Shown here: positions 1 through 64,000 of the stretch, in pieces
Numbering within the stretch: the stretch's first letter is position 1
Layout of the letters: every line of letters begins with the position of its first letter
Source: Candidatus Palauibacter soopunensis
GTDB lineage: Bacteria; Gemmatimonadota; Gemmatimonadetes; Palauibacterales; Palauibacteraceae
DNA: 64,000 bases
Reading direction: 5' to 3'
Assembly (NCBI RefSeq): GCF_947581735.1
Contig: NZ_CANPVT010000026.1
Coordinates: 8,841-72,840, forward strand
Notes under the pieces: generated by a model
The model's input: the letters and a program-made list of their open reading frames with translations, nothing else
Databases searched by the model: none
What the model was told of the DNA's origin: nothing
Position numbers and translations under genes: made by a program

Positions 1-531
1 ATCGATCCCCTCACCGCGGACCCGGACGTCTTCCGCGAGACGCTCACGGCCCGCAACCACACGCTGAAGCGGGCGCTCACGGACCCGCGGCTCTTCTCGG
101 GCATCGGCAACGCGTATTCCGACGAGATCCTGCACCGGGCGAGGCTGTCGCCGATCAAGTGGACGAGCCGGCTCGACGACGAGGAGATTGGCCGGCTCCG
201 CGAAGCCACGCGCCATACGCTCGAGCAATGGACGTGCCGGCTGCGCGACGAGCTGGCGGGGGAGTTCCCGGAGAAGGTGACCGCGTTCCACGACGAGATG
301 GCGGTGCACGGGAAGTACGGGCGGCCGTGTCCGGAGTGCGCGGCGCCGGTGCAGCGGATCCGATACGCGGACAACGAAACGAACTACTGCGCCGCCTGCC
401 AGACCGGCGGAAAGGTGCTGGCGGACCGGGCCCTCTCCCGGCTGCTGGGAAAGGACTGGCCCCGCAGCCTGGAAGCGCTCGAAGAGCTTCGGTCGGGAGG
501 GCCGGAGCCGGCCCCCGGGGACGGCGCGTGA
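1..531 (+). CDS. Fpg/Nei-family DNA glycosylase, C-terminal part (5' truncated by window edge)
   Basis: Frame 1 is open from nt 1. It has an H2TH-like segment ([23 protein letters not shown]) and a C4 zinc finger (CPEC...CAAC) typical of the Fpg/Nei C-terminus. Stop TGA at 529-531. Confidence 0.8.
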
Positions 532-800
532 TTCGCTACCACTACCACACGTCGCGGAAGGACATCCCCCGCCTCGGGATCGCGAAGGGGGACCCGCTGT
601 GCCACGTCTACAGCGATGTCTCCCGCGAGGAACTGGAGGCGTGGGGCCGGCGGCACGGCCTCGAGCCCGCGTGGATCCACGACTCGACGCTCCCGCACTT
701 CGACGCCTTCGGCGCCCGCCTGGAGTGGTGCGGCCCGGCCGTGACGCGGGCGGAACTAAAGGATCACATCCGCGCCTGGCGCGCCCGCAGGAGAGCTTAG
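528..800 (+). CDS. DUF4031-like small protein (about 90 aa)
   Basis: GTG at 528 overlaps the fpg stop (GTGA). The conserved pattern H..D..EL..FA..GL...W......PH.D...R..A is recalled from DUF4031 members. It is the only coding-like part of the spurious 159..800 ORF. Confidence 0.45.
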
Positions 801-814
801 GCTGGTTCTGCCGA

Positions 815-2983
815 TTACCAGGTGGCGAGTTCCACGATCGCTTCGGCGATATCGTCGACCTGCGGCAGGGACGCGTTCTCGAGCGACGGCGCGTAGCCGA
901 TGAAGGTGTCCGTCGAGGTGATCCGCCGGATCGGCGCATCGAGCCACTCGAACAGTTCATCGGCCAGGCGGGCCGATATCTCGGCCCCGTAGCCCCACGA
1001 TTTCGCATCCTCGTAGGCCACGAGCACGCGGTTCGTCTTCATCACGGAGCGGCGGATGGAATCCATGTCGACCGGGTTCAGCGACCGCAGGTCGATGAGG
1101 TCCGCCCGCACCGGCTCCCCCGCCCGGTCGAGCTTCAGGAGCGCCTTGCGCGTGCGCTCCACCATCGCCCCGTACGTGACGATCGTGAGATCGTCGCCCT
1201 CCGCGAGGAGCGCGGCCTTGCCGAACGGGATCATGTACTCGGGCCCCGGATAGACGCCCTTGTTGTACGTCTGCCGGTACAGGTGCTTGTGCTCGAGGAA
1301 GAGCACCGGGTCGTCGCACCGGATCGCGGTCCGCAGGAGCCCGTTCGCGTCGACCGCGTTCGAGGGGCAGATCACGTGCATGCCGGGCGTGTGCGTGAAG
1401 AGCGAGGCGCCCGTCTGCGAATGGTACATCGCGCCGCCCGAGATATAGCCGCCGTACGTGGTCCGGATGACGAGCGGGCACTTCCAGTGTCCCGCGGAGC
1501 GCCAGCGGAAGGTCGCGACCTCGTTCCGGAACTGGTGGTAGGCGGGCCAGATGTAGTCGAAGAACTGGACTTCGGCGACCGGCTTCAGCCCGCGCACGGC
1601 GAGACCCACGGCGCGTCCGACGATGTTCGCCTCCGCGAGGGGCGCGTTGTACACCCGCAGCGACCCGAACTCGCGCTGCAGCCCGTACGTCACCTTGAAG
1701 ACGCCGCCCTTGCCCTTCACCTCATCGAGGATCTCCTCGCGGCTCGCGTCCGCCACATCCTGCCCGAACACGACGATCCGCGGATCGCGCCGCATCTCGT
1801 CGCGGATGCAGGCGTTGAGCAGGTCGACCATCGTCTTCGGATTCCCCTCGGGGTCGGGCCGGGCCTCCGTTTCGAAGGCGCTCGAGGTGGGGTCGACATC
1901 GTGCGAGTACACATGGGCGTAGACGGTCTCGGGGCCCGGCTGCGGACGGGTCATGGCCCGGTCCGCCGCGTCGGCCACATCGGCCTTGATCTCCGCCTTG
2001 AGCGATTCGAGTGCGTCGGCCTCGATCACGCCTTCCCGAACGAGGTAGTCGGCGAAGGTGAGGAGCGGGTCGCGCGCGGACTCGAGTTCCCGTTCGCCAT
2101 CGGACTTGTAGAGCCGCTCATCGTCGGACATCGAGTGGCTGTAGGGGCGGGTGACATGCGCATGAACGAGCGCCGGACCCTGGCCGGACCGCACGTATCG
2201 TGCGGCGCGCCGCATGACGACATAGCTCTCGAGCGGATCCGTTCCATCGACCTCTTCGACGTGGAGGTTCGGGAAGTTCCGCACGAGACTCGAGATGCTG
2301 CCCCCGGCGGTGTTGACTTCCACCGGCACGGAGATCGCGTATCCGTTGTCCTCCACGAGGAAGAGGATGGGAAGCTGCAGGTTGGAGGCGGTGTTCATCG
2401 CCTCCCAGAACTCTCCTTCCGAGGTCGTGCCGTCCCCCGTGCAAACGAGCACGATCTCATCCGACTCCACGTGCGGGGCGACCGCGTCGAGCCCGTCGAG
2501 GCCGGCGGTCCGGGCGCGCACGATGCCCTCCGCGCACCCCACCGCCTGGTTGAACTGGGTGCCCGTCGGACTGGAAGGCGTGACGAGGCGCAGGGCCGGG
2601 GAACCGAAGTGCGCCGGCATCTGCCGTCCGCCCGTCGATGGATCCTCCTCCGCCCCGACCGCGCCGAGGAACATCTCGTACGGCGACATGCCGAGTTCGA
2701 GGCAGAGCGCGCGGTCGCGGTAGTACGTGAAGAACCAGTCGTAGCCGGGTCTGAGCGCGCGTCCCGCCGCGACGAGGAGCGCCTCGTGTCCGGCGCCGGA
2801 GATCTGGAAGAAGATGCGGTTCTGCCGCTTCATCGCGATTTCGCGGTCGTCGATCGTCCTCGACGTGTACATCACGCGATACATCGCGAGCAGGTCCTCG
2901 GCCTGGAGGTCCCGCCATTCGGGGCGGGCGAGGGCGCTGAGCGCGCGCTCCAGGTCGTCGGTCTGGTCGATAGGGGTTGCCAT
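815..2983 (-). CDS. Fused alpha/beta E1 component of a 2-oxoacid dehydrogenase, TPP-dependent (722 aa)
   Basis: N-terminal alpha-like part with TPP-binding GDG..(N) motif ([17 protein letters not shown]); C-terminal transketolase-like beta part. The ORF fills the interval and is in frame throughout. Confidence 0.85.
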
Positions 2984-3035
2984 GTGGCGGGAATCTAATC
3001 GTCCCTCCGGCGTCTAGAAACCGTCCCTCCGACGT

Positions 3036-3728
3036 CTAGAAGCCGACCGTGCGAAAGCGGCGCAGTTGCGGGAGAATCGAGGTGGAGTGGTCCCCGATCG
3101 GGTCGCCGTCGCCGCTCTCGGGCATGAGCTGGCTCAGCGCGTGCAGCATCGCGACGGCGTAGTCGGAGAACGCCCGGTAGGGCGGCGCGTGGCGAAACCC
3201 CCACGCTCCCGGCGGAAGCAGGAGGAGCCAGCGCAGGTCCCCCGCCAGCTCGATGAGGTCCCCTTCATCCAGCGCCAGCTTCGGTTCGCCCATGGCCAGC
3301 CGCGTCAGCGCCGCCATGAAGAGGGCCGAAGCTTCCGGGGAGAGCAGTTCGAGGTCGGGATAGCGCGCCAGAACCCGAGTGGCGAACGAGCGCTCCCCGT
3401 CCGCCGGCGATCCCGCCTTCGTCTCGAGCCCCTCGGGCGCGGCGAGTCGCTCGGCGATCGTCGTCGGCTCGCCGTCGCCCAGAATCAGCCACTCGAGTCG
3501 GAGGCGAGGGAAGGCGCGCTTCAGCGCCGCCAGGAACTCGGCGCGCGGGCCCGCCCGCGAGGACCCGCCGGCCTCCCGTTCGTAGTTCGAGAGCGTGCCG
3601 AGGCTTACGCGCGCGTGCTCGGACAACTCCGCGTTGACGCGGCTGCGAAAATCGCGTAACGACAGTCCCTGAACATCTTTACGGAAGAATCGCATCCGTG
3701 ATTGAACAGTGTCCATATATCTGAACAT
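3036..3728 (-). CDS. XRE-family HTH transcriptional regulator (N-terminal HTH, uncharacterised C-terminal domain)
   Basis: N-terminal LSLRDFRSRVNAELSEHARVSLGTLSNYE looks like a helix-turn-helix. Divergent to the DUF5916 gene. The start could be a downstream in-frame codon. Confidence 0.5.
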   Translation of the reverse strand: MFRYMDTVQSRMRFFRKDVQGLSLRDFRSRVNAELSEHARVSLGTLSNYEREAGGSSRAGPRAEFLAALKRAFPRLRLEWLILGDGEPTTIAERLAAPEGLETKAGSPADGERSFATRVLARYPDLELLSPEASALFMAALTRLAMGEPKLALDEGDLIELAGDLRWLLLLPPGAWGFRHAPPYRAFSDYAVAMLHALSQLMPESGDGDPIGDHSTSILPQLRRFRTVGF

Positions 3729-3862
3729 AGCGATGGTTCGTTCGCCGCTGCAACCGCGCGGAGCCGGTACGTGTTAGGTTTTCCGACGCGGCCACCGTCC
3801 GGGCGCCTGGACGCCCGGCGGGACCGGGCATGTGCAGGTCCACTCTCCAAGGCATTCGTCAT

Positions 3863-6160
3863 ATGAATTTCCGAAGAAACCATCGTCTCCCCGCCCGTCG
3901 ACTCAGCCGTCGACCCGGGTTCGGGATCGCCTGTCTCATCGCCCTGTTGGTGCCGGCCGCGGAGTTGCGCGCGCAGGACGGTCCCGGGCAGCACGAACCG
4001 GAAGAGGCGCCGCCTCCGCCGCTGGAGGGTCTCGCGGTCCGCGCGGCGCAGGCTCCCGTCGTCGATGGCGTCCTGGACGATGCGGCCTGGAGCGGGGCAC
4101 CGGTGATGACGGACTTCATCCAGCGCGAGCCCTTTGACGGGCAGCCGGCGTCCGAGCGCACCGAAGTGCGCATGGTGTTCGATGACGAGGCAATCTACAT
4201 CGGGGTCTGGGCTCTCGACGGGGACCCCGCGGGGATCATCCCCGGGGACCGGATCCGGGACGCCGAGGTTTCCGAGGCCGACCACATCCTGCTCGCGTTC
4301 GACACCTATCACGACTACCAGAACGCGTTCGTGTTCGGGACGACCCCGGCGGGCATCGAGTACGACGGACAGGTCGCCAACGAAGGCCGCGGAGGCGGTT
4401 TCTTCCTGGGGGGCGGCTTCATCACCCAGCGGCGAATGCAGTCGGGCGCCGGCGGAGGCTTCAACAAGAACTGGGATGGCTCGTGGAACGTCGCGACGAG
4501 CCGCGACGGCGAGGGCTGGTACGCCGAGTTCCGGATTCCCTTCAACACGCTCCGCTACGGGACCGACCCGACGTGGGGCTTCAACGTCTCCCGCCAGATC
4601 CGGCGCCGGAACGAGGAATCCTTCTGGTCCGCCGTCCCACGCGAGTTCAGCCTCTACCGGCTCAACTACGCGGGCCACCTGACGGGGCTCCAGCTTCCCT
4701 TCCGGCGGCTCGGCTCGGTCACGCCGTACATGCTGGGTTCGACGGCGCGGGATTACGCGGGCGGGCAGACGGCGTTCGACCGGAACTACGAGTTCGGCGG
4801 CGAGGCGAAGCTCCAGCTTACGCGGGGGATGACGCTCGACGCGACGTACAACACGGACTTCGCGCAGGTCGAAGTGGACGACCAGCAGGTCAACCTCACG
4901 CGCTTCAGCCTGCTCTTCCCGGAAAAGCGCCCCTTCTTTCTCGAGAACGCGGGCTTCTTCGCGGTCGGGGGCGGCGGGGCGGATCTCTTCTTCAGCCGCC
5001 GCATCGGCATCGCCAACGGCCGGCAGGTCCCGATCACCGGCGGCGCCCGCGTGTCGGGGCGCGCGGCCGGATTCAACGTCGGGATGCTGCACATCGGGAC
5101 CGACGGAATCGAGGGCGTCCAGGGCGCGAACGCGTATTCAGTCGCCCGCGTGGCGCGCGAGCTGCCGAACCGGTCGCGGATCGGCGGCGCCTTCATCAGC
5201 CGCGACGGGAGCGCTTCCGGCGATTACAACCGGACCTACGCGGTGGATGGACAACTGGGACTGGGGGAGGCGTGGACGTTGACGGCGTGGGGGGCGAGGA
5301 CGGCGACCCCCGGATTGACGGACGCGGACCAGGCCTTCGACGCGACCTTCGGCCTCACGACCCGCAAGTGGCGGGGGAACGTCCAGTATCAGTACTTCGG
5401 CGAGAACTTCAACCCTGAAGTGGGCTTCCTGCGGCGGGCGGGCCACCAGTACTACCAGGTCTTTCTGATGCACAACATCCATCCGGCCGAGACCTTCCGC
5501 GAGATCCGCCCGCACGTCTCGTACTACACCTTCCGGAGCGACAAGACGGGCGTGCAGCCGGGGTTCGAGGAGTCGGCCCGGCTCCACATCGACACGCACT
5601 GGGAGTTCAACGACGGGATGGAGGCCCACACCGGCGTCAACTGGGTTCGGGAAGGGCTGTACGAACCGTTCACGATCTTCGGCACGGACGTCACCGTGCC
5701 CACCGGCACGTACGACGGGTGGGAGACGCAGCTGCGCTTCTGGACGAACGAATCGGCGAAGGTCTCCTTCAACAGCGGGGCGAACATCGGCTCGTTCCTG
5801 TCGGGTTCGCGCCGCAGCCTGAACGGGACGCTGACCGTGCGGCCGGGCTCGTCGTTCAGCACGTCGCTCCGGCTCGACTACAACAACGTCACGCTGGAAC
5901 ACGGGGACTTCGTCACGACCCTGGCCGGGGTGAACTTCGGATACTTCTTCACGCCGCGGATCTACCTGCAGTCGCTCGTCCAGTACTCGACGCAGCTCGA
6001 CACCTTCTCCGCCAACGTCCGGTTCGGGTGGCTCAACACGGCGGGGACCGGCCTGTTCATCGTCTACAACGACATCCAGGGGATCCAGGATCTGCATGGG
6101 CCGCAGGGCCGCTCGCTGATCGTCAAGTTCAGCCGGCAGTTCAACGTCCTCGGGGGCTAG
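3863..6160 (+). CDS. DUF5916 / carbohydrate-binding-family-9-like outer-membrane beta-barrel protein
   Basis: Signal peptide (MNFRRNHRLPARRLS...LVPAAELRAQD). The sequence is rich in G/Y/F/W and alternates like a beta-barrel. An alternative start is ATG 3830. Confidence 0.6.
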   Translation: MNFRRNHRLPARRLSRRPGFGIACLIALLVPAAELRAQDGPGQHEPEEAPPPPLEGLAVRAAQAPVVDGVLDDAAWSGAPVMTDFIQREPFDGQPASERTEVRMVFDDEAIYIGVWALDGDPAGIIPGDRIRDAEVSEADHILLAFDTYHDYQNAFVFGTTPAGIEYDGQVANEGRGGGFFLGGGFITQRRMQSGAGGGFNKNWDGSWNVATSRDGEGWYAEFRIPFNTLRYGTDPTWGFNVSRQIRRRNEESFWSAVPREFSLYRLNYAGHLTGLQLPFRRLGSVTPYMLGSTARDYAGGQTAFDRNYEFGGEAKLQLTRGMTLDATYNTDFAQVEVDDQQVNLTRFSLLFPEKRPFFLENAGFFAVGGGGADLFFSRRIGIANGRQVPITGGARVSGRAAGFNVGMLHIGTDGIEGVQGANAYSVARVARELPNRSRIGGAFISRDGSASGDYNRTYAVDGQLGLGEAWTLTAWGARTATPGLTDADQAFDATFGLTTRKWRGNVQYQYFGENFNPEVGFLRRAGHQYYQVFLMHNIHPAETFREIRPHVSYYTFRSDKTGVQPGFEESARLHIDTHWEFNDGMEAHTGVNWVREGLYEPFTIFGTDVTVPTGTYDGWETQLRFWTNESAKVSFNSGANIGSFLSGSRRSLNGTLTVRPGSSFSTSLRLDYNNVTLEHGDFVTTLAGVNFGYFFTPRIYLQSLVQYSTQLDTFSANVRFGWLNTAGTGLFIVYNDIQGIQDLHGPQGRSLIVKFSRQFNVLGG

Positions 6161-6597
6161 TGCCGAGGCTCCTCTTCGTCTGCGTGGAGAACTCCTGCCG
6201 CAGCCAGATGGCGGAGGCGTTCGCACGCATGTTGACGGGTGACGGCGTGGAGGCGTCGAGCGGGGGTTCAAGGCCTTCGGGCGTCGTGAATCCGCGGGCG
6301 ATCGAGTCCATGGCGGAGTTGGGCTACGATCTCGGCGTCCACCGGTCGGAGGGGTTGGACGACGTGCCGCCCGGGCCGTTCGATGCGGTCGTGACGATGG
6401 GGTGCGGCGACGCGTGTCCGCACGTGCCCGCCCGGCGGCGGGAGGACTGGGAGGTGCGGGACCCGAAGGATCTGCCGGCGGAGGAGTTCCGCGCGGTGCG
6501 GGACGACATTCGCCGGCGGGTGGCCGCGTTGCTCGCGGATCTCGGCGTGGCGCCCGGGGCGGAGGCGACGGGCCCCGGAGGGCCTCCCGGGGCGTGA
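6160..6597 (+). CDS. arsC: Arsenate reductase (thioredoxin-coupled, LMW-PTP family)
   Basis: P-loop LFVCVENSCRSQMAEAF (CX5R) plus downstream MGCGDACP redox cysteines. GTG start overlaps the upstream stop; stop TGA at 6595-6597. Confidence 0.7.
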   Translation: MPRLLFVCVENSCRSQMAEAFARMLTGDGVEASSGGSRPSGVVNPRAIESMAELGYDLGVHRSEGLDDVPPGPFDAVVTMGCGDACPHVPARRREDWEVRDPKDLPAEEFRAVRDDIRRRVAALLADLGVAPGAEATGPGGPPGA

Positions 6598-7304
6598 GCG
6601 GGCCGGACAGGTCGCTCGTGATCGTGGCCGGCGGACGTTCACGCCGCCTCGGCCGCGACAAGCCGCTGGTCGAGATCGGCGGCCGCACCGTGCTGTCGCG
6701 GATCCTGGAAGCCACGGCGCGGTTCGAGGACGTGGTCCTGGCGGTACGCGAAGTGCCGCCCTTCCGGCGCGCCCTCGCGGCGGAGGGCTGGGAAGCCGAC
6801 ACGGAACGTGTCGCCCCCCCGCCGGGCTCCGTCGCGCTCCGCGGCCCCGAAGGCCGCGCCCTCCTCATCGTGCCCGACCCCGTGCCCGACCTCGGCCCCC
6901 TCGCCGGCGTGGCCTCCGGGGTGAACGCGGCGCGCGGCGCGATCTGCGTCGTGCTGGCGGGCGACCTCCCCTTCGTCACGCCGGATCTCGTCGACCGCTT
7001 GAGCCGTGAACTCGAGGGCGACGCCGAGTCGGACGCCGTCGTGCCGCACGCGCGCGGCCGGACCCAGCCGCTGTGCGCCGCCTATCGGGGAGAGGTCGGC
7101 TGGCTGGCCAGCCGGCTCGTGGCGCGTCCTGCCGCGTCCGGCGACCCGTCCCCGTCGATGATGAGCTTCCTCGAGCGGTTGCGGGTGCGAACCGTCACGG
7201 CGGAACAACTGGCCGGGATCGGCGACCTCGAGACGATGATCCGCGGCGTGGACAGCCGGGCCGACCTGGACTGGGCCGAACGGAGCGCCGACCGATCCGA
7301 CTAG
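6594..7304 (+). CDS. mobA: Molybdenum cofactor guanylyltransferase
   Basis: LVIVAGGRSRRLGRDKPL nucleotide-binding motif and LAGDLPFV. GTG 6594 overlaps the arsC stop (GTGA). The longer ORF from 6402 is a low-complexity Gly/Arg extension, so I rejected it as N-terminus. Confidence 0.75.
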   Translation: MSGPDRSLVIVAGGRSRRLGRDKPLVEIGGRTVLSRILEATARFEDVVLAVREVPPFRRALAAEGWEADTERVAPPPGSVALRGPEGRALLIVPDPVPDLGPLAGVASGVNAARGAICVVLAGDLPFVTPDLVDRLSRELEGDAESDAVVPHARGRTQPLCAAYRGEVGWLASRLVARPAASGDPSPSMMSFLERLRVRTVTAEQLAGIGDLETMIRGVDSRADLDWAERSADRSD

Positions 7305-7316
7305 CGTTACGTTACG

Positions 7317-8537
7317 CTAGAACCCGGCCGCCACCTCTCCCAGAGCGGCTACCGCATCGTCGAGTTGCCGGTCGCTGAGATAGGGGGCCGGGCCCAGCCG
7401 CAGCAGGTCGTCGCGGTAGTCCGTCGCCACGCCCCGTGCCGCGAGGGCTTCGTGGAAGTCCCGTGCCCGCGGCGTGCGGAGCGCGAGGAAGCCGCCCACC
7501 GCCTCGGGCGGCGTCTCCCGGTCGCGGTCCAGGAGTTCAGGATCCGCGTCGAGCCCGTCGAACCCGCGCGTGAGACGGTCCATCTGATGCCGGCTCACCG
7601 CGCGCAGAAACTCCGGAGAGAGTCCCCGCTCCCGGAAGAAGTCGAACACTTCGGCGGCACGGTAGTGGCTCGTCGGATCGTATGTGCTGCCCGCGAACCG
7701 TTCCGCTCCCGGCCCGTACCTCACCCGCCCCGCGTCCTCCCCCCCGTGCAGCGTCGAAAACTCCGCGAACCACCCCGTGATGGCGGGGCGCAGCCGGCAG
7801 CCCGGCGGCACCCGCAGGAAGCAGTTCCCCTCGCCGAGCTGGCAGTACTTGTACCCGCCGCCCACCACGAACGCGCCTTCAAGTCCGAGGCTCGAGAGAT
7901 CGAAGGGGATCGCGTTCAGCGCGTGATAGGCGTCCACGAGGAGATGGGCCCCCACCCCTTCGCAGCGTTCCGCCACGCGGTCGAGCCCGCCGACGATGCG
8001 GGCGTCCCGGTAGAGGACGGCGGAGACCAGCACCCCCGCCGTCTCGTCGTCCGTCGCGAGGCCGAGCCGCTCGGACAGTGAGTCGATCGGGTCCACGGGC
8101 ACGCGAACGATGGACAGCCCCTCCTCCTCCAAGCGGTCGAGCTGGCGTCGGATGGAGTGAAACTCCCCGGCGGTCGTGACGAGGCGGGGCCGCGCGCGCA
8201 GGGGCAGGGCGGAGAGCAGGCGGACAACGAGTTCGTGCGTGTTCGAGCCCAGGGCGTAGTCCCCGTCGTCCGGACGTTCCGGGCGGCCGAGAAGTTCGGC
8301 GTACCCGGTGCGTACCCGGTTCCCGCGGGCGAACGCCTCCTCCCACTTCCCGTCCACCAGGCGGGCGGCGTCCTCCCAGGCCCGGAGCTGTCCCGCGAAT
8401 CCGCAGTCGGGCCACGCCTGGTGCGAATGGCCCGTGAGGAGCAGCCGCTCCGAGACCCGGAAGCGGGAGTAGTGTGGAGCGAGCGCGTTCGGCTCCCGGT
8501 ACAGGTCCTCCGGCGCGAAGCTAGTGTGGTGTCGCAT
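7317..8537 (-). CDS. kynU: Kynureninase (PLP-dependent)
   Basis: 406 aa, aminotransferase class V-like with kynureninase-type N-terminus (RFRV...LLTGHSHQAWPD). Lies immediately downstream of a tryptophan 2,3-dioxygenase gene. Confidence 0.8.
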   Translation of the reverse strand: MRHHTSFAPEDLYREPNALAPHYSRFRVSERLLLTGHSHQAWPDCGFAGQLRAWEDAARLVDGKWEEAFARGNRVRTGYAELLGRPERPDDGDYALGSNTHELVVRLLSALPLRARPRLVTTAGEFHSIRRQLDRLEEEGLSIVRVPVDPIDSLSERLGLATDDETAGVLVSAVLYRDARIVGGLDRVAERCEGVGAHLLVDAYHALNAIPFDLSSLGLEGAFVVGGGYKYCQLGEGNCFLRVPPGCRLRPAITGWFAEFSTLHGGEDAGRVRYGPGAERFAGSTYDPTSHYRAAEVFDFFRERGLSPEFLRAVSRHQMDRLTRGFDGLDADPELLDRDRETPPEAVGGFLALRTPRARDFHEALAARGVATDYRDDLLRLGPAPYLSDRQLDDAVAALGEVAAGF

Positions 8538-8546
8538 GAATCCTGG

Positions 8547-9350
8547 TCACAGGTCGGTGCGGATCGCCCACAGGTCGGGAAATACGGGGCGGTTCAGCGA
8601 CTTCCTCAGGTAGGCGGCGCCTCCGGTCTGGCCGGTCCCGGGCCGCGCCCCGATCGTGCGCTCCACCATCTTCACATGCCGGTAGCGCCACTCCTGAAGT
8701 CCCTCGTCGAGGTCCACGAATCGCTCGCACAACTGGACGAGCTGCGGATCCTCCCGGTACAGCCGGATGAGGGCGGCCCGCACGCCCGCGGATGGCTCGG
8801 TCGGCGCCGTGACGTCCCGCTCCAGGTCCTCCGCCGGGATCGCGTACCCGCGCGCGTGGAGAAAGCGAAGGAAGGCCGCCCACAGCGACGGCGCCTCGTA
8901 GCGGGATTCGAGCCGCCGGCGCGCGTCGCTTCCAGCCGGGTATCGGTCGAAGACGTCCCACCGCTTGTGGCCGAGAATGAATTCAAGCTCGCGGAACTGG
9001 TACGATTGCAGGCCGCTCGCCTCCTCCAGCCTCTGCCGGAAGGCGAGGAACTCCAGCGGACGCATCGTCTCGAGGATGTCCAGCTGGGCGACCTGGACCT
9101 TCAGGATCGTGAGGATGCGTTCCATCGTATGGAGGAGCCGCGGCATGTCGTCCGCACCCATCCGGTCGCACGCGAACTCGAGTTCGTGCAGAAGCTGCTT
9201 GAACCACAACTCGTATACCTGGTGGATGATGATGAACAGCATCTCATCGTGCTCGCGGCTCCCGTCCTCGCCCGATTGCTCCACCTGGAGCGACAGCAGC
9301 TCGTCAAGGTGCAGGTACCCCGAATAGGTCAGGTATTTTCCGTGCGCCAT
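8547..9350 (-). CDS. kynA: Tryptophan 2,3-dioxygenase
   Basis: MAHGKYLTYSGYLHLDELLSLQ... and IIIHQVYELWFKQ are the TDO signature region. ATG 9350 is preceded by GGAGGGA. The upstream in-frame ATG 9389 is less likely. Confidence 0.85.
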   Translation of the reverse strand: MAHGKYLTYSGYLHLDELLSLQVEQSGEDGSREHDEMLFIIIHQVYELWFKQLLHELEFACDRMGADDMPRLLHTMERILTILKVQVAQLDILETMRPLEFLAFRQRLEEASGLQSYQFRELEFILGHKRWDVFDRYPAGSDARRRLESRYEAPSLWAAFLRFLHARGYAIPAEDLERDVTAPTEPSAGVRAALIRLYREDPQLVQLCERFVDLDEGLQEWRYRHVKMVERTIGARPGTGQTGGAAYLRKSLNRPVFPDLWAIRTDL

Positions 9351-9402
9351 GAATCTCCCTCCGGCGGCCCGCCCTCGGGCTCGCGTCATCAGGCCCGCAT
9401 CC

Positions 9403-11705
9403 TCAGTACCCCCACTCGAATCTCGGCGTGTAGCCGTCCAGCGACGAATACTGCGGAGGCCAGGGGATCGGCGCCCCCGACGCGTAGGCGGCGTGCCGGG
9501 TCCAGTATGGGTCCCAGAGGTGTGCGCGGGCGAGACAGCAGAGGTCCGCGCGCCCCGCCGCGAGGATCGTGTTCACGTCCATGAACGAGGAGATGTTGCC
9601 CACGGCCATGGTCGCGATCCCCGCCTCGTGCCGGATGCGGTCCGAGAAGGGGGTCTGGTACTGGCGGCCGTAGACGGGCTCCTGCCAGGGGACGGTCTGC
9701 CCCGCCGAGACGTCGATGATGTCCACGCCCGCCTCGTTCAGGCGGTGCGCGACCTCGACGGCTCCGTCCGGCGTCATTCCGCCCTCGGCCCAGTCCACCG
9801 CGGAGATCCGGACGGAGATCGGCTTCTCCGGCGGCCACGCGGATCGCACCGCCGCCAGCACCTCGAGCGGGAAACGCAGCCGGCCGTCCACGTCGCCCCC
9901 GTATTCGTCCTCACGGACGTTGGTGAGAGGAGAGATGAAGCTGGCCAGCAGGTAGCCGTGCGCGAAGTGGATCTCCAGCAGGTCGAACCCGGCTTCCTCC
10001 GACATCTCCGCCGCGCGGCGGAACTCGGCCGTCACCCGATCCATGTCCTGCCGCGTCATTTCGCGCGGAACCGGGCTGTGCTCGAACCAGGGCACGGCGG
10101 AGGCCGCCATGATCGGCCAGCCGCCCTCTTCGAGCGGTTCGTTGTCGCCCTCCCACGACAAATGCGTGGAAGCCTTCCGGCCCGCGTGGCCGAGCTGCAT
10201 CCCGATCGCCGCGTCGGAATGGCGGTGCACGAAGTCGACGATCCGCTTCCAGGCGCCCACATGCGCGGGAGCGTACATCCCTGTGCAGCCCAGCGAGATG
10301 CGGCCCTCCCGGCTCACGTCCGTCATCTCCGACATCACGAGGCCGGCGCCGCCGATCGCGCGGCTGCCGAGGTTCACCAGGTGCCAGTCGTCCGGCGTCC
10401 CGTCCTCCGCCGAGTACTGGCACATGGCCGAGACGACGACCCGGTTCTTCAACTCGAGCTCCCGGAGCCGGAACGGGGCGAGGAGCGGGGGCGGCGCCGG
10501 GCCGCCCCGGATGGTCCCGGGGGGAGGTGCTCCGGCCCCGGCTGCCGCGTCCGCCGCGGCCCGCTCCGCGAACCAGCGGTCGACGCGCGCGGTGAACTCC
10601 GGATCGCGCAGGGCGAGGTTGGAATGGGTGATGCGAAGGCTGCGCGTGATGAGATTGAAGGCGAACTGCACGGGGTCCGTCTCCAGGAAGCGCTCGGTGC
10701 CCTCGAACCATTCGAGGCTCGCCTGGGCCGCCCTCTGCACGCTCTCGACCTCCGGCCTGCGGGCCGTCTCGTAGGCCTCCAGCGCGGGAGCCACCGCGAG
10801 ATCGTGGGCGAGAAGCGACTCGTGAAGCGAGATCGCGTCGATCATCGCAAGCCGGGTGCCCGACCCGATGGAGAAGTGGGCCGAGTGCGCGGCGTCGCCG
10901 ACGAGCACGATGTTGCCGTGGCGCCACGATCGGTTCCGGACGGTCGGGAAGCCCCGCCAGATCGAGCGATTCGCGATAAGTCGATGGGAGCCCAGTTCCT
11001 CGCGGAAGGTGTCCTCGAGGAAGGCGACGGTCTCCTCTTCGGAGGCGGCGTCCATGCCGGCGGCGCGCCACGTCGCCTCGGTCGCCTCGACGATGAAGGT
11101 GGAGACGGCTTCGTCCCCGGCGCCGCCGGGCCTGTACTGATACGCGTGTACCCGCCACAGACCGTGTTCGGTCTCCCGAAAATGGAACGTGAAGGCGGGG
11201 AACGGCTTCGTCGTGCCGAGCCACACGAACCGGTTGGGACGGAGATCGATGCGGGGGCCGAACGCGTCCGCGTATCGGTCCCGCATGCGGCTGTTCACTC
11301 CATCGGCGGCGAGCACGAGATCGGCGTCCGCGTACGCGTCCTCCGACTCGACGTCCACGCCGTACTTCAGATCGACGCCGAGTTCGCGCGCCCGCGACTC
11401 CAGGATCTCGAGGAGCGTGGTGCGCGCGAGGCCGCTGAACCCGTGTCCGGTCGACGTGAGCCGGTGGCCCCGGTAGTGGATGTCGATGTCGTCCCAGTGG
11501 TGGAAGGACCGCGTGATCGCGTCGTAACTCTCGCGGTCGGCGGCGGCCAGTTCCTCCAGCGTGGCGTCGGAGAACACGACGCCGAAGCCGTAGGTGTCGC
11601 CGGGATGGTTGCGCTCGAGGACGACGACGTCGTGCGCCGGGCCCGAGCGCTTCATCAGGATCGCGAAGTACAGGCCGGCCGGCCCGCCTCCGACGCAGAC
11701 GATCC
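9403..11705 (-). CDS. Fused FAD monooxygenase / Old-Yellow-Enzyme reductase: 2-aminobenzoyl-CoA monooxygenase/reductase-like (bifunctional salicylyl-CoA 5-hydroxylase type)
   Basis: N-terminal part has [12 protein letters not shown] (FAD Rossmann) and DG...D / GDAAH motifs of class A flavin monooxygenases. C-terminal part has OYE-like FMN TIM-barrel motifs (HGAHGYLL-like [17 protein letters not shown]). The start is uncertain: the frame is open to 12123 and overlaps the ACAD gene, and there is no ATG or GTG within about 100 nt after the ACAD stop (candidate CTG/ATC near 11700). Confidence 0.75.
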
Positions 11706-12866
11706 TCAGAGGTCGTCCTCGTCGCGCGCGGCGTCGAGCAGATGACGCGCGATGATGAGACGCTGAATCTCCGTTGCGCCCTCGTAGATGCGGAGGGCTC
11801 TCACGGAGCGGTAGAGCCGGTCGACCGGATGGTCCGCCAGCACGCCGCGTCCGCCGAGGATCTGCACGGCGTCGTCCACCACCCCCTGCGCGATTTCGGT
11901 CGCGAAGGACTTTGCCATGGCGGCTTCGAGGTCGGTGCGGTCCGCCCCGCCGTCGCGTTCCCAGGCGGCTCGATACACAAGAAGCCGGGCGGCGGTCAGG
12001 TCGGTGCCCATGCGTCCCACCTTCTCCTGCGTGATCTGGAAGTCGGCGAGCGCCCGTCCGAACTGTCGGCGCGAGAGGGCGTGGTGGAGCGCTTCGTGCA
12101 GCGCGCGCCCCGCCATCCCGCACGCCGCGGCTCCGACGGTGGGGCGCAGGCGGTCGAGCGTCGCGAGCCCGAGCTTGTACCCTTCGCCCTCGGCTCCGAC
12201 GCGGGCCGCGGCCGGCAGCCGACAGTCCTCGAGCGCGATCTCGCCCAGCGGGTGGGGGTCGGCCATCACAAGCGGCCGCACGAAGCGGAACCCCTTCGTG
12301 TCCGCCGGGAGGAGGAAGGCGGAGATCCCCGCCACGCCCTCGCCGGGGTCGGTGACCGCGAACAGGAGATAGAAATCCGCGATCCCGGCGTTCGAGATGA
12401 AGGTCTTCACGCCGTTGAGGATGTAATCGTTCCCGTCACGGACGGCGGCCGTGCGCATGGCGGCGACGTCGGACCCCGCCTCCGGCTCGCTCATCGCGAA
12501 AGCGGCCACGGCTCGCCCCCGGATGGCGCGGTCGAGCCACAGCCGCCGCTGCCGCTCGTCGCCGGCCAGTGCGATCGGGGTCGAGCCCAACGCCTGGAGC
12601 GCGAACATCGCGTCCGCGAGCGGCGAGTAGAAGGCCAGCGTCTCACGGATCACGGAACAAGCCCGGAAGTCCTGTCGGGCGATCGCCTTCAGCCAGCCGC
12701 CACGCCCGAGGGATGCGCAGATCTCCCGTGCATACCGGCGGGCGAGATCATCGTCGTCCCGATGCGCGTGTTCGGCGAACTCGGACGCCGCGTAGCGCTC
12801 GAGGCCCTCCCCGAGTTCGAGGTGCCGCGGTTCGAGAAAGGCGCGGACCGGATGGAGGTCGATCAC
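11706..12866 (-). CDS. Acyl-CoA dehydrogenase
   Basis: 387 aa from GTG 12866, which overlaps the ECH stop (GTGA). ACAD motifs present ([39 protein letters not shown]). The ORF-track start 13385 runs through the ECH gene, so I rejected it. Confidence 0.85.
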
Positions 12867-13663
12867 GAGAATACCGCCGCCCGCTTCTCGACGAAGGCCC
12901 GGAAGCCCTCGCGGAAGTTCGGGTCCTCCATGCAGGCGGCCTGCAGACGGGCCTCCTCGGCGAGCGCGTCGCGTAGCGTCATGTGCGCCTCCCTCTCCAG
13001 CGCGTGCTTGGTGACGGACAGCGCGGAGGATGGTCCCGCCGCCAGCCGCGCCGCCCACTCCGTTCCCGCGGCGAGCGCTTCGCCATCGGGCACGACCCGA
13101 TTGTACAGCCCGAGACGGAGCGCCTCCCGAGCGTCGAGAAAGTCGCCCGTCATCAAAAGCTCCGTCGCCCGCCCGAGACCGATGATTCGCGGCAGGAGCC
13201 AGGCGATGCCCATGTCGGCGCCGGAAAGCCCGACGCGGGTGAACAGGTAGGCGATCTTCGCGGATTCCGCCGCGATCCGCACATCGCACGCGGTTGCGAT
13301 CACGGCCCCGGCTCCCGCCACCGTCCCGTTCAGGGCGCCGACGACGGGTCGGCCGCACTCCCGCATGGCGGCGATCAGGTCGCACGTCATTCGTGTGAAG
13401 TCGAGCAGTTCCGCGGAGTCCATTTCGAGGAGCGGCCCGATGATGTCGCGCACATCTCCGCCCGTGCAGAAGGCGGTGCCGGCCCCCGTGATCACGACCG
13501 CGCGGACCCCCGGTTCCGCGTCGAGTGCGCGGAACGTGTTTCGGAGTTCGTCGTAGACCTCGAAGGTCAGGGCGTTACGCCGTTCGGGGCGGTTCAGCGT
13601 GATCGTCGCCACGGAGGTCGCGGCATCGACATCGTACAGGAATGAAGTCGGGGTCAGAGGCAC
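12863..13663 (-). CDS. Enoyl-CoA hydratase/isomerase (crotonase family)
   Basis: GTG at 13663 (VPLTPTSFLYDVD...) gives 266 aa. Crotonase oxyanion motifs AVVITGAGTAFCTGGD and ALNGTVAGAGA are present. The longer ORF-track start 13741 would overlap the RidA gene. Confidence 0.85.
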   Translation of the reverse strand: MPLTPTSFLYDVDAATSVATITLNRPERRNALTFEVYDELRNTFRALDAEPGVRAVVITGAGTAFCTGGDVRDIIGPLLEMDSAELLDFTRMTCDLIAAMRECGRPVVGALNGTVAGAGAVIATACDVRIAAESAKIAYLFTRVGLSGADMGIAWLLPRIIGLGRATELLMTGDFLDAREALRLGLYNRVVPDGEALAAGTEWAARLAAGPSSALSVTKHALEREAHMTLRDALAEEARLQAACMEDPNFREGFRAFVEKRAAVFS

Positions 13664-13694
13664 GGCGCGCTTCCTTCCGAGGGGTGGTGCGGGG

Positions 13695-14102
13695 TCACGG
13701 CAGGACGGCGGTCGCCTCGATCTCGACCTGCGCGCCGGCATCGACGAGCGCGCTGACCTCGACGAGCGCCATGGCGGGGTAGTGCCGGCCGAGCCGGGCG
13801 CGCCACGTCGCCCCGAGTTCGGAACGCGCGTCGCGGTAGGTGGCGAGATCCGTCACGTAGATGGTCATCCGTCCGATATGCGCAGGCTCTCCGCCCGCCG
13901 CCCGGACGACCGCCAGCACGCGGTCGAGCGCGAGCGCGAACTGCGCGGCGAAGTCCGGCGTCTCAATGCGTCCGCTCGATCCGCTCGCCGTTTGCCCGGC
14001 GACGAACAGCACGCGCCCGCCGGGAGGAGCGAGGAGCCCATGATTCCAGCCCCGCGGCTCGCCCAGCGCGGCCGGATTCAGCACCTCGAACGGGTCGGTC
14101 AC
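13695..14102 (-). CDS. RidA/YjgF-family reactive-intermediate (enamine/imine) deaminase
   Basis: 135 aa. ATG overlaps the SDR stop (ATGA). YjgF-like motifs (RVLFVAGQ..., PARSAVEV-like ALVEV). Confidence 0.75.
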   Translation of the reverse strand: MTDPFEVLNPAALGEPRGWNHGLLAPPGGRVLFVAGQTASGSSGRIETPDFAAQFALALDRVLAVVRAAGGEPAHIGRMTIYVTDLATYRDARSELGATWRARLGRHYPAMALVEVSALVDAGAQVEIEATAVLP

Positions 14103-14881
14103 TGGAGAGCCGACGTGGCGCCGCCGTCCAGCACGACGGTCTGGCCGTTGATGCTCAGCGCTTCGTCTTCACACAGGAACGCGATGGTTGCCGCGACCTC
14201 CCCGGGGGCGATGAGCCTCCGCTGCGGCGTCGTCGCAAGAATCGCGTCGAGCGCGTCCGTCTCTTCCATGTCCGTTCGCTTCACGATGTTCTCGATCGTT
14301 GCATCCGTCATCGGGGTGTCGACGTAGCCGGGACAGACCGCGTTCACCGTGACCCCGGCTCCGGCCACTTCGGCGGCGGCGGAGCGCGTGAGTCCGAGAA
14401 GGGCGTGCTTCGACGCGGCGTAGGCGGCGATGTAGCGTGCTCCGCGCAGCGCGGCGACCGAGGCCACGTTCACGATCCGGCCCCAGCCGCGTTCCATCAT
14501 GCCGGGAAGCACGCCCTGCATCGCGAGCAACGCACCGGTCGCGTTGATGCGCCACAGCCGGTCCCACTCCTCCAGGGCGAGTTTCACGATGGCGGCCGAA
14601 CTGGCCACGCCGGCATTGTTGACGAGGATGTCCACGGCTCCGAGCCGGTTCGCGGCCTCGCGGCACAGGTCCTCCACCTTCGCCGGGTCCGACACGTCGC
14701 ACGTCGCCGCCCACGCCTCGCCGCCACGGTCCCGAAGCTCGGCCGCGACCGCCCCGATCTCCGCCGTGCTCCGCGCCGCGAGGACCAGTCGGACGCCTCG
14801 GTCCGCCAGCGTCCGTGCCGTCGCGGCTCCGATGCCGCGCCCTCCGCCCGTGATGAGAGCGCCACGTCCGGCGAGACTCAT
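14099..14881 (-). CDS. SDR-family oxidoreductase (3-hydroxyacyl-CoA / 3-oxoacyl reductase-like)
   Basis: TGGGRGIGAA Rossmann motif, NNAG, and catalytic YAASK. ATG overlaps the creatininase-family stop (ATGA). Confidence 0.85.
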   Translation of the reverse strand: MSLAGRGALITGGGRGIGAATARTLADRGVRLVLAARSTAEIGAVAAELRDRGGEAWAATCDVSDPAKVEDLCREAANRLGAVDILVNNAGVASSAAIVKLALEEWDRLWRINATGALLAMQGVLPGMMERGWGRIVNVASVAALRGARYIAAYAASKHALLGLTRSAAAEVAGAGVTVNAVCPGYVDTPMTDATIENIVKRTDMEETDALDAILATTPQRRLIAPGEVAATIAFLCEDEALSINGQTVVLDGGATSALQ

Positions 14882-15642
14882 GCTTTCTCCTCCCTCAGGG
14901 CTTCTCCCACCGCTTCCGCGAGGATGTCTCCGAGCGTCTCAATGGTAGCACGTCCCTCTTCCGCCGTCGCCTGCGACGGGTAGCCGAAATAGGCCCGCGT
15001 CCCCCCCGCTTCCGCGAAGTCTCCCAGTCCGGCCCCAATCGCCGCGGAGAGGGAGACGGGATTGTCCTCCAGCTCGCGCATGATCTCCTCCCGCACGCGC
15101 CCGGGGCTGCGGGCGAGGAGGATCGAGCCCTCGTACTGCCCGGCATGACAGGCCCCGCTCCGGAACTCCTTCGTCAGCCGGTTTCCCCACGGCCGGCGCG
15201 TCACATCCGGAAACACGACGCGAATGGCGTCGCCCTCGGCGATCGCCGCGGCGGCGGCCCGGAGCGCCTCGAGGTTGGCGGGGTCGAAGTGCGCGTTCGC
15301 GATCGCCAGGGTGACGATCCCGGCCCGTCGCAGGCTGGCGGCGATGTCGACGAGCAGAGCGGTGAGCGTCGCGGGGCCGATGTCGATCGTGCCGGGAAAC
15401 CTCGCGGCGAACGCGGCGGGCGTGTAGCGGAGGCCGTCGAGGAGCACGATCTGCAGACCGCGAGCCGAGAGTCGTCGCGCGCCGGCTTCCGCCATCGCTT
15501 CGGCGATGGTGACATCGGTGTCGAGAGGCAGGTGGGGGCCGTGCGCTTCGGTGGCTCCCACGGGCAGGATGGCGACCGTCCGATCGGAGTCGAGCGCCCC
15601 GACCTCTTCCCAGGTGAGGTCCGAAAGCCTGTACAGAGTCAT
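14878..15642 (-). CDS. Creatininase-family amidohydrolase
   Basis: ILPVGATEAHGPHLPLDTD is the creatininase/ArfB-family metal-binding signature. 254 aa. First gene of the minus-strand operon. Confidence 0.75.
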   Translation of the reverse strand: MTLYRLSDLTWEEVGALDSDRTVAILPVGATEAHGPHLPLDTDVTIAEAMAEAGARRLSARGLQIVLLDGLRYTPAAFAARFPGTIDIGPATLTALLVDIAASLRRAGIVTLAIANAHFDPANLEALRAAAAAIAEGDAIRVVFPDVTRRPWGNRLTKEFRSGACHAGQYEGSILLARSPGRVREEIMRELEDNPVSLSAAIGAGLGDFAEAGGTRAYFGYPSQATAEEGRATIETLGDILAEAVGEALREEKA

Positions 15643-15772
15643 GGAGTCTCGCTACGCCGTGCCAGAGAGGGGCGCAAGTCCGGGCGGGCCGCGTCGGTTG
15701 TAGACGCGCCGGGCCGCGCATACCACACTAGACCCGAGCCAGACGCCGGACGACCCCCGCCGACGGAGCCCG

Positions 15773-17371
15773 ATGCGAGACCCCGCGCCGCAGCAGATCT
15801 TCGATCCGCCCGAGCGCTTCAACATCGCCGATTACTTCCTGGGCGACCGCATCCGGGAGGGGCGGGGCGGCCGCCGCGCGCTCCTCACCGACGACGGCGA
15901 GACGACCTATGCCGAGGTCGACGCGCTCGCGAACCGCTACGGCCACCTCCTGCGCCGCGCCGGCGTGCGACCGGAGGAGCGGGTCCTCATCGCGCTCCCG
16001 GACGGACCGGACTTCGTCGGCGCGCTCTTCGGCACGCTGCGGATCGGCGCCGTGGGCGTCATGCTGAACCCGTATCTTCGGCGCGACGAGATCTCGTACT
16101 TCTTTCGTTACACGCGCGGCGCCATCCTTCTCGTGGACTCCGGGCGCGCGGACGCCTTCCGCGAAGCCGGGTCCGCGACGGATGACGGAGGGGCGATCCG
16201 CTGGGGCGAAGGGATCTCCGCCCCGCGCGAAACGTTCGTTGTGGACCGGCCGCGGTTCAGGGAGCGTCTGGACGGCCAACCGGCGACGCTGGATCCGTAC
16301 CCCACTCACCGGCACGATCCCGCCCTCTGGCTGTTCAGCGGCGGGACGACCGGTCGCCCGAAAGGCGTCGTGCAGACGCACGCTTCGTTCGCCAACACGA
16401 CGGAGTGCTACGGCAAGCGGATACTGGGTCTGACGGAGGACGACATCACGCTTTCCGTCCCGAAACTGTTCTTCGGCTACGCCACCGGATCCAACCTCTT
16501 CTTCCCCTTCTCGGTCGGGGCGACCGCGGCCCTCTTCCCGGAGCGCTGCAGTCCGGACGTCCTGTTCGGGAAGATCGCGCGATTCCGCCCCACCGTACTC
16601 GTCAACGTGCCCACCATGATCCGGCTCATGGTGGCGCACCCGGACGCGGCCGCGAGCGATCTCTCATGCCTTCGTCTCGCGACCTCGGCGGGCGAGGCGC
16701 TGCCGCCCGAACTTCACCGGCGCTGGCGGGACGCGTGGGGCGTACCGCTCCTGGACGGGCTGGGGACGGCGGAAATGTGGCACATCTTTCTCAGCAACCG
16801 TCCGGACGAGGTGCATCCGGGCACGCTGGGGCGCGCGGTGCCGGGTTTCGAGGTGCGGGTCTGCGACGACGAGGGGCGAGAACTTCCGGACGGCGAAGTG
16901 GGTTGGCTCCGGGTCCGCGGCGGATCGCGGGCGCTGGGGTACTGGCAGCGGGCGCGGGCGACGGCGGAGGCCTTCCGGGGCGAGTGGTACGTGTCGGGCG
17001 ACATGGTCGTCCGCGACGAACGGGGGGTCTTCCGCTACTGCGGGCGCGGCGACGACATGCTCAAGGTGAAGGGAAAGTGGCTGTCGCCCGGCGAGGTGGA
17101 GGACTGCCTGCTGCGGCACGAGGCCGTGGCGGAGGCGGCCGTGGTCGGCGTCCCGACCCCCGAGGGTCTCGTGGAGCCGGTCGCCTGGGTCGTCCCGACG
17201 AAACCGGCCGCCGGAAGAGCCGGCGAGCTTCCACCGGAACTCAGGGAATTCGTCGGTGCGCGGCTGTCCTCGTACAAGACGCCCGCCGCCGTTCACGTAG
17301 TGGCGGATCTGCCCAGGACACACCTCGGAAAGGTCGATCGCGCCGCACTCCGCGATCGATCCCGGAGCTGA
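15773..17371 (+). CDS. Benzoate/anthranilate-CoA ligase family (AMP-forming)
   Basis: AMP-binding motif LFSGGTTGRPKGV, then YGTAE-like GTAEM and the LGKVDR terminal lysine motif. Divergent from the catabolic operon. Confidence 0.85.
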   Translation: MRDPAPQQIFDPPERFNIADYFLGDRIREGRGGRRALLTDDGETTYAEVDALANRYGHLLRRAGVRPEERVLIALPDGPDFVGALFGTLRIGAVGVMLNPYLRRDEISYFFRYTRGAILLVDSGRADAFREAGSATDDGGAIRWGEGISAPRETFVVDRPRFRERLDGQPATLDPYPTHRHDPALWLFSGGTTGRPKGVVQTHASFANTTECYGKRILGLTEDDITLSVPKLFFGYATGSNLFFPFSVGATAALFPERCSPDVLFGKIARFRPTVLVNVPTMIRLMVAHPDAAASDLSCLRLATSAGEALPPELHRRWRDAWGVPLLDGLGTAEMWHIFLSNRPDEVHPGTLGRAVPGFEVRVCDDEGRELPDGEVGWLRVRGGSRALGYWQRARATAEAFRGEWYVSGDMVVRDERGVFRYCGRGDDMLKVKGKWLSPGEVEDCLLRHEAVAEAAVVGVPTPEGLVEPVAWVVPTKPAAGRAGELPPELREFVGARLSSYKTPAAVHVVADLPRTHLGKVDRAALRDRSRS

Positions 17372-17384
17372 CCCCCGCGGCGTT

Positions 17385-18629
17385 CTAGTCGCCGTCGAGA
17401 TGTGCCATGACGAGTCCGCTCCGGATCTTGGGCTCGAACCAGGTCGACTTGGGAGGCATCATCCGGCGCTGCCGGCAGACCGCGACAAACTGGTCCATCG
17501 TCACGGCGGGTAGCGTGACGGCCAGATCGGCTCGACCCCCGTCCACTTCGGCCGCGAGCCACGCCGCGTCCTTGTTGGCGCCGACGAAAGTGAGCCGCTC
17601 GTCGGCCGCATCGGGGATGCCCAGATCCGCGAAGAGCGTCCGCTGCACGATATCGTGGTCGATGGAGGCCGCGGCGTCCGCCTCGTCGTAGACGCCGGCC
17701 CGCGGCGAGGCGCGCCGCCAACCCCCGTCCGCCGTGTACACGCCGATCACATGTGTCTCTTCCGGCTGCAGGGGCCCGTCTCCGGCAAGCGCTACGTCGA
17801 ACGAACGCGCCAGCGCCGACTCCACCGGCGCGACGCGGTCGCCGGGAAGCCGGGCCAGCCGATTGTAGGGGGAGATCCCCATCCGGTCGGCCGGAAAGAA
17901 CACCGCGAGAAAGGACTCGTGTCCCAGCATGGCCGCGGCGGCGCTCCGGTGGTTCCCGTCGGCCACGTACGCCTCCGGCTGGTCCGCAAGAAGGCGCTGC
18001 AGACGCGTCACCGCGCCCGGCTCGGCGACGAGCCAGATGTGATGCGTCGTCCCCAGGCGCCCCTCGACCTCGAAATCGGCCGCCGTTCCGTCCGCATGAC
18101 GCTCGAGCGCCGCCGCGAACGCCCCGGACTCGTCCGGGACCGCATTGTTCACGGTCCCGATGATGGCGCCCGTCGCCTCGATGAGCCGGGCGCGTCCCCT
18201 CGCCTTGGGCGGGCGAACCCCTTCGTTCCGGATGATTGGCCCGGCCGGCGTGTCTTCCGTCCGGATCTCGTCCGTGCGGGCCAATCCGCCGAGGCCGATC
18301 TGGCGCACGCCGGGGCGCCGCGGATCCACGATCTCATAGATGTACAGGGTCCTCTTCACCTCGTGCGTAAGCGGGGAGGCGCGCAGGCGCTCGAAGTTGC
18401 GGCGCGCCCGCGCGAGCGACTCCTCCGAGTCTCCCCTCAGGATCCGGTCCGGGCTCGTCACGGCGCAGTGCGCCATGGTGACGTTCAGCACCGAATCAGG
18501 TGCGTCCCGGATGGCTTCCCAGATCTCGTGGTCCCCCTGAAACTCATCGTAGTTGAGCGCGGAGACGCGGCGCGCGGCCGCGGAATCGACGGGCACGAGC
18601 GCGCGGCGGATGGGGCGTATCGTGAGCAT
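17385..18629 (-). CDS. DUF1015-family protein
   Basis: About 415 aa conserved hypothetical. Start placed at MLTIRPI (the ORF-track start 18692 adds 21 aa). Family assignment is from memory of DUF1015 sequence character. Confidence 0.4.
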   Translation of the reverse strand: MLTIRPIRRALVPVDSAAARRVSALNYDEFQGDHEIWEAIRDAPDSVLNVTMAHCAVTSPDRILRGDSEESLARARRNFERLRASPLTHEVKRTLYIYEIVDPRRPGVRQIGLGGLARTDEIRTEDTPAGPIIRNEGVRPPKARGRARLIEATGAIIGTVNNAVPDESGAFAAALERHADGTAADFEVEGRLGTTHHIWLVAEPGAVTRLQRLLADQPEAYVADGNHRSAAAAMLGHESFLAVFFPADRMGISPYNRLARLPGDRVAPVESALARSFDVALAGDGPLQPEETHVIGVYTADGGWRRASPRAGVYDEADAAASIDHDIVQRTLFADLGIPDAADERLTFVGANKDAAWLAAEVDGGRADLAVTLPAVTMDQFVAVCRQRRMMPPKSTWFEPKIRSGLVMAHLDGD

Positions 18630-18874
18630 TTCGCAACGAACCGGGTTCGAGTATCGAGTCGGGCGCGGTTGACCTCGCCAAGACCCTGTCAACCGGAGAC
18701 ATCCCGCGCAACGCCCCCTGGTGAAGGGAGCCTCCCGGCGCCTGATGCGCGGACGGCGGGTTGCCCGCGCGAGGCCGGAGCGTTTCTTATTCAGAGGAGT
18801 GTCGCGTCCCCCCGGCCGGCTCGGCCGTGCCCGGGGGGTGTGGCATGCCGGTCGAAACGAGTGCTGGAGGCTTC

Positions 18875-19423
18875 ATGAGATCTCTGCGGGTCCGGAACAT
18901 CGCGAGCGCGGCCACGGGCGCCATCCTCGCCGGCGGCATGGCGGCGTGCGAACTGGACAACAACCCGTACGGCCCCGCCTACCGGACCGTCCATCACACC
19001 ATCGTCGGCGCCTACCGACCGCTCGAACTTCTCCAGCGCCAGGTGCCGGACCTCCCCGACGACTTCCAGCCTCTCCCCCCGGGTTCCGATGTCCGTCTGG
19101 TCTTCGGGTCGATCCAGAACCTGAGTTCACGGATCACGTTGACCGGACTTGGGCCGGGCGGTACGACCCTGGAAACCCGGTTCTACGGTTCGTGGGAGTA
19201 CGACGTCGCCGCGCGGCGGATCACGATGAAGATCGACCCCAGCGCGACGACCGACGGTTTCGAGACCGTGCTCCAGGTGACGCTGCTCGACCGCTGGGTC
19301 CGCATACAGGGCGTCGCGGAGATCGGCGGCCGTCTCGTGCCTCTGGACCTGGGCAAGTCGCTCGTCGACGCTGTCGAGGGCGGAGGCGGAGGCGGGCCGG
19401 CGAACCGGGTCTCGGCGCGGTAA
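18875..19423 (+). CDS. Hypothetical lipoprotein
   Basis: MRSLRVRNIASAATGAILAGGMAAC is a signal peptide with a lipobox (LAGGMAAC). The upstream in-frame extension to 18761 is low-complexity. Confidence 0.45.
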   Translation: MRSLRVRNIASAATGAILAGGMAACELDNNPYGPAYRTVHHTIVGAYRPLELLQRQVPDLPDDFQPLPPGSDVRLVFGSIQNLSSRITLTGLGPGGTTLETRFYGSWEYDVAARRITMKIDPSATTDGFETVLQVTLLDRWVRIQGVAEIGGRLVPLDLGKSLVDAVEGGGGGGPANRVSAR

Positions 19424-19442
19424 GGCGCACGGCGTCCGCCCG

Positions 19443-20219
19443 GTGGCGAAGAAGGCCAAGGCGCGGCCCCAATCCGCGCGCGGCATCGAACTGACGGCAT
19501 TCCGGGTCGCCGACACCGCCCTCGAGATCGTGACGGGCGACCAGCGCCGCGAGTGGATGGACGAAACGCCGGACCGCTTTGCCTACCGCTGCCTCCCGCT
19601 CCTCATCGCGAACCAGGCCGGTTGGGATCTGCTCTGCCCCACGAAGTTCTGGCTTCGGTGGGACGGCGGGGCCGAGTTGGAGTCCATCCGTTTTCGCTGG
19701 GAGGACGAGCCCCACCCCGCCATCGCGAGCCATTTCGGGAGCGGAGTCGTGACGTTCACGCCCGGCTATCTGTTCCGTACCACGAAGGGCCACAACCTCT
19801 GGGCGCGAGGCTGCCCCAACCTCCCGAAGGACGGCATCGTCCCGCTCGACGGGATCATCGAGACCGACTGGGCCCCGTTCTCGTTCACAATGAACTGGAA
19901 GGTCACGCGGCCCAAGCACTGGATCCGCTTCGACGAGGGAGAGCCGATCTGCCGGATCATGCCCATGCCGCGACACTATCTCGAGAACGCGCGCCCCCGC
20001 ACGCGCGAGCTCTGGGACGACAAGCTCATCGCGAAACAGTACACGGCATGGCACGAGTCCCGAGCCCAGTTCATTGACGACCTCCACGCCCACGACGAGG
20101 AGGCCGTTCAAGAGGGCTGGCAGCGGACCTACATTCGCGGCCAGAACATGCGCGGCATGCGGATGCAGGACCACCAGACGAAACTCCGGCTTCGCGATTT
20201 CATGTCCATGGGGAAATAG
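19443..20219 (+). CDS. Conserved hypothetical protein (258 aa)
   Basis: Long ORF with non-repetitive composition. It sits 19 nt downstream of the lipoprotein gene, so the two are likely co-transcribed. No recognisable catalytic motif. Confidence 0.4.
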
Positions 20220-20325
20220 ACGCGTCCCGTCCGGCGCATGGACAACCGCAAATTTCCCGTGTATTCTGGGCTCCGGAAAACGCGAACCGGATCAGGTTCA
20301 CCGGCATTGTGGCCAGGAGCACGGC

Positions 20326-20538
20326 ATGCGCAGAAGCGGCACAGTCAAGTGGTTCAACGATCAGAAGGGCTTCGGGTTCATCGCGCTCGATGATGGGTCC
20401 GCGGAGGTCTTCGTTCACCACACGGCGATCCAGGCGGATGGTTTTCGGAGCCTGGCGGAAGGTGAGAAGGTCGAACTCGATGTCGTCGACGGACCGAAGG
20501 GCCCCAAAGCCGAGAACGTGGTCAAACAGGCCTATTGA
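20326..20538 (+). CDS. cspA: Cold-shock protein, CspA family
   Basis: 70 aa with the RNP motifs [12 protein letters not shown] and VFVHH. AGGAG sits 6 nt before the ATG, and the 5' leader is about 100 nt. Confidence 0.9.
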
Positions 20539-20724
20539 TCCGACGGTATCATCACGGGTTACGTAGAGAGGTACATGGAAGGAAGGGCGTCCCGAGACTG
20601 GGCGCCCCCGTTTTTTCGCAGTCTCGCGCGACCCCTCTCGCACCGTCACATCTAGCAATCCCGCGCTCGTTTAATCAACTTGAAGGCGTAACGGCCGCCT
20701 AACCTCCAGCGCCGGGAGGGAAGC

Positions 20725-21639
20725 ATGGAGATCGACCGAAGAAAGTTCCTCGCATCGGTTGGTGCCGGTGCCCTCGCGGTGATGACGCCCGAGGACAAGG
20801 CGGAGGCCCTGGAGCACTACATGTGCGATCTCCTCGACGGCGAGGATCCGGGTCACGCTCACGACCATCATCACCACCACGGTCCCGTCCCGCGGACCGA
20901 AGACCTCGACCCGCGGCTTCTCGACGAGAACGAGTTGCTCGCGGAGGCTGCGGAGGCCGAAGCGGAGTTCGCGGACGAAGACCACGACGACGATCACGAC
21001 GACCACGCCGCCGCGCAGGAACTCAACGCCCCGCGCGGCACCGGCAACCTGTTCAGGCCCAGCGACGAGATTCTCGAACCCCTGCCGGCGAATCCGACGC
21101 TGGAAGATTTCTTCCGGCGGAGGTTCTGGCCCGCCCGGCATGTCCTGCAGAGCGCGACTCACGCGTTGAATGACGGGCAGCCCGAGGAAAACGTCCTCGC
21201 CGGCCTGCTCCACGACACCGTGCAGAACCTGATCAAGGTGGATCACGGCTGGTGGGGCGCGCAGTTGTACGAACCATACGTGCCCGAGTACGTGAGTTGG
21301 GGCATCCGGTATCACGGCGCGCTGCGCTTCTATCCGGACGAGGAGTACGGGTACGAGTACCCGGAGCTGTACAACCGGATCTTCGGCGAGGACTACATCC
21401 CGCCGGACTACATCAAGCAGGCTGCGGAATACGCGAAGGGCCATCCGCTGTACGTTTCGGCCCGCATGATCTGCGTCAACGACACGTATGCCTTCCAGGA
21501 GGGCATGGAGGTTTCGCTGGATCCGTTCATCGACATCGTCGGGCGCCACTTCAAGCAGCCAAAGGAGGGTCTCGGGTACGACAACAGTCCGGTTGCACAC
21601 ATGTGGAGGTCCCTCGAGATGCCCTGGGCTCCGCTCTAG
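20725..21639 (+). CDS. TAT-exported HD-domain metalloprotein with a His/Asp-rich tract
   Basis: Twin-arginine signal (DRRKFLASVGAGALA). HAHDHHHHHG and DEDHDDDHDDH tracts. An H...HD motif (HALNDG...LLHDTVQN) followed by further conserved His/Asp. Confidence 0.5.
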   Translation: MEIDRRKFLASVGAGALAVMTPEDKAEALEHYMCDLLDGEDPGHAHDHHHHHGPVPRTEDLDPRLLDENELLAEAAEAEAEFADEDHDDDHDDHAAAQELNAPRGTGNLFRPSDEILEPLPANPTLEDFFRRRFWPARHVLQSATHALNDGQPEENVLAGLLHDTVQNLIKVDHGWWGAQLYEPYVPEYVSWGIRYHGALRFYPDEEYGYEYPELYNRIFGEDYIPPDYIKQAAEYAKGHPLYVSARMICVNDTYAFQEGMEVSLDPFIDIVGRHFKQPKEGLGYDNSPVAHMWRSLEMPWAPL

Positions 21640-21760
21640 AGCATCTCCGGATGTCCCGCGGGCCCCTCGGCTCGGGCCCTCGGGAACGGGAAGTTCCGAG
21701 CCGACCTGTTTGAACCGACCAACTTCGGGAGTTGAGTACAACCAACCTCAGGAGATGAGT

Positions 21761-24526
21761 ATGCTGAAACGAGCATTGCTGGCCCTCGCCTTTCTGGCGG
21801 CGCCGGCGGCGGCGTATGCCCAGGGGACCATCGAGGGCAGGGTGACCAATCCGGCCGGCGCCGGCCTCAGCGGCGCGAGGGTCGCGATCCCCGCGCTCGA
21901 CATATCGGTGGGCTCGGGCGCCGGCGGCGCCTATTCGATTTCCGGCGTTCCGGCCGGCGACCACGCGGTCGAAGTCCGGCTCATCGGTTACGCCATTCAG
22001 ACGCAGACGGTCTCGGTCGTGAGCGGCCAGACGGCGAACCAGGACTTCGCGCTGGAACTCCAGGCGATCAACCTTGGTGAGCTGGTGGTCGTCGGAAGCC
22101 GCGCGCAGCCGCGAACGGTGACCGAGTCGATGGTGCCTGTGGACGTGATCCCGGTGTCCGAGATCACCAGCCAGGCAGAGACGAACATCGACTTTCTGCT
22201 TCGCACCGTGGTCCCGTCCTACAACGTCCGCGTCGAGCCCATCAGCGACGCCGCCACGATCACGCGTCCCGCGAACCTGCGGGGGCTCGCGTCCGATCAC
22301 ACGATGGTGCTGATCAACGGGAAGCGGCGGCACCGCGGGTCGATCATCACGTGGCTCGGGGCCGGTCTCTCGGATGGGGCCCAGGGCGTGGACATCGGCT
22401 CAATTCCCGGCATCGCGCTGCGGCAGGTGGAAGTCCTCCGCGACGGCGCCTCGGCGCAGTATGGTTCCGACGCCATCGCCGGCGTGATGAACTTCATCCT
22501 GAAGGACGACCGCGACGGCGGCATGATCGAGGTCAAGAGCGGCAGTTACTACGAGGGCGACGGCGACATGCTCACCGTCTCCGGCAACATCGGCGTCCCC
22601 CTGGGGGCCACCGGCTTCGCCAACCTCAGCGTGGAATACGGCAACCAGGATCCGACCGACCGGGCCATCCAGCGCGCCGACGCCATCGCACTCCTCTCGG
22701 CCGGCAACTCCGCCGTGCGGACGCCCACGGCCCAGATCTGGGGGTCGCCCGAGGTCAACGACGACCTCAAGGTGTGGCTCAACACGGGTTACACGTTCAG
22801 CGACGACGAGCAGTTCTACGCGTTCGGCAACCTCTCCACCAAGGAGGTGGACGGCGGGTTCTTCTTCCGTAATCCGAACACGCGCGGCTCTGTGTTCAGC
22901 GGTGACGGCGGGCAGTCGCTCCTCATCGGTGACGTGCTGGAGGCGAAGGGCCTCGGATCGGCGAACTGCCCCGAGGTCCTCATCACGAACCATGTCCCCG
23001 ACCCGGTGGCGTTGGCGCAGGTCTTCGCCGACCCGAACTGCTTCTCGTTCCAGGAGATGTTCCCGGGCGGCTTCACACCCCAGTTCGGCGGCAACGTCAC
23101 CGACTGGTCCGTCGTCAGCGGCGTCAAGGGCGGCAACGCGGACGGCTTTACCTGGGACGCGAGCGCCAGCTTCGGCAGCCACACCGCCGACTTCTTCATC
23201 TACAACACGGTGAACGCGGCGCTCGGGCCGGAGACGCCCACGCATTTCGACCCGGGGCTCTACCGGCAGGATGAGTTCAACATCAACCTCGACTTCGCGT
23301 ACGACGCCAGCGAGCAGGTCCACGTCGCGGGCGGGCTCGAGCGGCGGGACGAGCGCTTCACGATCGGGCAGGGACAGGACGAGTCGTGGAAGATCGGGCC
23401 CTACGCCGCGCAGGGCTTCAGTTCGTCGTCCAACGGCTTCCCGGGCTTCAGCCCGATCGCCGCGGGAAACTGGGACCGCCAGAACGTGGCGATCTACGGA
23501 GACATTCACCTGGGCGGCAGCGAAGACCCGTGGACGCTCGGCGCCGCGTTGCGCTGGGAGGACTTCTCCGACTTCGGAAGCCAGGTGACGGGGAAGGTCT
23601 CGGGCCGCCTCGAGGTCAGCGACCGGCTCGCCCTGCGCGCCGGCGGGAGCACCGGCTTCCGCGCCCCGACGCCGGGGCAGCAGAACGCCTTCAACGTGTC
23701 GACCGTGTTCGACGCGACGATCGGCGACCTCGTCAACCGCGGCACGATCCCCTCGACGTCGGCCGTGGCGGCCCTTGAGGGCGGGCGGCAGCTGACGCCC
23801 GAGAAGGCGTTCAGCCTCACTGCCGGAGCCGTGTTCGACGCGGATGCGTTCAAGTTGACGGTGGATTACTACCGGATCGCGATCTCGGACCGCTTCGCGC
23901 AGACGCAGACGTTCAAGCTCGCGCCCGAAGACGTCACGCGCCTTCTGTCGGAGGGAGTCACCAGCGCCGCGAACCTCGCCGAGTTCCGGTTCTTCACCAA
24001 TGACTTCAGCACGAGGACGCAGGGGCTCGATGTCGTGGCGAACTACACGCCCCCGGGGATGGGTGGCGCGACGAGCTTCAGCGCGCTCTTCAACTACAAC
24101 GGCACGTCCGTCACCGATTTCAACCCTGACGTCATCGACACGGACCGGGTGGATCAGCTCGAGCAGTCCGTCCCCTCGTGGCGGGGTTCGCTCAACGTGC
24201 TGCACACGCTGGGCGGGGTGCGCGCTCTCGTCCGCGGTACCTGGTACGATTCGTGGGTGGACGTCGGCGGCGTGGTGATCGGCGGCGTGGAGGGCACGGC
24301 CTTCCCCGGCCGGTTCCTCGTCGACTTCGAGTTGTCGACCGACCTCACGGACGATGCAACAATCACGATCGGCGCGAACAACCTGTTCGACACGTATCCG
24401 GCCACGCAGGCTCCGGACACGGCCGACGACGTGGGTCTGCTCTATCCGGAGAGCTCGCCGTTCGGTTTCAACGGCGGCTACTACTACGTGCGCGTGAACT
24501 ACCGGTGGTCGTGGTTGACCGGGTGA
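21761..24526 (+). CDS. TonB-dependent receptor with N-terminal carboxypeptidase-regulatory-like domain
   Basis: Signal peptide (MLKRALLALAFLAAPAAAYAQ), then a CarbopepD_reg-like stretch (GRVTNPAGAGLSGARVAI...SGVPAGDHAVEVRLIGY), a plug, and a long beta-barrel. Start is ATG 21761 or 21755, preceded by AGGAG. Confidence 0.85.
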   Translation: MLKRALLALAFLAAPAAAYAQGTIEGRVTNPAGAGLSGARVAIPALDISVGSGAGGAYSISGVPAGDHAVEVRLIGYAIQTQTVSVVSGQTANQDFALELQAINLGELVVVGSRAQPRTVTESMVPVDVIPVSEITSQAETNIDFLLRTVVPSYNVRVEPISDAATITRPANLRGLASDHTMVLINGKRRHRGSIITWLGAGLSDGAQGVDIGSIPGIALRQVEVLRDGASAQYGSDAIAGVMNFILKDDRDGGMIEVKSGSYYEGDGDMLTVSGNIGVPLGATGFANLSVEYGNQDPTDRAIQRADAIALLSAGNSAVRTPTAQIWGSPEVNDDLKVWLNTGYTFSDDEQFYAFGNLSTKEVDGGFFFRNPNTRGSVFSGDGGQSLLIGDVLEAKGLGSANCPEVLITNHVPDPVALAQVFADPNCFSFQEMFPGGFTPQFGGNVTDWSVVSGVKGGNADGFTWDASASFGSHTADFFIYNTVNAALGPETPTHFDPGLYRQDEFNINLDFAYDASEQVHVAGGLERRDERFTIGQGQDESWKIGPYAAQGFSSSSNGFPGFSPIAAGNWDRQNVAIYGDIHLGGSEDPWTLGAALRWEDFSDFGSQVTGKVSGRLEVSDRLALRAGGSTGFRAPTPGQQNAFNVSTVFDATIGDLVNRGTIPSTSAVAALEGGRQLTPEKAFSLTAGAVFDADAFKLTVDYYRIAISDRFAQTQTFKLAPEDVTRLLSEGVTSAANLAEFRFFTNDFSTRTQGLDVVANYTPPGMGGATSFSALFNYNGTSVTDFNPDVIDTDRVDQLEQSVPSWRGSLNVLHTLGGVRALVRGTWYDSWVDVGGVVIGGVEGTAFPGRFLVDFELSTDLTDDATITIGANNLFDTYPATQAPDTADDVGLLYPESSPFGFNGGYYYVRVNYRWSWLTG

Positions 24527-24593
24527 GTTTCGAAGCGTAGTCGGTGGGATCCGGGGTCGCCGGTAGTCGAGGCCGACCCCGGAGGGTAGGATC

Positions 24594-24640
24594 GACCCCG
24601 GCGGGAGGCGAAGGTCGCTCCCCGCCGGGGTCGTGTTTTT
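24594..24640 (+). terminator. Rho-independent terminator after the TonB receptor gene
   Basis: A 14-bp GC-rich inverted repeat (GACCCCGGCGGGAG / CTCCCCGCCGGGGTC) is followed by GTGTTTTT. A second hairpin (CCGGGGTCG/CGACCCCGG) lies just upstream at 24551-24580. Confidence 0.6.
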
Positions 24641-24687
24641 GTACGAACATCGTGACGCCGCATCGCGCGGCGCGGGAAAGGGGATCC

Positions 24688-26124
24688 GTGGAGAACCTCC
24701 GCAAGTTCTACATCGACGGCGCGTGGGTTGGACCGTCGGTCGATGAGACGCTGGATGTGGTCAACCCGGCCACCGAGGAAGTGATCGGAGCCATCGCGAT
24801 GGGTGGGCAGGCTGATGCGGACGCCGCGGTGGCGGCCGCGAAGGCCGCGTTCGACCCCTTCTCGCAGACGAGCCGGGAGGAACGGGTCGCGCTGCTGGAA
24901 CGCATCTGCGAGGGCTACGGGGCCCGTTCGGCGGAGTTGGCCGCGACCGTCAGCTCAGAGATGGGCGCGCCGATGGCGCTGGCCGCGCAGGCACAGGTTC
25001 CGTCCGGCATGGCCCACTTCCGAACCATGCTGAAGATCCTCGCGGACTTCGAGTTCGAGACCGACCTCGGAACGTCTCTCCTCGTAAGGGAGCCGGTGGG
25101 CGTGTGCGCCTTCATCACGCCGTGGAACTGGCCGCTGAACCAGATCGCCTGCAAGGTGGCGCCGGCGCTGGCGGCGGGGTGCACGATGGTGCTCAAGCCG
25201 TCGGAAGTCGCGCCGCTCAACGCGCTGATCTTCGCGGACATCCTGCATGAGGCCGGTGTGCCGCCGGGGGTCTTCAACCTCGTGAACGGAGCCGGTCCGG
25301 TGGTCGGCGCAGCGCTATCGTCGCACCCCGATGTCGACATGGTCTCGTTCACGGGCTCCACCCGGGCCGGGGTGGAGGTGGCACGGAACGCGGCGTCGAC
25401 GGTGAAGCGCGTGGCCCAGGAACTGGGCGGCAAGTCGGCCAACATCATCCTGGACGACGCCGATTTCGGGCGAGCGGTGTCCCGGGGCGTCTTCGCCGTC
25501 TGCAACAACACGGGACAGTCCTGCAACGCGCCGACGCGCATGCTCGTGCCGCATTCGCGGATGGACGAGGCCGCGGACATCGCGGCCGCGGCGGCCGGGA
25601 AGGTGGTGGTCGGCGATCCGGGCACCGAGGGGACGACGATCGGCCCGGCGGTGTCCGACGTGCAGTTCGACAAGATCCAGCGGCTGATCGAGCGGGGAAT
25701 CGAGGAGGGTGCCCGCCTCGCGACCGGAGGGCCCGGGCGACCGGAGGGACTGGAGCGGGGATACTACGTCCGGCCGACGGTCTTCTCGCACGTGAACAAC
25801 GAGATGGTCGTCGCGCGCGAAGAGATCTTCGGTCCGGTCCTCGTGCTCATCGGATACGAGGACGACGATGACGCGGTTCGCATCGCGAACGACACGCTCT
25901 ACGGCCTCGCCGGCTACGTGTCGGCGGGCGACCGCGAACGTGGGCGGTCCGTCGCGCGCCGGATCCGGTCGGGCCAGGTCAACCTGAACGGCGCGCGCCC
26001 GGACTTCAGGATGCCGTTCGGCGGCTACAAGCAATCCGGCAACGGGCGCGAGTGGGGCCGCCACGGACTCGAGGAGTTCCTCGAAGTGAAGGCGATCCTC
26101 GGCTACCACGAGGGGGCCAAGTGA
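24688..26124 (+). CDS. NAD(P)-dependent aldehyde dehydrogenase
   Basis: GTG start with a purine-rich RBS. ALDH motifs ELGGKSANII (catalytic Glu) and CNNTGQSC (catalytic Cys). 478 aa. Confidence 0.85.
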   Translation: MENLRKFYIDGAWVGPSVDETLDVVNPATEEVIGAIAMGGQADADAAVAAAKAAFDPFSQTSREERVALLERICEGYGARSAELAATVSSEMGAPMALAAQAQVPSGMAHFRTMLKILADFEFETDLGTSLLVREPVGVCAFITPWNWPLNQIACKVAPALAAGCTMVLKPSEVAPLNALIFADILHEAGVPPGVFNLVNGAGPVVGAALSSHPDVDMVSFTGSTRAGVEVARNAASTVKRVAQELGGKSANIILDDADFGRAVSRGVFAVCNNTGQSCNAPTRMLVPHSRMDEAADIAAAAAGKVVVGDPGTEGTTIGPAVSDVQFDKIQRLIERGIEEGARLATGGPGRPEGLERGYYVRPTVFSHVNNEMVVAREEIFGPVLVLIGYEDDDDAVRIANDTLYGLAGYVSAGDRERGRSVARRIRSGQVNLNGARPDFRMPFGGYKQSGNGREWGRHGLEEFLEVKAILGYHEGAK

Positions 26125-26132
26125 GCACAGCG

Positions 26133-27674
<1,542 letters not shown>

Positions 27675-27675
27675 A

Positions 27676-29799
27676 TCAGCCTCCCCCGTCCGCGCCGCCG
27701 GTGGTCGAGCTCGGCGTCTCGAGGTTGCCGCTGTCGTCCACCGCGCGGCTCAGGATCGAGACCTCGTCTCCGGCAGCGGCGGGGTCGTACTCGTAGCTCC
27801 AGTCCGTCCGGCCGCGGGCCGGGTGCCAGGTCGCTCCCCCGTCGAGCGAGACTTCGACGGCCGCGACAACGCCACCGCCGGTGTCCGACGCCGTCCCGGT
27901 GACGGTCACCATACCGCTCTCCTCGTTTGGCGCCGACGGCGGCCCGAACGAGGATGTGGGTGGCGTGCGATCCGTCGAAGCCGTCGCGGCCACCAGGTCC
28001 GGCTGCATCGTGGCGGGCTGCACGCCCATGTCCGCGAACAGGTTCATCGTCGCCTGCTGCAGGACGAGGTCGGGGCCATGCGGGTCGACGCCCACGCGGG
28101 TGTCGGCGCCGTTCTGACGCTCGGGGGGGACGCCCGTCTCCGTATCGTGGTGCGCGTCGAGCCCCCACGACCACTGCAGCGTCCCGGAGCCGAACACGAG
28201 CGCCCCGCCCTCGTGCCGGTACAGCACCGCGTGATGCGTGGCCGTGCCCGTCTCGCAGCCGCGCCCCGGGTGCACGCAGTAGAGGGTGTTGTCGATCTCC
28301 GTCGCGGCCACCTGGAACAGTCCGGGCGGCCGGAACCCGTTGTCGATGTCCGAGTCCCATTCATGGCCGAGGATTCCCTTGATGGAGACGTACCGCTCAC
28401 CGGGCCGCAGGCGCGCGACCTCCGTATTGCGCCAGAAGCGCAGGTCGGCGAACTCGGCATCGACGATGATGGGGTCGTTCCGCCACGCGTTCACGGTGAA
28501 CAGCGTCCCCGTGAGGGCGTTCTCCGGCCACGGCCCTTCGGCGTTGATCGATCGGTGGTCGCGGAACTCGCCGGTCCATTCGACAGGGTCCAGACGCCGG
28601 TGGTCCTGTGAGTCCTTGTACGTCACGAGTGTCCGGTAGGGCTCACCCGAGCCGTCGATGCTCGCCTCCCAGCGCACCTTCCAGTACACCTCGTTCGAAC
28701 TGAAGAAGGCGAGGTTCAGGCCGGCGGCCCGGGCGGCCTCCACGTTCCGCCGCTGCCGTCCTGTCCAGTACTCATCGTGTCCGACCGAGAGGAAGACCTT
28801 GTGCTCGAGCAGTTCCTCGCCGCGGCGATCCGTGTCGATGCCCGAGAAATAGCTGACATCGTACCCGTTGCGCTCCAGCCAGCGGACCATCGGATACTCG
28901 GAGTTGAAGACCTTGTTCACGGCCCGGTAGTGGCGCGTCTCGAAGGGCCGGTTGTAGCTGACCTTGGGCGCCCGCGGCTCTCCGCCGTGGAGGCGGAGGC
29001 GCTCCGGGTTCAGCCGGCCGTACACGCTGTGCCCGCCGTAGCGGTTGTACGCCTGCCACGTGAGGTCCGACGTCTGGAAGAGCATGTCGGACTCCCCGTC
29101 GTCGTCCCGCACGACGAAGTAGATGTGGCTGGCGCGCGGCTCGCGCAGGCCGTTCCGCATCACGGCCCGGAAGCCGGGCGCCTCCCAAAGCGAGTCCTCA
29201 CCGGTCGGCGGGAGCGGCGTCGCCCGGAACTGGTCGTTCTTCACCCAGCCCTCGATCGGGTCCTCGCGCACGAGCCGTGCGAAGTAGATGCCCGAGGTCG
29301 CATCCTCCGGCGCCTGCCAGGAGGCCGACACCGCCCAGTTGCCGCAGTCGACGAGCGGCGCGGGCCACGTCTCCATCCCGCCGCCCTCGGCCAGCACCGG
29401 GATCGGGCCCCGCAGACATTCGGGCTGGATCTGGGGCAGCGTCGCGGCGGGCTCGAAGGAATCCACCCGGCGCGCGCCCATGCCGCCGTAGTAGCCCATG
29501 CGGTAGATGTCGATCCGGTAGTCGTCCGAGTCCGTGTCGATCTTGAACTCGATCGTCTCGCCCTGGGCGATCGCGATGTCGGTGCCGAAGCCCTGGATGC
29601 TGGGGTCGCCGTAGCTGTTGATGTCCCACTCGGTCGGCGGGTGCCCCTCGAGACAGTTCTCGGCCACGATCTCGTTGGCGGGGTTCGCGCACGGATCCCC
29701 CGCGGACACCTGCAGGCTGCAGCCGGAGCCCGCGGCGACCACAACCAGGAAAAGGGAGGAGGCGGGGAACGGACGGAAGCGCGTTGGGGACGCGATCAT
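27676..29799 (-). CDS. Lipoprotein with N,N-dimethylformamidase-large-subunit-like domain and C-terminal Ig-like domain (paralog A)
   Basis: Signal plus lipobox (LVVVAAGSGCS). Long conserved core (YGGHSVYGRLNPERL...VFLSVGHDEYWT). C-terminal VEVSLDGGATW...SILSRAVDDSGN Ig-like module. The family name is from memory of NCBI naming. Confidence 0.5.
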   Translation of the reverse strand: MIASPTRFRPFPASSLFLVVVAAGSGCSLQVSAGDPCANPANEIVAENCLEGHPPTEWDINSYGDPSIQGFGTDIAIAQGETIEFKIDTDSDDYRIDIYRMGYYGGMGARRVDSFEPAATLPQIQPECLRGPIPVLAEGGGMETWPAPLVDCGNWAVSASWQAPEDATSGIYFARLVREDPIEGWVKNDQFRATPLPPTGEDSLWEAPGFRAVMRNGLREPRASHIYFVVRDDDGESDMLFQTSDLTWQAYNRYGGHSVYGRLNPERLRLHGGEPRAPKVSYNRPFETRHYRAVNKVFNSEYPMVRWLERNGYDVSYFSGIDTDRRGEELLEHKVFLSVGHDEYWTGRQRRNVEAARAAGLNLAFFSSNEVYWKVRWEASIDGSGEPYRTLVTYKDSQDHRRLDPVEWTGEFRDHRSINAEGPWPENALTGTLFTVNAWRNDPIIVDAEFADLRFWRNTEVARLRPGERYVSIKGILGHEWDSDIDNGFRPPGLFQVAATEIDNTLYCVHPGRGCETGTATHHAVLYRHEGGALVFGSGTLQWSWGLDAHHDTETGVPPERQNGADTRVGVDPHGPDLVLQQATMNLFADMGVQPATMQPDLVAATASTDRTPPTSSFGPPSAPNEESGMVTVTGTASDTGGGVVAAVEVSLDGGATWHPARGRTDWSYEYDPAAAGDEVSILSRAVDDSGNLETPSSTTGGADGGG

Positions 29800-29924
29800 G
29801 GCGACATCTCCGAGCCAGAGCAGGGCGTCGGCCGACCCCCGGCCGCCGCGTCTCCGCAACATGCCCCCGCCGTCAGGAGTCTACAACGTCGGCGGGGGCT
29901 CGCGTCGGCTCACATCGGCTCGGC

Positions 29925-32027
29925 TCAGCCGCCCTCGCCCGGAGTCTCCAGGTTGCCGCTGTCGTCCACGGCGCGGCTGAGGATCGAAACCTCGCCGCCC
30001 GACGCATCCGGATCCCACGCGTAGCTCCAGTTCGTGCGGCCACGGGCCGGGCGCCACGTCATCCCGCCGTCCAGCGACACCTCGACGGCAGCGACCACGC
30101 CGCCCCCGGCGTCCGAAGCCGTCCCGCTGACCGTCATCAGGCCGCTCTCCGCATCGGGCCCGGAGGGAGCCTCGAAGGAGGACGTCGGCGGGACGTCATC
30201 CGTCGAAGCCGTGGCCGGCACCAGGTCCGCCTGGATCGTGGCGGGCTGCACGCCCATGTCCGCGAACACGTTGAGCGTCGCCTGCTGCAACACCAGATCC
30301 GGGCCGTTCGGGTCCACTCCGACCCGCGTGTCCATGCCGTTCTGGCGCTCGGGCGGGACGCCGGTCTCGGTGTCGTGGTGGGCGTCGAGGCCCCACGGCC
30401 ACTGCAGCGTCCCCGTGTCGAAGACGAGCGCACCGTTCTCGTGCCGGTACATGACCGCGTTGTGCGTGGCCGACCCCGTCTCGCAGCCCCGGCCCGGGTG
30501 GACGCAGTACTGCAGGTTGTCGATCGTCGTCGCGGAGAGCCGGAACAGCCCCGGCGGGCGGAAGCCGTTGTCGATGTCCGAGTCCCACTCGTGGCCGAGG
30601 ATTCCCTTGATCGACACGTAGCGCTCACCGGGCTGGAGCCGTGCGACCTCCGTATTGCGCCAGAACCTGAGGCCGGCGAATTCGGCGTCCACCATGAGCG
30701 GGTCGTTCCGCCACGCGTTCACCGTGAACAGCGTCCCGGTGAGGGCGTTCGCCGGCCACGGGCCCTCCGGGTTGATCGAACGGTGATCGCGGAATAGACC
30801 CGTCCACTCGACCGGATCGAGCTTCCGGTGGTCCTGCGATTCCTTGTAGGTCACGAACGTGCGGTACGGCTGCTCCGATCCGTCGATGCTCGGCTCCCAG
30901 CGCACCTTCCAGAAGATGTCGTTCGAACCGAAGAAGCCGAGGTGAACGCCGGCCGCGAGCGCGGCCTCCACGTTGCGCCGCTGCTGGCCCGTCCAGTACT
31001 CGTCGTGTCCGACGGAGAGGAAGACCTTGTGCTCGAGCAGTTCCTCGCCCCTGCGATCCGTATCGACGCCGGACGTGTAACTCACGTCGTAGCCGTTGCG
31101 CTCGAGCCAGCGGACCATCGGGTACTCGGAGTTGAACACCATGTTCACGGCCCGGTAGTGCCGGTTCTCGAAGGGCCGGTTGTAGCTCACTTTCGGCGCG
31201 CGCGGGGGTCCGCCGTGGAGCCGGAGGCGCTCGGGATTCAGGCGCCCGTACACGCTGTGGCCGCCGTAGCGGTTGTACGCCTGCCAGTTGAGATCCGAGG
31301 TCTGGAAGAGCAGGTCGGATTCGCCGTCGTCATCACGGACGACGAAGTAGATGTGGCTGGCGCGCGCCTCGCGCAGCGGGTTCCGCATCACGGCGTGGAA
31401 GCCGGGAGCTTCCCAAAGCGAGTCCTCGCCCGTCGGCGGGAGCGGCGTCGGTTCGAACGCATCGTTCTTCACCCAGCCCTCGATCGGGTCCTCGCGTACG
31501 AGCCGGGCGAAGTAGATGCCCGAAGTCGCGTCGTCCGGCGCCTGCCATGAGGCCGACACCGCCCAGTTGCCGCAGTCCACGAGCGGCGCGGGCCACGTCT
31601 CGAGGCCGCCCCCCTCGGCGAGCACCGGGATCGGAGCGCGCAGGCACTCGGGCTGGATCTGGGGCAGCGTCGCGGCGGGATCGAAGGAATCCACCCGGCG
31701 CGCCCCCATGCCGCCGTAGTAGCCCATGCGGTAGATGTCGATCCGGTAGTCGTCGGAGTCGGTGTCGACCTTGAACTGGATCGTCTCGCCCCGGTTGACC
31801 GCGATGTCGGTCCCGAACCCCTGGATGCTGGGATCGCCGTAGCCGTTGATGTCCCACTCCGTGGGCGGGTGCCCCTCGAGACAGTTTTCCGCCACGATCT
31901 CGTTGGCGGGATCGGCGCACGCCTCCTCCATGGTCATTTGGGGCGGCGCGCAGGCGCCCGCGAGGAGCAGCGTCGAGGCGGGGAGGAAGAAGGAAGACGG
32001 ACGGAAGCGCGGGCGTGGCTGGGTCAT
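29925..32027 (-). CDS. Paralog B of the dimethylformamidase-like lipoprotein (about 90% aa identity to paralog A)
   Basis: MTQPRPRFRPSSFFLPASTLLLAGAC lipoprotein signal. Collinear with paralog A along the full length. Confidence 0.5.
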   Translation of the reverse strand: MTQPRPRFRPSSFFLPASTLLLAGACAPPQMTMEEACADPANEIVAENCLEGHPPTEWDINGYGDPSIQGFGTDIAVNRGETIQFKVDTDSDDYRIDIYRMGYYGGMGARRVDSFDPAATLPQIQPECLRAPIPVLAEGGGLETWPAPLVDCGNWAVSASWQAPDDATSGIYFARLVREDPIEGWVKNDAFEPTPLPPTGEDSLWEAPGFHAVMRNPLREARASHIYFVVRDDDGESDLLFQTSDLNWQAYNRYGGHSVYGRLNPERLRLHGGPPRAPKVSYNRPFENRHYRAVNMVFNSEYPMVRWLERNGYDVSYTSGVDTDRRGEELLEHKVFLSVGHDEYWTGQQRRNVEAALAAGVHLGFFGSNDIFWKVRWEPSIDGSEQPYRTFVTYKESQDHRKLDPVEWTGLFRDHRSINPEGPWPANALTGTLFTVNAWRNDPLMVDAEFAGLRFWRNTEVARLQPGERYVSIKGILGHEWDSDIDNGFRPPGLFRLSATTIDNLQYCVHPGRGCETGSATHNAVMYRHENGALVFDTGTLQWPWGLDAHHDTETGVPPERQNGMDTRVGVDPNGPDLVLQQATLNVFADMGVQPATIQADLVPATASTDDVPPTSSFEAPSGPDAESGLMTVSGTASDAGGGVVAAVEVSLDGGMTWRPARGRTNWSYAWDPDASGGEVSILSRAVDDSGNLETPGEGG

Positions 32028-32176
32028 GGCTACATCTCCGGGCCCGGGTCAGCATGCGGACGGCCGACCCTCCGGCCGCCCCGTCCCCGCAACATGAGCC
32101 CGGAGTCCGAGGTCTACAACGCCTCGCCTCGCGCCCCACCGCTCGCGGCGCGGACGCGGGTTCTTGCCGCGGGCCG

Positions 32177-33673
32177 CTAGGGCAGTCGCAGGGCCTCGGA
32201 GTAGACGCGGCCGAAGCGGTCGGTGGCCTCCACCCGCACTTCCGCGATCCCCGGGTCGACGGGCGCCTGGAACATATGGTTCGTGATGCGCGGTTCGACC
32301 CACGATCGGCGCGGCGGGAGGTCGTCGCCCGTGTGCAGTTCGACGCTGAGCGGGTCCAGCCCGTTTCGCCGCGTCATAGGCCCCCGGGCCTCCCCGTCGG
32401 CGAACCACCGCACCGTCCACTCCGGGTCCCAGTCCCACACGTTCGCGACGACCGCCCCCGGCGCGTTCGGGTCGGCCCCCGGGGCGTACAGCCGCATCTG
32501 GTGCGTCGCGTCGAACCCCGTGGACTTGTAGCGCCACGAGATCTCCTCGCCCGCCGCCTCGTAGACGCAGTAGCCGTTCGGGGCGCCGTCCCAGCAGATC
32601 GGCCCGCTCCACCACGCCCCGCAGATCGCACCCGCCACGTGCTCGTGCGTGCCCGCTTCGAATACATGCTCCAGTTCGTGCGTGTGGCCCGTGAGGATGT
32701 GCGCCTGGAAGGGCTCCAGCAGCCGATAGAGCGCGTCGCGATTCATGATCGCGCCCGGCGGGTCGGGGGAGGTCAGGCCGCGTCGGACGTGGTTGCTCCC
32801 AAGCGCGGGGATGTGCGTGGCCACGATGACCGGCGCCCCCGCCTCCACGCGGCTCAGGTCCGCCGCCAGCCAGGTCAGCGCGTCGGCGTCCAGGTAACCG
32901 AGGTATCCGCTCCCGTGCCAGAACACGTCGTCGAGCACCACGTAGTGCACCGCCCCGCGATCGAAGGAGTAATAGCGCGGTCCGAAGTGGCTGGAGAAGG
33001 TGTCCGAGGAGGCCTCGTCCGTGGGGCTCTCCATGTCGAGGTCGTGGTTCCCGATCACCTGGAAGAAGGGGATCCCGATCCGGTTCACGCCGCGCTCGTA
33101 CTCCGGATAGAGCTCGAGACGGTCGTACATGATGTCGCCGTCGGAGATGCCGAAGACGTGCATGTCGCCCAACTCCCGCACGGTTTGCCGGAGGTCGGGG
33201 ACGGAGCGTTCGTGAAACCACCCCATCTCCTCTTCGGTCTCGGTCTGAATGTCCCCGAGGAGGAGAAGCGTGTGCCGTTCGTCCGACACGCCGAGCGGCG
33301 CGAGGTCGAACGCGACGGACATCCCGCTCCGCGTCGGGTCGATGCGCTCGTAGAAGCGCGCCGTGCCGGACGGGTTCGTGGGGATCTCGTATCCGGAGGG
33401 GACCCGCACCCAGACGAAGCCCCGGTCGGCCGAGGTCACGAGTTCGAACCGGCCGTCGGCGTCGGAATCCACGACCTGGAGTCCATCGGAGACCGCGATG
33501 CGCCCCACGCCGCGACCCCCCGCGCGGACCATCCCCTGGACGCGAATCGGGTTCGCGGTTCCGGGGAGGCGGGGAAGAGGATCGTAGGGGGCGGCGAGGA
33601 GAGAATCCGCGCGAGTCGCGAGTCCGGCTGCCGACAGGGCGCCGGTCTTGAGGAAGGTCCGCCGGTTCAACAT
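32177..33673 (-). CDS. TAT-exported calcineurin-like metallophosphoesterase with CarbopepD_reg-like N-domain
   Basis: Twin-arginine signal MLNRRTFLKTGALSAAGLA. Metallophosphoesterase motifs GDIQ..., GNHD, GHTHE. Start taken at the internal ATG 33673, preceded by GGAGGT. Confidence 0.75.
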   Translation of the reverse strand: MLNRRTFLKTGALSAAGLATRADSLLAAPYDPLPRLPGTANPIRVQGMVRAGGRGVGRIAVSDGLQVVDSDADGRFELVTSADRGFVWVRVPSGYEIPTNPSGTARFYERIDPTRSGMSVAFDLAPLGVSDERHTLLLLGDIQTETEEEMGWFHERSVPDLRQTVRELGDMHVFGISDGDIMYDRLELYPEYERGVNRIGIPFFQVIGNHDLDMESPTDEASSDTFSSHFGPRYYSFDRGAVHYVVLDDVFWHGSGYLGYLDADALTWLAADLSRVEAGAPVIVATHIPALGSNHVRRGLTSPDPPGAIMNRDALYRLLEPFQAHILTGHTHELEHVFEAGTHEHVAGAICGAWWSGPICWDGAPNGYCVYEAAGEEISWRYKSTGFDATHQMRLYAPGADPNAPGAVVANVWDWDPEWTVRWFADGEARGPMTRRNGLDPLSVELHTGDDLPPRRSWVEPRITNHMFQAPVDPGIAEVRVEATDRFGRVYSEALRLP

Positions 33674-33677
33674 CTGC

Positions 33678-35246
33678 CTACCTCCGTGCAGGGAGCGCCT
33701 GTCGCACTTCGTCCTCGGTAATCGCGAAGCCCACGGCCGGGGACTCCTCCAGCGTCCGCGCGATGTCGTCGGGCGCCAGCCCGAGCGCTTCCAGCCGCGC
33801 GTGGTCGAGGAACATCTGGTTCTCCGACCCCTCGTAGTACTCGACCACGCCCGGCCCGCCGGGGTCCACACGCTCGTTCAGCCAGGCCGTCACGTCGTCG
33901 TACGTGACCCACAGGTCGTCGCTCGCCGGGGCGTCCGGCATTCCGTGATCGGCCGTCACGATCAGGGCCAGCCCGTCCGGCCCGGCCTTCGCCTCGAGCG
34001 CCGCCGCGATCCGGCCCAGCCAGCCGTCGAGTTCCGCCAGCGTCGCATCCATCTCGGGCGAGAAGGGGCCGTACTTGTGGGACACGTAGTCCGGGCTCTT
34101 CAGGTTGGCGAGGAAGAGATCCGTAATGTCGTCCTCGCCGAAGGCGCTCCCCTCGATGAGCGCGACCGCCGCCTCCCCCTCGAACGCGGCGAAGTGCGAG
34201 GAGCGCCGAGCCTCGCCGTAGCTGTCGAGTTTGTGACCCATCCACGCGTGGTCCACGGCGTCGAGCCGGGGGCCGAATTGGAGCGCAGCCACGGCGGGCG
34301 GGAGGCGGTAGCAGTCCTCGTTCGTGCGCCACGCGCCGCTATCGGAGTCGTAGTACGCCATCCACGGCGGGTGGCCGCCGAGAATGCACGCCCCGTGGCC
34401 CGCGAGCGCCACCGCCGGGTAGTCCGTCCCCGCCTGCGCCACGATCTCGGCGCGGCCCCGGGTGGCGACGCTCCAGCGGTCCGCGAAGGTGAGCGCCATG
34501 AGGTTGTAGGGTGCGACCCCCTCGTAGGCCAGGCTTGATTCGCCGGTCCGCCGGTCGTAGAGCCCGTTGCCGACGATCCCGTGAATCGCGGGGTCCGTCG
34601 CCGTCGCAATCGTCGAGTGCGCGGTGGACGTGTTCGTCGGGAGGTAGTCGACCCGGGCGTTGGCGAAGCGGGCCCCCTCCTCCGCGAGCCGGCTCAGGTT
34701 GGGGAGGAGGTCCGCCTTCCGTTCCAGGTAATCGGAGCGCAGCGCGTCCAGCACGAGGACGGCGACCAGCCCCGGTCGCCCGGCCTCCTCGCCGTTCGCG
34801 AACGCCTCCCTCAACGGACGTCCCGTCGCGCCTGACCAGCGCGGAAGGCCGAGCAGTTCGGTCACGGTCGCGCCGACATCCTGGTGGGAAGCCGGCGCGT
34901 CGTAGACGCCGGGACGGAAGAAGCTCGCGCCGTGGAGGAGCAGCGGGAGGTCGCTGTCGTGGGGCCACGGCCCTCCGTGCATGAAGCGGTTGCTCTCGCT
35001 TCGGTACGTGATGGTCGCCCGCGGGTTGGGGATCACGGCGATGTCCCCCACGCGGCCGGGGAACCAGCCCCGGGCCAGCGCCTCGACGACCTGCGCGCGG
35101 CCGACGTCGGGGCGCCCCCCGGCCCCGCCGCCCCCGTCGCCGTCCCGGGAGGACGCGGAAGGTGGGCCGCCACAGCCGCAGAGGAAGACGGCTCCGGCCA
35201 GCGCGCCCGCTCCGGCCCGAGCTCGCCTCAAAGCGCCACCCGTCAC
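33678..35246 (-). CDS. Alkaline-phosphatase-superfamily nucleotide pyrophosphatase/phosphodiesterase (NPP-like) lipoprotein
   Basis: Lipoprotein signal (AVFLCGCGG). Type I phosphodiesterase/NPP-like core (LVLDALRSDYL...GHGM-like TADHGMPD). Confidence 0.65.
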   Translation of the reverse strand: MTGGALRRARAGAGALAGAVFLCGCGGPPSASSRDGDGGGGAGGRPDVGRAQVVEALARGWFPGRVGDIAVIPNPRATITYRSESNRFMHGGPWPHDSDLPLLLHGASFFRPGVYDAPASHQDVGATVTELLGLPRWSGATGRPLREAFANGEEAGRPGLVAVLVLDALRSDYLERKADLLPNLSRLAEEGARFANARVDYLPTNTSTAHSTIATATDPAIHGIVGNGLYDRRTGESSLAYEGVAPYNLMALTFADRWSVATRGRAEIVAQAGTDYPAVALAGHGACILGGHPPWMAYYDSDSGAWRTNEDCYRLPPAVAALQFGPRLDAVDHAWMGHKLDSYGEARRSSHFAAFEGEAAVALIEGSAFGEDDITDLFLANLKSPDYVSHKYGPFSPEMDATLAELDGWLGRIAAALEAKAGPDGLALIVTADHGMPDAPASDDLWVTYDDVTAWLNERVDPGGPGVVEYYEGSENQMFLDHARLEALGLAPDDIARTLEESPAVGFAITEDEVRQALPARR

Positions 35247-35265
35247 GGTCGTCGGTCGTCTCCCG

Positions 35266-36651
35266 TCAGCTGAAGTCGCGGCCCAGGATGACGGAGACGA
35301 TGATCGCCCCCACCGCCAGCGGCGCCACCCAGCGGATGAAGAAGCGCCACGCCCCGTAGTGGAACCACCGCGGCTCCGTGCCGTCCACGAGTTCGCGTTC
35401 CGTCGCGTTCCGCGTCATGAACCAGCCCGCCGCGAGCGTGATGGCGAATCCGCCGGTGGGCAGCATCCAGTTGGAGACGAAGTGGTCGACGGTGGAGAAC
35501 CAGCCCACCTTCTCCGCGAAGATCTCCAGCGTGGAGAGGAACGGCGTGCCCGTGAACGAGAGCGCCGCGAAGATCGTGAACACGAAGATAGCCGCGCCGC
35601 AGAGGACCGTCGCCTTGTGTCGAGGGATCCGGTGCTCATCGATCACGTAGCTCGACACGACCTCGAGGAGGGAGATCGTCGAGGTCAGCGCCGCGAGCGC
35701 CACGAGCACGTAGAAGAGCGGCCCCAGCACGACGCCGAACGGTACCGCGGTGTAGAACAGTTCCGGCAGCGAGATGAAGAGCATCCCCACCGGCGAACCG
35801 CTCACCTGGTCGCTCATCCCCGCCACCGAGAAGATGACCGAGAACATGATGATCGTCGCCACGAGCGCGATCAGCGTGTCGAGCGCCACGATCGCCCCGG
35901 ACGCCTTCACGATCGAATGCTTGCGCGAGATGTAGGAACCGTAGGTGATCATCGCCCCCATCCCGAGGGAGAGCGTGAAGAAGGAGTGACCCAGCGCCTC
36001 GAGGACGCCGCTCATCTCCAGCTCCCCGAAGTTGGCGCGGAAGATGAAGCGCATCGCCTCCCCGGACCCGCTCATCCCCAGCGCGCTCACGAGGAGGAGG
36101 AGGAGGATCCCGAACAGGATGGGGAGGAAGATGCGGGCGATCCGCTCGATCCCCTTGCTCACGCCGAAGTAGACGACCGCGATCGTCGCGATGCTGAAGC
36201 TGAGGGAGAGCGCGAGCTGGAGGCCCGCGTTCCCCACCTGCTCGTTGAACAGGTCGCCCGCCGCCATCCCCGCGGGATAGCCGCCGAACGTCCAGCCGAT
36301 GGACTGGGCGAAGTAGTACAGGGACCAGCCCGCGATGACCGTGTAGTAGCTGAGGAGGATGAAGCCGGCGAGCACGCCCCACCCGCCGACGATGCCCCAC
36401 CACGGCCCGGCCGCCTCCTTGAGCGCCCCGACCGCGCTCTTCTGGCTCCTGCGCCCGATGAGCAGTTCCGCCATCATGATCGGCAGGCCCACGGCGACGA
36501 TGCAGACCAGGTAGACGAGGACGAAGGCGCCCCCCTCGTTCTCCCAGGTGATGAACGGGAACTTCCACAGGTTGCCGAGGCCGATCGCGCTGCCGGTCGC
36601 GGCCAGCACGAGACCGACGTTCGAACTCCAGTTATCGCGGGGTTGGCTCAT
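35266..36651 (-). CDS. Sodium-dependent transporter, SNF (neurotransmitter:sodium symporter) family
   Basis: N-terminal NWSSNVGLVLAATGSAIGLGNLWKFPF signature and 11-12 predicted TM segments. Start at MSQPRDNW; the upstream 54-aa extension lacks TM character. Confidence 0.8.
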   Translation of the reverse strand: MSQPRDNWSSNVGLVLAATGSAIGLGNLWKFPFITWENEGGAFVLVYLVCIVAVGLPIMMAELLIGRRSQKSAVGALKEAAGPWWGIVGGWGVLAGFILLSYYTVIAGWSLYYFAQSIGWTFGGYPAGMAAGDLFNEQVGNAGLQLALSLSFSIATIAVVYFGVSKGIERIARIFLPILFGILLLLLVSALGMSGSGEAMRFIFRANFGELEMSGVLEALGHSFFTLSLGMGAMITYGSYISRKHSIVKASGAIVALDTLIALVATIIMFSVIFSVAGMSDQVSGSPVGMLFISLPELFYTAVPFGVVLGPLFYVLVALAALTSTISLLEVVSSYVIDEHRIPRHKATVLCGAAIFVFTIFAALSFTGTPFLSTLEIFAEKVGWFSTVDHFVSNWMLPTGGFAITLAAGWFMTRNATERELVDGTEPRWFHYGAWRFFIRWVAPLAVGAIIVSVILGRDFS

Positions 36652-36756
36652 GGGACATGTCCAGTCGGGCGTTATCCGGGCAGGGCGTCGCCGCCCCTGC
36701 ATGAGTTCGACGAACCAACCTACCCCGTCGTCACGAGAGGCCACCAGACGCGCGCC

Positions 36757-37713
36757 ATGCCGAACCTGAACGAAGTCATCCGGAGCACGCCCAAGGCGGA
36801 ACTCCACATCCACGTCGAGGGCTCGCTCGAACCCGGGATGATGTTCGACCTGGCCCGTCGCAACGGCGTGTCACTCCCTTACGGCGACGTCGAAGAGGTC
36901 CGCCGGGCCTACTCGTTCGGCAACCTCCAGGAGTTTCTCGACCTCTACTACGAGGGGATGAACGCCCTCCGGACGGAGGAGGATTTCTTCGAGCTTGCCG
37001 ACGCGTATCTGCGGCGGGCGGCGGCGGACCATGTGGTCCACGTCGAGATGTTCTTCGATCCGCAGGCGCACACCGGACGCGGCGTGCCGCTGCGCACGCT
37101 GATGGGCGGCCTCGAGCGGGCCGTCGTCGGTTCCCGGGAGCGGGGGGTCAGCGTCTCCCTCATCCTCTGCTTCCTGCGCCATCTGACCGAGAAGGAGGCG
37201 TTCGAGACACTCGAAGCCGCGGCACCCTACCGGGACCGGCTCCTGGGCGTGGGCCTGGACTCGAGCGAGGTAGGGCATCCGCCGTCGAAATTCGCGCGCG
37301 TGTTCGAGGCGGCCCGCGACATGGGTCTGCGACTCGTCGCCCACGCCGGCGAGGAGGGACCGCCGGAGTACGTCTGGGAAGCGCTGGATGTTCTCGGTGT
37401 CGAACGGATCGACCACGGGAATCGCGCCCTGGAAGACGACGCGCTCGTGGCGCGCCTGCGCGACGACCGCATCCCGCTCACCGTGTGCCCGCTGTCGAAC
37501 CTCGAACTCCGCGTCGTGGAGGACCTCGGGGCGCACCCGATCAAGCGCATGCTCGACCTCGGCCTCCTCGCGACCGTGAACTCCGACGATCCGGCCTACT
37601 TCGGCGGCTACATCAACGAGAACTTCCGCCGCGTCGCCGAAGCGGTCGACCTCTCGGTCGAGGACATCGAAACGCTGGCGCGCAACTCCCTCGATGCGTC
37701 CTTCGAAACTTGA
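36757..37713 (+). CDS. add: Adenosine (adenine) deaminase
   Basis: ELHIHVEGS metal-binding signature, SLNTDDP-like VNSDDPAYFG, and CPLSN. 318 aa. Confidence 0.85.
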   Translation: MPNLNEVIRSTPKAELHIHVEGSLEPGMMFDLARRNGVSLPYGDVEEVRRAYSFGNLQEFLDLYYEGMNALRTEEDFFELADAYLRRAAADHVVHVEMFFDPQAHTGRGVPLRTLMGGLERAVVGSRERGVSVSLILCFLRHLTEKEAFETLEAAAPYRDRLLGVGLDSSEVGHPPSKFARVFEAARDMGLRLVAHAGEEGPPEYVWEALDVLGVERIDHGNRALEDDALVARLRDDRIPLTVCPLSNLELRVVEDLGAHPIKRMLDLGLLATVNSDDPAYFGGYINENFRRVAEAVDLSVEDIETLARNSLDASFET

Positions 37714-37790
37714 CGGAGCGCGTGAACCTCACGACCGTCGAGCGTAGATCCCGATCCTCGGAGACCATTGATTCGTCCGATATCTGACGC

Positions 37791-40700
37791 GTGCCTCTCA
37801 ACGTAGTTCGAGCGCCGGCGGCGGCCCCGCTGTGGGAGGCGTGCGTCGACCGTTTTCTGGCGGAGGCCGCCGCACCGGCTGAGGCAGGCACGGGGGCGCG
37901 CGCGTGGATCTGGCTCAACCACCGGAACCTGCGGGATCTCCTGTTCGAGGCCGCGCACGAACGCGGCCTCCCGGGGTGGCTCGATCCCCCCGTCACGCTG
38001 TTCGGGGAACTGACCGACCGTTTCGGCATCCGGGAGAAATCCGTCGGCCTCCTCACGCGCCGCCGGCTTGTAAGCCGGGACGCGGCGCGGCTGGGGCGCC
38101 GGATCCTGGGGCGGGAGCCGGGCCGCGGGGACGGCGTCATCCGCGGGCACATGCTCGACCGCCTGTTCGGCGACCTGCTACCGGAGGGGGTTCCGCCGGG
38201 CGAGTTGGAGCGGGCGCTGGCTCAGCTTCCCGGGGACGACTTCGCGCGCCGGCGCAACGCATGGGCCGTGGCCGTCTACCGCGCGTACCTCGCTTCGCTC
38301 GAGAAGCGGGGATTCCTCGACCGGCGCTCGGTGAACGCCCGCATCGCGGAGCGGATCGAGGCGGGAGGGCTGGCGGCGGCGATCGGTGGCGCGACGGAGT
38401 TGCACGTGTACAGCATCGCGAGCCCCCGCACGCGCCGCCGCATGCTCGAGGCCCTCTCCCGGCAGGACGAGGTGGAGGTCCACCTCTACCTCCCGCTGGA
38501 GTCCGAACCGGATCCGTTCTTCGATACGCTGGCGGCCCGGACCGAGGTGATCGGCGCTCTCGGCGAGAGCGGTGATGGCGGCGGCGCGGGGCCGTTGGCC
38601 GTGCAGCCCGTTCCGGACGCCGCGCGGGAGATGGCGTGGGTGGCGCGGCAGGTCAAGGAAATTCTCGCCGCGGGTACCGCGGAACCGCATCGGATCGCCG
38701 TCGTCGCAAGGTCGGGTCGCGAGAACACGCACCGCGCGTACCGGGCGCTGCGGCGGGCGGGCGTCTCCGCCACGGCCCGCATCCGGACGCCGCTGGACGA
38801 GGTCCCGGCCCTCCGGGCTCTCCTCCTTATCCTGCGGGGGGCCGCGCGGAACTGGGACTACCGGTCGCTGCGGGCCGTCCTCGCGCACCCCTACTTCGAC
38901 ACCCGCGTCGATCTTCGGGGCATCGACACCATCGCGGCGCTCCGCCGCGTCGTGGGGCTCGATGCCTGGAGCGAGAATCTCGAGCGACTCCGCACCCTCG
39001 TCGCGGACGCGGCGCGAGAGATCCGGGGCCGCGGGCTCTTCGCCGATCGCATCGAGAAGGACATCGAGGCTTTCGCGGCCATGCGAGACGTGCTCGAACC
39101 GCTGGGCGAGGCCCGCTCCGAGGCAGCCTGGATCGACCTCACGCTGGGGCTCCTCAGGGAAGAACGCGGCGTGTTCCGGCTGAGGCGCCGGGTCTGCGAC
39201 CCCGTGGAGGAACGGTGGGAGGTCGTTCGCTCCGACCAGCGCGGGATCCTCCTCCTCGAACGACTCCTGCGGGAGTGGCGGGATCTCGACCACCCGGACG
39301 ATCCGCTCTCGCCGGCAGGGTGGCACGCGCTCCTCGGGAAGCTCCTGCAGACGAACGAACTCGTCCTCTCCACACCGGGGCAGAAGGGCGTCCAGGTGCT
39401 GGAGGCGCACGACGCGGCGCTCGTCCCCTTCGCCCACACGTTCGTCGTGCATGCGAACGATGGCGAGTTTCCGCGTGCGACCGGCTCCACGGGCGTGTTC
39501 ACCGATGGAGAGCGCCGCCGCCTCGCGGAGTTGGACCTGCCCGTCGCGCACCGGGACGAGACGCTCCGCCGCGAGCGGGCGCTGTGGCGCGCCGTCACGC
39601 AGCAGTCGGGCCCGGTATGGATCACCTACCGGACGACGGACGCGGGGGGGACGCCGCTCCTGCCGTCCCTCATGGTCCCCCCGCACGAGGACGCGGCCGA
39701 ACTACCCAGAGTCCGGCGCCCCGTGGACGACGGAGAGCCCGTGACGCCGGCCGAGGCGGATCGGCGGGCGGCCTTCTCCCTGTACCGTACGCTCGGAACC
39801 CCCGACTCGACGGAGCGGCCAGGCATCGCTCCCGCCCGCCCCGGACGCCTCGCGCGCGCGGTAGTGGCGGCCGCGGGCGAGACCCACCGCGGCCCCGGGC
39901 TCGAGCGCTATCCCGGATTTTTTGTCCCCGCGCCTCCAGCGAACGACGCCGGTGTCCTGCATCCCGCTTTTCGGCCGAACCCGTGGAACGGCCACCTGCG
40001 CGACCCCGACGTGCTGCGGGAGCTGGAGCGCCGCTTTGACGATGACTACCCGTGGTCAGCCGGCCAGCTCGAAGCCTACGCGCGGTCCCCCTTCACCTTC
40101 CTCATCGAGCGCCTGCTCCGGCTCGAAGGCGTGGAGGAGGCGGAGGAGGAGACGACGCCGCTCACGTTCGGCAGCGTGGCGCACGAGATCCTCGAACGGT
40201 TCTACGCCGAGTTCATGGATCGGCTCCCGACCTCCCTCGCCGGGCCCGCCGGGCGCCGCCTCGCGGAGATCTCCGAGGAGGTATGCGCCGAACGCGCGGC
40301 GAAGGGCGAGTGGCTCGGCGTCGCCGCTCTCTGGGAGCAGACCCGCGAAGGGATCGTGACGGGGGTGCGAGACTACGTCGCCTGGGAACTCGAACACATG
40401 GCGGAGGACGGGGAACGCCCGGTCCACACCGAGTTGCGATTCGGTTGGGACGACGAGCGAACGTTCGTGGATGGCGAAGACGTGCGGGGGCGGATATCGC
40501 GCCTGCGCCTCCGCGGCAGCATCGACCGGGTGGATCGGGTGGGGGAGGGGGCCGGTGTCCATCACGTGCTCGACTACAAGAGCGGTAAACCCCCGTACAA
40601 GACCTGGTTCGACGACGCGACCGCCCTCCAGGGTGTCCTCTACGCCCAGGTGATGGCCGACCGGGGCTACGAGATGTCCTCCTGCCGCTACCGGTCGATC

Positions 40701-40973
40701 AAGAACCCCGGGGACCCGAAGAACGGAGGTCAGGTCAACTTCGGCGAGGCGAGGTACGGCAAGGCTCTTTCCATGGCCCTCTCCATTCCCGCCCGAGTCC
40801 GGAACGGCTGCTTCGAAGCCGTCGCTTCGCAGAAGGGAGGCTGGAAGTTCTGGGATCCGGCCCTCGAGATCCGCCGCAACCAGGCCCGGCTCACGGAGGG
40901 CCACCGCTTCGACGATTTCGGGGACGACTTCGGAGACGACGCCCGGGGTGGCGGGGAGGGCGCCGGTGGCTGA
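37791..40973 (+). CDS. addB: AddB-like helicase-nuclease subunit (inactivated helicase-like N-part, C-terminal PD-(D/E)XK nuclease)
   Basis: 1060 aa. C-terminal GSIDRVDRV...HHVLDYKSGK is an AddB/RecB-family nuclease motif. There is no Walker A and no CxxCx5C Fe-S cluster. Acidic FDDFGDDFGDD tail. Confidence 0.65.
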   Translation: MPLNVVRAPAAAPLWEACVDRFLAEAAAPAEAGTGARAWIWLNHRNLRDLLFEAAHERGLPGWLDPPVTLFGELTDRFGIREKSVGLLTRRRLVSRDAARLGRRILGREPGRGDGVIRGHMLDRLFGDLLPEGVPPGELERALAQLPGDDFARRRNAWAVAVYRAYLASLEKRGFLDRRSVNARIAERIEAGGLAAAIGGATELHVYSIASPRTRRRMLEALSRQDEVEVHLYLPLESEPDPFFDTLAARTEVIGALGESGDGGGAGPLAVQPVPDAAREMAWVARQVKEILAAGTAEPHRIAVVARSGRENTHRAYRALRRAGVSATARIRTPLDEVPALRALLLILRGAARNWDYRSLRAVLAHPYFDTRVDLRGIDTIAALRRVVGLDAWSENLERLRTLVADAAREIRGRGLFADRIEKDIEAFAAMRDVLEPLGEARSEAAWIDLTLGLLREERGVFRLRRRVCDPVEERWEVVRSDQRGILLLERLLREWRDLDHPDDPLSPAGWHALLGKLLQTNELVLSTPGQKGVQVLEAHDAALVPFAHTFVVHANDGEFPRATGSTGVFTDGERRRLAELDLPVAHRDETLRRERALWRAVTQQSGPVWITYRTTDAGGTPLLPSLMVPPHEDAAELPRVRRPVDDGEPVTPAEADRRAAFSLYRTLGTPDSTERPGIAPARPGRLARAVVAAAGETHRGPGLERYPGFFVPAPPANDAGVLHPAFRPNPWNGHLRDPDVLRELERRFDDDYPWSAGQLEAYARSPFTFLIERLLRLEGVEEAEEETTPLTFGSVAHEILERFYAEFMDRLPTSLAGPAGRRLAEISEEVCAERAAKGEWLGVAALWEQTREGIVTGVRDYVAWELEHMAEDGERPVHTELRFGWDDERTFVDGEDVRGRISRLRLRGSIDRVDRVGEGAGVHHVLDYKSGKPPYKTWFDDATALQGVLYAQVMADRGYEMSSCRYRSIKNPGDPKNGGQVNFGEARYGKALSMALSIPARVRNGCFEAVASQKGGWKFWDPALEIRRNQARLTEGHRFDDFGDDFGDDARGGGEGAGG

Positions 40974-43900
40974 GATCCGGTGGACTCCGGAGCAGGTGCG
41001 CGCGATCCAGTCGGAGGACGACACGCTGCTCGTCGCCAACGCCGGCACGGGCAAGACGACGACCGTGGTGGGGAAGATCATGTGGCGGCTCGGCCTTCCC
41101 TTCGGCGTGAACGGCGAGACGGGGGAACCGCTCGCGCCGCCCGCCGTCCCCTGCCGCCTGGACGAGATCGCCGCCATCACGTTCACGGAGAAGGCGGCCT
41201 ACGATCTCAAGCGGCAGCTCCGAAAGCGGATCGAGGCCTCGTCGCGCGCGGACGAATTGCGCTGGGAGATCGACCGCGCCTCGGTCGGCACCATCCACTC
41301 CTTCTGCGGCGAACTGCTCCGCGAACACGCGCTGCGCCTGGGGATCGATCCGACCTTCGAGATCCTCGATGAAGACGAGGCGTGGGCCGAGCAGGACGAA
41401 CTCATCAAGACGCTCCTGCTCGACAGACTCGAAGAGGGGAACGCCGCGGCCCGGGCGATCCTGCGCCGGTGGAAACTCACGGGCTGGCAGCACTCCAACG
41501 GCGCGATCGACCACGTCCGGGATGTGCTCCGCGACCTGAGGTGGCGGGACCGGCGGTACGCGGGATGGCTCCGGAGCGCCGCGCCGCCGGCGAGCGACGG
41601 CACGCTCGACCTGTTTGCGTCCGACAGTTCCGGCCTCGATCTGCCGGCGGTGAAGCGCCTGTTCCCGGAGAGCGACGAAAAGGACGAGGAGGCCCTCGCG
41701 ATCTGTTCGGAACTGGTCGAACTGGCACTCGAAGCCCGAACGCGCTGGGACGCCTGGCTCGAGGAAGAGAACCGGCGCGACTTCGACAGCGTCGTCCTGG
41801 GGGCGGCCGATCTCCTGCTCGGTCCCGTCGGCGCCGCCGCGCTCGGCGCGATCCGGGATCGCTACCGGATGCTCATCATCGACGAGTTTCAGGACACCGA
41901 CTTCACGCAGCGCGACATCGCCTTCGCCATCGGACGCGGCGAGGATCGTCCCCAGCTCTTTCTCGTCGGCGATCCGAAGCAAAGCATCTACCGCTTCCGC
42001 GGCGCCGACATCTCGGTGTGGAACGCCGTCGCCGATAACTTCGGCGAGAAGGGCGACATCCTCGACCTTCCGCGGAACTTCCGCAGCGCCCCTCCGATCG
42101 TCGACTTCGTGAACATCGTCGGCCGCGTCTCGATGGACGAGACGGGCGATGCGCTCGCCGAGGAAGGGCTGCCCAGCCGGATCGACTACGCGGACCTCGT
42201 GGCGGGCGTCGACGATCATGAGCAGGCCGGCGTCGAGTGGATCCCGGCGCAGGGGAAGAACGTAGCCGAGCGCCGCGAATCCGAGGCCGTCCGCATCGCC
42301 TCCCGGGTCCTCGCGTCGGTGGGCCGCGACGAAATCCGCGATCCCGACAGCGGCGAACTTCGTCCGCTCGCGTTCCGCGACATCGCCCTCCTTTACCGCG
42401 CCCGCAGCGGGCTCGAGCACTTCGAGACGGCACTCAAGCGCCACGGCATCCCCTACTTCGTCGCCGGCATGACGCACCTCGGGGAACGTCAGGAGATCCT
42501 CGATGTCCTCAACGCGCTCCGGTTGCTCGGGAACGAGCGCGACGACCTGCGCGCCTTCGGCTACCTCCGCTCGCCCTTCGTGGGTCTCCGGGATGAGACG
42601 ATCGCCCGCATCCGCCTGCTGCAGCGGGGGGGACCGCTCCTGCGCCAGGCGAAGCGATGGCTGGAGGAGGGGGAATGGCCGGAGGCACCCGACCACCCGC
42701 AACTGGCCGGCATCGAACGCCGTGCACTGGAGGATGGGCTCTCGGTCCTCGATGACCTGCGCCAGCTCGCCCCGCGGCTCGCGCTCGACGAGGTCATCGA
42801 GGAGCTGCTCGAACGCACCGGATACCGTCTGCATGTGCTGCTCATGGAAGGGGCGGAGGAGGTCCTCGCGAACCTCCAGAGTCTCATCCACTTCGCGGAG
42901 TCCCACCGCGCGCACGACCTCTCGACCTTCTTCGAGGTGTGGGATCGATCGACGAGCCGCGACGTCGGGCTTCCGCAGGCGCCCCTCTATTCGAAGGACG
43001 ACGACGTCGTCACGCTGTCGACGATCCATCAGGCGAAGGGGCTGGAGTGGCCGGTCGTCTTCCTGATCGGCGTCGACCGGCGGCTCTGGAGTCCGCGTAC
43101 GAACGAATACTGGTCCGACCCGGAACTCGGACCTCTCTTCTGCCTCAAGGCGTCCGACCGGGGGGTGCGCGGCGACCGGATCCTGCGGCGCGAGGAACTC
43201 GAGGCGACGGCGGAGGAAGCGCGTCTTCTGTACGTGGCGGCGACGCGGGCCCGCGACCGCCTGATCGTCGTCGGCCCGACGGACGGGAGGAAGGGGTACG
43301 ACCGCTGGCTCGTCCGTGGCGGGGCCGACGTGCGGAGCCACGTGGACACGCCGGCCGTCCCGCGGACGAGCCGCCCGCCGACGCTGGAGTGGCTGGACCG
43401 GTACGAAACGGCGACGCCGCCGGCGTTGATCCAGCCGCTCCCCGAGCCGCCGCTCCGCTGGACCTGCTCGGCGACCGAACTCATGCTCCTGGAAGAGGAT
43501 CCTGAAGAATGGGAGCGCCGGTACAGGCACGGCGCCCTCGCCCCCTGGCACTTTGCGCCCGAAACCTCGCCGGAGGAGACGGGACTCCCGGCCCTGGTCC
43601 GGGGCCAGATCATCCACGGCGTGCTGGAGCGGCTGGAGGCGGAAGCGGAGATCGCCCGCGTCGTCGAGGAGACGATCGGTTCGCTGGACGAGCCCGAACT
43701 CGAGGCCATGCTCCGTCCGGGCAGCGAATACCGCGAGCAACTTGAGGAGGAGATCCGCCGGGTCGCCGCGAGCGAGGAGTGGGCCTGGTACACGGAGGGC
43801 GACCTCGGCCGCGACTACTGGAAGGAACTCACCTTCACGCACCTCGTGGAAGCACGGGATTGGCGGTTCGGCGCCTTCGACCTCTACCGGCGTCTCACAG

Positions 43901-44166
43901 GTCCCGCCACCGGCCCGGCCCCCGGCACCGCGCCTTCCCGCCTGGCCGGAGCCCTCGGTTTGGAAGAGGGACTGAACGCCCTCGTCATCGACTTCAAGAC
44001 GCACGACATCACGGCCGCGCAGGCGCCGCGCGCGGCCCGCGACTACCGGATCCAGGCGGATGTATACCGGGCGGCTGCGTCGAGCATGGCCGGCCGGGTC
44101 GCCGTGGGCCTGCACTTCACCGGCCCGAACGAACTCGTTCCCATGTCGGAGCAGGCGCAGCCCTGA
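40948..44166 (+). CDS. addA: AddA-like UvrD-family helicase with C-terminal RecB-type nuclease
   Basis: Walker A ANAGTGKTTT. UvrD motifs (IIDEFQDTD, VGDPKQSIYRFRGA). C-terminal nuclease LVIDFKTHD...DYRIQADVY. GTG start overlaps the addB 3' end. Confidence 0.8.
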   Translation: MAGRAPVAEIRWTPEQVRAIQSEDDTLLVANAGTGKTTTVVGKIMWRLGLPFGVNGETGEPLAPPAVPCRLDEIAAITFTEKAAYDLKRQLRKRIEASSRADELRWEIDRASVGTIHSFCGELLREHALRLGIDPTFEILDEDEAWAEQDELIKTLLLDRLEEGNAAARAILRRWKLTGWQHSNGAIDHVRDVLRDLRWRDRRYAGWLRSAAPPASDGTLDLFASDSSGLDLPAVKRLFPESDEKDEEALAICSELVELALEARTRWDAWLEEENRRDFDSVVLGAADLLLGPVGAAALGAIRDRYRMLIIDEFQDTDFTQRDIAFAIGRGEDRPQLFLVGDPKQSIYRFRGADISVWNAVADNFGEKGDILDLPRNFRSAPPIVDFVNIVGRVSMDETGDALAEEGLPSRIDYADLVAGVDDHEQAGVEWIPAQGKNVAERRESEAVRIASRVLASVGRDEIRDPDSGELRPLAFRDIALLYRARSGLEHFETALKRHGIPYFVAGMTHLGERQEILDVLNALRLLGNERDDLRAFGYLRSPFVGLRDETIARIRLLQRGGPLLRQAKRWLEEGEWPEAPDHPQLAGIERRALEDGLSVLDDLRQLAPRLALDEVIEELLERTGYRLHVLLMEGAEEVLANLQSLIHFAESHRAHDLSTFFEVWDRSTSRDVGLPQAPLYSKDDDVVTLSTIHQAKGLEWPVVFLIGVDRRLWSPRTNEYWSDPELGPLFCLKASDRGVRGDRILRREELEATAEEARLLYVAATRARDRLIVVGPTDGRKGYDRWLVRGGADVRSHVDTPAVPRTSRPPTLEWLDRYETATPPALIQPLPEPPLRWTCSATELMLLEEDPEEWERRYRHGALAPWHFAPETSPEETGLPALVRGQIIHGVLERLEAEAEIARVVEETIGSLDEPELEAMLRPGSEYREQLEEEIRRVAASEEWAWYTEGDLGRDYWKELTFTHLVEARDWRFGAFDLYRRLTGPATGPAPGTAPSRLAGALGLEEGLNALVIDFKTHDITAAQAPRAARDYRIQADVYRAAASSMAGRVAVGLHFTGPNELVPMSEQAQP

Positions 44167-44236
44167 TCCCGGGCGTGGCGGGATCGGGTGCCGCTTCGCA
44201 GGATCAGAGATCACACCCCTGCGAGGAGTCGAGCCG

Positions 44237-45535
44237 ATGACCGGGACACTGGAACGCTGGTTCAGGCTGTCGGAGCGCGGCTCCGACGTGCGGACGGAGG
44301 TGATCGCGGGGGTCACGACGTTCCTGACGATGGTCTACATCGCCTTCGTCAATCCGTCGATCCTCTCCGAGGCCGGCATGCCGTTCGGTCCCGTGTTCGT
44401 CGCAACCTGCCTCGCGGCGGCGTTCGCCACGCTCGTGATGGGGCTGTACGCGAACTACCCCATCGCGCTGGCGCCGGGGATGGGGTTGAACGCCTTCTTC
44501 ACCTACGGCGTCGTGCTCGGAATGGGGTATCCCTGGGAGGTCGCGCTCGGGGCCGTGTTCCTGTCGGGGACGCTGTTCGTCACGCTGAGCGTGCTTCCCG
44601 TCCGGCGCTGGATCATCGACGCGATCCCACGGGGCCAGAAAATGGCGATCTCGGCCGGCATCGGGATCTTCCTCGGGGTGATCGCGCTGCGGGCCGCGGG
44701 GATCATCGAGGGGAGCCCGGCCACGCTCGTCACCGTGGGCGAACTGACGTCGGCGCCGGCCGTGCTCGCCCTGCTCGGCTTCTGCGCGATCGCGGCGCTC
44801 TCGGCGCGTCGCGTTCCGGGCGCGGCGATCCTCGGCATGCTCGGCGTGACGGCGATCGGCCTGATCCTGGGCGTTTCCGAATGGCGCGGCTTCGCGTCGC
44901 TGCCCCCGGATCCGACCCCCACGCTGTTCGCGCTCGACATCGGCGCCGCGCTGCACATGGGCATGATCGCCGTCATCTTCACGTTCCTCATCGTCGACCT
45001 CTTCGACACGGCCGGCACGCTGGTCGGCGTCGCGCACCAAGCCGACCTTCTCGATGACGACGGGCGGTTGCCGCGCATCCAGCGGGCCCTCATGGCCGAC
45101 TCGACCGGGACCGTGGCCGGAACCCTGCTCGGCACCTCGTCGGTCACCAGCTATATCGAGAGCGCCGCGGGCGTGAGCGCCGGCGGCCGCACCGGCCTGA
45201 CCGCCGTCGTCGTGTCCGGACTGTTCCTGGTCTGTCTCTTCCTCGCGCCGCTGGCGGAGTCCGTCCCCTCCTTCGCGACCGCGGCGGCGATCCTGTACGT
45301 CGCCTGTCTCATGGCCCGCGCGTTGAAGGACGTGGAATGGGACGACATCACGGAGTCCGCCGCCGCGGTCGTGACCGCGATCGCCATACCCCTCACGTAC
45401 TCCATCGCCGACGGAATCGGCCTCGGCTTCATCACCTATGTGGCCATCAAGGTGCTGGCGGGCCGCTGGCGCGAATGTCCGCCGATGCTGCTCGTGGTGG
45501 CGCTGGTGTTCGCCGCGAAGTTCATCTGGCTGTAA
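44237..45535 (+). CDS. NCS2-family purine permease (AzgA/PbuG-like adenine/guanine/hypoxanthine transporter)
   Basis: 432 aa with about 12 TM segments. The N-terminal FKLSERGT-like motif (WFRLSERGSDVRTEVIAGVTTFLTM) is typical of AzgA-type NCS2 permeases. Confidence 0.8.
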   Translation: MTGTLERWFRLSERGSDVRTEVIAGVTTFLTMVYIAFVNPSILSEAGMPFGPVFVATCLAAAFATLVMGLYANYPIALAPGMGLNAFFTYGVVLGMGYPWEVALGAVFLSGTLFVTLSVLPVRRWIIDAIPRGQKMAISAGIGIFLGVIALRAAGIIEGSPATLVTVGELTSAPAVLALLGFCAIAALSARRVPGAAILGMLGVTAIGLILGVSEWRGFASLPPDPTPTLFALDIGAALHMGMIAVIFTFLIVDLFDTAGTLVGVAHQADLLDDDGRLPRIQRALMADSTGTVAGTLLGTSSVTSYIESAAGVSAGGRTGLTAVVVSGLFLVCLFLAPLAESVPSFATAAAILYVACLMARALKDVEWDDITESAAAVVTAIAIPLTYSIADGIGLGFITYVAIKVLAGRWRECPPMLLVVALVFAAKFIWL

Positions 45536-45587
45536 CCTCCCGGCGCGTGAACACGTTGGCCCTGATCCTCCTCGATAGAGAGGCTGA

Positions 45588-46373
45588 ATGAATCTGACCG
45601 CACGGTCATTTCGCGGGCTGTCCACAGTGTTGCTCTTTCTCGCGGTGCCGGCGGCCGCGGCGGGACAGACGGAGTTTCAACTCCAGCTCGGCAAGCTGGT
45701 GGATCCGTTCGCGGACATGAGGCACGGGACGACCGTCGTCACCTTCCAGAACGCCGCGCAGTGGTCGTGGGGCGACCATTTCATGTTCTTCGACTACACG
45801 GCGGATGGGGGAAACGACGGGTTCAACGAGAAAGACCTGTACGGGGAATGGTATCCATCGCTGAGTCTGGGGAAGATCAGCGGGGGCCGTGTGGGGCTCG
45901 GTCCGATCCGCGACTTCGCCGTGCTGGGTGGCGTGAACTACGGCTCGCAGGCGAAGGTGTTGAAGTACACGCCCGGGTTCCGTGCGTCGTGGGACATCCC
46001 GGGGTTCATCTTCCTCAACACGGACTTCGCCCGCATGGTCGACGCTTCGAGCGGGGCCGACCACGGCGGCGCGCCGAAGACGGACGATGGCTGGATGTTC
46101 GACGTGAACTGGCTCGCGACGTGGGAGATGCTGGGTCAGACGTTCACCTTCACCGGCCATGCGGAGTACATCAGCGCCGTGACGAACGAGTTCGGCGGCG
46201 AAGTCCGCGCCTGGATCCTTGCCCAGCCGCAGTTGACCGTGGACCTGGGCCGAATCCTGGGCGGCGACGGAGGTCGTCTCATGAGCGGCATCGAATACCA
46301 GTACTGGCGCAACAAGCTGGGGACGGACGTGTCGGAGAGCGTGGTCCAGTTTCTCGTCGTTTGGCGGCTGTGA
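45588..46373 (+). CDS. Outer-membrane beta-barrel channel, Tsx/OmpK-like (tentative nucleoside-specific channel)
   Basis: Signal peptide (LLFLAVPAAAAGQ). 261 aa, aromatic-rich with alternating strands. The EYQYW motif near the C-terminus resembles Tsx. Assignment is tentative. Confidence 0.45.
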   Translation: MNLTARSFRGLSTVLLFLAVPAAAAGQTEFQLQLGKLVDPFADMRHGTTVVTFQNAAQWSWGDHFMFFDYTADGGNDGFNEKDLYGEWYPSLSLGKISGGRVGLGPIRDFAVLGGVNYGSQAKVLKYTPGFRASWDIPGFIFLNTDFARMVDASSGADHGGAPKTDDGWMFDVNWLATWEMLGQTFTFTGHAEYISAVTNEFGGEVRAWILAQPQLTVDLGRILGGDGGRLMSGIEYQYWRNKLGTDVSESVVQFLVVWRL

Positions 46374-46393
46374 ACGCCGTCCCCGTCCCCCGC

Positions 46394-47783
46394 ATGATGA
46401 GCAGGCGGCTCGCAGGCTGCCTGCTGGCGGGTTCGTTGCTTGCCGCCGCGGGGGTTGTCACCGGAGACGCCGGCCGGCTCTCGGCTCAGACGCCCGAGCA
46501 GCGCTACTCCGACTGGGTCCGACCGGGCTTCCGCCCGCAGGAGTACGAGTTTCGCCGCAACCGCATCCTCGACGGCCTGCGCGCCACCGGGGGCGGCCTC
46601 CTGCTCGTGCCTTCGTCGGACGGCATCACGCACGGCGGGACGTTCCGGCAGCTCGAGAACTTCTGGTATCTGACGGGGTTGGAAGTCCCTCAGTCGATGC
46701 TCGTGCTGGACGCCGGCCGCGACGTTGCGATTCTCTTCATGCCGCAGCGGGATCCGCGCTTCGAGAACCCGGGCCGGCCGAACGACTTCCCGGGCCGGCC
46801 ACTGCTCGAGGACTACCAGATCCGCGGCATCGGCGGCGCCGACGACTATCGGGACATCGCTGAACTCGAAGGCTTTGTGCGCGAACGCGTGAGGAGGGGC
46901 GAGATCCTTCGGGTGAACGCGGGCGCCGCGGGCGAAGTCCCCGATCCGGTCGTTCCCCCTGGTCGGGAATCTCGACCCCACGGCGTCTCTCATCCGGCGG
47001 CTGCGGGACGACCATCCCGAGGCGGAACTGGTCAACGCGTTCGAGATCGTCGCCCGCCTGCGCATGGTGAAGTCGCCCGCGGAGATCATGCGCATGCGCC
47101 GTGCGGCGGACGCCACCATGGCCGGGATCCGGGCCGCCGCCGCCCTCGTTCGGCCGGGGGTCGATGAGCGCACCCTCCAGGGCGAGTTCGAGCGCGCCTG
47201 CAGGGAGGCGGGCGCCCAGTCCATCCCCTTCACGCCCATCATCAAGTCGGGCCCCAACAGCCTGTGGCCGTGGCGTGTGCTCGCCGCCCACTACAACCGC
47301 CGCAACCGCACGCTGCAGGACGGCGACCTCGTGATCTTCGACGTGGGGTGCGAGATCAACGGCTACGTGAGCGACGTGGGCCGGACTTTCCCGGTGAACG
47401 GCGCCTTCACCGAGATCCAGCGGGAGAAGCTCCTCGTGAGCACGCGGGCGGCGGAGGCCGTGATCGCCGCCGTGCGCCCGGGCGTCACCCTGCGCGAGCT
47501 CACCCGGGTGGCGTACGACGCGATCCCCGATGAGGAAGCGCCGTACATGCAGACGCCCTCCTTCTTCGGCCACCACATCGGGCTCTCGACCGGAGACCCC
47601 TCCCTCCTCGACGAGCCCCTCGCCCCCGGAATGGTGTTCACGATCGAGCCGTGGTACTACAACCACGACCTCGGCGTCTCGGTGTTCGTGGAAGAGGTCG
47701 TCCTCGTCACCGAGGAAGGAGCCGAAGTCCTCACCGACGCGCTCCCCCGCGACCCGGAAGCTCTGGAGGAATTGGTCCCGTGA
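46394..47783 (+). pseudogene. pepP: Xaa-Pro aminopeptidase (M24B, PepP-like) with a +1 frameshift at a C5 homopolymer (46955-46959)
   Basis: The N-domain (signal peptide plus creatinase-N-like part) is in frame 2 up to about 46957. The catalytic pita-bread domain (HHIGLSTGD, metal ligands D..D..H..E..E) is in frame 0 from about 46959 to stop 47783. Removing one C gives a continuous ...EVPDPVVPLVGNLDPTASLIRRL... protein. This could be a sequencing error or a genuine inactivation. Confidence 0.65.
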
Positions 47784-48733
47784 AAAAGAAAGCCATCCAG
47801 ACGGTGCGACCGGTCGCGGTGCTCAGTGCGGTGTTGGCGGCGTGCGGGCCGCAGAGTTGGCCCGATCCGCCGCCGGTGGAGGCCGACGTGTTGGCGGTCG
47901 AGCATGAGGAGTGGCGGGACGGGAGGCGGCGCAGCCTCGCGAATCCCAACGCGGGCGTCATCAGTTGGGATGGGCTTTTCGAACTGCGGGAAGGCGCGAA
48001 CTCGTTCGGGTCCGATCCATCCGCGTCCATCGTCCTGCCTGAGGAAGACGCGCCGCCCCTGGCCGGTACGCTGTACCTGGAGGATGGGGCCGTGCGTCTC
48101 GTCCCCGAGGGCGGGAGTGGTCTGCATCTGAGAGACCAGGTGACCGGCGCGGTCGGCGATCCTGTCACGGAACCCATGCCGCTGCCGGACGACCGGAGCG
48201 AGGGGACGATCCGTTTGGCGCTGGGTTCGCTCGGGATGCGGGTCCACGCGGAGCCTGGAACGGAGAGGCTTTGGCTCCGCGTCTGGGATACGGACGCGCC
48301 GCGTCTCGATACCTTCGAGCTTCCCGAGTACTTCCCGATCACGAACGAATGGCGCGTCACGGCGCGGTTCGAGCCCTATGCGGAGCCGCGCACGGTGACG
48401 CTGGGGGATGTGCGGGGCGGTACGCTCGAGAACATGGCCCCCGGAGATCTCGTCTTCCGCGTCGACGGGGCGGAACACCGCCTCATGGCCTTCGCCGGCG
48501 CGTCGAGCCGCTCGTACTTCATCAGCCTGTGGGACTCGACCGCCGTCACCGACACCTACCAGGCGGGCCGCTACATGCGCGCGCCCTTCCCGGACGACGA
48601 CGGGTGGACGACGATCGATTTCAACCGAGCCTACAACGCACCGTGCGCCTTCACCCCGCACTCCGTATGCAGTCTCCCACCACGCGAGAACTACCTCCGC
48701 TTCGCCCTCACCGCCGGTGAGAAGCGCCCGTAG
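47780..48733 (+). CDS. DUF1684-family lipoprotein
   Basis: GTG start overlaps the pepP stop (GTGA). Lipobox LSAVLAAC. The C-terminal IDFNRAYNAPCAF motif is recalled from DUF1684 proteins. Confidence 0.55.
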   Translation: MKKKAIQTVRPVAVLSAVLAACGPQSWPDPPPVEADVLAVEHEEWRDGRRRSLANPNAGVISWDGLFELREGANSFGSDPSASIVLPEEDAPPLAGTLYLEDGAVRLVPEGGSGLHLRDQVTGAVGDPVTEPMPLPDDRSEGTIRLALGSLGMRVHAEPGTERLWLRVWDTDAPRLDTFELPEYFPITNEWRVTARFEPYAEPRTVTLGDVRGGTLENMAPGDLVFRVDGAEHRLMAFAGASSRSYFISLWDSTAVTDTYQAGRYMRAPFPDDDGWTTIDFNRAYNAPCAFTPHSVCSLPPRENYLRFALTAGEKRP

Positions 48734-48745
48734 CCGACGCCTGGC

Positions 48746-50377
48746 TCAGGCCGAGGGGAGTTCCTTCTGCATCTCCTCGGCGGACATGAGGGAGAGGGCG
48801 CAGAAGGTGAGCGTCCCGTTCGCGCAGCCGCCGGAGACGAGGGTCGGCGCGCCCACCACGAAGAGGTTCTCGTGGTCGTGGGTGCGGCCCCACCGGTCCA
48901 CCACGCTGGTGTCCGGATCGTCGCCCATCCGGCACCCGCCGCCGGGGTGTTCCCACAACTCGGACGGCTGCCCGATGCTCCTCATGGAGCCTCCGGCCGC
49001 CCGGGCGAGTTGCTCGAAACGTCCCGAGATCGTCTCGACCGTGTGTTCCTGGAGGTCGATGCTCTCCTGCGCGGGGCGGTAGTCGATCCGGGGCATCGGG
49101 TCGCCCAGTTCGTTCGTCTTCCCGGCGTCCAGCGTGAGGCGACTCTCCCGGTCCGGGAGCAGATCGTAGTAGGCGCGGACGCGTGCGCTGGACTCGGACT
49201 CGGTGCGGGCCCTCCAGTCGGCCATAATCTCGTCGCCCCAGAGGAGTTGTCCGTCTTCGCCCTTGAGCCTTGGGGCGCGGCCGACGTTCGACTCCCACAG
49301 GCGCAGGTCGTGGCGTACGTAGCGGTCCAGCGGTCCCGGGCTCGCGAAGCGGCGGGACAGAATGCTGTTGTAGACGAACATGCCGGGATAGAGCCGCATC
49401 GGCAGGTTGATGAAGCCGCTGAGATACCAGTGTCCCGTCATGTACCGTCCCACGTTCCCGGTGCGGTTGGCGAGGCCGTCCGGGAAACGGCTGTTCGCCG
49501 AGAGCAGGAGGAGATGGGAGCTCCAGGCGTGGCCGGCGGCGATCACGAACGTGCCCGCGCGGAACTCGACGGGCTCGTCGGGCGCATCCCGGTCGACGGC
49601 TTCCGCCACCGCGATCCGATCCGAACCCGGCTCGAGGTTCAGACGCCGCACGAGGGTGCGGGTGACGAGGTCGATGCGTCCGGACTCCAGCAGCCGGTCG
49701 AAGGTAAAGTCCGGCGTGTACTTGGCTCCCGTGGGGCAGACGGAGCAGGTGTCGCACCGGCGGCAGACGTTCCGCCCCTGGTAGGGCTCCGTGTTGCGCG
49801 CCCAGGGCTGCGTCCAGAAGGGGATGTCCGTCTTCTCCGTCCACTCCCGCATGCGTTCGAGGCTGTACGAGAGCGGCAGCGGCGGCATGGGGTAGGGCTT
49901 CGAGCGGGGGTCGTATTCGGGAGGGCCCTGCTCGCCCGCGACCCCCATGCGCTCCTCCGCCTCCTGGAAGTACGGCTCGATGTCGTCGAAGGAGATGGGC
50001 CAGTCGGATGCGACCCCGTACAGCGACCGCAGGCGGAAGTCCTCCGGGGAAAAGCGCGGGACCGCGCCGCCCCAGTGCATCGCCGAGCCGCCCACGACCA
50101 TCGAGCTGTACATGGCGCCCGAGCCGGTCTGGCCGCGGATGTGGTCGTTCGGCCAGGGGTTCTCGCCGTAGGCCAGCATCCGGGCCCGGGTGTCGGACCG
50201 TTCCTCGAGGGACGCCGTCCGTCCGCCGGCCTCGACCACGGTGATCGAGGCCCCGGTCCGCTCGGCGAGCCGTTCCGCGACCATGGCGGCCGTGATCCCG
50301 CCGCCGATGATGCAGACGTCGCTCTCCACGACCCGCCTGGCCGTCCGCCCGATCGCGGGGCTGGGTGCGCGGCTCAC
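48746..50377 (-). CDS. GMC-family FAD oxidoreductase (gluconate-2-dehydrogenase flavoprotein-like)
   Basis: DVCIIGGGITAAM FAD ADP-binding motif and C-terminal GMC signature. GTG 50377 overlaps the stop of the small-subunit gene (GTGA). Confidence 0.8.
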   Translation of the reverse strand: MSRAPSPAIGRTARRVVESDVCIIGGGITAAMVAERLAERTGASITVVEAGGRTASLEERSDTRARMLAYGENPWPNDHIRGQTGSGAMYSSMVVGGSAMHWGGAVPRFSPEDFRLRSLYGVASDWPISFDDIEPYFQEAEERMGVAGEQGPPEYDPRSKPYPMPPLPLSYSLERMREWTEKTDIPFWTQPWARNTEPYQGRNVCRRCDTCSVCPTGAKYTPDFTFDRLLESGRIDLVTRTLVRRLNLEPGSDRIAVAEAVDRDAPDEPVEFRAGTFVIAAGHAWSSHLLLLSANSRFPDGLANRTGNVGRYMTGHWYLSGFINLPMRLYPGMFVYNSILSRRFASPGPLDRYVRHDLRLWESNVGRAPRLKGEDGQLLWGDEIMADWRARTESESSARVRAYYDLLPDRESRLTLDAGKTNELGDPMPRIDYRPAQESIDLQEHTVETISGRFEQLARAAGGSMRSIGQPSELWEHPGGGCRMGDDPDTSVVDRWGRTHDHENLFVVGAPTLVSGGCANGTLTFCALSLMSAEEMQKELPSA

Positions 50378-50997
50378 GGCGCGGCTCCCAGAGGCGCGGG
50401 TTCGTCTTCGGCCCCTTCGATGGAGCGACAAAGCTCCTTCCGTATGGCCCGCCCGTAGCAGAGGTCGGTCGCGATCGCCGAGCCGAAGAAGTGGGCCATC
50501 AGGGCCAGCGCCACGTGATCCGCGTGCTGCGGCGCCCCGAGGCCGGGCCCGGTGTCCGCGAGCGGACGCGCAAGGAGTTCCCGGCGACCGGGCACTTCAA
50601 GGTCGGAGAGGGACACTCCGTGGCGGCTCTCGCACTCCTTCTCGAGACCCTCGAGTTGCGCGACCCATCCCGGCCTCGGATCCGGCCCCGAGTATCGGAT
50701 CTCGGGCACGAGATACGGATGACTCAGTTCGGCGACGGGCTCCAGCGCGTCGGACCAGCGCTCGAAGGCACGCACAGCTCGTTCGCGGCCATCGTCGCCG
50801 AGTTCGTCCGGGAGGACGGCTTCGGCGACGGCGCGCAGCGTCGCGGCACGGAGGGGGACCGGGGTGGTGCCATCGGTGCGAGAGAGAGCGTCTCCGTCGG
50901 TCTCGGCAGCTCGCTCGCCGGGAGCGCAACCGGTCAGGGAAACGGCGGCCACCGTCGCGGCAGACTGCTTGAGGAACGTCCTGCGGGATTCCGCCAT
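50374..50997 (-). CDS. Gluconate 2-dehydrogenase subunit-3-family protein (TAT signal)
   Basis: Twin-arginine signal MAESRRTFLKQSAATVAAVSLTGCA. Small subunit of about 200 aa directly upstream of, and overlapping, the GMC gene. Confidence 0.65.
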   Translation of the reverse strand: MAESRRTFLKQSAATVAAVSLTGCAPGERAAETDGDALSRTDGTTPVPLRAATLRAVAEAVLPDELGDDGRERAVRAFERWSDALEPVAELSHPYLVPEIRYSGPDPRPGWVAQLEGLEKECESRHGVSLSDLEVPGRRELLARPLADTGPGLGAPQHADHVALALMAHFFGSAIATDLCYGRAIRKELCRSIEGAEDEPAPLGAAP

Positions 50998-51428
50998 GCC
51001 GCAGCTCCTTCTGGAAGTTGCACAAGTCCCTAACGAGAAAGCGTAGGTGTCGGTTCTCCGTTGTCGCAACTCCCCCACAAGCCGTATTGGCGCGACCCCC
51101 TAGTCCCACGAGCCCTTCTCTCTTCCTCTGATGGTTCCGTCGCTGTGATGAACGCCGTCGGCGGCGTGTTCCGATGACGTCGTTGGGGTCGTGCGGGCTT
51201 GCGCTCCTTGGCTCACTCGAACGTTCCGGCGGTTGCGGAAGAACCGTATCCGACGCCGTCACGATACCGTTGAGGCTACAGGACCACATGACCCCTGCTG
51301 TCTCGACCCGTGCCACCCTTGTCGAGTGCCGACACGCTCCAGCACGTTGGCGCACCTGTTGCGTGGAGGAAGGCGCTTCGCCCATCATTCCCGCCCGCAA
51401 AACCACCGCCCGCAGGGAGAAGGGTTCA

Positions 51429-53972
51429 ATGGTGCCAGACCTTGATCAACTGGAGTTAGATATTCATCGTTTCCTCGCCTCCTATGATCGCACATCTCAT
51501 CAACGAGAGGTCGCAAAGGCGGAGGAGCACCGGAAGCGATTGCTCGAGCGGTTTCCGCTAGAGAGATGGCCGCACCTAACGCTTGAAGAATACGCTCTCG
51601 GGCTGAGTACTGATCAGCACACTTGGTGTCATGAGCTAGAATATACGAGTACTGAACTAGGTAGCATACGCGGCGGGTCTGCCGAAAAGATGGTCATTTA
51701 TAAACGAAAAAGCAAGTCCGGGTGGTACTACCCTCAGCGGTTCTCGAATGAGCAAGATGCGTGGGGAGCTCTACGGACTGAATTCCTGGATTCTTTTTCG
51801 AAAGCGGAACGCGGTGCATGGGACGATATTGAACTCAATCTTGGTCAAGCGGTCCGCCTGAAGACTCTTCACATCTATTATCCACACGACGTGCTGCCGG
51901 TATATTCGAAGGACCATCTGGGTCATTTCCTCGAGGCTCTTGGGGTACCACACGCGGTGTTCGCACGGTCCGACCTGCTGGCCGTTAATCGTCAACTCAT
52001 GTCGCAGCTCCAGGCATTCCCGGTCTTGTCCGATTGGACCACGAAAGAATTGGAAGCGATGCTCTACAATTGGACCGATCCGCGACGACGTGTAGTTAAG
52101 ATTGCACCAGGTAGAGACGCAGAGTTCTGGGACGAATGTCTTGACGGCGGCTACATCTGTGTGGGCTGGGATGATGTCGGCGACCTGCGAGAGTTCGAAT
52201 CCAAGACTGCGTTTCGAGCGGCGTTCGCCGAGGCATACGGAAGGACCTACGATGCGTCTAAACTTACAACAAAAGGCAACGAACTCTGGCGGTTTCGAGA
52301 GCTGCAGGCGGGCGATGTCGTTGTCGCCAACAAGGGCACAGCCAAGGTGTTGGCCGTTGGACAGGTGAAGGGACCAGGATATCAATGGCGGGGGGATCGC
52401 GAGACCTATAGGCATACGCTACCCGTCGCGTGGGACACATCACGGGCGCAAGACATTACGCCGCAGGGGCGTTGGGCGTTTTCGACCGTGGCGACGGTCG
52501 GGCGCAGCCTGCGCCAGCAGCTTCTTACGAGGGGCTCCGTCCCGAATCCCGTAGATCCGCTGTTCTTGGAGATGGACGATGCCCTTATGCGGAAGGGGCA
52601 AGCTGTCTTGTACGGGCCCCCGGGAACAGGCAAGACCTATACTGCACGTAGATTCTCGGTTTGGTGGGTATTGCGGAATGCCGGCCGAGAGAAAGAGGCG
52701 TCGAGCTTGCTAGCAGACCCTGATCGCTTCGCCCAATTGGAGCGCGAAGTATCAGCCGCCCAGGTGGCGCGAAAAACTTGGTGGATGGTAGCTAATCCAC
52801 GTGAATGGTCTTGGGATCAGTTGTTTAAAGACGGTAGCGTCGAGTATCGATACGGCAAGATTCAGAAGAACTATACGTTGGCTCAACCCGGAGACCTGGT
52901 CGTAGGGTATCAGGCGACGCCAGTCAAACGTCTGGTTGCAGTGGCGCGAATCAGCCGGGGTCTGGACACCTCAGGTGAGTCTCCAACACTGCAAGTGGAA
53001 CCCGTCGCGCGCGTGTCGAACGGCCTCAGCTACGACGAGTTGCAACGAGACACACTGCTAGTCAACTCTGAACCGATGCGGCACCGCAATCAAGGGACGC
53101 TATTTCAGCTCACCGCCCGGGAGTCGGAGCACTTGTTGTCGTTACTGGAGGAGAGGAATCCGGAACTGCAAGGCAAGCTCGAATCGTGGGAAGGAATTGC
53201 CCAAATCACTAGGCTGACGTTCCATCCCTCGTACAGCTATGAGGATTTTGTGGAGGGGTTCCGGCCGGTGGACTCGGGACAAGGCGGACTGTCGTTGCGG
53301 TTGGAGGACGGTGTCTTCAAGCGGGTGTGTCTCGAGGCGAAAACTCACGCGGACAAGGTCTATCTTGTCATCATTGACGAGATTAATCGAGCCAACATTG
53401 CGAAGGTGTTTGGGGAGTTGATCACGGTTCTGGAGAAGGACAAGCGTGACCTCGCCGTGACGCTACCACAAAGCCGCGAGAGCTTTTCGATACCGTCGAA
53501 CCTCTTCCTGCTGGGTACTATGAACACAGCGGACCGGAGCATCAAGCTGTTAGACTCAGCTCTTCGGCGACGTTTCGCCTTCATCGAATTGATGCCGGAC
53601 TTAGAGCTCTTCCGTGGCGCGAGGGTGGGGGATCTGCCGCTCGATGTGTTCCTTGAAGAACTCAACCGACGCATAGCGGCCAGCGAGGGACGCGAGAAGC
53701 AAGTCGGCCATTCGTTCCTTCTTGACGGTAGCCGGCCCTTAAGAGACCGAGAAGAGTTTGCCCGTCGTTTTCGACAGGAGATCTTGCCTCTTCTCCAAGA
53801 GTACTGTTACACGGACTACGCCACACTCGCGATGTATATCGGCAGCGACCTCGTAAACGAAGAGAATCAGTCAATTGCAACCCGTGAGGTCCGCGATGCT
53901 GATCGCCTGCTAAGGGCGCTGATCAAGGAGTTTATATCAAAAGCCGCTGATTACGCGCTGGACGGCGAGTGA
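51429..53972 (+). CDS. mcrB: McrB-family AAA+ GTPase with N-terminal DUF3578(MrcB_N)-like module, a second PUA-like module, and an EVE/PUA-like domain inserted inside the GTPase core
   Basis: ATG 51429 preceded by GGGAGAAGGG. Walker A VLYGPPGTGKTYTARRF. McrB-specific FHPSYSYEDFVEGFRP, LVIIDEINRANIAKVFGELITVLE and LFLLGTMNTADRSIKLLDSALRRRFAF. About 165 extra residues lie between the Walker A helix and the FHPSYSYEDF strand, containing WWMVANPREWSWDQLF...GDLVVGYQA...LVAVARIS (EVE-like). Confidence 0.85.
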   Translation: MVPDLDQLELDIHRFLASYDRTSHQREVAKAEEHRKRLLERFPLERWPHLTLEEYALGLSTDQHTWCHELEYTSTELGSIRGGSAEKMVIYKRKSKSGWYYPQRFSNEQDAWGALRTEFLDSFSKAERGAWDDIELNLGQAVRLKTLHIYYPHDVLPVYSKDHLGHFLEALGVPHAVFARSDLLAVNRQLMSQLQAFPVLSDWTTKELEAMLYNWTDPRRRVVKIAPGRDAEFWDECLDGGYICVGWDDVGDLREFESKTAFRAAFAEAYGRTYDASKLTTKGNELWRFRELQAGDVVVANKGTAKVLAVGQVKGPGYQWRGDRETYRHTLPVAWDTSRAQDITPQGRWAFSTVATVGRSLRQQLLTRGSVPNPVDPLFLEMDDALMRKGQAVLYGPPGTGKTYTARRFSVWWVLRNAGREKEASSLLADPDRFAQLEREVSAAQVARKTWWMVANPREWSWDQLFKDGSVEYRYGKIQKNYTLAQPGDLVVGYQATPVKRLVAVARISRGLDTSGESPTLQVEPVARVSNGLSYDELQRDTLLVNSEPMRHRNQGTLFQLTARESEHLLSLLEERNPELQGKLESWEGIAQITRLTFHPSYSYEDFVEGFRPVDSGQGGLSLRLEDGVFKRVCLEAKTHADKVYLVIIDEINRANIAKVFGELITVLEKDKRDLAVTLPQSRESFSIPSNLFLLGTMNTADRSIKLLDSALRRRFAFIELMPDLELFRGARVGDLPLDVFLEELNRRIAASEGREKQVGHSFLLDGSRPLRDREEFARRFRQEILPLLQEYCYTDYATLAMYIGSDLVNEENQSIATREVRDADRLLRALIKEFISKAADYALDGE

Positions 53973-55279
53973 TGCTGCCCACTCGGCTCCTTGAGCTGAC
54001 AGAGTGGGACGAGCAGAGTTTCGAAGGAATCTCACTGCTACCTCGAGACCGACGGCTCGCGGAACAGCTCCGAGAGGGACCCGGGCCTCGGTTGATCATC
54101 GATGAACTTAGGACTGGGATTCGAGTGCGATCGAGGGCGTGGGTCGGCGTGGCGAGATTCGACGGGTTGGAGATACGCGTGCACCCGAAGCTTGCTGGAG
54201 ACTACCTAGATCTTGCGACGATGATCGAGGTTGCCACCGGGCTCGCGGCGCTAAAGCGAAGTGTCGGCGTTCAGGGGTTTGCCTCTCGAGGGAGTAGCCT
54301 CTTCGATTTGGTCGCATTGCTTCACGTCATGTCGTGCGAAGCCATCGCACGCGGCGGATTCATGGCGGACTACATCCCCAAGGAGGAGGAGCTTGGTGTA
54401 GTTCGAGGCCGACTGTTGGTAGATCGCCAGGTGTTCGAGCGTTTCGGCCATGTAGACCGTCTCATCTGTGCGTTTGACGATCACCATACTGATATCCCTG
54501 ATAACCAGATATTGGCCTTCGCACTTCGGTGTTCAGCTCGACGTGTCACCGATCCGAGAGTGCGGCAACGAGTGCGTCGTATGCTTGGTGTTATGGTTGG
54601 AGTTTGTGATTCGGCCAAGCTCGCCGTCGGGCGGATACTGGAACCGATTTTATACAACAGGCGGAATGAGCACTACCGCGAATCTCACGCGCTGTCGCGG
54701 TTGATAGTGGAGGGCCTCGGCGTAAGCGATGTTCTAGAGGCGGATGCGCATGAGTCTTTTGCATTCATGCTCGATATGAACGTGCTCTTCGAACGTTTCG
54801 TTGACAAGTTGATTTCTTGGGCCTTTCGCTCAACGCCGGTGCGAGTCTCTTCACAGCACCGTGATCGGTCAATTGTCTGGGATGAGGCCTCGCAAGAACC
54901 TTACTCGACCGTAGCGCCGGACCTCATCGTGGAAACAACGGCAGACTCGTCCAAGCGGCTACCGATTGACGCGAAATACAAACTGTACGACGATAAGCAA
55001 GTCTCATCATCGGATTTGTACCAAGCTTTCCTGTATGCTGTTGGCTTTGCCAACAACAAAGAGGCGATACCGGCAGCGCTGTTGGTTTACCCATCTTCCT
55101 CCGGCGATCGAGGACATCATCAGCTCTCGGTGCGGAATCAATCGGGCCTAGAAGCTGCAAGGGTTCGGGCACTGGCCGTGGACATCCCTGCCGCTCTCAA
55201 TGAACTGAGATCTCAGAAGCCGGGGCGGATCGTTGATTCCTTGAGGCGGGAGGCCATGGCTCTCATGTGCGTTCGCTAG
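53972..55279 (+). CDS. mcrC: McrC-family endonuclease subunit (PD-(D/E)XK)
   Basis: Start overlaps the mcrB stop (TGATG). The C-terminal PDLIVETT...IDAKYKLY D..(D/E)xK motif sits directly downstream of mcrB. Confidence 0.8.
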   Translation: MLPTRLLELTEWDEQSFEGISLLPRDRRLAEQLREGPGPRLIIDELRTGIRVRSRAWVGVARFDGLEIRVHPKLAGDYLDLATMIEVATGLAALKRSVGVQGFASRGSSLFDLVALLHVMSCEAIARGGFMADYIPKEEELGVVRGRLLVDRQVFERFGHVDRLICAFDDHHTDIPDNQILAFALRCSARRVTDPRVRQRVRRMLGVMVGVCDSAKLAVGRILEPILYNRRNEHYRESHALSRLIVEGLGVSDVLEADAHESFAFMLDMNVLFERFVDKLISWAFRSTPVRVSSQHRDRSIVWDEASQEPYSTVAPDLIVETTADSSKRLPIDAKYKLYDDKQVSSSDLYQAFLYAVGFANNKEAIPAALLVYPSSSGDRGHHQLSVRNQSGLEAARVRALAVDIPAALNELRSQKPGRIVDSLRREAMALMCVR

Positions 55280-55546
55280 AATCGCCTCTCCGCAGCTCAT
55301 GGGCGGGAGCGCTGGTCCACCAGTGAAATGGCAGACAGACTAGCGGGACATCTCCATGGCCAGACGGGAGGTTGAACAACCTTGGCAGACGACTCGATGC
55401 TCTTGTTGGCTTTGATCCAAGAGTGTGGCACACGGGGCGATGCAGCGGCTGCGGTAGCGCAGCATCGTCGTCGTGGAACTGGCGAGCGGAGCGCGGGCGC
55501 CCCATCCTTCACCCCCCGGGACACCGCCGTGTCTCGGTTCTATTAA

Positions 55547-55619
55547 GGGGCCGTAGCTCAGTTGGGAGAGCGCCTGCTTTGCAAGCAGGAGGTCGTCGGT
55601 TCGAATCCGATCGGCTCCA
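55547..55619 (+). tRNA. tRNA-Ala (anticodon TGC)
   Basis: GGGGCCGTAGCTCAGTTGGGAGAGCGCCTGCTTTGCAAGCAGGAGGTCGTCGGTTCGAATCCGATCGGCTCCA. Acceptor stem has the G3:U70 Ala identity pair. Anticodon loop CTTTGCAAG. CCA is not encoded. Confidence 0.9.
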
Positions 55620-55649
55620 TCCCCCTCCGCCGAACCGACAGGTATCGGC

Positions 55650-56828
55650 TCAGCGGGCCTCGATGAAGAGGTCGGCGATCTCGTAGATCACGTCTCCGAA
55701 GACCAACGCGCCGCCCTGCGGGTAGCCGATATCCGCGATGTTGGCGGCGACCGCGATGGCCACCCCGTCGTCCGGGTAAATGATGAGCAGCGCGTTGCCG
55801 CCGATGGCGCCGCCCGCGTGTCCGACCGCGCGGCGACCGCCCGCCCGCGTGGGCGGCATGAGGCGCCAGCCGATTCCCACCCCGACCTCCTCGCCGGAGG
55901 CCGTGCGCTGGGCTGTCCACACCAGGTCCAGCGTCTCCCGGCTGAACAGGCCCGGCTCGAGGTGGGCGTGGGCGAAGCGCAGCAGGTCTTCCGTCGTGGA
56001 GAGGAAGCCGCCCCCGGCCCACTTGTGGGAGTTGTCGATGTAGCGGGCGTTGATGAGGCGGCCGTCCGGCGTCCGGTCGTAGGGGCGCGTGCGGTTCACG
56101 ACTAGGCTGTCGGTGTGGTCTCCGCCCGTATGGAGCATCCCGAGCGGCCGGAACACCTCCTCGTCCACGTACTGCAGGAACCCGCGTCCCGAAGCCGCCG
56201 CGATCACCGCGCTCATGAGGTTGAAGCCGTAGCTCGAATAGGACCATTGGGTCCCGGGCGTCGCGACGAGCGGGTCGTCCTGGAAGAGGTCGAGCGCCTC
56301 GAACACGGTCTCGTAGCGCCGCGTGAGGAAGTACTCCGCCTCGATGTCCACGTAGTGCCGGATCCCCGCCAAATGTCCGGCGAGAAGCCGGGTCGTGATC
56401 TCTCCCTCGGGCTTGCGGGGGAAGGAAGGGACGTAGGTCTGCACGGGCGCGTCCAGGTCGAGTTCGCCCCGCTGGTGAAGGAGCGCGGCACCGGCCGCGG
56501 TCAGGATCTTGGAGACGCTCCCGATCCGATAACGGGTCTGCGGCGTCGCGGGGCTCCGAAGCTCGAGGTCCGCGTACCCCATCCCCTCCGACCACACGAC
56601 CCGCCGATCCACGGAAACGGAGACGGAGAGCCCGGGGATGGACATCGCCCGCCGCAGCGAGTCGAGCTTCCCGCGAGAGGTCGCGATGACCTCGGCCCAC
56701 CGGCCCTGGTCCGTCCGCGCGAGGGCCAACTCCTGCGCCGCGACCTTGACCACGGCCCCGCTGGCCAGCACAGCGACCGCGCCCAGCGCCCATCCCCCGT
56801 TGAGCCCGCTCAACCCACTTCGACGCAT
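55650..56828 (-). CDS. Serine hydrolase, beta-lactamase (class C-related) family
   Basis: Signal peptide. SxxK motif IGSVSKILTAAG and YxN-like YSSYGFNL. Confidence 0.75.
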   Translation of the reverse strand: MRRSGLSGLNGGWALGAVAVLASGAVVKVAAQELALARTDQGRWAEVIATSRGKLDSLRRAMSIPGLSVSVSVDRRVVWSEGMGYADLELRSPATPQTRYRIGSVSKILTAAGAALLHQRGELDLDAPVQTYVPSFPRKPEGEITTRLLAGHLAGIRHYVDIEAEYFLTRRYETVFEALDLFQDDPLVATPGTQWSYSSYGFNLMSAVIAAASGRGFLQYVDEEVFRPLGMLHTGGDHTDSLVVNRTRPYDRTPDGRLINARYIDNSHKWAGGGFLSTTEDLLRFAHAHLEPGLFSRETLDLVWTAQRTASGEEVGVGIGWRLMPPTRAGGRRAVGHAGGAIGGNALLIIYPDDGVAIAVAANIADIGYPQGGALVFGDVIYEIADLFIEAR

Positions 56829-56832
56829 CCCG

Positions 56833-57279
56833 CTATCCGGCCGCCTCGGCGTAGGCTTTCACGGCATCGAGGTCTGCTGCGATCGCCTTGGCGATCACTC
56901 GCTTCATGAGCGGCGTGGTGAGTCTGGCGACCAGCTTGTGGGGCCGCGCCTCCATCACCATGAGTAGCCGCGTCCCGCGGCCATCCGGGCCCGGCTCGAC
57001 GGTGAAGATCGTGTCCCAGACCGTGCCGCCCGCGTCGGACACGAAGCGAACACGCTCGTCCTGCACGTATTCGGTCACCTCCAGCTCCGTGGTCGCTCTC
57101 CTGCTCCCCATGAGGCGCGTTTCCCGGAAGCGGGCGCCCACGCCCGTCCTCGTCTCCGACAGGAACTCCACGTGCTCGATGTGCGGCACGGCTTTGGAAA
57201 AGTTGGAGATGTCGGCGACGGTCGAAAAAACCACGCCGACCGGAGCTTCGATGCTGCGGCTGAGTTCGGTGCGCGTCAT
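56833..57279 (-). CDS. SRPBCC (polyketide cyclase/START-like) family protein
   Basis: 148 aa with the typical SRPBCC beta-grip pattern (IEAPVGVVFSTVAD...). Confidence 0.6.
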   Translation of the reverse strand: MTRTELSRSIEAPVGVVFSTVADISNFSKAVPHIEHVEFLSETRTGVGARFRETRLMGSRRATTELEVTEYVQDERVRFVSDAGGTVWDTIFTVEPGPDGRGTRLLMVMEARPHKLVARLTTPLMKRVIAKAIAADLDAVKAYAEAAG

Positions 57280-57370
57280 GGCATCCCTCTGCTTGCTTGC
57301 TTCGGGCCGGCGTCATAGGTATCGGCCCCGCTCATCATACCGGTCTCCCCAGCAGCCGAGCCACCGTGCC

Positions 57371-58054
57371 ATGACCGCCTACTTCACGCCCGACACCTTC
57401 AGCTTCCTGAGCGAGTTGGCCGCCAATAACCACCGCGAGTGGTTCCTCGCCAACAAGCCACGATACGAGGCGGACGTCAAAGAGCCGGCGCTCCGTTTCA
57501 TCACCGATTTCTCGATGCCGCTCGAGGAGATCAGCCCCCACTTTCGCGCCGACCCAAGGGCGAACGGCGGCTCGCTGTTCCGGATCTACCGCGACACCCG
57601 CTTCTCTAGGGACAAGAGCCCGTACAAGACCCACACCGGCATCCAGTTCCGGCACGAGGCGGGCAAGGACGCCCATGCTCCCGGCTTCTACCTGCACATC
57701 CAGCCGGGGCATTGCTTCGTGGGATGCGGCTCCTGGCGCCCCGGCGGGCCGGCCCTCCGGAAAATCCGCGAGTCGATCGACGAGGATCCGGAGGCCTGGA
57801 AGCGGGCGTCGCGCGACGCCGATTTTCGTGGGACCTTCGAGCTCTCGGGCGATTCGCTCGTCCGGGCCCCGCAGGGCTACAGCGTGGATCATCCGCTGAT
57901 CGAGGACCTGCGGCGCAAGGACTTCATCGCCCTGGTGCAACTGGGCGAAGACGACCTGATGTCGGACGACTTCCTGGACAGGTTCACCGCCCTGTGCCGC
58001 ACCGCCGCGCCGTTCCAGCGCTGGCTGTGCCAGGCGACCGGCGTCTCGTACTAG
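57371..58054 (+). CDS. DUF2461 (TIGR02453) family protein
   Basis: FLSELAANNHREWFLANKPRYE and FRIYRDTRFSRDKSPYK are the conserved DUF2461 N-terminal and core motifs. The ORF-track extension back to 56888 is antisense to the SRPBCC gene, so I rejected it. Confidence 0.7.
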   Translation: MTAYFTPDTFSFLSELAANNHREWFLANKPRYEADVKEPALRFITDFSMPLEEISPHFRADPRANGGSLFRIYRDTRFSRDKSPYKTHTGIQFRHEAGKDAHAPGFYLHIQPGHCFVGCGSWRPGGPALRKIRESIDEDPEAWKRASRDADFRGTFELSGDSLVRAPQGYSVDHPLIEDLRRKDFIALVQLGEDDLMSDDFLDRFTALCRTAAPFQRWLCQATGVSY

Positions 58055-58081
58055 GGGGATAGCCCGGCGAGCCGGCGCGAA

Positions 58082-60370
58082 CTAGCGGGCGGGCATGAAG
58101 AAGGCGTCGTTGTCGGTGATGACGGGGCCGCGCCCGATGTAGCCCGTCAGGTCCGCTTCGGCCATCGCCACGTAGCCGGCGATGGTCTCCGGCGGCCCGA
58201 GATCCCGGACGACGATCGGGTTGGCGGCCGCCCGCGTGAGCACCGACTGCATCACGACGGACGACATCGGGTCCCGCGTGGCGACGACATAACTGTGCGT
58301 CGATCCGGTCGACCACAGCACCATGTTGGGGAAGACGTCCCAGACAGTCCGCAGAATGTCGCGATAGTCCTCCTCGCGGACGCCGTGGATCGGGATCCAC
58401 TGCATGAAGACGCCGTCCTCGGCGAGCCGGCTCTCGATCAACTGATAGAATTCGCTCGTGAACAGCGCCCATGAACTCGCGTTCGCGGGGTGCGTCGCGT
58501 CCACCGAGATGATGTCGTACGACGCCTCCGCCCGGAGAAGGAAGTTGCGTCCGTCCTCGACGTGGAGCCGCAGCCGGTCGCTGTCGAGAACGTCGTAGTT
58601 CTCCTCGGAGTAGACCGCGGCCGCCTCCATCATCTCGGGAGAGAGGTCCACCGCGTCGATGATGGGGATGTCGTGCGTGTTCATCGTCCCGGTGGCGATC
58701 CCGTTGCCGAAGCTCAGGACCAGGGCGTTGCGGGCGCCGGGCCGGAGCAGCGGCGGCAGGTGTCCCAGCAGCCTGAACGCCGCCATGCTCGCGCGGTCCG
58801 TGGGCACTTCGTCGCGGCCGTTGACGAAGGAAATCTTGTAGTTGTCCTCCGGGACCTCGAGCACCGCGACGGTGGTCTCCACGCCCTCCTTGTAGAAGAT
58901 GAGCCGGTCGACCTCCGTATAGTACGAGCCGAGGTAGAAGCCGGTGGGAAGGATCGCGACGGCGACGATCGTGGCCACCATGGCGCCCGCCGGCGCGAAT
59001 CGCAGCGCCCGCCGGCCTCCGCGGTCGAAACGCAGCGCCACGGCTCCGAGCACGAGGTTCAGTGCCGCCAGGGCCATTGTCGTGTTGCGCAGTCCGAAGA
59101 GCGGCACGAGCACGAACCCCGTGCCGAGCGAACCGGCGATGGCTCCCACGGTATTGAACGCGTTCACGCGGCCGATGCGAAGTCCCACGACCTCCGTCCG
59201 CTCGCGCGTGTACAGGCTTCCGACGAGGGGGAACAGCGCTCCGAGGAGGACGGAGGGAGGAAAGAGCGTGATGAAGGCGATGAGGAACTCGTACGCGACG
59301 GTGTAGCCCCCGAACCAATCCTCGAGGTGGAGGGCGGGAAGTCGCGCGAAGGCGTGGAGGATGAGGACGGCCAGCAGTCCGATCGCGAGCTGGATCGCCC
59401 CGAAGTGCCTCAGCGTCGCCCGTCGCCGTCGCAGGACCCAGCTCGCGCCGGCGCCCCCGAGCGCGAGCCCGGCGAGGAAGACCGTCAGCATGAGCGAGAA
59501 CGAGTACGCGGCGTGCGAGGAGTGGATATAGAGGATCCGCGCCCACACGACCTCGTAGCCGAGCGCGATGAAGCCGGAGATGGCGTACGCGATCGCCACA
59601 TAGCGCAGCGCCCCGGCCGAAATCGGGAGCGCCTCCTCAGCGGGTCCGGTACGCGGCCCGGCCGCAAGCGCCGAATCCGCTTCGACATCGCCCATCTCGC
59701 TCGTCGCCCGGCCGGCCCGCCCGGCCGGACCCAGCCGCATGAGCGCGAGCGCCCCCGCCCCGACGAACAGATTGATCGCTGCACCAAGGAAGATGGTCTC
59801 GCGCGCCCCCAGATACCGGAGGAAGACGAGTCCCGTGAGGACGCAGCCCAGGGCGGCGCCCGCCGTGTTCACGAGGTAGAGCCGGCCCACGTCGCTCCCG
59901 ACGCGCCCGCCGTGCGTCGCGTAGATCCGGCTCATGACGGGCAGCGTGGCCCCGATGAGGAAGGTCGTCGGCGTGAGCACGGCCAGAGAGAGGACAAGCC
60001 GGCCCAGCGTGAGCCAGACGCCTCCGGCCGGGAGGGCGTTGCTGAGCCCCGGGTAGAGCGCGTGCAGGGCCCCGAGCAGGAAGGGCGACAGCGCCGCGAG
60101 CGCCGCGATCCCCACCTCGAGTGCCGCGTATGTGCGCAGGGGCCGCGCGTGCGCATCGATTCGCCTGCCCATCATGTAGCTGCCCAGCGCGAGCCCGATC
60201 ATGTAGGCCCCGATGACCGTGCTGTAGGCGTAGACGCTGACTCCGAAGGTGAAGACGGACTGCCGCACCCAGGCGATCTGGTAGATCAGCCCGCTGACCC
60301 CCGACAGAAAGAAGAGGGCCAGCAGCGCGATCCGCCGTACACGGCTATCGGGCGTCATCGGTTGGGGCAT
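58082..60370 (-). CDS. Fused multi-TM (MFS-like) / spermidine-synthase-like polyamine aminopropyltransferase
   Basis: 762 aa. About 14 N-terminal TM helices. C-terminal spermidine synthase fold (ALVLSFGNGIATG, DIISVDATHP). Confidence 0.7.
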   Translation of the reverse strand: MPQPMTPDSRVRRIALLALFFLSGVSGLIYQIAWVRQSVFTFGVSVYAYSTVIGAYMIGLALGSYMMGRRIDAHARPLRTYAALEVGIAALAALSPFLLGALHALYPGLSNALPAGGVWLTLGRLVLSLAVLTPTTFLIGATLPVMSRIYATHGGRVGSDVGRLYLVNTAGAALGCVLTGLVFLRYLGARETIFLGAAINLFVGAGALALMRLGPAGRAGRATSEMGDVEADSALAAGPRTGPAEEALPISAGALRYVAIAYAISGFIALGYEVVWARILYIHSSHAAYSFSLMLTVFLAGLALGGAGASWVLRRRRATLRHFGAIQLAIGLLAVLILHAFARLPALHLEDWFGGYTVAYEFLIAFITLFPPSVLLGALFPLVGSLYTRERTEVVGLRIGRVNAFNTVGAIAGSLGTGFVLVPLFGLRNTTMALAALNLVLGAVALRFDRGGRRALRFAPAGAMVATIVAVAILPTGFYLGSYYTEVDRLIFYKEGVETTVAVLEVPEDNYKISFVNGRDEVPTDRASMAAFRLLGHLPPLLRPGARNALVLSFGNGIATGTMNTHDIPIIDAVDLSPEMMEAAAVYSEENYDVLDSDRLRLHVEDGRNFLLRAEASYDIISVDATHPANASSWALFTSEFYQLIESRLAEDGVFMQWIPIHGVREEDYRDILRTVWDVFPNMVLWSTGSTHSYVVATRDPMSSVVMQSVLTRAAANPIVVRDLGPPETIAGYVAMAEADLTGYIGRGPVITDNDAFFMPAR

Positions 60371-60578
60371 CCAGGTCGGCGGGCTCGTTCTGGACGGGAG
60401 ATGAGGTGTCGGTCGGCGGCAACGTAGTCTGCCCGCTGGGTAGTCGATAGCCCGGCGCGGTCCGCCGCCCCGGCGTCACACCGGGCGCTTCCCGCCGTCT
60501 GGCCGCGGCCGGACGCGGGCAACAAGTTTCGCAGGTACGGTCCACCTGATGACCACGCGCCGACTCGAGGAGCGTCCG

Positions 60579-61964
60579 ATGCGAACGACAGCGATGACCC
60601 TGCGGACCGCGGTGCTGGCCGCGGCCTTCGTCCCCTCCGCTCCTTCCGCCGCGTATGGCGCCGCTCCGGCGATGGCTGCGGCTCGCGCCCCGGCGGCCCA
60701 GGAAGTGACGGCGATCCGGGCCGGTCGGCTCATCGACGGCGCGGGCCAGCCGGCTCGCGACAACCAGGTGATCATCGTGCGCGGCGAGCGGATCGAAGCC
60801 GTGGGCGACGCGGCCGCCGTCGCGATCCCGGACGGCGCCCGGGTCGTCGACCTGACCGGACACACCGTGATGCCCGGGATCGTCGACGCGCACGCCCACC
60901 TTTCGATCCGGCCCGACGTTCGCACGCTCCGGGGCCAGCTGGAGGGAATGGAGCAGCACGACGCCATGCAGATGGCGCGCATCATCCGGAACATCCGGGT
61001 GCAGCTCATGTCCGGCGTCACGAGCGTCTACGTCGTCGGCGAGGTCCACTACAACGACATCCAGGCCTCGCAGGCCGTGGAGGAGGGGATCGTTCCCGGC
61101 CCCCGGATCTATCCCAGCGGGAACTTCATCTCGACCACCGCCGGCCACGGCCCGGCGGAGTACCGGACGACCAACGGACCCTGGGAGATGCGCACGTTCG
61201 TGCGGCAGAACTATGAGATGGGCGCGCACCACATGAAGCTGACGATCACCGACCGCGCGCGGGTGGGGCCCAACAACGGCACCCCGTACGCTCCGGGCGA
61301 GAGCAACTACACGAAGGAAGAGATCGACGCGGCCGTGAACGAACTGCACCGGCTCGGGATCGAGGCCACCGCGCACGCGAACGGAGAGTCCATCCGCCTG
61401 GCGGTCGAGGCGGGAGTCAACTCGATCCAGCACGGCGGGAACCTCAACGAAGAGTTGATGGACCTCATGGCGAGCCGCGACGTGGGGTTCGTGAACACGT
61501 ACACCATCGGTTTCCAGAGCGTCTTCAACGAGTGGGGCTTCCTCGACAACGAAGCGGGCGACATCCGCGACTGGCTCGAGCGCGGGCGTCAGGTGCACGC
61601 GCGGGCGCTTGAAGAGAACCCGGGGCGGGCGCAGCGGCGGCTGGACCGCCTCGGGCAGCTCCGCCGCTCGAAGGAGAAGGGCGTCAAGGTCGGCATCGGG
61701 ACGGACAGCATGCACGGGTACATGCTGTTGGAGATGGAGAACCTGGTGGCCGCGGGGTTCACGCCGCTCGAGGCGATCACGGCGGCCACCGGGCTGAACG
61801 CCGAGATCGTGGGGATCGAAGATGAAGTGGGGACGGTCGAGGTGGGCCGCTTCGCCGATATCATCGCGATCGACGGTCGGCCCGACGAGAACATCCGCGA
61901 CATGGGGAATGTGGCGTTCATCATGGTCGGCGGCCGCGACCAGTCCGCGCTCAGTTTCCGGTAA
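60579..61964 (+). CDS. Metal-dependent amidohydrolase-family protein (secreted)
   Basis: Signal peptide (MRTTAMTLRTAVLAAAFVPSAPSAAYGA). MPGIVDAHAHL metal-binding HxH motif and downstream HANG/GTDS motifs. Confidence 0.75.
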   Translation: MRTTAMTLRTAVLAAAFVPSAPSAAYGAAPAMAAARAPAAQEVTAIRAGRLIDGAGQPARDNQVIIVRGERIEAVGDAAAVAIPDGARVVDLTGHTVMPGIVDAHAHLSIRPDVRTLRGQLEGMEQHDAMQMARIIRNIRVQLMSGVTSVYVVGEVHYNDIQASQAVEEGIVPGPRIYPSGNFISTTAGHGPAEYRTTNGPWEMRTFVRQNYEMGAHHMKLTITDRARVGPNNGTPYAPGESNYTKEEIDAAVNELHRLGIEATAHANGESIRLAVEAGVNSIQHGGNLNEELMDLMASRDVGFVNTYTIGFQSVFNEWGFLDNEAGDIRDWLERGRQVHARALEENPGRAQRRLDRLGQLRRSKEKGVKVGIGTDSMHGYMLLEMENLVAAGFTPLEAITAATGLNAEIVGIEDEVGTVEVGRFADIIAIDGRPDENIRDMGNVAFIMVGGRDQSALSFR

Positions 61965-61990
61965 CGGCGCCTACCAGGGGGTAACGGCGC

Positions 61991-63166
61991 CTACCAGGGC
62001 CTTGACGCTTCGTCGTGGACCGTGGTGGGCAAGCTGTAGGACTGTTCGAAGTCGCCCACGTTGGAGATGTCGAGCATCTCCATGTAGTCGTACCCCGAGT
62101 CGAGTTTGTGGAATCCCGGAATCCGCTCGAGTGCCACCCTCCTCAGCCGGTGCTTCAGCCACAGCAGCGGAACCTGTCGGACCCTCTTGGAGGGGGGGAA
62201 CAGGAACTGATCGGCGAGTTCGTCTCCGACCAGTTCCCGGCACACCTGGTATATGAACGTGGCGAAGGGCCGGCGTTCCTTGGGGTCCTTCACGCCCAGC
62301 AGGAGCGGAGCGCTGTTCACGATGCTGTTCGCCATGATGATGGCATCGTCGTCCGGGGCGGGCTCGCACAACATCCCGATCTCGAATCTGCGGCGCGCAT
62401 CATCGTAGTCCTCGAAGAGGATCGCCTCCGGCACGCCCATGATCCAGGCGGTATACCTCCACACGTGGACGTAGCCCTCCCACTCCATGTCGCTGAATTT
62501 TGCGCCGAGGCGCCTGGCGTGCTGGAGGAGACGCGCCGAAAAGGTGGTCGAAGCGAGCAGGATATTGGCGGCACTGATCGGCATGCCGTGCGCCGCCGTG
62601 TCCCATTCGTCGCAATCCTTGAGCAGCATCCTCGACTGCGCATGCACCAATCGGATACGAAGCGTCAATCGCCACCCATCTCCACCCGGCTCCATCCCGC
62701 CGGGGAGGTACTGGTCGGCCAGGTGCAGGAGGTTCTGGCGGAGGCGGCGAACCCCGTTCTGAGTGATGCGGCCCCGAATCCGGAAAGACTTGCTGATCAG
62801 CGTCGAGAAGCCTTCCACGATCGCGGCTCCGGCCAGGGCTGCCGGTATGATGTTGGAATTGCGGATGAAGCCGCGCGTGGCCGCCTGCGCCAGCTTCGGA
62901 TCGTACCAGTCCGGAATGACGGATACCTCGCTCACCAACTCCCTGAGGGAGTCGGGCAGGCCGTCGGGCAACTGAAACGGATCCCGCAGGGCCGAAGCGA
63001 TGAGCGGGTGCACCTCGCTGGGAGCGAAGGCGGCCGCAAGATCCTCGACGACGCGATCGGCAAGGGGGTCGCCGAGCATCGTATGGCGGATGAAATCGTC
63101 CGCCAATCGGGCGTCGACGGCCCGCGCCGCCTCGTACCCGGCAGCGTAGCTGGACGGAATCCTCAT
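61991..63166 (-). CDS. MpaB/DUF2236-family oxygenase-like protein
   Basis: 391 aa from ATG 63166. Family assignment is from overall sequence character. The longer ORF to 63421 is low-complexity. Confidence 0.45.
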   Translation of the reverse strand: MRIPSSYAAGYEAARAVDARLADDFIRHTMLGDPLADRVVEDLAAAFAPSEVHPLIASALRDPFQLPDGLPDSLRELVSEVSVIPDWYDPKLAQAATRGFIRNSNIIPAALAGAAIVEGFSTLISKSFRIRGRITQNGVRRLRQNLLHLADQYLPGGMEPGGDGWRLTLRIRLVHAQSRMLLKDCDEWDTAAHGMPISAANILLASTTFSARLLQHARRLGAKFSDMEWEGYVHVWRYTAWIMGVPEAILFEDYDDARRRFEIGMLCEPAPDDDAIIMANSIVNSAPLLLGVKDPKERRPFATFIYQVCRELVGDELADQFLFPPSKRVRQVPLLWLKHRLRRVALERIPGFHKLDSGYDYMEMLDISNVGDFEQSYSLPTTVHDEASRPW

Positions 63167-63434
63167 GTGCGTGTTGATTTCAATCTCTCTCCATTTCAAC
63201 CGAAGAGAATACGTCCGGGCACGGATTAGCAAAAGTTTCGGAGGCGTGACGCACGGGGTCCCTTCGCCCCGCGCTCTGGCGAATCGGTCGCGCGCCGCGT
63301 AAACCGTTAGCAGCCTGCGGCAGCGTTTCAGGCGAGATGCGGCGCCGCTCGAACGCAGCCGGGTTCTGCCACGGGCTGCCGGATCTGCGAGAGCCGCATG
63401 AGGGGAGGTGGGACACATCACGGAGGAACACGGC

Positions 63435-64000
63435 GTGAGTGACGACGGTCACTTCGACCGAGAGAATATCCGGGGCCCTATCGGTTTCATGGCGAAGAAC
63501 GGCATCGCTGCGAACGTCGTCATGCTGTTTCTCGTCCTCGCCGGGCTGGCCTCGGCCCGGAACCTGGTCCAGGAGGTCCTGCCCGACTTCTCCCTGGACC
63601 GCGTCCAGATCGTCGTCCCGTATCCGGGCGCGGCTCCGGAGGAAGTCGAGGAATCCATCGTCCGGCGGATCGAGGAGCAGATCCGGGCGGTGGACGGCTT
63701 GAACCGGGTCGAAGCCACCGCCTCCGAAGGGCTCGCGTCGGTGATCGCGGAGTTCACTTCGGGAACGGACGTCAACCGCGCCCTCAACGAACTGAAGGCG
63801 GAAGTCGACCGCATTCCGACCTTCCCGGCAGCCGCCGAACGGCCCGAGATACGGGAGATCACGAGTCGGCAGAGCGTCATCCGCCTCCTCGTGTACGGCG
63901 ATGTGCCGGAGCGTACGCTCAAGGAACTGGCCTACGACATCGAGGAAGGACTCTCCGCCCTTCCCGAGGTGTCGCTGGCCGAGATCAGCGGCGCCCGCCC
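63435..64000 (+). CDS. RND efflux transporter (AcrB/CzcA family), N-terminal part, 3' truncated by window edge
   Basis: GTG 63435 preceded by GGAGG. First TM helix (IAANVVMLFLVLAGLASA), then periplasmic porter subdomain motifs (VVPYPGAAPEEVEESIVRRIEEQI...). Confidence 0.75.
   Translation, partial: MSDDGHFDRENIRGPIGFMAKNGIAANVVMLFLVLAGLASARNLVQEVLPDFSLDRVQIVVPYPGAAPEEVEESIVRRIEEQIRAVDGLNRVEATASEGLASVIAEFTSGTDVNRALNELKAEVDRIPTFPAAAERPEIREITSRQSVIRLLVYGDVPERTLKELAYDIEEGLSALPEVSLAEISGAR

Follow-up and report, generated by a model that had tools for sequence, protein, structure and literature searches.

The stretch of DNA analysed here (the window, 64 kb) comes from Candidatus Palauibacter soopunensis, an uncultured marine bacterium of the phylum Gemmatimonadota. 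It carries eight co-directional minus-strand genes (7317-15642) and, transcribed divergently from them, an aryl-CoA ligase gene (Table 1). Order, strands and protein families are as given in a sequence-only reading of this DNA, and its count of four overlapping or abutting junctions and three short gaps was likewise confirmed: as read from the sequence, the amidase/SDR and SDR/Rid junctions are 4-nt overlaps, the crotonase/ACAD junction is a GTGA overlap, with the ACAD GTG start on the upstream stop, and the ACAD/fused enzyme junction is a CTGA overlap if a CTG start is used or a 2-nt gap with an ATC start. The gaps measure 31 nt (Rid/crotonase, where GGAAGGA precedes the crotonase GTG start), 13 nt (fused enzyme/TDO) and 9 nt (TDO/kynureninase). 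No terminator-like sites were found on the minus strand within the operon. The eight genes form a tight operon with translational coupling. Thiolase, regulator and transporter genes are absent from within the cluster. The divergent intergenic region, in which a consensus scan found no sigma-70-like promoter, has a mean identity of 86% across three Palauibacter relatives, and its function is one that we only infer.

Table 1. Genes and intergenic region of the cluster, in window coordinates.
Feature	Coordinates	Strand	Remarks
Kynureninase-like	7317-8537	-	406 aa, last operon gene
Tryptophan 2,3-dioxygenase (TDO)	8547-9389	-	280 aa
Fused FAD-monooxygenase/OYE reductase, ACMR family	9403-11709	-	768 aa, non-canonical start
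Acyl-CoA dehydrogenase (ACAD)	11706-12866	-	386 aa, GTG start
Crotonase-fold protein	12863-13663	-	266 aa
Rid (YjgF/RidA)-family protein	13695-14102	-	135 aa
SDR, 3-hydroxybutyrate-dehydrogenase-like	14099-14881	-	260 aa
Creatininase-family metallo-amidohydrolase	14878-15642	-	254 aa, first operon gene
Divergent intergenic region, amidase/ligase starts	15643-15772		130 nt
Benzoate/anthranilate-type aryl-CoA ligase	15773-17371	+	532 aa

The nine genes recur in this order in the sister species and in eight further complete Gemmatimonadota genome loci (together L001-L005, L009, L011, L012 and L017, the sister species being L001), and also in about two dozen metagenome contigs from soil or marine sources. 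Because the order recurs in all three sets, the arrangement, as judged by this synteny survey, is not a product of chance; the nine genes stay together across the whole phylum. Of the creatininase-seeded loci whose sequence extends far enough, 57 of 62 have the ligase, adjoining the amidase, 60 of 71 (metagenome loci) have the SDR beside the amidase, and 29 of 35 and 24 of 31 contain the fused enzyme and TDO, respectively; these counts are not independent, since most amidase loci come from one phylum. A core of fused enzyme, ACAD, crotonase, SDR, Rid protein and ligase also occurs in Proteobacteria, Chloroflexota, Eremiobacterota and on a haloarchaeal plasmid, and kynurenine genes have been joined to such clusters independently (L081, L052, L028, L041, L043 and L051).

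The fused enzyme passes the cut-off of NF006101 (1108 bits, cut-off 1078), the anthraniloyl/salicylyl-CoA monooxygenase-reductase (ACMR) family, which NCBIfam names ‘salicylyl-CoA 5-hydroxylase’, and combines PF01494 (residues 4-326) with PF00724 (residues 409-741). No ATG, GTG or TTG start lies upstream of its GxGxxG motif (GGGPAG), and from the sequence one of two codons, CTG or ATC, must be used. Homologues have the N-terminus M[KR][10 protein letters not shown], with CTG at the equivalent window position (11709-11707, overlapping the ACAD TGA); the sister-species gene has an ATC start according to PGAP, and non-PGAP gene callers shorten the protein to 750 aa, with loss of the Rossmann motif.

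The remaining proteins of the lower pathway belong to broad families. ACAD (PF00441, PF02770 and PF08028) matches short-chain or alicyclic acyl-CoA dehydrogenases best in NCBIfam, all under cut-off, and has orthologues of 44-53% identity within ACMR clusters of other phyla; the SDR (PF00106 and PF13561) reaches 245 bits with TIGR01963, also under cut-off. What had been called an enoyl-CoA hydratase does have the crotonase fold (NF006107, PRK08258, 357 bits, cut-off 330; best PDB match 3g64, uncharacterised), but both catalytic glutamates are missing, being replaced by V and F in a BLASTP alignment with a hand-entered human ECHS1 sequence, and the protein is probably not a simple hydratase. Similarly, the supposed RidA is a Rid-family protein (PF01042, 64 bits; under the TIGR00004 cut-off) that lacks Arg105: relative to a hand-entered E. 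coli RidA sequence it has Met at this position, which is Met or Thr in all 17 cluster-linked Rid homologues checked, from seven phyla. The ligase is a member of the benzoate-CoA ligase family (TIGR02262, 462 bits, cut-off 375), with PDB matches to benzoate-CoA ligase (2v7b, 6.5e-116) and anthranilate-CoA ligase (4wv3, 3e-105), and the earlier benzoate/anthranilate label holds to that extent. It shares 33-35% identity with the anthranilate-CoA ligases of Arthrobacter pAL1 and Ralstonia, a pair with 53% identity between them, and an assignment to the abmG type was rejected (34% identity).

Three gene clusters are among the closest known systems. Schuehle et al. are said to have described in 2001 the abm clusters of Azoarcus (Aromatoleum) evansii for aerobic 2-aminobenzoate metabolism via 2-aminobenzoyl-CoA; alongside genes for an aryl-CoA ligase and a fused monooxygenase/reductase, these reportedly hold three genes for beta-oxidation-like enzymes and one for a YjgF/Rid-like protein, and CoA thioesters are used throughout. 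The Azoarcus ACMR product is 2-amino-5-oxocyclohex-1-ene-1-carbonyl-CoA. The window's cluster shares with this set, as reported, the combination of ligase, fused enzyme, beta-oxidation-like enzymes and Rid-like protein, adds TDO, kynureninase and the amidase, and differs in phylum, in the lineage of its ligase and in having neither MarR regulator nor ABC binding protein. On the Ralstonia solanacearum megaplasmid (L169), the order is fused enzyme-SDR-MarR-crotonase-ACAD-‘2-aminobenzoate-CoA ligase’-thioesterase-RidA, with orthologues of the window’s fused enzyme (52% identity), SDR (47%), crotonase (50%), ACAD (52%) and Rid protein (44%), whereas the ligases are only 34% identical; L169 also encodes a MarR regulator and a thioesterase, which the window's cluster does not, and lacks kynurenine genes and the amidase. 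In Arthrobacter sp. Rue61a pAL1, an assayed anthranilate-CoA ligase adjoins a fused enzyme, and the Rid protein has Met at the Arg105 position as in the window, but thioesterase, cupin and FAH hydrolase genes follow downstream in place of ACAD, crotonase and SDR, and the regulators are PaaX-type (PMC3534580). Anthranilate-grown Arthrobacter contained anthraniloyl-CoA and C7H8O4-CoA, the latter read as cyclohexanedione-carboxyl-CoA (PMC3534580).

The substrate of the fused enzyme is not fixed by its sequence alone. Its family name, and the pAL1 enzyme, which at 52% identity is as similar to it as the proteobacterial ones, would fit an aryl-CoA 5-hydroxylase only, of the type seen in Streptomyces sdg or Arthrobacter pAL1, yielding 5-hydroxyanthraniloyl-CoA or gentisyl-CoA for later ring cleavage by a dioxygenase. 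We regard this as improbable: thioesterase, cupin dioxygenase and FAH hydrolase are all absent from the 64-kb window, and its ACAD/crotonase/SDR set is typical of the ring-reducing type. In the tree, the fused enzyme lies among clusters with ACAD, crotonase, SDR and Rid genes, including that of Ralstonia, whose ligase is a 2-aminobenzoate-CoA ligase according to NCBI, and the actinobacterial, pAL1-type clade (with thioesterase, cupin and FAH genes) is separate. Grouping with another aryl-CoA hydroxylase clade was thus not seen, which favours anthraniloyl-CoA as the substrate, by way of the proxies Ralstonia (with) and pAL1 (apart).

Upstream of anthranilate, TDO is recognised by PF03301 (209 bits), by TIGR03036 (271 bits, under the equivalog cut-off of 390) and by alignment over the full length with Cupriavidus TDO (2nox, E 4e-57). 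The motifs WRyRH (proximal His) and HQ (distal) are retained, with Phe for Xanthomonas Tyr113, and the sister-species counterpart begins at the second ATG, which corresponds to 9350 here. The kynureninase, although correctly named, is by its sequence a divergent family member: it has no NCBIfam match and, in Pfam, matches only KYNU_C (32 bits). As a single sequence it matches P. fluorescens kynureninase (1qz9, E 5.5e-10) over nearly its full length, and a profile of 12 orthologues places 1qz9 first (2.8e-21), followed by three human kynureninase entries, ahead of other PLP enzymes. D202, the PLP-lysine motif Y229-K230-Y231 and R380 are invariant, and the divergent gene always follows the TDO gene.

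Between these two enzymes a formamidase is required, and neither KynB nor an alpha/beta-hydrolase formamidase is encoded in the 64-kb window. The pathway had been called complete; all nine families are present, but completeness depends on removal of the formyl group by the creatininase-family protein or by some enzyme encoded elsewhere. This protein (PF02633, 178 bits) scores under cut-off for both creatininase (81 vs 235) and MftE (110 vs 172), and its metal ligands and catalytic His are invariant (E32, H34, D43, H118, D120, H166 and E171). Probably it supplies the missing N-formylkynurenine/aryl formamidase, which may be of a new kind. In riboflavin synthesis, Sinorhizobium meliloti has a creatininase-annotated protein of the same fold family, BrbF (SMc02977), a proven aryl-formamide hydrolase that deformylates an aromatic amine; its substrate and pathway differ from those proposed here (PMC9478397). 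KynB/KFase genes are absent from the Gemmatimonadota clusters, where the creatininase gene is present; in similar clusters of other phyla, this role falls to genes that resemble KynB or alpha/beta-hydrolase formamidases, namely a relative of Drosophila kynurenine formamidase in L081 (4e11, 5.7e-13) and KynB-like cyclases in L028 and L052, and all three lack the creatininase gene.

Within the same overall pathway, the amidase could instead act lower down, hydrolysing the ring-reduced product at its vinylogous amide (enamine) or opening a lactam from an amino-keto intermediate, with deformylation non-enzymatic or by an enzyme encoded elsewhere. Its place at the head of the SDR-Rid-crotonase-ACAD-fused enzyme block, its closer partnership with the ligase than with TDO, and its persistence with ligase and lower pathway where no TDO or kynureninase is nearby (L016, L023, L027, L133, L139 and L141) would agree with such a role. 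Against it stand some 40 clusters in other phyla with the same lower pathway and no creatininase-family amidase, the presence of known formamidase types in its position in L081, L028 and L052, and four loci that keep the amidase with ligase, TDO and kynureninase although the lower pathway is missing: L085 and L086 (ligase divergent from amidase-TDO-kynureninase; in L085 a cyclase-family gene lies 9.5 kb off) and L087 and L088, whose TDO is another one (40% identity) and whose kynureninase is canonical (29% identity), replacing the divergent one in L087. We consider the lower-pathway role unlikely, if far from negligible. In L084, L111, L127 and L131, the amidase occurs alone.

Taken together, the cluster is probably a catabolic supra-operon for L-tryptophan, running via kynurenine and anthranilate into a CoA-dependent ring-reducing route. 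TDO would open the indole ring to N-formylkynurenine, the creatininase-fold metallo-amidase would remove the formyl group (the least certain step), and the divergent kynureninase would release alanine and anthranilate, for conversion to anthraniloyl-CoA by the benzoate-type ligase. The fused flavoenzyme would then hydroxylate and reduce the ring to the product of the Azoarcus enzyme. Thereafter, the Arg105-less Rid protein would release the enamine nitrogen as ammonia, the glutamate-less crotonase-fold enzyme would isomerise or hydrolytically open the beta-keto ring, and SDR and ACAD would supply the remaining beta-oxidation-like redox steps; we infer all substrates, and the order of these last three steps, as distinct from families, gene order and conservation, which are observed. 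A supply of anthraniloyl-CoA to a secondary metabolite, comparable to the kynurenine pathway and PqsA in Pseudomonas quinolone synthesis, is very improbable: the modules without lower pathway (L085-L088) and the note of Palauibacter species as polyketide producers (cf. the species name polyketidifaciens) speak for it, but no PKS, NRPS or PqsD-like condensing enzyme adjoins the cluster, and a ring-reducing enzyme and beta-oxidation-like genes share the operon.

The named families and phylum-wide nine-gene conservation support the earlier proposal that these genes would couple the kynurenine route to the CoA-thioester route of anthranilate degradation. In Cupriavidus, kyn and abm genes reportedly lie at separate loci, and the formamidase, as in Pseudomonas, is the cyclase-type KynB; the window differs in having everything in one operon, no KynB and a highly divergent kynureninase. 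The chemistry is the same, since Cupriavidus genome reconstructions already link kynurenine genes (kynA-kynB-kynU) to abm and the 2-aminobenzoyl-CoA pathway, from tryptophan via anthranilate (PMC8879955). What is new is the physical coupling of these genes in one operon, not the already published pathway concept.

The stretch derives from an uncultured marine Gemmatimonadota lineage and has a G+C content of about 69%. The window sequence and family searches bear out the gene order, strands, families and divergent ligase claimed in the sequence-only reading, and reading of the sequence also supports its count of junctions, namely four overlaps or abutments (three clean ATGA/GTGA and one CTGA) and three short gaps (31, 13 and 9 nt). 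No terminator-like sites were found on the coding strand within the eight-gene block. A consensus scan of the divergent intergenic region gave no match to a sigma-70-like promoter, no regulator gene lies near this region, and the cluster itself contains no thiolase, regulator or transporter. In the window and in the sister-species locus (L001), the cluster is flanked by DUF1015 and DUF6065 genes on the ligase side and by genes for a MobA-like NTP transferase, an LMW phosphatase and a DUF5916 protein on the kynureninase side; no regulator or ABC binding protein is encoded among these flanking genes.

Features of the window, with strand and defining properties
Feature	Position	Strand	Properties
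Eight-gene block	7317-15642	-	transcription order: amidase, SDR, Rid, crotonase-fold, ACAD, fused enzyme, TDO, kynureninase-like PLP enzyme
Kynureninase	7317-8537	-	
TDO (tryptophan 2,3-dioxygenase)	8547-9389	-	
Fused enzyme	9403-11709	-	FAD monooxygenase/OYE reductase, ACMR family
Start of fused gene	11701-11709	-	no canonical start codon; candidates are CTG overlapping the ACAD stop (CTGA) and ATC two codons on
ACAD (acyl-CoA dehydrogenase)	11706-12866	-	
Crotonase-fold protein	12863-13663	-	
Rid protein	13695-14102	-	
SDR	14099-14881	-	
Amidase	14878-15642	-	creatininase-family protein
Divergent intergenic region	15643-15772	.	86% conserved among three Palauibacter relatives
Ligase	from 15773	+	benzoate-CoA-ligase-family gene, divergent from block
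Tandem genes	27676-29862, 29925-32027	-	728 and 700 aa; N,N-dimethylformamidase beta-subunit-like domain (PF20254), E 1e-98 and 8e-95
Transporter	35266-36813	-	sodium:neurotransmitter symporter family (SNF), 18 kb from cluster
McrB-like AAA protein and McrC genes	51174-55279	+	G+C 57-60% versus about 69%; third-position G+C about 0.62

Some members of the SNF family, to which the transporter in the table belongs, import tryptophan. The McrB/McrC patch probably represents a restriction island gained by horizontal transfer.

A synteny survey, proposed together with the sequence-only reading, found that the nine-gene order recurs in Gemmatimonadota loci and metagenome contigs. A profile of the fused enzyme, applied to one genome per species, gave 80 loci with 52-72% identity, which were compared with the nine window proteins by tblastn. 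The complete arrangement is present at nine Gemmatimonadota loci, including that of the sister species, and three further loci are cut by contig ends. About 40 loci from other phyla (Alpha-, Beta- and Gammaproteobacteria, Chloroflexota, Eremiobacterota, Rokubacteria and Dormibacterota) keep a core of the fused enzyme, ACAD, crotonase, SDR, Rid and a ligase, with amidase, TDO and kynureninase absent, and a haloarchaeal plasmid carries this core as well. In a second survey, of metagenomes with the amidase as seed, the order ligase, then amidase-SDR-Rid-crotonase-ACAD-fused enzyme-TDO-kynureninase, was repeated many times; among contigs long enough to judge, the amidase was partnered by the ligase at 57 of 62 loci, by the SDR at 60 of 71, by the fused enzyme at 29 of 35 and by TDO at 24 of 31. 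An independent alphaproteobacterial cluster in a Kiloniellaceae MAG (L081, 14984-17263) combines a fused enzyme, ACAD, window-type ligase, Rid and crotonase, and additionally encodes a long TDO, a kynureninase, a KFase-like alpha/beta hydrolase, a TrpB-like PLP enzyme and a luciferase-like monooxygenase.

The fused enzyme is a single polypeptide, composed of an N-terminal FAD monooxygenase domain (PF01494, residues 4-326) and a C-terminal OYE/FMN reductase domain (PF00724, residues 409-741). VioD structures match one half and OYE structures the other, and in the structure search no full-length structure exists. The protein is 95% identical to Palauibacter database entries and, with 1108.4 bits, passes the curated equivalog cut-off of 1078 for NF006101 (PRK08255). 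The NCBI name for this model, salicylyl-CoA 5-hydroxylase/oxidoreductase, spans the whole family; the JGI name for these proteins is anthraniloyl-CoA monooxygenase. The gene has no ATG, GTG or TTG 5' of its GxGxxG motif. The best 120 fused-enzyme homologues listed, all from Gemmatimonadota, share a consensus N-terminus of M[KR] and ten further residues, and the window has a CTG at the first consensus position. In the sister species, the start chosen by PGAP is an ATC two codons past this CTG, and other gene callers begin at an internal Met, giving 750-aa proteins that start with MKRSGP or MKRSDP and are missing the FAD-binding GxGxxG loop. This start-codon problem has left many database entries for the Palauibacter fused enzyme short at the N-terminus, with the FAD-binding motif missing.

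For the assignment of the aryl-CoA substrate, Azoarcus AbmA and Streptomyces SdgC were represented by proxies labelled by context: an abm-like cluster of Ralstonia for the former and a clade of pAL1, Tsukamurella and Streptantibioticus enzymes for the latter. A neighbour-joining tree built from 112 enzymes puts the window protein into a Gemmatimonadota clade, itself nested among ring-reducing, beta-oxidation-type clusters, and the thioesterase/cupin-type fused enzymes form their own clade. Read with the caveats of a distance method and of proxy references, the tree does not group the window protein with another aryl-CoA hydroxylase clade, a placement in line with the anthraniloyl-CoA pathway that had been proposed. 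The fused enzyme of Arthrobacter plasmid pAL1 (L082) is encoded with a thioesterase, a cupin and an FAH hydrolase, in contrast to the window cluster, which is without these; Tsukamurella has the same set, as does Streptantibioticus, where the FAH hydrolase was not detected. Across the actinobacterial loci L082, L083 and L170, the fused enzyme is accompanied by a thioesterase, a cupin and a Rid protein, with the FAH hydrolase also present in L082 and L170, and these clusters look like gentisate-style ring cleavage of 5-hydroxyanthranilate; the published account of pAL1, for which anthranilate-CoA ligase activity was shown, assumes an Azoarcus-type product (PMC3534580). No homologues of the pAL1 thioesterase, cupin or FAH hydrolase were found in the 64-kb window, and because all three are absent a gentisate-type route was rejected. 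Purely from context (kynA/kynU for the preceding steps, a beta-oxidation-like set for the following ones, and the tree placement), the fused enzyme is predicted to use anthraniloyl-CoA and to reduce the ring with two NADH.

In Azoarcus-type abm clusters, a ligase, fused enzyme, ACAD, crotonase-fold protein, dehydrogenase and Rid-like protein occur together, and all six are present in the window at 9403-17371. These clusters also have a MarR regulator and an ABC substrate-binding protein, whereas the window cluster has neither, and no homologue of the Ralstonia MarR protein was found in the window. The orthologous cluster on a Ralstonia megaplasmid matches the published Azoarcus layout; besides a MarR regulator and a Rid protein, it encodes a ligase that NCBI names 2-aminobenzoate-CoA ligase. 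The window ligase scores above the cut-off of TIGR02262 (benzoate-CoA ligase) and falls outside the abmG-type 2-aminobenzoate-CoA ligases; its closest solved relatives are benzoate-CoA ligases, closely followed by the myxobacterial anthranilate-CoA ligase 4wv3. With the pAL1 and Ralstonia ligases it shares only 33-35% identity, against 53% between those two; the Gemmatimonadota clusters have therefore recruited another ligase lineage.

The sequence-only reading described the gene set from tryptophan to anthranilate as complete; its TDO and kynureninase hold, but neither KynB nor an alpha/beta-hydrolase formamidase is encoded in the window. TDO matches PF03301 with 209 bits and aligns end-to-end with solved bacterial TDOs (2nox, 4e-57); it keeps the haem-ligand His (WRyRH motif) and scores 271 against the TIGR03036 equivalog cut-off of 390, that is, below it. 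The putative kynureninase, without an NCBIfam match and with a Pfam score of only 32 bits, is by its sequence a remote, divergent family member: a profile of twelve orthologues ranks bacterial and human kynureninases before all other PLP enzymes (1qz9, 2.8e-21), and the pyridine-binding Asp (D202), the PLP lysine (K230, YKY motif) and the substrate arginine (R380) are invariant. PF04199 (cyclase-fold KynB) is absent among the Pfam matches reported for the window, and tblastn of the window with KynB-like and KFase-like queries gave no match. Conversion of tryptophan to anthranilate requires a formamidase, and the known types are absent from the window; the creatininase-family protein is the sole unassigned hydrolase.

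This amidase is 100% identical to a protein that NCBI assigns to Candidatus Palauibacter soopunensis. It belongs to PF02633 (178 bits), and its residues E32, H34, D43, H118, D120, H166 and E171, which are invariant in 12 orthologues, align with the metal ligands and catalytic His of creatininase. It scores below the cut-offs of the characterised subfamilies (creatininase TIGR04448, 81 versus 235 bits; MftE TIGR03964, 110 versus 172 bits), which, together with the lack of partner genes nearby, ruled out roles in creatinine degradation and mycofactocin maturation; in a search of plasmids, the one match to the amidase was a distant MftE. We put at about even the chance that the amidase heading the operon is an N-formylkynurenine (aryl) formamidase of a third, non-orthologous class, replacing KynB and KFase in Gemmatimonadota. 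This reading draws on compact modules that are missing the lower pathway (L085 and L086, with the ligase beside amidase-TDO-kynureninase) and on L087 and L088, where a window-type amidase (62% identity) and ligase (58%) occur with a far less similar TDO (only 40%) and a canonical kynureninase (29%), so that the amidase association there is independent. It draws further on ACMR clusters of other phyla that kynurenine genes have joined; these lack the amidase and carry a formamidase of known type: the L081 alpha/beta hydrolase, encoded with the long TDO and kynureninase, has 2pbl and Drosophila kynurenine formamidase as solved relatives, and KynB-like cyclases adjoin canonical kynureninases in L028 and L052. 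Finally, deformylation of an aromatic formamide has been demonstrated for the creatininase-annotated BrbF (PMC9478397). Against the formamidase assignment, six loci have the amidase with the ligase and lower pathway and no TDO or kynureninase within reach, a few contigs carry the amidase alone, in L085 a cyclase-family gene lies at a distance of 9.5 kb, and most of the amidase-locus data come from one phylum. Downstream of the clusters lacking TDO and kynureninase, the search for alternative anthranilate-forming genes gave only unrelated ones (G6PD, HAMP/PAS sensors and a BBE oxidase). KFase-like alpha/beta hydrolases are likewise found in or beside proteobacterial ACMR clusters (L046, L069, L071, L073 and L080), directly upstream of the ligase in L069 and L073, with no TDO or kynureninase visible within 10 kb; this parallel with the amidase reflects either functional equivalence or a shared role that has not been recognised.

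The lower-pathway proteins depart from two of the family names first given to them. The protein called RidA is a Rid-family member and fails as canonical RidA, with Met at the position of E. coli RidA Arg105; all 17 cluster-linked Rid homologues checked, from seven phyla, have Met or Thr there. In RidA, a 2-iminoacid deaminase, Arg105 binds the substrate alpha-carboxylate, and its loss fits a substrate that is not an imino acid but an enamine or imine bound to CoA; the 2-aminomuconate deaminases of the Rid family provide a precedent. The protein called enoyl-CoA hydratase has the crotonase fold (PF00378, 185 bits; uncharacterised subfamily NF006107; best structure 3g64), but BLASTP against human ECHS1 places V and F at the two catalytic glutamates of hydratases. 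By analogy with other crotonase-superfamily members, simple hydration is a less likely role than that of an isomerase or a ring-opening hydrolase. The reaction catalysed by the fused enzyme is known from work on Azoarcus. Its product there is quoted in a study that detected C7H8O4-CoA in anthranilate-grown Arthrobacter (PMC3534580), the mass expected after deamination. In the proposed model, the Rid protein would act on the CoA-bound enamine or imine, the crotonase-fold protein would isomerise or hydrolytically open the ring, and the SDR and ACAD would act next, on the ring-opened keto-dicarboxyl-CoA. In L087 (10001-13080) and L088 (2846-5925), the amidase, ligase, TDO and kynureninase genes are followed by genes for an inositol-monophosphatase-like protein, a 4HBT thioesterase and a Rieske oxygenase; these loci are without the ring-reducing pathway, which suggests another fate of anthraniloyl-CoA.

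The pathway idea is already published: in genome reconstructions of Cupriavidus, the kyn genes supply the abm 2-aminobenzoyl-CoA pathway with anthranilate (PMC8879955). We found no literature description of the kyn and ACMR halves fused in one operon that is conserved in Gemmatimonadota and has independently arisen elsewhere, nor of the replacement ligase, the divergent kynureninase or the candidate creatininase-fold formamidase; no paper was found that connects creatininase-family proteins with kynurenine formamidase, and the Palauibacterales description paper does not mention tryptophan, kynurenine or anthranilate. In aerobic anthranilate degradation, the steps past the ring-reducing flavoenzyme have been unresolved since the Azoarcus work, and a full-text literature search located the key intermediate in just one open paper, from 2012. 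The cluster type described here is a compact, widely conserved gene set, and three enzyme hypotheses within reach of heterologous expression follow from it: a formamidase of the creatininase fold, an enamine deaminase of the Rid family without Arg105 and a crotonase-fold enzyme without both catalytic glutamates. If the amidase is the formamidase, the operon would be a self-contained route from tryptophan to central metabolism via a CoA pathway that dearomatises the ring; the later enzymes of this pathway, the Rid deaminase without the arginine and the crotonase without the glutamates, are not known to have been characterised before. Tryptophan is probably consumed by such a route in a phylum that is widespread in soils and the sea.

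Follow-up and report, generated by a model that had tools for sequence, protein, structure and literature searches.

A creatininase-family hydrolase linked to tryptophan and anthraniloyl-CoA catabolism genes in Gemmatimonadota and Acidobacteriota may be the missing formyl-removing enzyme or may serve later pathway steps

Which enzyme removes the formyl group in an operon that carries a tryptophan 2,3-dioxygenase (TDO) and a kynureninase and no classical kynurenine formamidase? We addressed this question at a locus of Candidatus Palauibacter soopunensis, within a stretch of 64,000 nucleotides analysed as a whole (the window). A sequence-only reading of this DNA had proposed that the operon's first gene, which encodes a creatininase-family protein, supplies the missing step as an N-formylkynurenine formamidase. 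Our analysis suggests that this hydrolase may indeed be the missing formyl-removing enzyme, and the evidence ties it equally to later steps of the pathway.

Annotation of the locus revealed a tightly packed minus-strand operon of eight genes, with the hydrolase first and TDO and kynureninase as the last two (Table 1). The hydrolase stop overlaps the start of the short-chain dehydrogenase/reductase (SDR) gene by 4 nt, overlaps of the same length join SDR to RidA and the crotonase-family gene (ECH) to the acyl-CoA dehydrogenase gene (ACAD), and the remaining intergenic gaps measure 9-13 nt. The family and position of the first gene and the presence of TDO and kynureninase were therefore as the sequence-only reading had described them; what it had missed are the five 2-aminobenzoyl-CoA pathway genes (SDR, RidA, ECH, ACAD and monooxygenase/reductase) that separate the hydrolase from TDO and kynureninase, as well as an aryl-CoA ligase gene transcribed divergently from the hydrolase. 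The fused monooxygenase/reductase belongs to the 2-aminobenzoyl-CoA monooxygenase/reductase (salicylyl-CoA 5-hydroxylase) family, and its apparent start is a CTG that overlaps the ACAD stop, while ECH probably starts at the GTG at 13663. TDO scores 271 bits against TIGR03036, below the cut-off of that model. The kynureninase-like enzyme finds its best PDB match in Pseudomonas fluorescens kynureninase (1QZ9, E 5.5e-10) over its full length (residues 18-402), and homologues 59% identical to it, annotated as kynureninase, are found on Streptomyces plasmids. Besides the creatininase-family gene, the operon encodes no other amide hydrolase, and the route it encodes, from tryptophan to acetyl-CoA, contains a single amide bond, the formamide. 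Promoters and regulatory sites presumably lie inside the divergent intergenic region; a promoter scan returned no match to the sigma-70 consensus, an uninformative result in this phylum, and the promoter and terminator scan of the operon gave nothing usable.

Table 1. Genes and intergenic region of the tryptophan and 2-aminobenzoyl-CoA locus (positions within the window).
Feature	Position	Strand	Evidence
Divergent kynureninase-like PLP enzyme, operon's last gene	7317..8537	-	KYNU_C E 1.2e-7
Tryptophan 2,3-dioxygenase (TDO)	8547..9389	-	PF03301 E 2.1e-61
Fused FAD monooxygenase/old-yellow-enzyme reductase	9403..11709	-	NF006101 1103 bits, cut-off 1078
Acyl-CoA dehydrogenase (ACAD)	11706..12866	-	Pfam Acyl-CoA_dh_1/M/N; GTG start at 12866
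Crotonase-family enoyl-CoA hydratase/hydrolase (ECH)	12863..13663	-	NF006107 357 bits, cut-off 330
RidA-family protein, putative enamine/imine deaminase	13695..14102	-	PF01042 E 1.5e-17
Short-chain dehydrogenase/reductase (SDR)	14099..14881	-	PF00106 E 5e-61
Creatininase-superfamily metallohydrolase, 254 aa	14878..15642	-	ATG start; Pfam PF02633; operon's first gene
Divergent intergenic region, 130 bp, hydrolase operon/ligase gene	15643..15772	.	gene coordinates
Benzoate-CoA-ligase-family aryl-CoA ligase, presumed anthranilate-CoA ligase	15773..17371	+	TIGR02262 462 bits, cut-off 375

The hydrolase, in which LPVGATEAHGPHLPLDTD forms residues 26-43, matches the Pfam Creatininase profile (PF02633) with 178 bits (cut-off 31.3) from end to end, residues 8-245 aligning to profile positions 2-238 of 238, and at an E value of 2.6e-52 a chance match is excluded. 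Its AF2 model (pLDDT 96.6) was superposed by Foldseek on creatininase with TM 0.72-0.76 and E about 1e-14, and each of the 26 matches at E <= 0.001 was a chain of creatininase or of a putative creatinine amidohydrolase (TM 0.68-0.76). Residues E32, H34, D43, H118, D120, H166 and E171 align to E34, H36, D45, H120, E122, H178 and E183 of Pseudomonas putida creatininase (1J2T/1Q3K); these metal and catalytic residues are invariant in 19 homologues with identity down to 43%, and one metal ligand is swapped, creatininase E122 being replaced by Asp (D120). Alignment and model together show an intact binuclear-metal amidohydrolase of the creatininase fold. Although the fold, the binuclear metal ligands and the catalytic His/Glu are shared with P. 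putida creatininase (1J2T/1V7Z/3A6x), the two proteins are only about 24% identical, the region of the creatininase substrate-pocket residue Trp174 reads SGAC in the hydrolase, and the genomic context of the hydrolase is unrelated to creatinine.

Characterised members of the creatininase family are mostly C-N amide hydrolases, and profile scores indicate that the hydrolase is not specifically close to those compared (creatininase, MftE and IolN). Its best NCBIfam matches were MftE (TIGR03964, 110.5 bits, below the cut-off of 172) and the creatininase equivalog (TIGR04448, 81.1 bits, below the cut-off of 235). Sequence comparison places it in a small, uncharacterised creatininase subfamily whose motifs (GA[TVI]EAHGPH ... 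NAHFDP ... EFxSGACHAG) are invariant and its own, and in which an almost invariant Cys precedes the catalytic His (SGAC). Current annotation of the subfamily reads only 'creatininase family protein' or 'creatinine amidohydrolase', names that almost certainly misstate what it does physiologically.

We then looked for the classical formamidases, namely KynB (cyclase family, TIGR03035) and the alpha/beta-hydrolase enzymes (AFMID/Bna7-like, HSL family), which have no homology to the hydrolase and would share its reaction and pathway position only if it is a formamidase. None of the six reading frames of the 64-kb window contained the KynB motif HxGTHxDxPxH, and tblastn with a KynB probe (347 bits against TIGR03035) and with three HSL-type alpha/beta hydrolases yielded no match either there or in 115 related loci. 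For the operon, the absence of a recognisable formamidase that had motivated the original proposal was upheld. Our literature search for work linking creatininase-family proteins to kynurenine, anthranilate, TDO or Palauibacter found no relevant paper.

Precedents for deformylation do exist within the superfamily. Archaeal ArfB (MJ0116), which the sequence-only reading had named, and S. meliloti BrbF (SMc02977), earlier annotated as a creatininase, are experimentally proven formamide hydrolases of the creatininase superfamily that perform metal-dependent deformylation of an N-formylated aromatic (pyrimidine) amine (PMC9478397). The hydrolase is likened to them by described chemistry and superfamily, not by specific sequence relatedness; ArfB and BrbF act on a nucleotide substrate in riboflavin biosynthesis, whereas no riboflavin genes lie near the hydrolase. 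Because of these precedents, we tentatively read the protein as an aryl-formamide hydrolase whose substrate would be N-formylkynurenine, N-formylanthranilate or both, with a probability of roughly 45%. TDO would open the indole ring, and a metal-activated water would attack the formyl carbonyl of N-formylkynurenine; alternatively, the divergent kynureninase may act first, so that N-formylanthranilate would be the substrate. The products would be formate and a free arylamine either way; the ligase encoded divergently could then convert anthranilate to its CoA ester, which the monooxygenase/reductase would dearomatise. While the data show the family, the fold, the intactness of the active site, the operon structure and the linkage to the whole pathway across genomes, we infer the substrate and the order of action relative to kynureninase.

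Several kinds of evidence count for removal of a formyl group: the intact active site, the superfamily precedents, the formamide as sole amide bond, and the lack of a KynB or HSL-type competitor in the window and the 115 loci. Gene contexts at the entry to the pathway point the same way. In a 658-aa database protein encoded on a 23.4-kb contig (P0467), a homologue is fused in frame to a kynureninase of the divergent type that is 57% identical to the kynureninase of the window; at two loci (L132 and L133) a stand-alone hydrolase gene is divergent from a TDO-kynureninase operon rather than next to lower-pathway genes; and at L041 a TDO and a ligase gene on one strand face away from hydrolase and thioesterase genes on the other (TDO<-ligase<- ->hydrolase->thioesterase), with the lower-pathway genes absent. 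Alphaproteobacteria carry two-gene ligase->hydrolase operons amid housekeeping genes with no TDO nearby. The proposal of the sequence-only reading is partly supported; the neighbours that the hydrolase keeps in other genomes count against a specific N-formylkynurenine formamidase.

Across two phyla, more than 100 loci keep the hydrolase linked to anthraniloyl-CoA genes. A lower-pathway gene adjoins the hydrolase in 79 of the 87 loci with enough sequence, the ligase does so in 57 of the 66 with enough upstream sequence, and TDO is co-located in 37/47 evaluable loci. Judged by these neighbourhoods, the subfamily appears to be a dedicated accessory of the gene set leading from tryptophan via anthranilate to 2-aminobenzoyl-CoA in Gemmatimonadota and Acidobacteriota. 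An orphan copy at locus L025 sits in an unrelated gene context. The most stable neighbours are SDR, RidA, ECH and ACAD, not TDO or kynureninase. In at least nine loci of Thermoanaerobaculia type (L026, L027, L126-L131 and L138) the gene order is hydrolase-SDR-RidA-ECH-ACAD-reductase, and the flanks analysed, 10 kb in most, contain neither TDO nor kynureninase nor ligase; the same unit, with or without the reductase, also persists in L043 and L110. None of the best 120 of at least 8,000 TDO relatives lay on contigs whose clusters are without TDO, a sample too small to be informative. Since TDO-less contexts are interspersed through the hydrolase protein tree, TDO adjacency seems to come and go while the lower module stays.

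This stable unit is the core of the strongest alternative, a possible one that is somewhat less probable than a formamidase, in which the hydrolase is a lower-pathway enzyme acting on a CoA-ester intermediate after the 2-aminobenzoyl-CoA monooxygenase/reductase. It might hydrolytically deaminate the vinylogous amide 2-amino-5-oxocyclohex-1-ene-1-carbonyl-CoA, or it might open the ring of the resulting diketone by C-C hydrolysis. The latter has a precedent in the same fold, as IolN (3-dehydro-scyllo-inosose hydrolase) is a creatininase-superfamily enzyme that opens a carbocycle, a cyclic diketone, hydrolytically; the match of our protein to IolN (NF041098) is weak, however, with 31.9 bits over the N-terminal third only against a cut-off of 245. 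The 4-nt overlap with SDR and the fusions of the hydrolase to SDR (two distinct sequences) and to RidA (one) also favour a lower-pathway role, as do the interspersed TDO-less contexts and a Streptomyces upper module that lacks the hydrolase, and published work leaves the biochemistry of what follows the monooxygenase/reductase unresolved (PMC3534580; PMC4539516). Against it, RidA and the crotonase are already candidates for the deamination and the ring hydrolysis, the lower pathway should contain no amide bond, and the ligase->hydrolase operons, L041, L132/L133 and the kynureninase fusion are unlike the contexts of a mid-pathway enzyme.

Versions of the pathway that do without the hydrolase weigh on both sides. 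Clusters of the Azoarcus evansii abm type (Ralstonia, Paracoccus, Phyllobacterium, Sagittula and Thalassospira), like those of Actinobacteria and haloarchaea, encode orthologous reductase, SDR, ECH, ACAD and RidA at 38-54% identity. The monooxygenase/reductase of the window is 52-54% identical to its proteobacterial and actinobacterial homologues, its SDR is 40-45% identical to that of proteobacterial 2-aminobenzoyl-CoA clusters, and every 2-aminobenzoyl-CoA cluster examined has a RidA gene. None of the proteobacterial, actinobacterial and haloarchaeal clusters inspected contained a creatininase-family gene. No homologue above 36% identity to the hydrolase was found in 72,556 plasmids, nor in the 227 plasmids with the monooxygenase/reductase among the sequences searched. 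The hydrolase is thus not universal wherever the anthraniloyl-CoA pathway occurs, and a lower pathway that works without it elsewhere counts for the formamidase reading and against a lower-pathway enzyme. Also counted for the formamidase reading is that, where such clusters have an accessory hydrolase, an HSL-type alpha/beta hydrolase fills an analogous slot: in Thalassospira (with kynA/kynU), Haladaptatus (kynU, hydrolase, IDO) and Paracoccus, where kynA/kynU are absent. Proteobacterial abm clusters further carry MarR and, in most, a 4HBT thioesterase, and their ligase is of a different type, 32-35% identical to that of the window. We also considered the hydrolase as a stand-in for this thioesterase or for a FadB-like gene, and rejected both ideas because L041, L127 and L132 carry hydrolase and thioesterase together and L136 has both hydrolase and FadB-like gene.

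The upper module, in turn, also occurs without the hydrolase, and this counts against a formamidase. Streptomyces has ligase, TDO and kynureninase of the window's type with neither the hydrolase nor a neighbouring formamidase, Vibrio has a TDO/kynureninase pair with neither the hydrolase nor an adjacent formamidase, and at L134 a TDO-kynureninase pair is without the hydrolase, an Abhydrolase_3 gene about 2 kb off being the sole candidate hydrolase. Sagittula carries kynA/kynU within the cluster and no hydrolase of any kind. An in-operon formamidase is therefore not required, and the pairs in Streptomyces, Vibrio and L134 make the 'pathway hole' argument weak. Together with the prevalence of adjoining lower-pathway genes, the loci without TDO, kynureninase or ligase, the scattered TDO-less contexts and the SDR and RidA fusions, these cases are what we weighed against the formamidase reading.

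Less probable, and in our view improbable, is an aryl-acylamidase or lactamase that does not use the TDO product and releases anthranilate from another precursor, for instance an N-acetyl- or N-acyl-anthranilate, anthranilamide or an isatin-type lactam. Functionally it would match Amq and AqdA, alpha/beta-hydrolase amidases that accompany anthranilate-CoA genes in Actinobacteria. The hydrolase does track anthranilate-consuming genes rather than TDO, as in the ligase->hydrolase pairs, and the MFS transporters conserved beside the Thermoanaerobaculia clusters suggest an imported substrate. An HSL-type hydrolase accompanies the anthranilate-CoA cluster of Paracoccus even though kynA/kynU are absent there. 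Amq itself is described as an alpha/beta-hydrolase-fold N-acetylanthranilate amidase in a title cited in PMC10948491. Yet TDO and kynureninase share the operon with the hydrolase in the window and in 37 of the 47 evaluable loci, so the formamide is the obvious amide, and no genes generating N-acylanthranilates (quinolone or quinaldine cleavage) were found in the window or related loci. Such an activity would also overlap strongly with that of an aryl-formamide hydrolase, because known arylformamidases are promiscuous.

That the protein is an ordinary creatininase, MftE peptidase or riboflavin-pathway deformylase lying beside the operon by chance is highly improbable: MftE and creatininase are its best NCBIfam matches, but both scores fall far under the curated cut-offs, no mycofactocin, inositol, creatine or riboflavin genes lie near this superfamily relative of MftE (the mycofactocin peptidase) and IolN, the subfamily has invariant motifs of its own, a true creatininase or MftE was rejected on profile scores and gene context, and conserved synteny effectively refutes a chance neighbour.

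If the hydrolase is a true formamidase, it would join KynB and the alpha/beta-hydrolase type as a third, non-homologous enzyme for step two of the kynurenine pathway, would be a third formamide hydrolase of the creatininase superfamily as well, and would close a gap in the annotation of Gemmatimonadota and Acidobacteriota, phyla that are abundant in soil and sponges. If it is instead a lower-pathway enzyme, it would be the first enzyme identified for the steps after the 2-aminobenzoyl-CoA monooxygenase/reductase, and the aerobic anthraniloyl-CoA pathway of Acidobacteriota and Gemmatimonadota would differ chemically from the proteobacterial one. In either case, the operon documents a complete catabolic route from tryptophan to a CoA ester in the sponge symbiont Palauibacter.

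The creatininase-family protein, whose coordinates the sequence-only reading had given exactly, spans 254 residues from an ATG start, and Pfam Creatininase (PF02633) covers it end to end (E 2.6e-52). The identical deposited protein, from a sponge-associated member of the Gemmatimonadota, is named 'creatininase family protein', and the subfamily carries generic annotation only. Three characterised subfamilies match the protein in NCBIfam, each with a score short of its curated cut-off (MftE, 110.5 against 172; creatininase, 81.1 against 235; IolN, 31.9 against 245). By phmmer alignment, E32, H34, D43, H118, D120, H166 and E171 correspond to E34, H36, D45, H120, E122, H178 and E183 of P. putida creatininase, which are metal ligands and catalytic residues; residues 26-43 read LPVGATEAHGPHLPLDTD. 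All seven are invariant across 19 homologues with identity down to 43%, accompanied by three signature blocks (GA[TVI]EAHGPH, NAHFDP and EFxSGACHAG). Modelling with AlphaFold2 from 42 homologues gave a very confident structure (pLDDT 96.6), whose significant PDB neighbours all have the creatininase fold (TM 0.68-0.76, ~24% identity). By sequence and model, then, the protein is an intact binuclear-metal hydrolase, though no creatininase proper. When 1.84 billion cluster representatives were searched exhaustively, 6,740 family members came up, and since only 129 of these reach E <= 1e-30, the subfamily is small. Some distant relatives carry two tandem Creatininase domains per polypeptide (P0419, 533 aa; P0488 with 25 cluster members, 525 aa, Thermomicrobiales).

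The hydrolase is the first of eight minus-strand genes whose junctions overlap or almost abut. The sequence-only reading had recognised this position, the tryptophan 2,3-dioxygenase (TDO) and the kynureninase, and had left out the SDR, RidA, enoyl-CoA hydratase (ECH), acyl-CoA dehydrogenase (ACAD) and reductase. The locus encodes a route from tryptophan through N-formylkynurenine to anthranilate, anthraniloyl-CoA, a dearomatised CoA ester and beta-oxidation-like steps; those following the monooxygenase/reductase have been described as unresolved (PMC3534580; PMC4539516).

Features of the operon and the surrounding window
Feature	Position	Strand	Remarks
Gene 1, hydrolase	14878-15642	-	PF02633
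Gene 2, SDR		-	
Gene 3, RidA		-	
Gene 4, crotonase-family ECH		-	NF006107, above cut-off
Gene 5, ACAD		-	
Gene 6, fused FAD-monooxygenase/OYE reductase		-	2-aminobenzoyl-CoA monooxygenase/reductase family; NF006101, 1103 bits, above cut-off
Expected start of gene 6	11701-11712	-	no ATG, GTG or TTG
Gene 7, TDO		-	
Gene 8, very divergent kynureninase	7317-8537	-	best PDB match 1QZ9
Benzoate-CoA-ligase-family gene			divergent from hydrolase
DUF1015 gene	17385-18692	-	convergent with ligase
Low-G+C segment	52000-56000		G+C 0.57-0.60, ~0.69 elsewhere
tRNA-Ala (TGC)	55547-55619		only tRNA of the window; inside low-G+C segment

The kynureninase matches 1QZ9 over its full length (E 5.5e-10) and is ~25% identical to the P. 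fluorescens enzyme; no NCBIfam kynureninase model matches it, and its sole domain match is a weak KYNU_C. Enzymes of the same type, with 46-60% identity, are encoded by Streptomyces goshikiensis, Nonomuraea and Vibrio aquimaris. At the reductase start, CTGA, its CTG overlapping the ACAD stop codon, is conserved in the window and 13 Palauibacter-type genomes, a pattern that points to CTG as the start codon or to translational coupling of an obligatory kind; remoter relatives have ATGA, GTGA or TTGA. The DUF1015 gene keeps its place in 20 loci (L001-L016, L018-L020, L036; 63-98% identity) and is missing from more distant clusters. Besides the tRNA, the window showed no rRNA or other Rfam family.

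The sole amide on the encoded route is the formamide of N-formylkynurenine, or of N-formylanthranilate if kynureninase acts first; KEGG lists either order, and reports of N-formylanthranilate as a tryptophan metabolite are widespread. Within the superfamily, creatininase opens a lactam, MftE cleaves a peptide bond and IolN opens a cyclic diketone. As the sequence-only reading had claimed, it also contains formamide hydrolases: ArfB and BrbF, the latter formerly annotated as creatininase, cleave formamides in which an aromatic amine carries the formyl group (PMC9478397). The absence of a classical formamidase likewise held up across the window and 115 related loci: no KynB motif occurs in the window's six reading frames, and neither a KynB probe (validated on TIGR03035 at 347 bits) nor three HSL-type alpha/beta-hydrolase probes from analogous clusters found a match in the window or those loci.

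We then compared 35 genome and 80 metagenome loci anchored on the hydrolase. Many Gemmatimonadota share the arrangement of ligase divergent from hydrolase-SDR-RidA-ECH-ACAD-reductase-TDO-kynureninase. Where the locus was long enough to judge, the hydrolase was accompanied by an adjoining lower-pathway gene in 79/87 cases, by an adjoining ligase in 57/66 and by TDO in 37/47. In at least nine loci of Thermoanaerobaculia type (L026, L027, L126-L131, L138) the gene order is hydrolase-SDR-RidA-ECH-ACAD-(split) reductase, and the flanking sequence retrieved, mostly 10 kb, contains neither TDO nor kynureninase nor ligase; L043 and L110 also lack TDO. The predicted co-occurrence with kynA/kynU is borne out in part. 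Because TDO-less contexts are scattered over the neighbour-joining tree, hydrolase plus lower module is the stable unit, and adjacency to TDO/kynureninase and ligase comes and goes. Other contexts lie at pathway entry: three alphaproteobacterial MAGs have a two-gene ligase-hydrolase operon amid housekeeping genes; L041 carries TDO and ligase divergent from hydrolase and a 4HBT thioesterase, without lower-pathway genes; and in Multivoradales L132 and L133 the hydrolase gene stands alone, divergently oriented to a TDO-kynureninase operon, with unrelated genes between it and the SDR operon. The Acidobacteriota reductase is split into OYE-like and FAD-monooxygenase genes (L126, L128-L132, L138; Thermoanaerobaculia-type), sometimes with unrelated genes in between; L127 and L136 have an extra OYE-like gene besides a fused copy, and L136 an SDR-RidA fusion (390 aa).

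Fusions of the hydrolase link it to both pathway halves: to SDR in two distinct sequences (P0358 and P0505, 515 aa), to RidA in a singleton (P0357, 422 aa), and in frame to kynureninase in another (P0467, 658 aa), from a compositionally different organism. The parts of P0467 are 57% (kynureninase) and 33% (hydrolase, EFKSGACHAGRYETS retained) identical to the window's proteins.

With coverage of >=80%, the monooxygenase/reductase was detected on 227 plasmids and megaplasmids, and no hydrolase homologue above 36% identity was found on 72,556 plasmids. Reductase-SDR-(MarR)-ECH-ACAD-ligase-(thioesterase)-RidA clusters of Ralstonia, Phyllobacterium, Paracoccus and a Gemmatirosa plasmid lack TDO, kynureninase and hydrolase. 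Cluster proteins of other phyla are orthologues of those in the window and share 38-54% identity with them, the ligase excepted (32-35%); judged by gene content, the lower pathway there does without this hydrolase. Sagittula and Thalassospira include kynA/kynU in the cluster, with an HSL-type hydrolase beside that of Thalassospira and none in that of Sagittula; in Haladaptatus, kynU, an alpha/beta hydrolase and IDO adjoin it. The HSL-family hydrolases of Paracoccus versutus pTAV3 and Thalassospira marina (35% mutual identity) accompany 2-aminobenzoyl-CoA clusters with or without kynA/kynU, so a hydrolase accessory recurs in unrelated folds. Of three loci from a TDO-anchored search, two contain the full cluster; the third, L134, has TDO-kynureninase without hydrolase or lower genes, and an Abhydrolase_3 gene ~2 kb away. 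The window's kynureninase type forms a bare pair with TDO in Vibrio aquimaris and, in S. goshikiensis, a TDO-kynureninase pair divergent from a ligase inside an enediyne cluster; neither adjoins a formamidase, which weakens the 'pathway hole' argument. Against the window's proteins, the latter module (plasmid NZ_CP140776.1, 6479-10179) shows identities of 48% (ligase), 47% (TDO) and 59% (kynureninase). It lies in a cluster that also has a chromoprotein gene and tyrosine aminomutase cmdF, and resembles a route supplying a building block of anthraniloyl-CoA type.

We tentatively favour an aryl-formamide hydrolase (probability roughly 0.45) that would remove the formyl group of N-formylkynurenine and/or, where kynureninase acts first, of N-formylanthranilate. 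This rests on the chemistry and the ArfB and BrbF precedent, on the entry contexts (ligase pairs, L041, L132/L133) and kynureninase fusion, and on the proteobacterial lower-pathway clusters without hydrolase; the last two also speak against a hydrolase of the lower pathway, the main rival and a somewhat less likely role, which is favoured by the stable neighbourhood, by the operons of Thermoanaerobaculia type and by the fusions to SDR and RidA. Another anthranilate-releasing amidase or lactamase seems improbable, and ordinary membership of a characterised subfamily, given the sub-cut-off scores, extremely so. The N-formylkynurenine formamidase proposed by the sequence-only reading is thus supported in part: its observation and chemical logic stand, and its specific assignment stays a proposal. 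The literature searched showed no link of the creatininase family with kynurenine or anthranilate catabolism. If the protein is an aryl-formamidase, it would be a third formamidase type; if it serves the lower pathway, it would add a new enzyme to a pathway already known.
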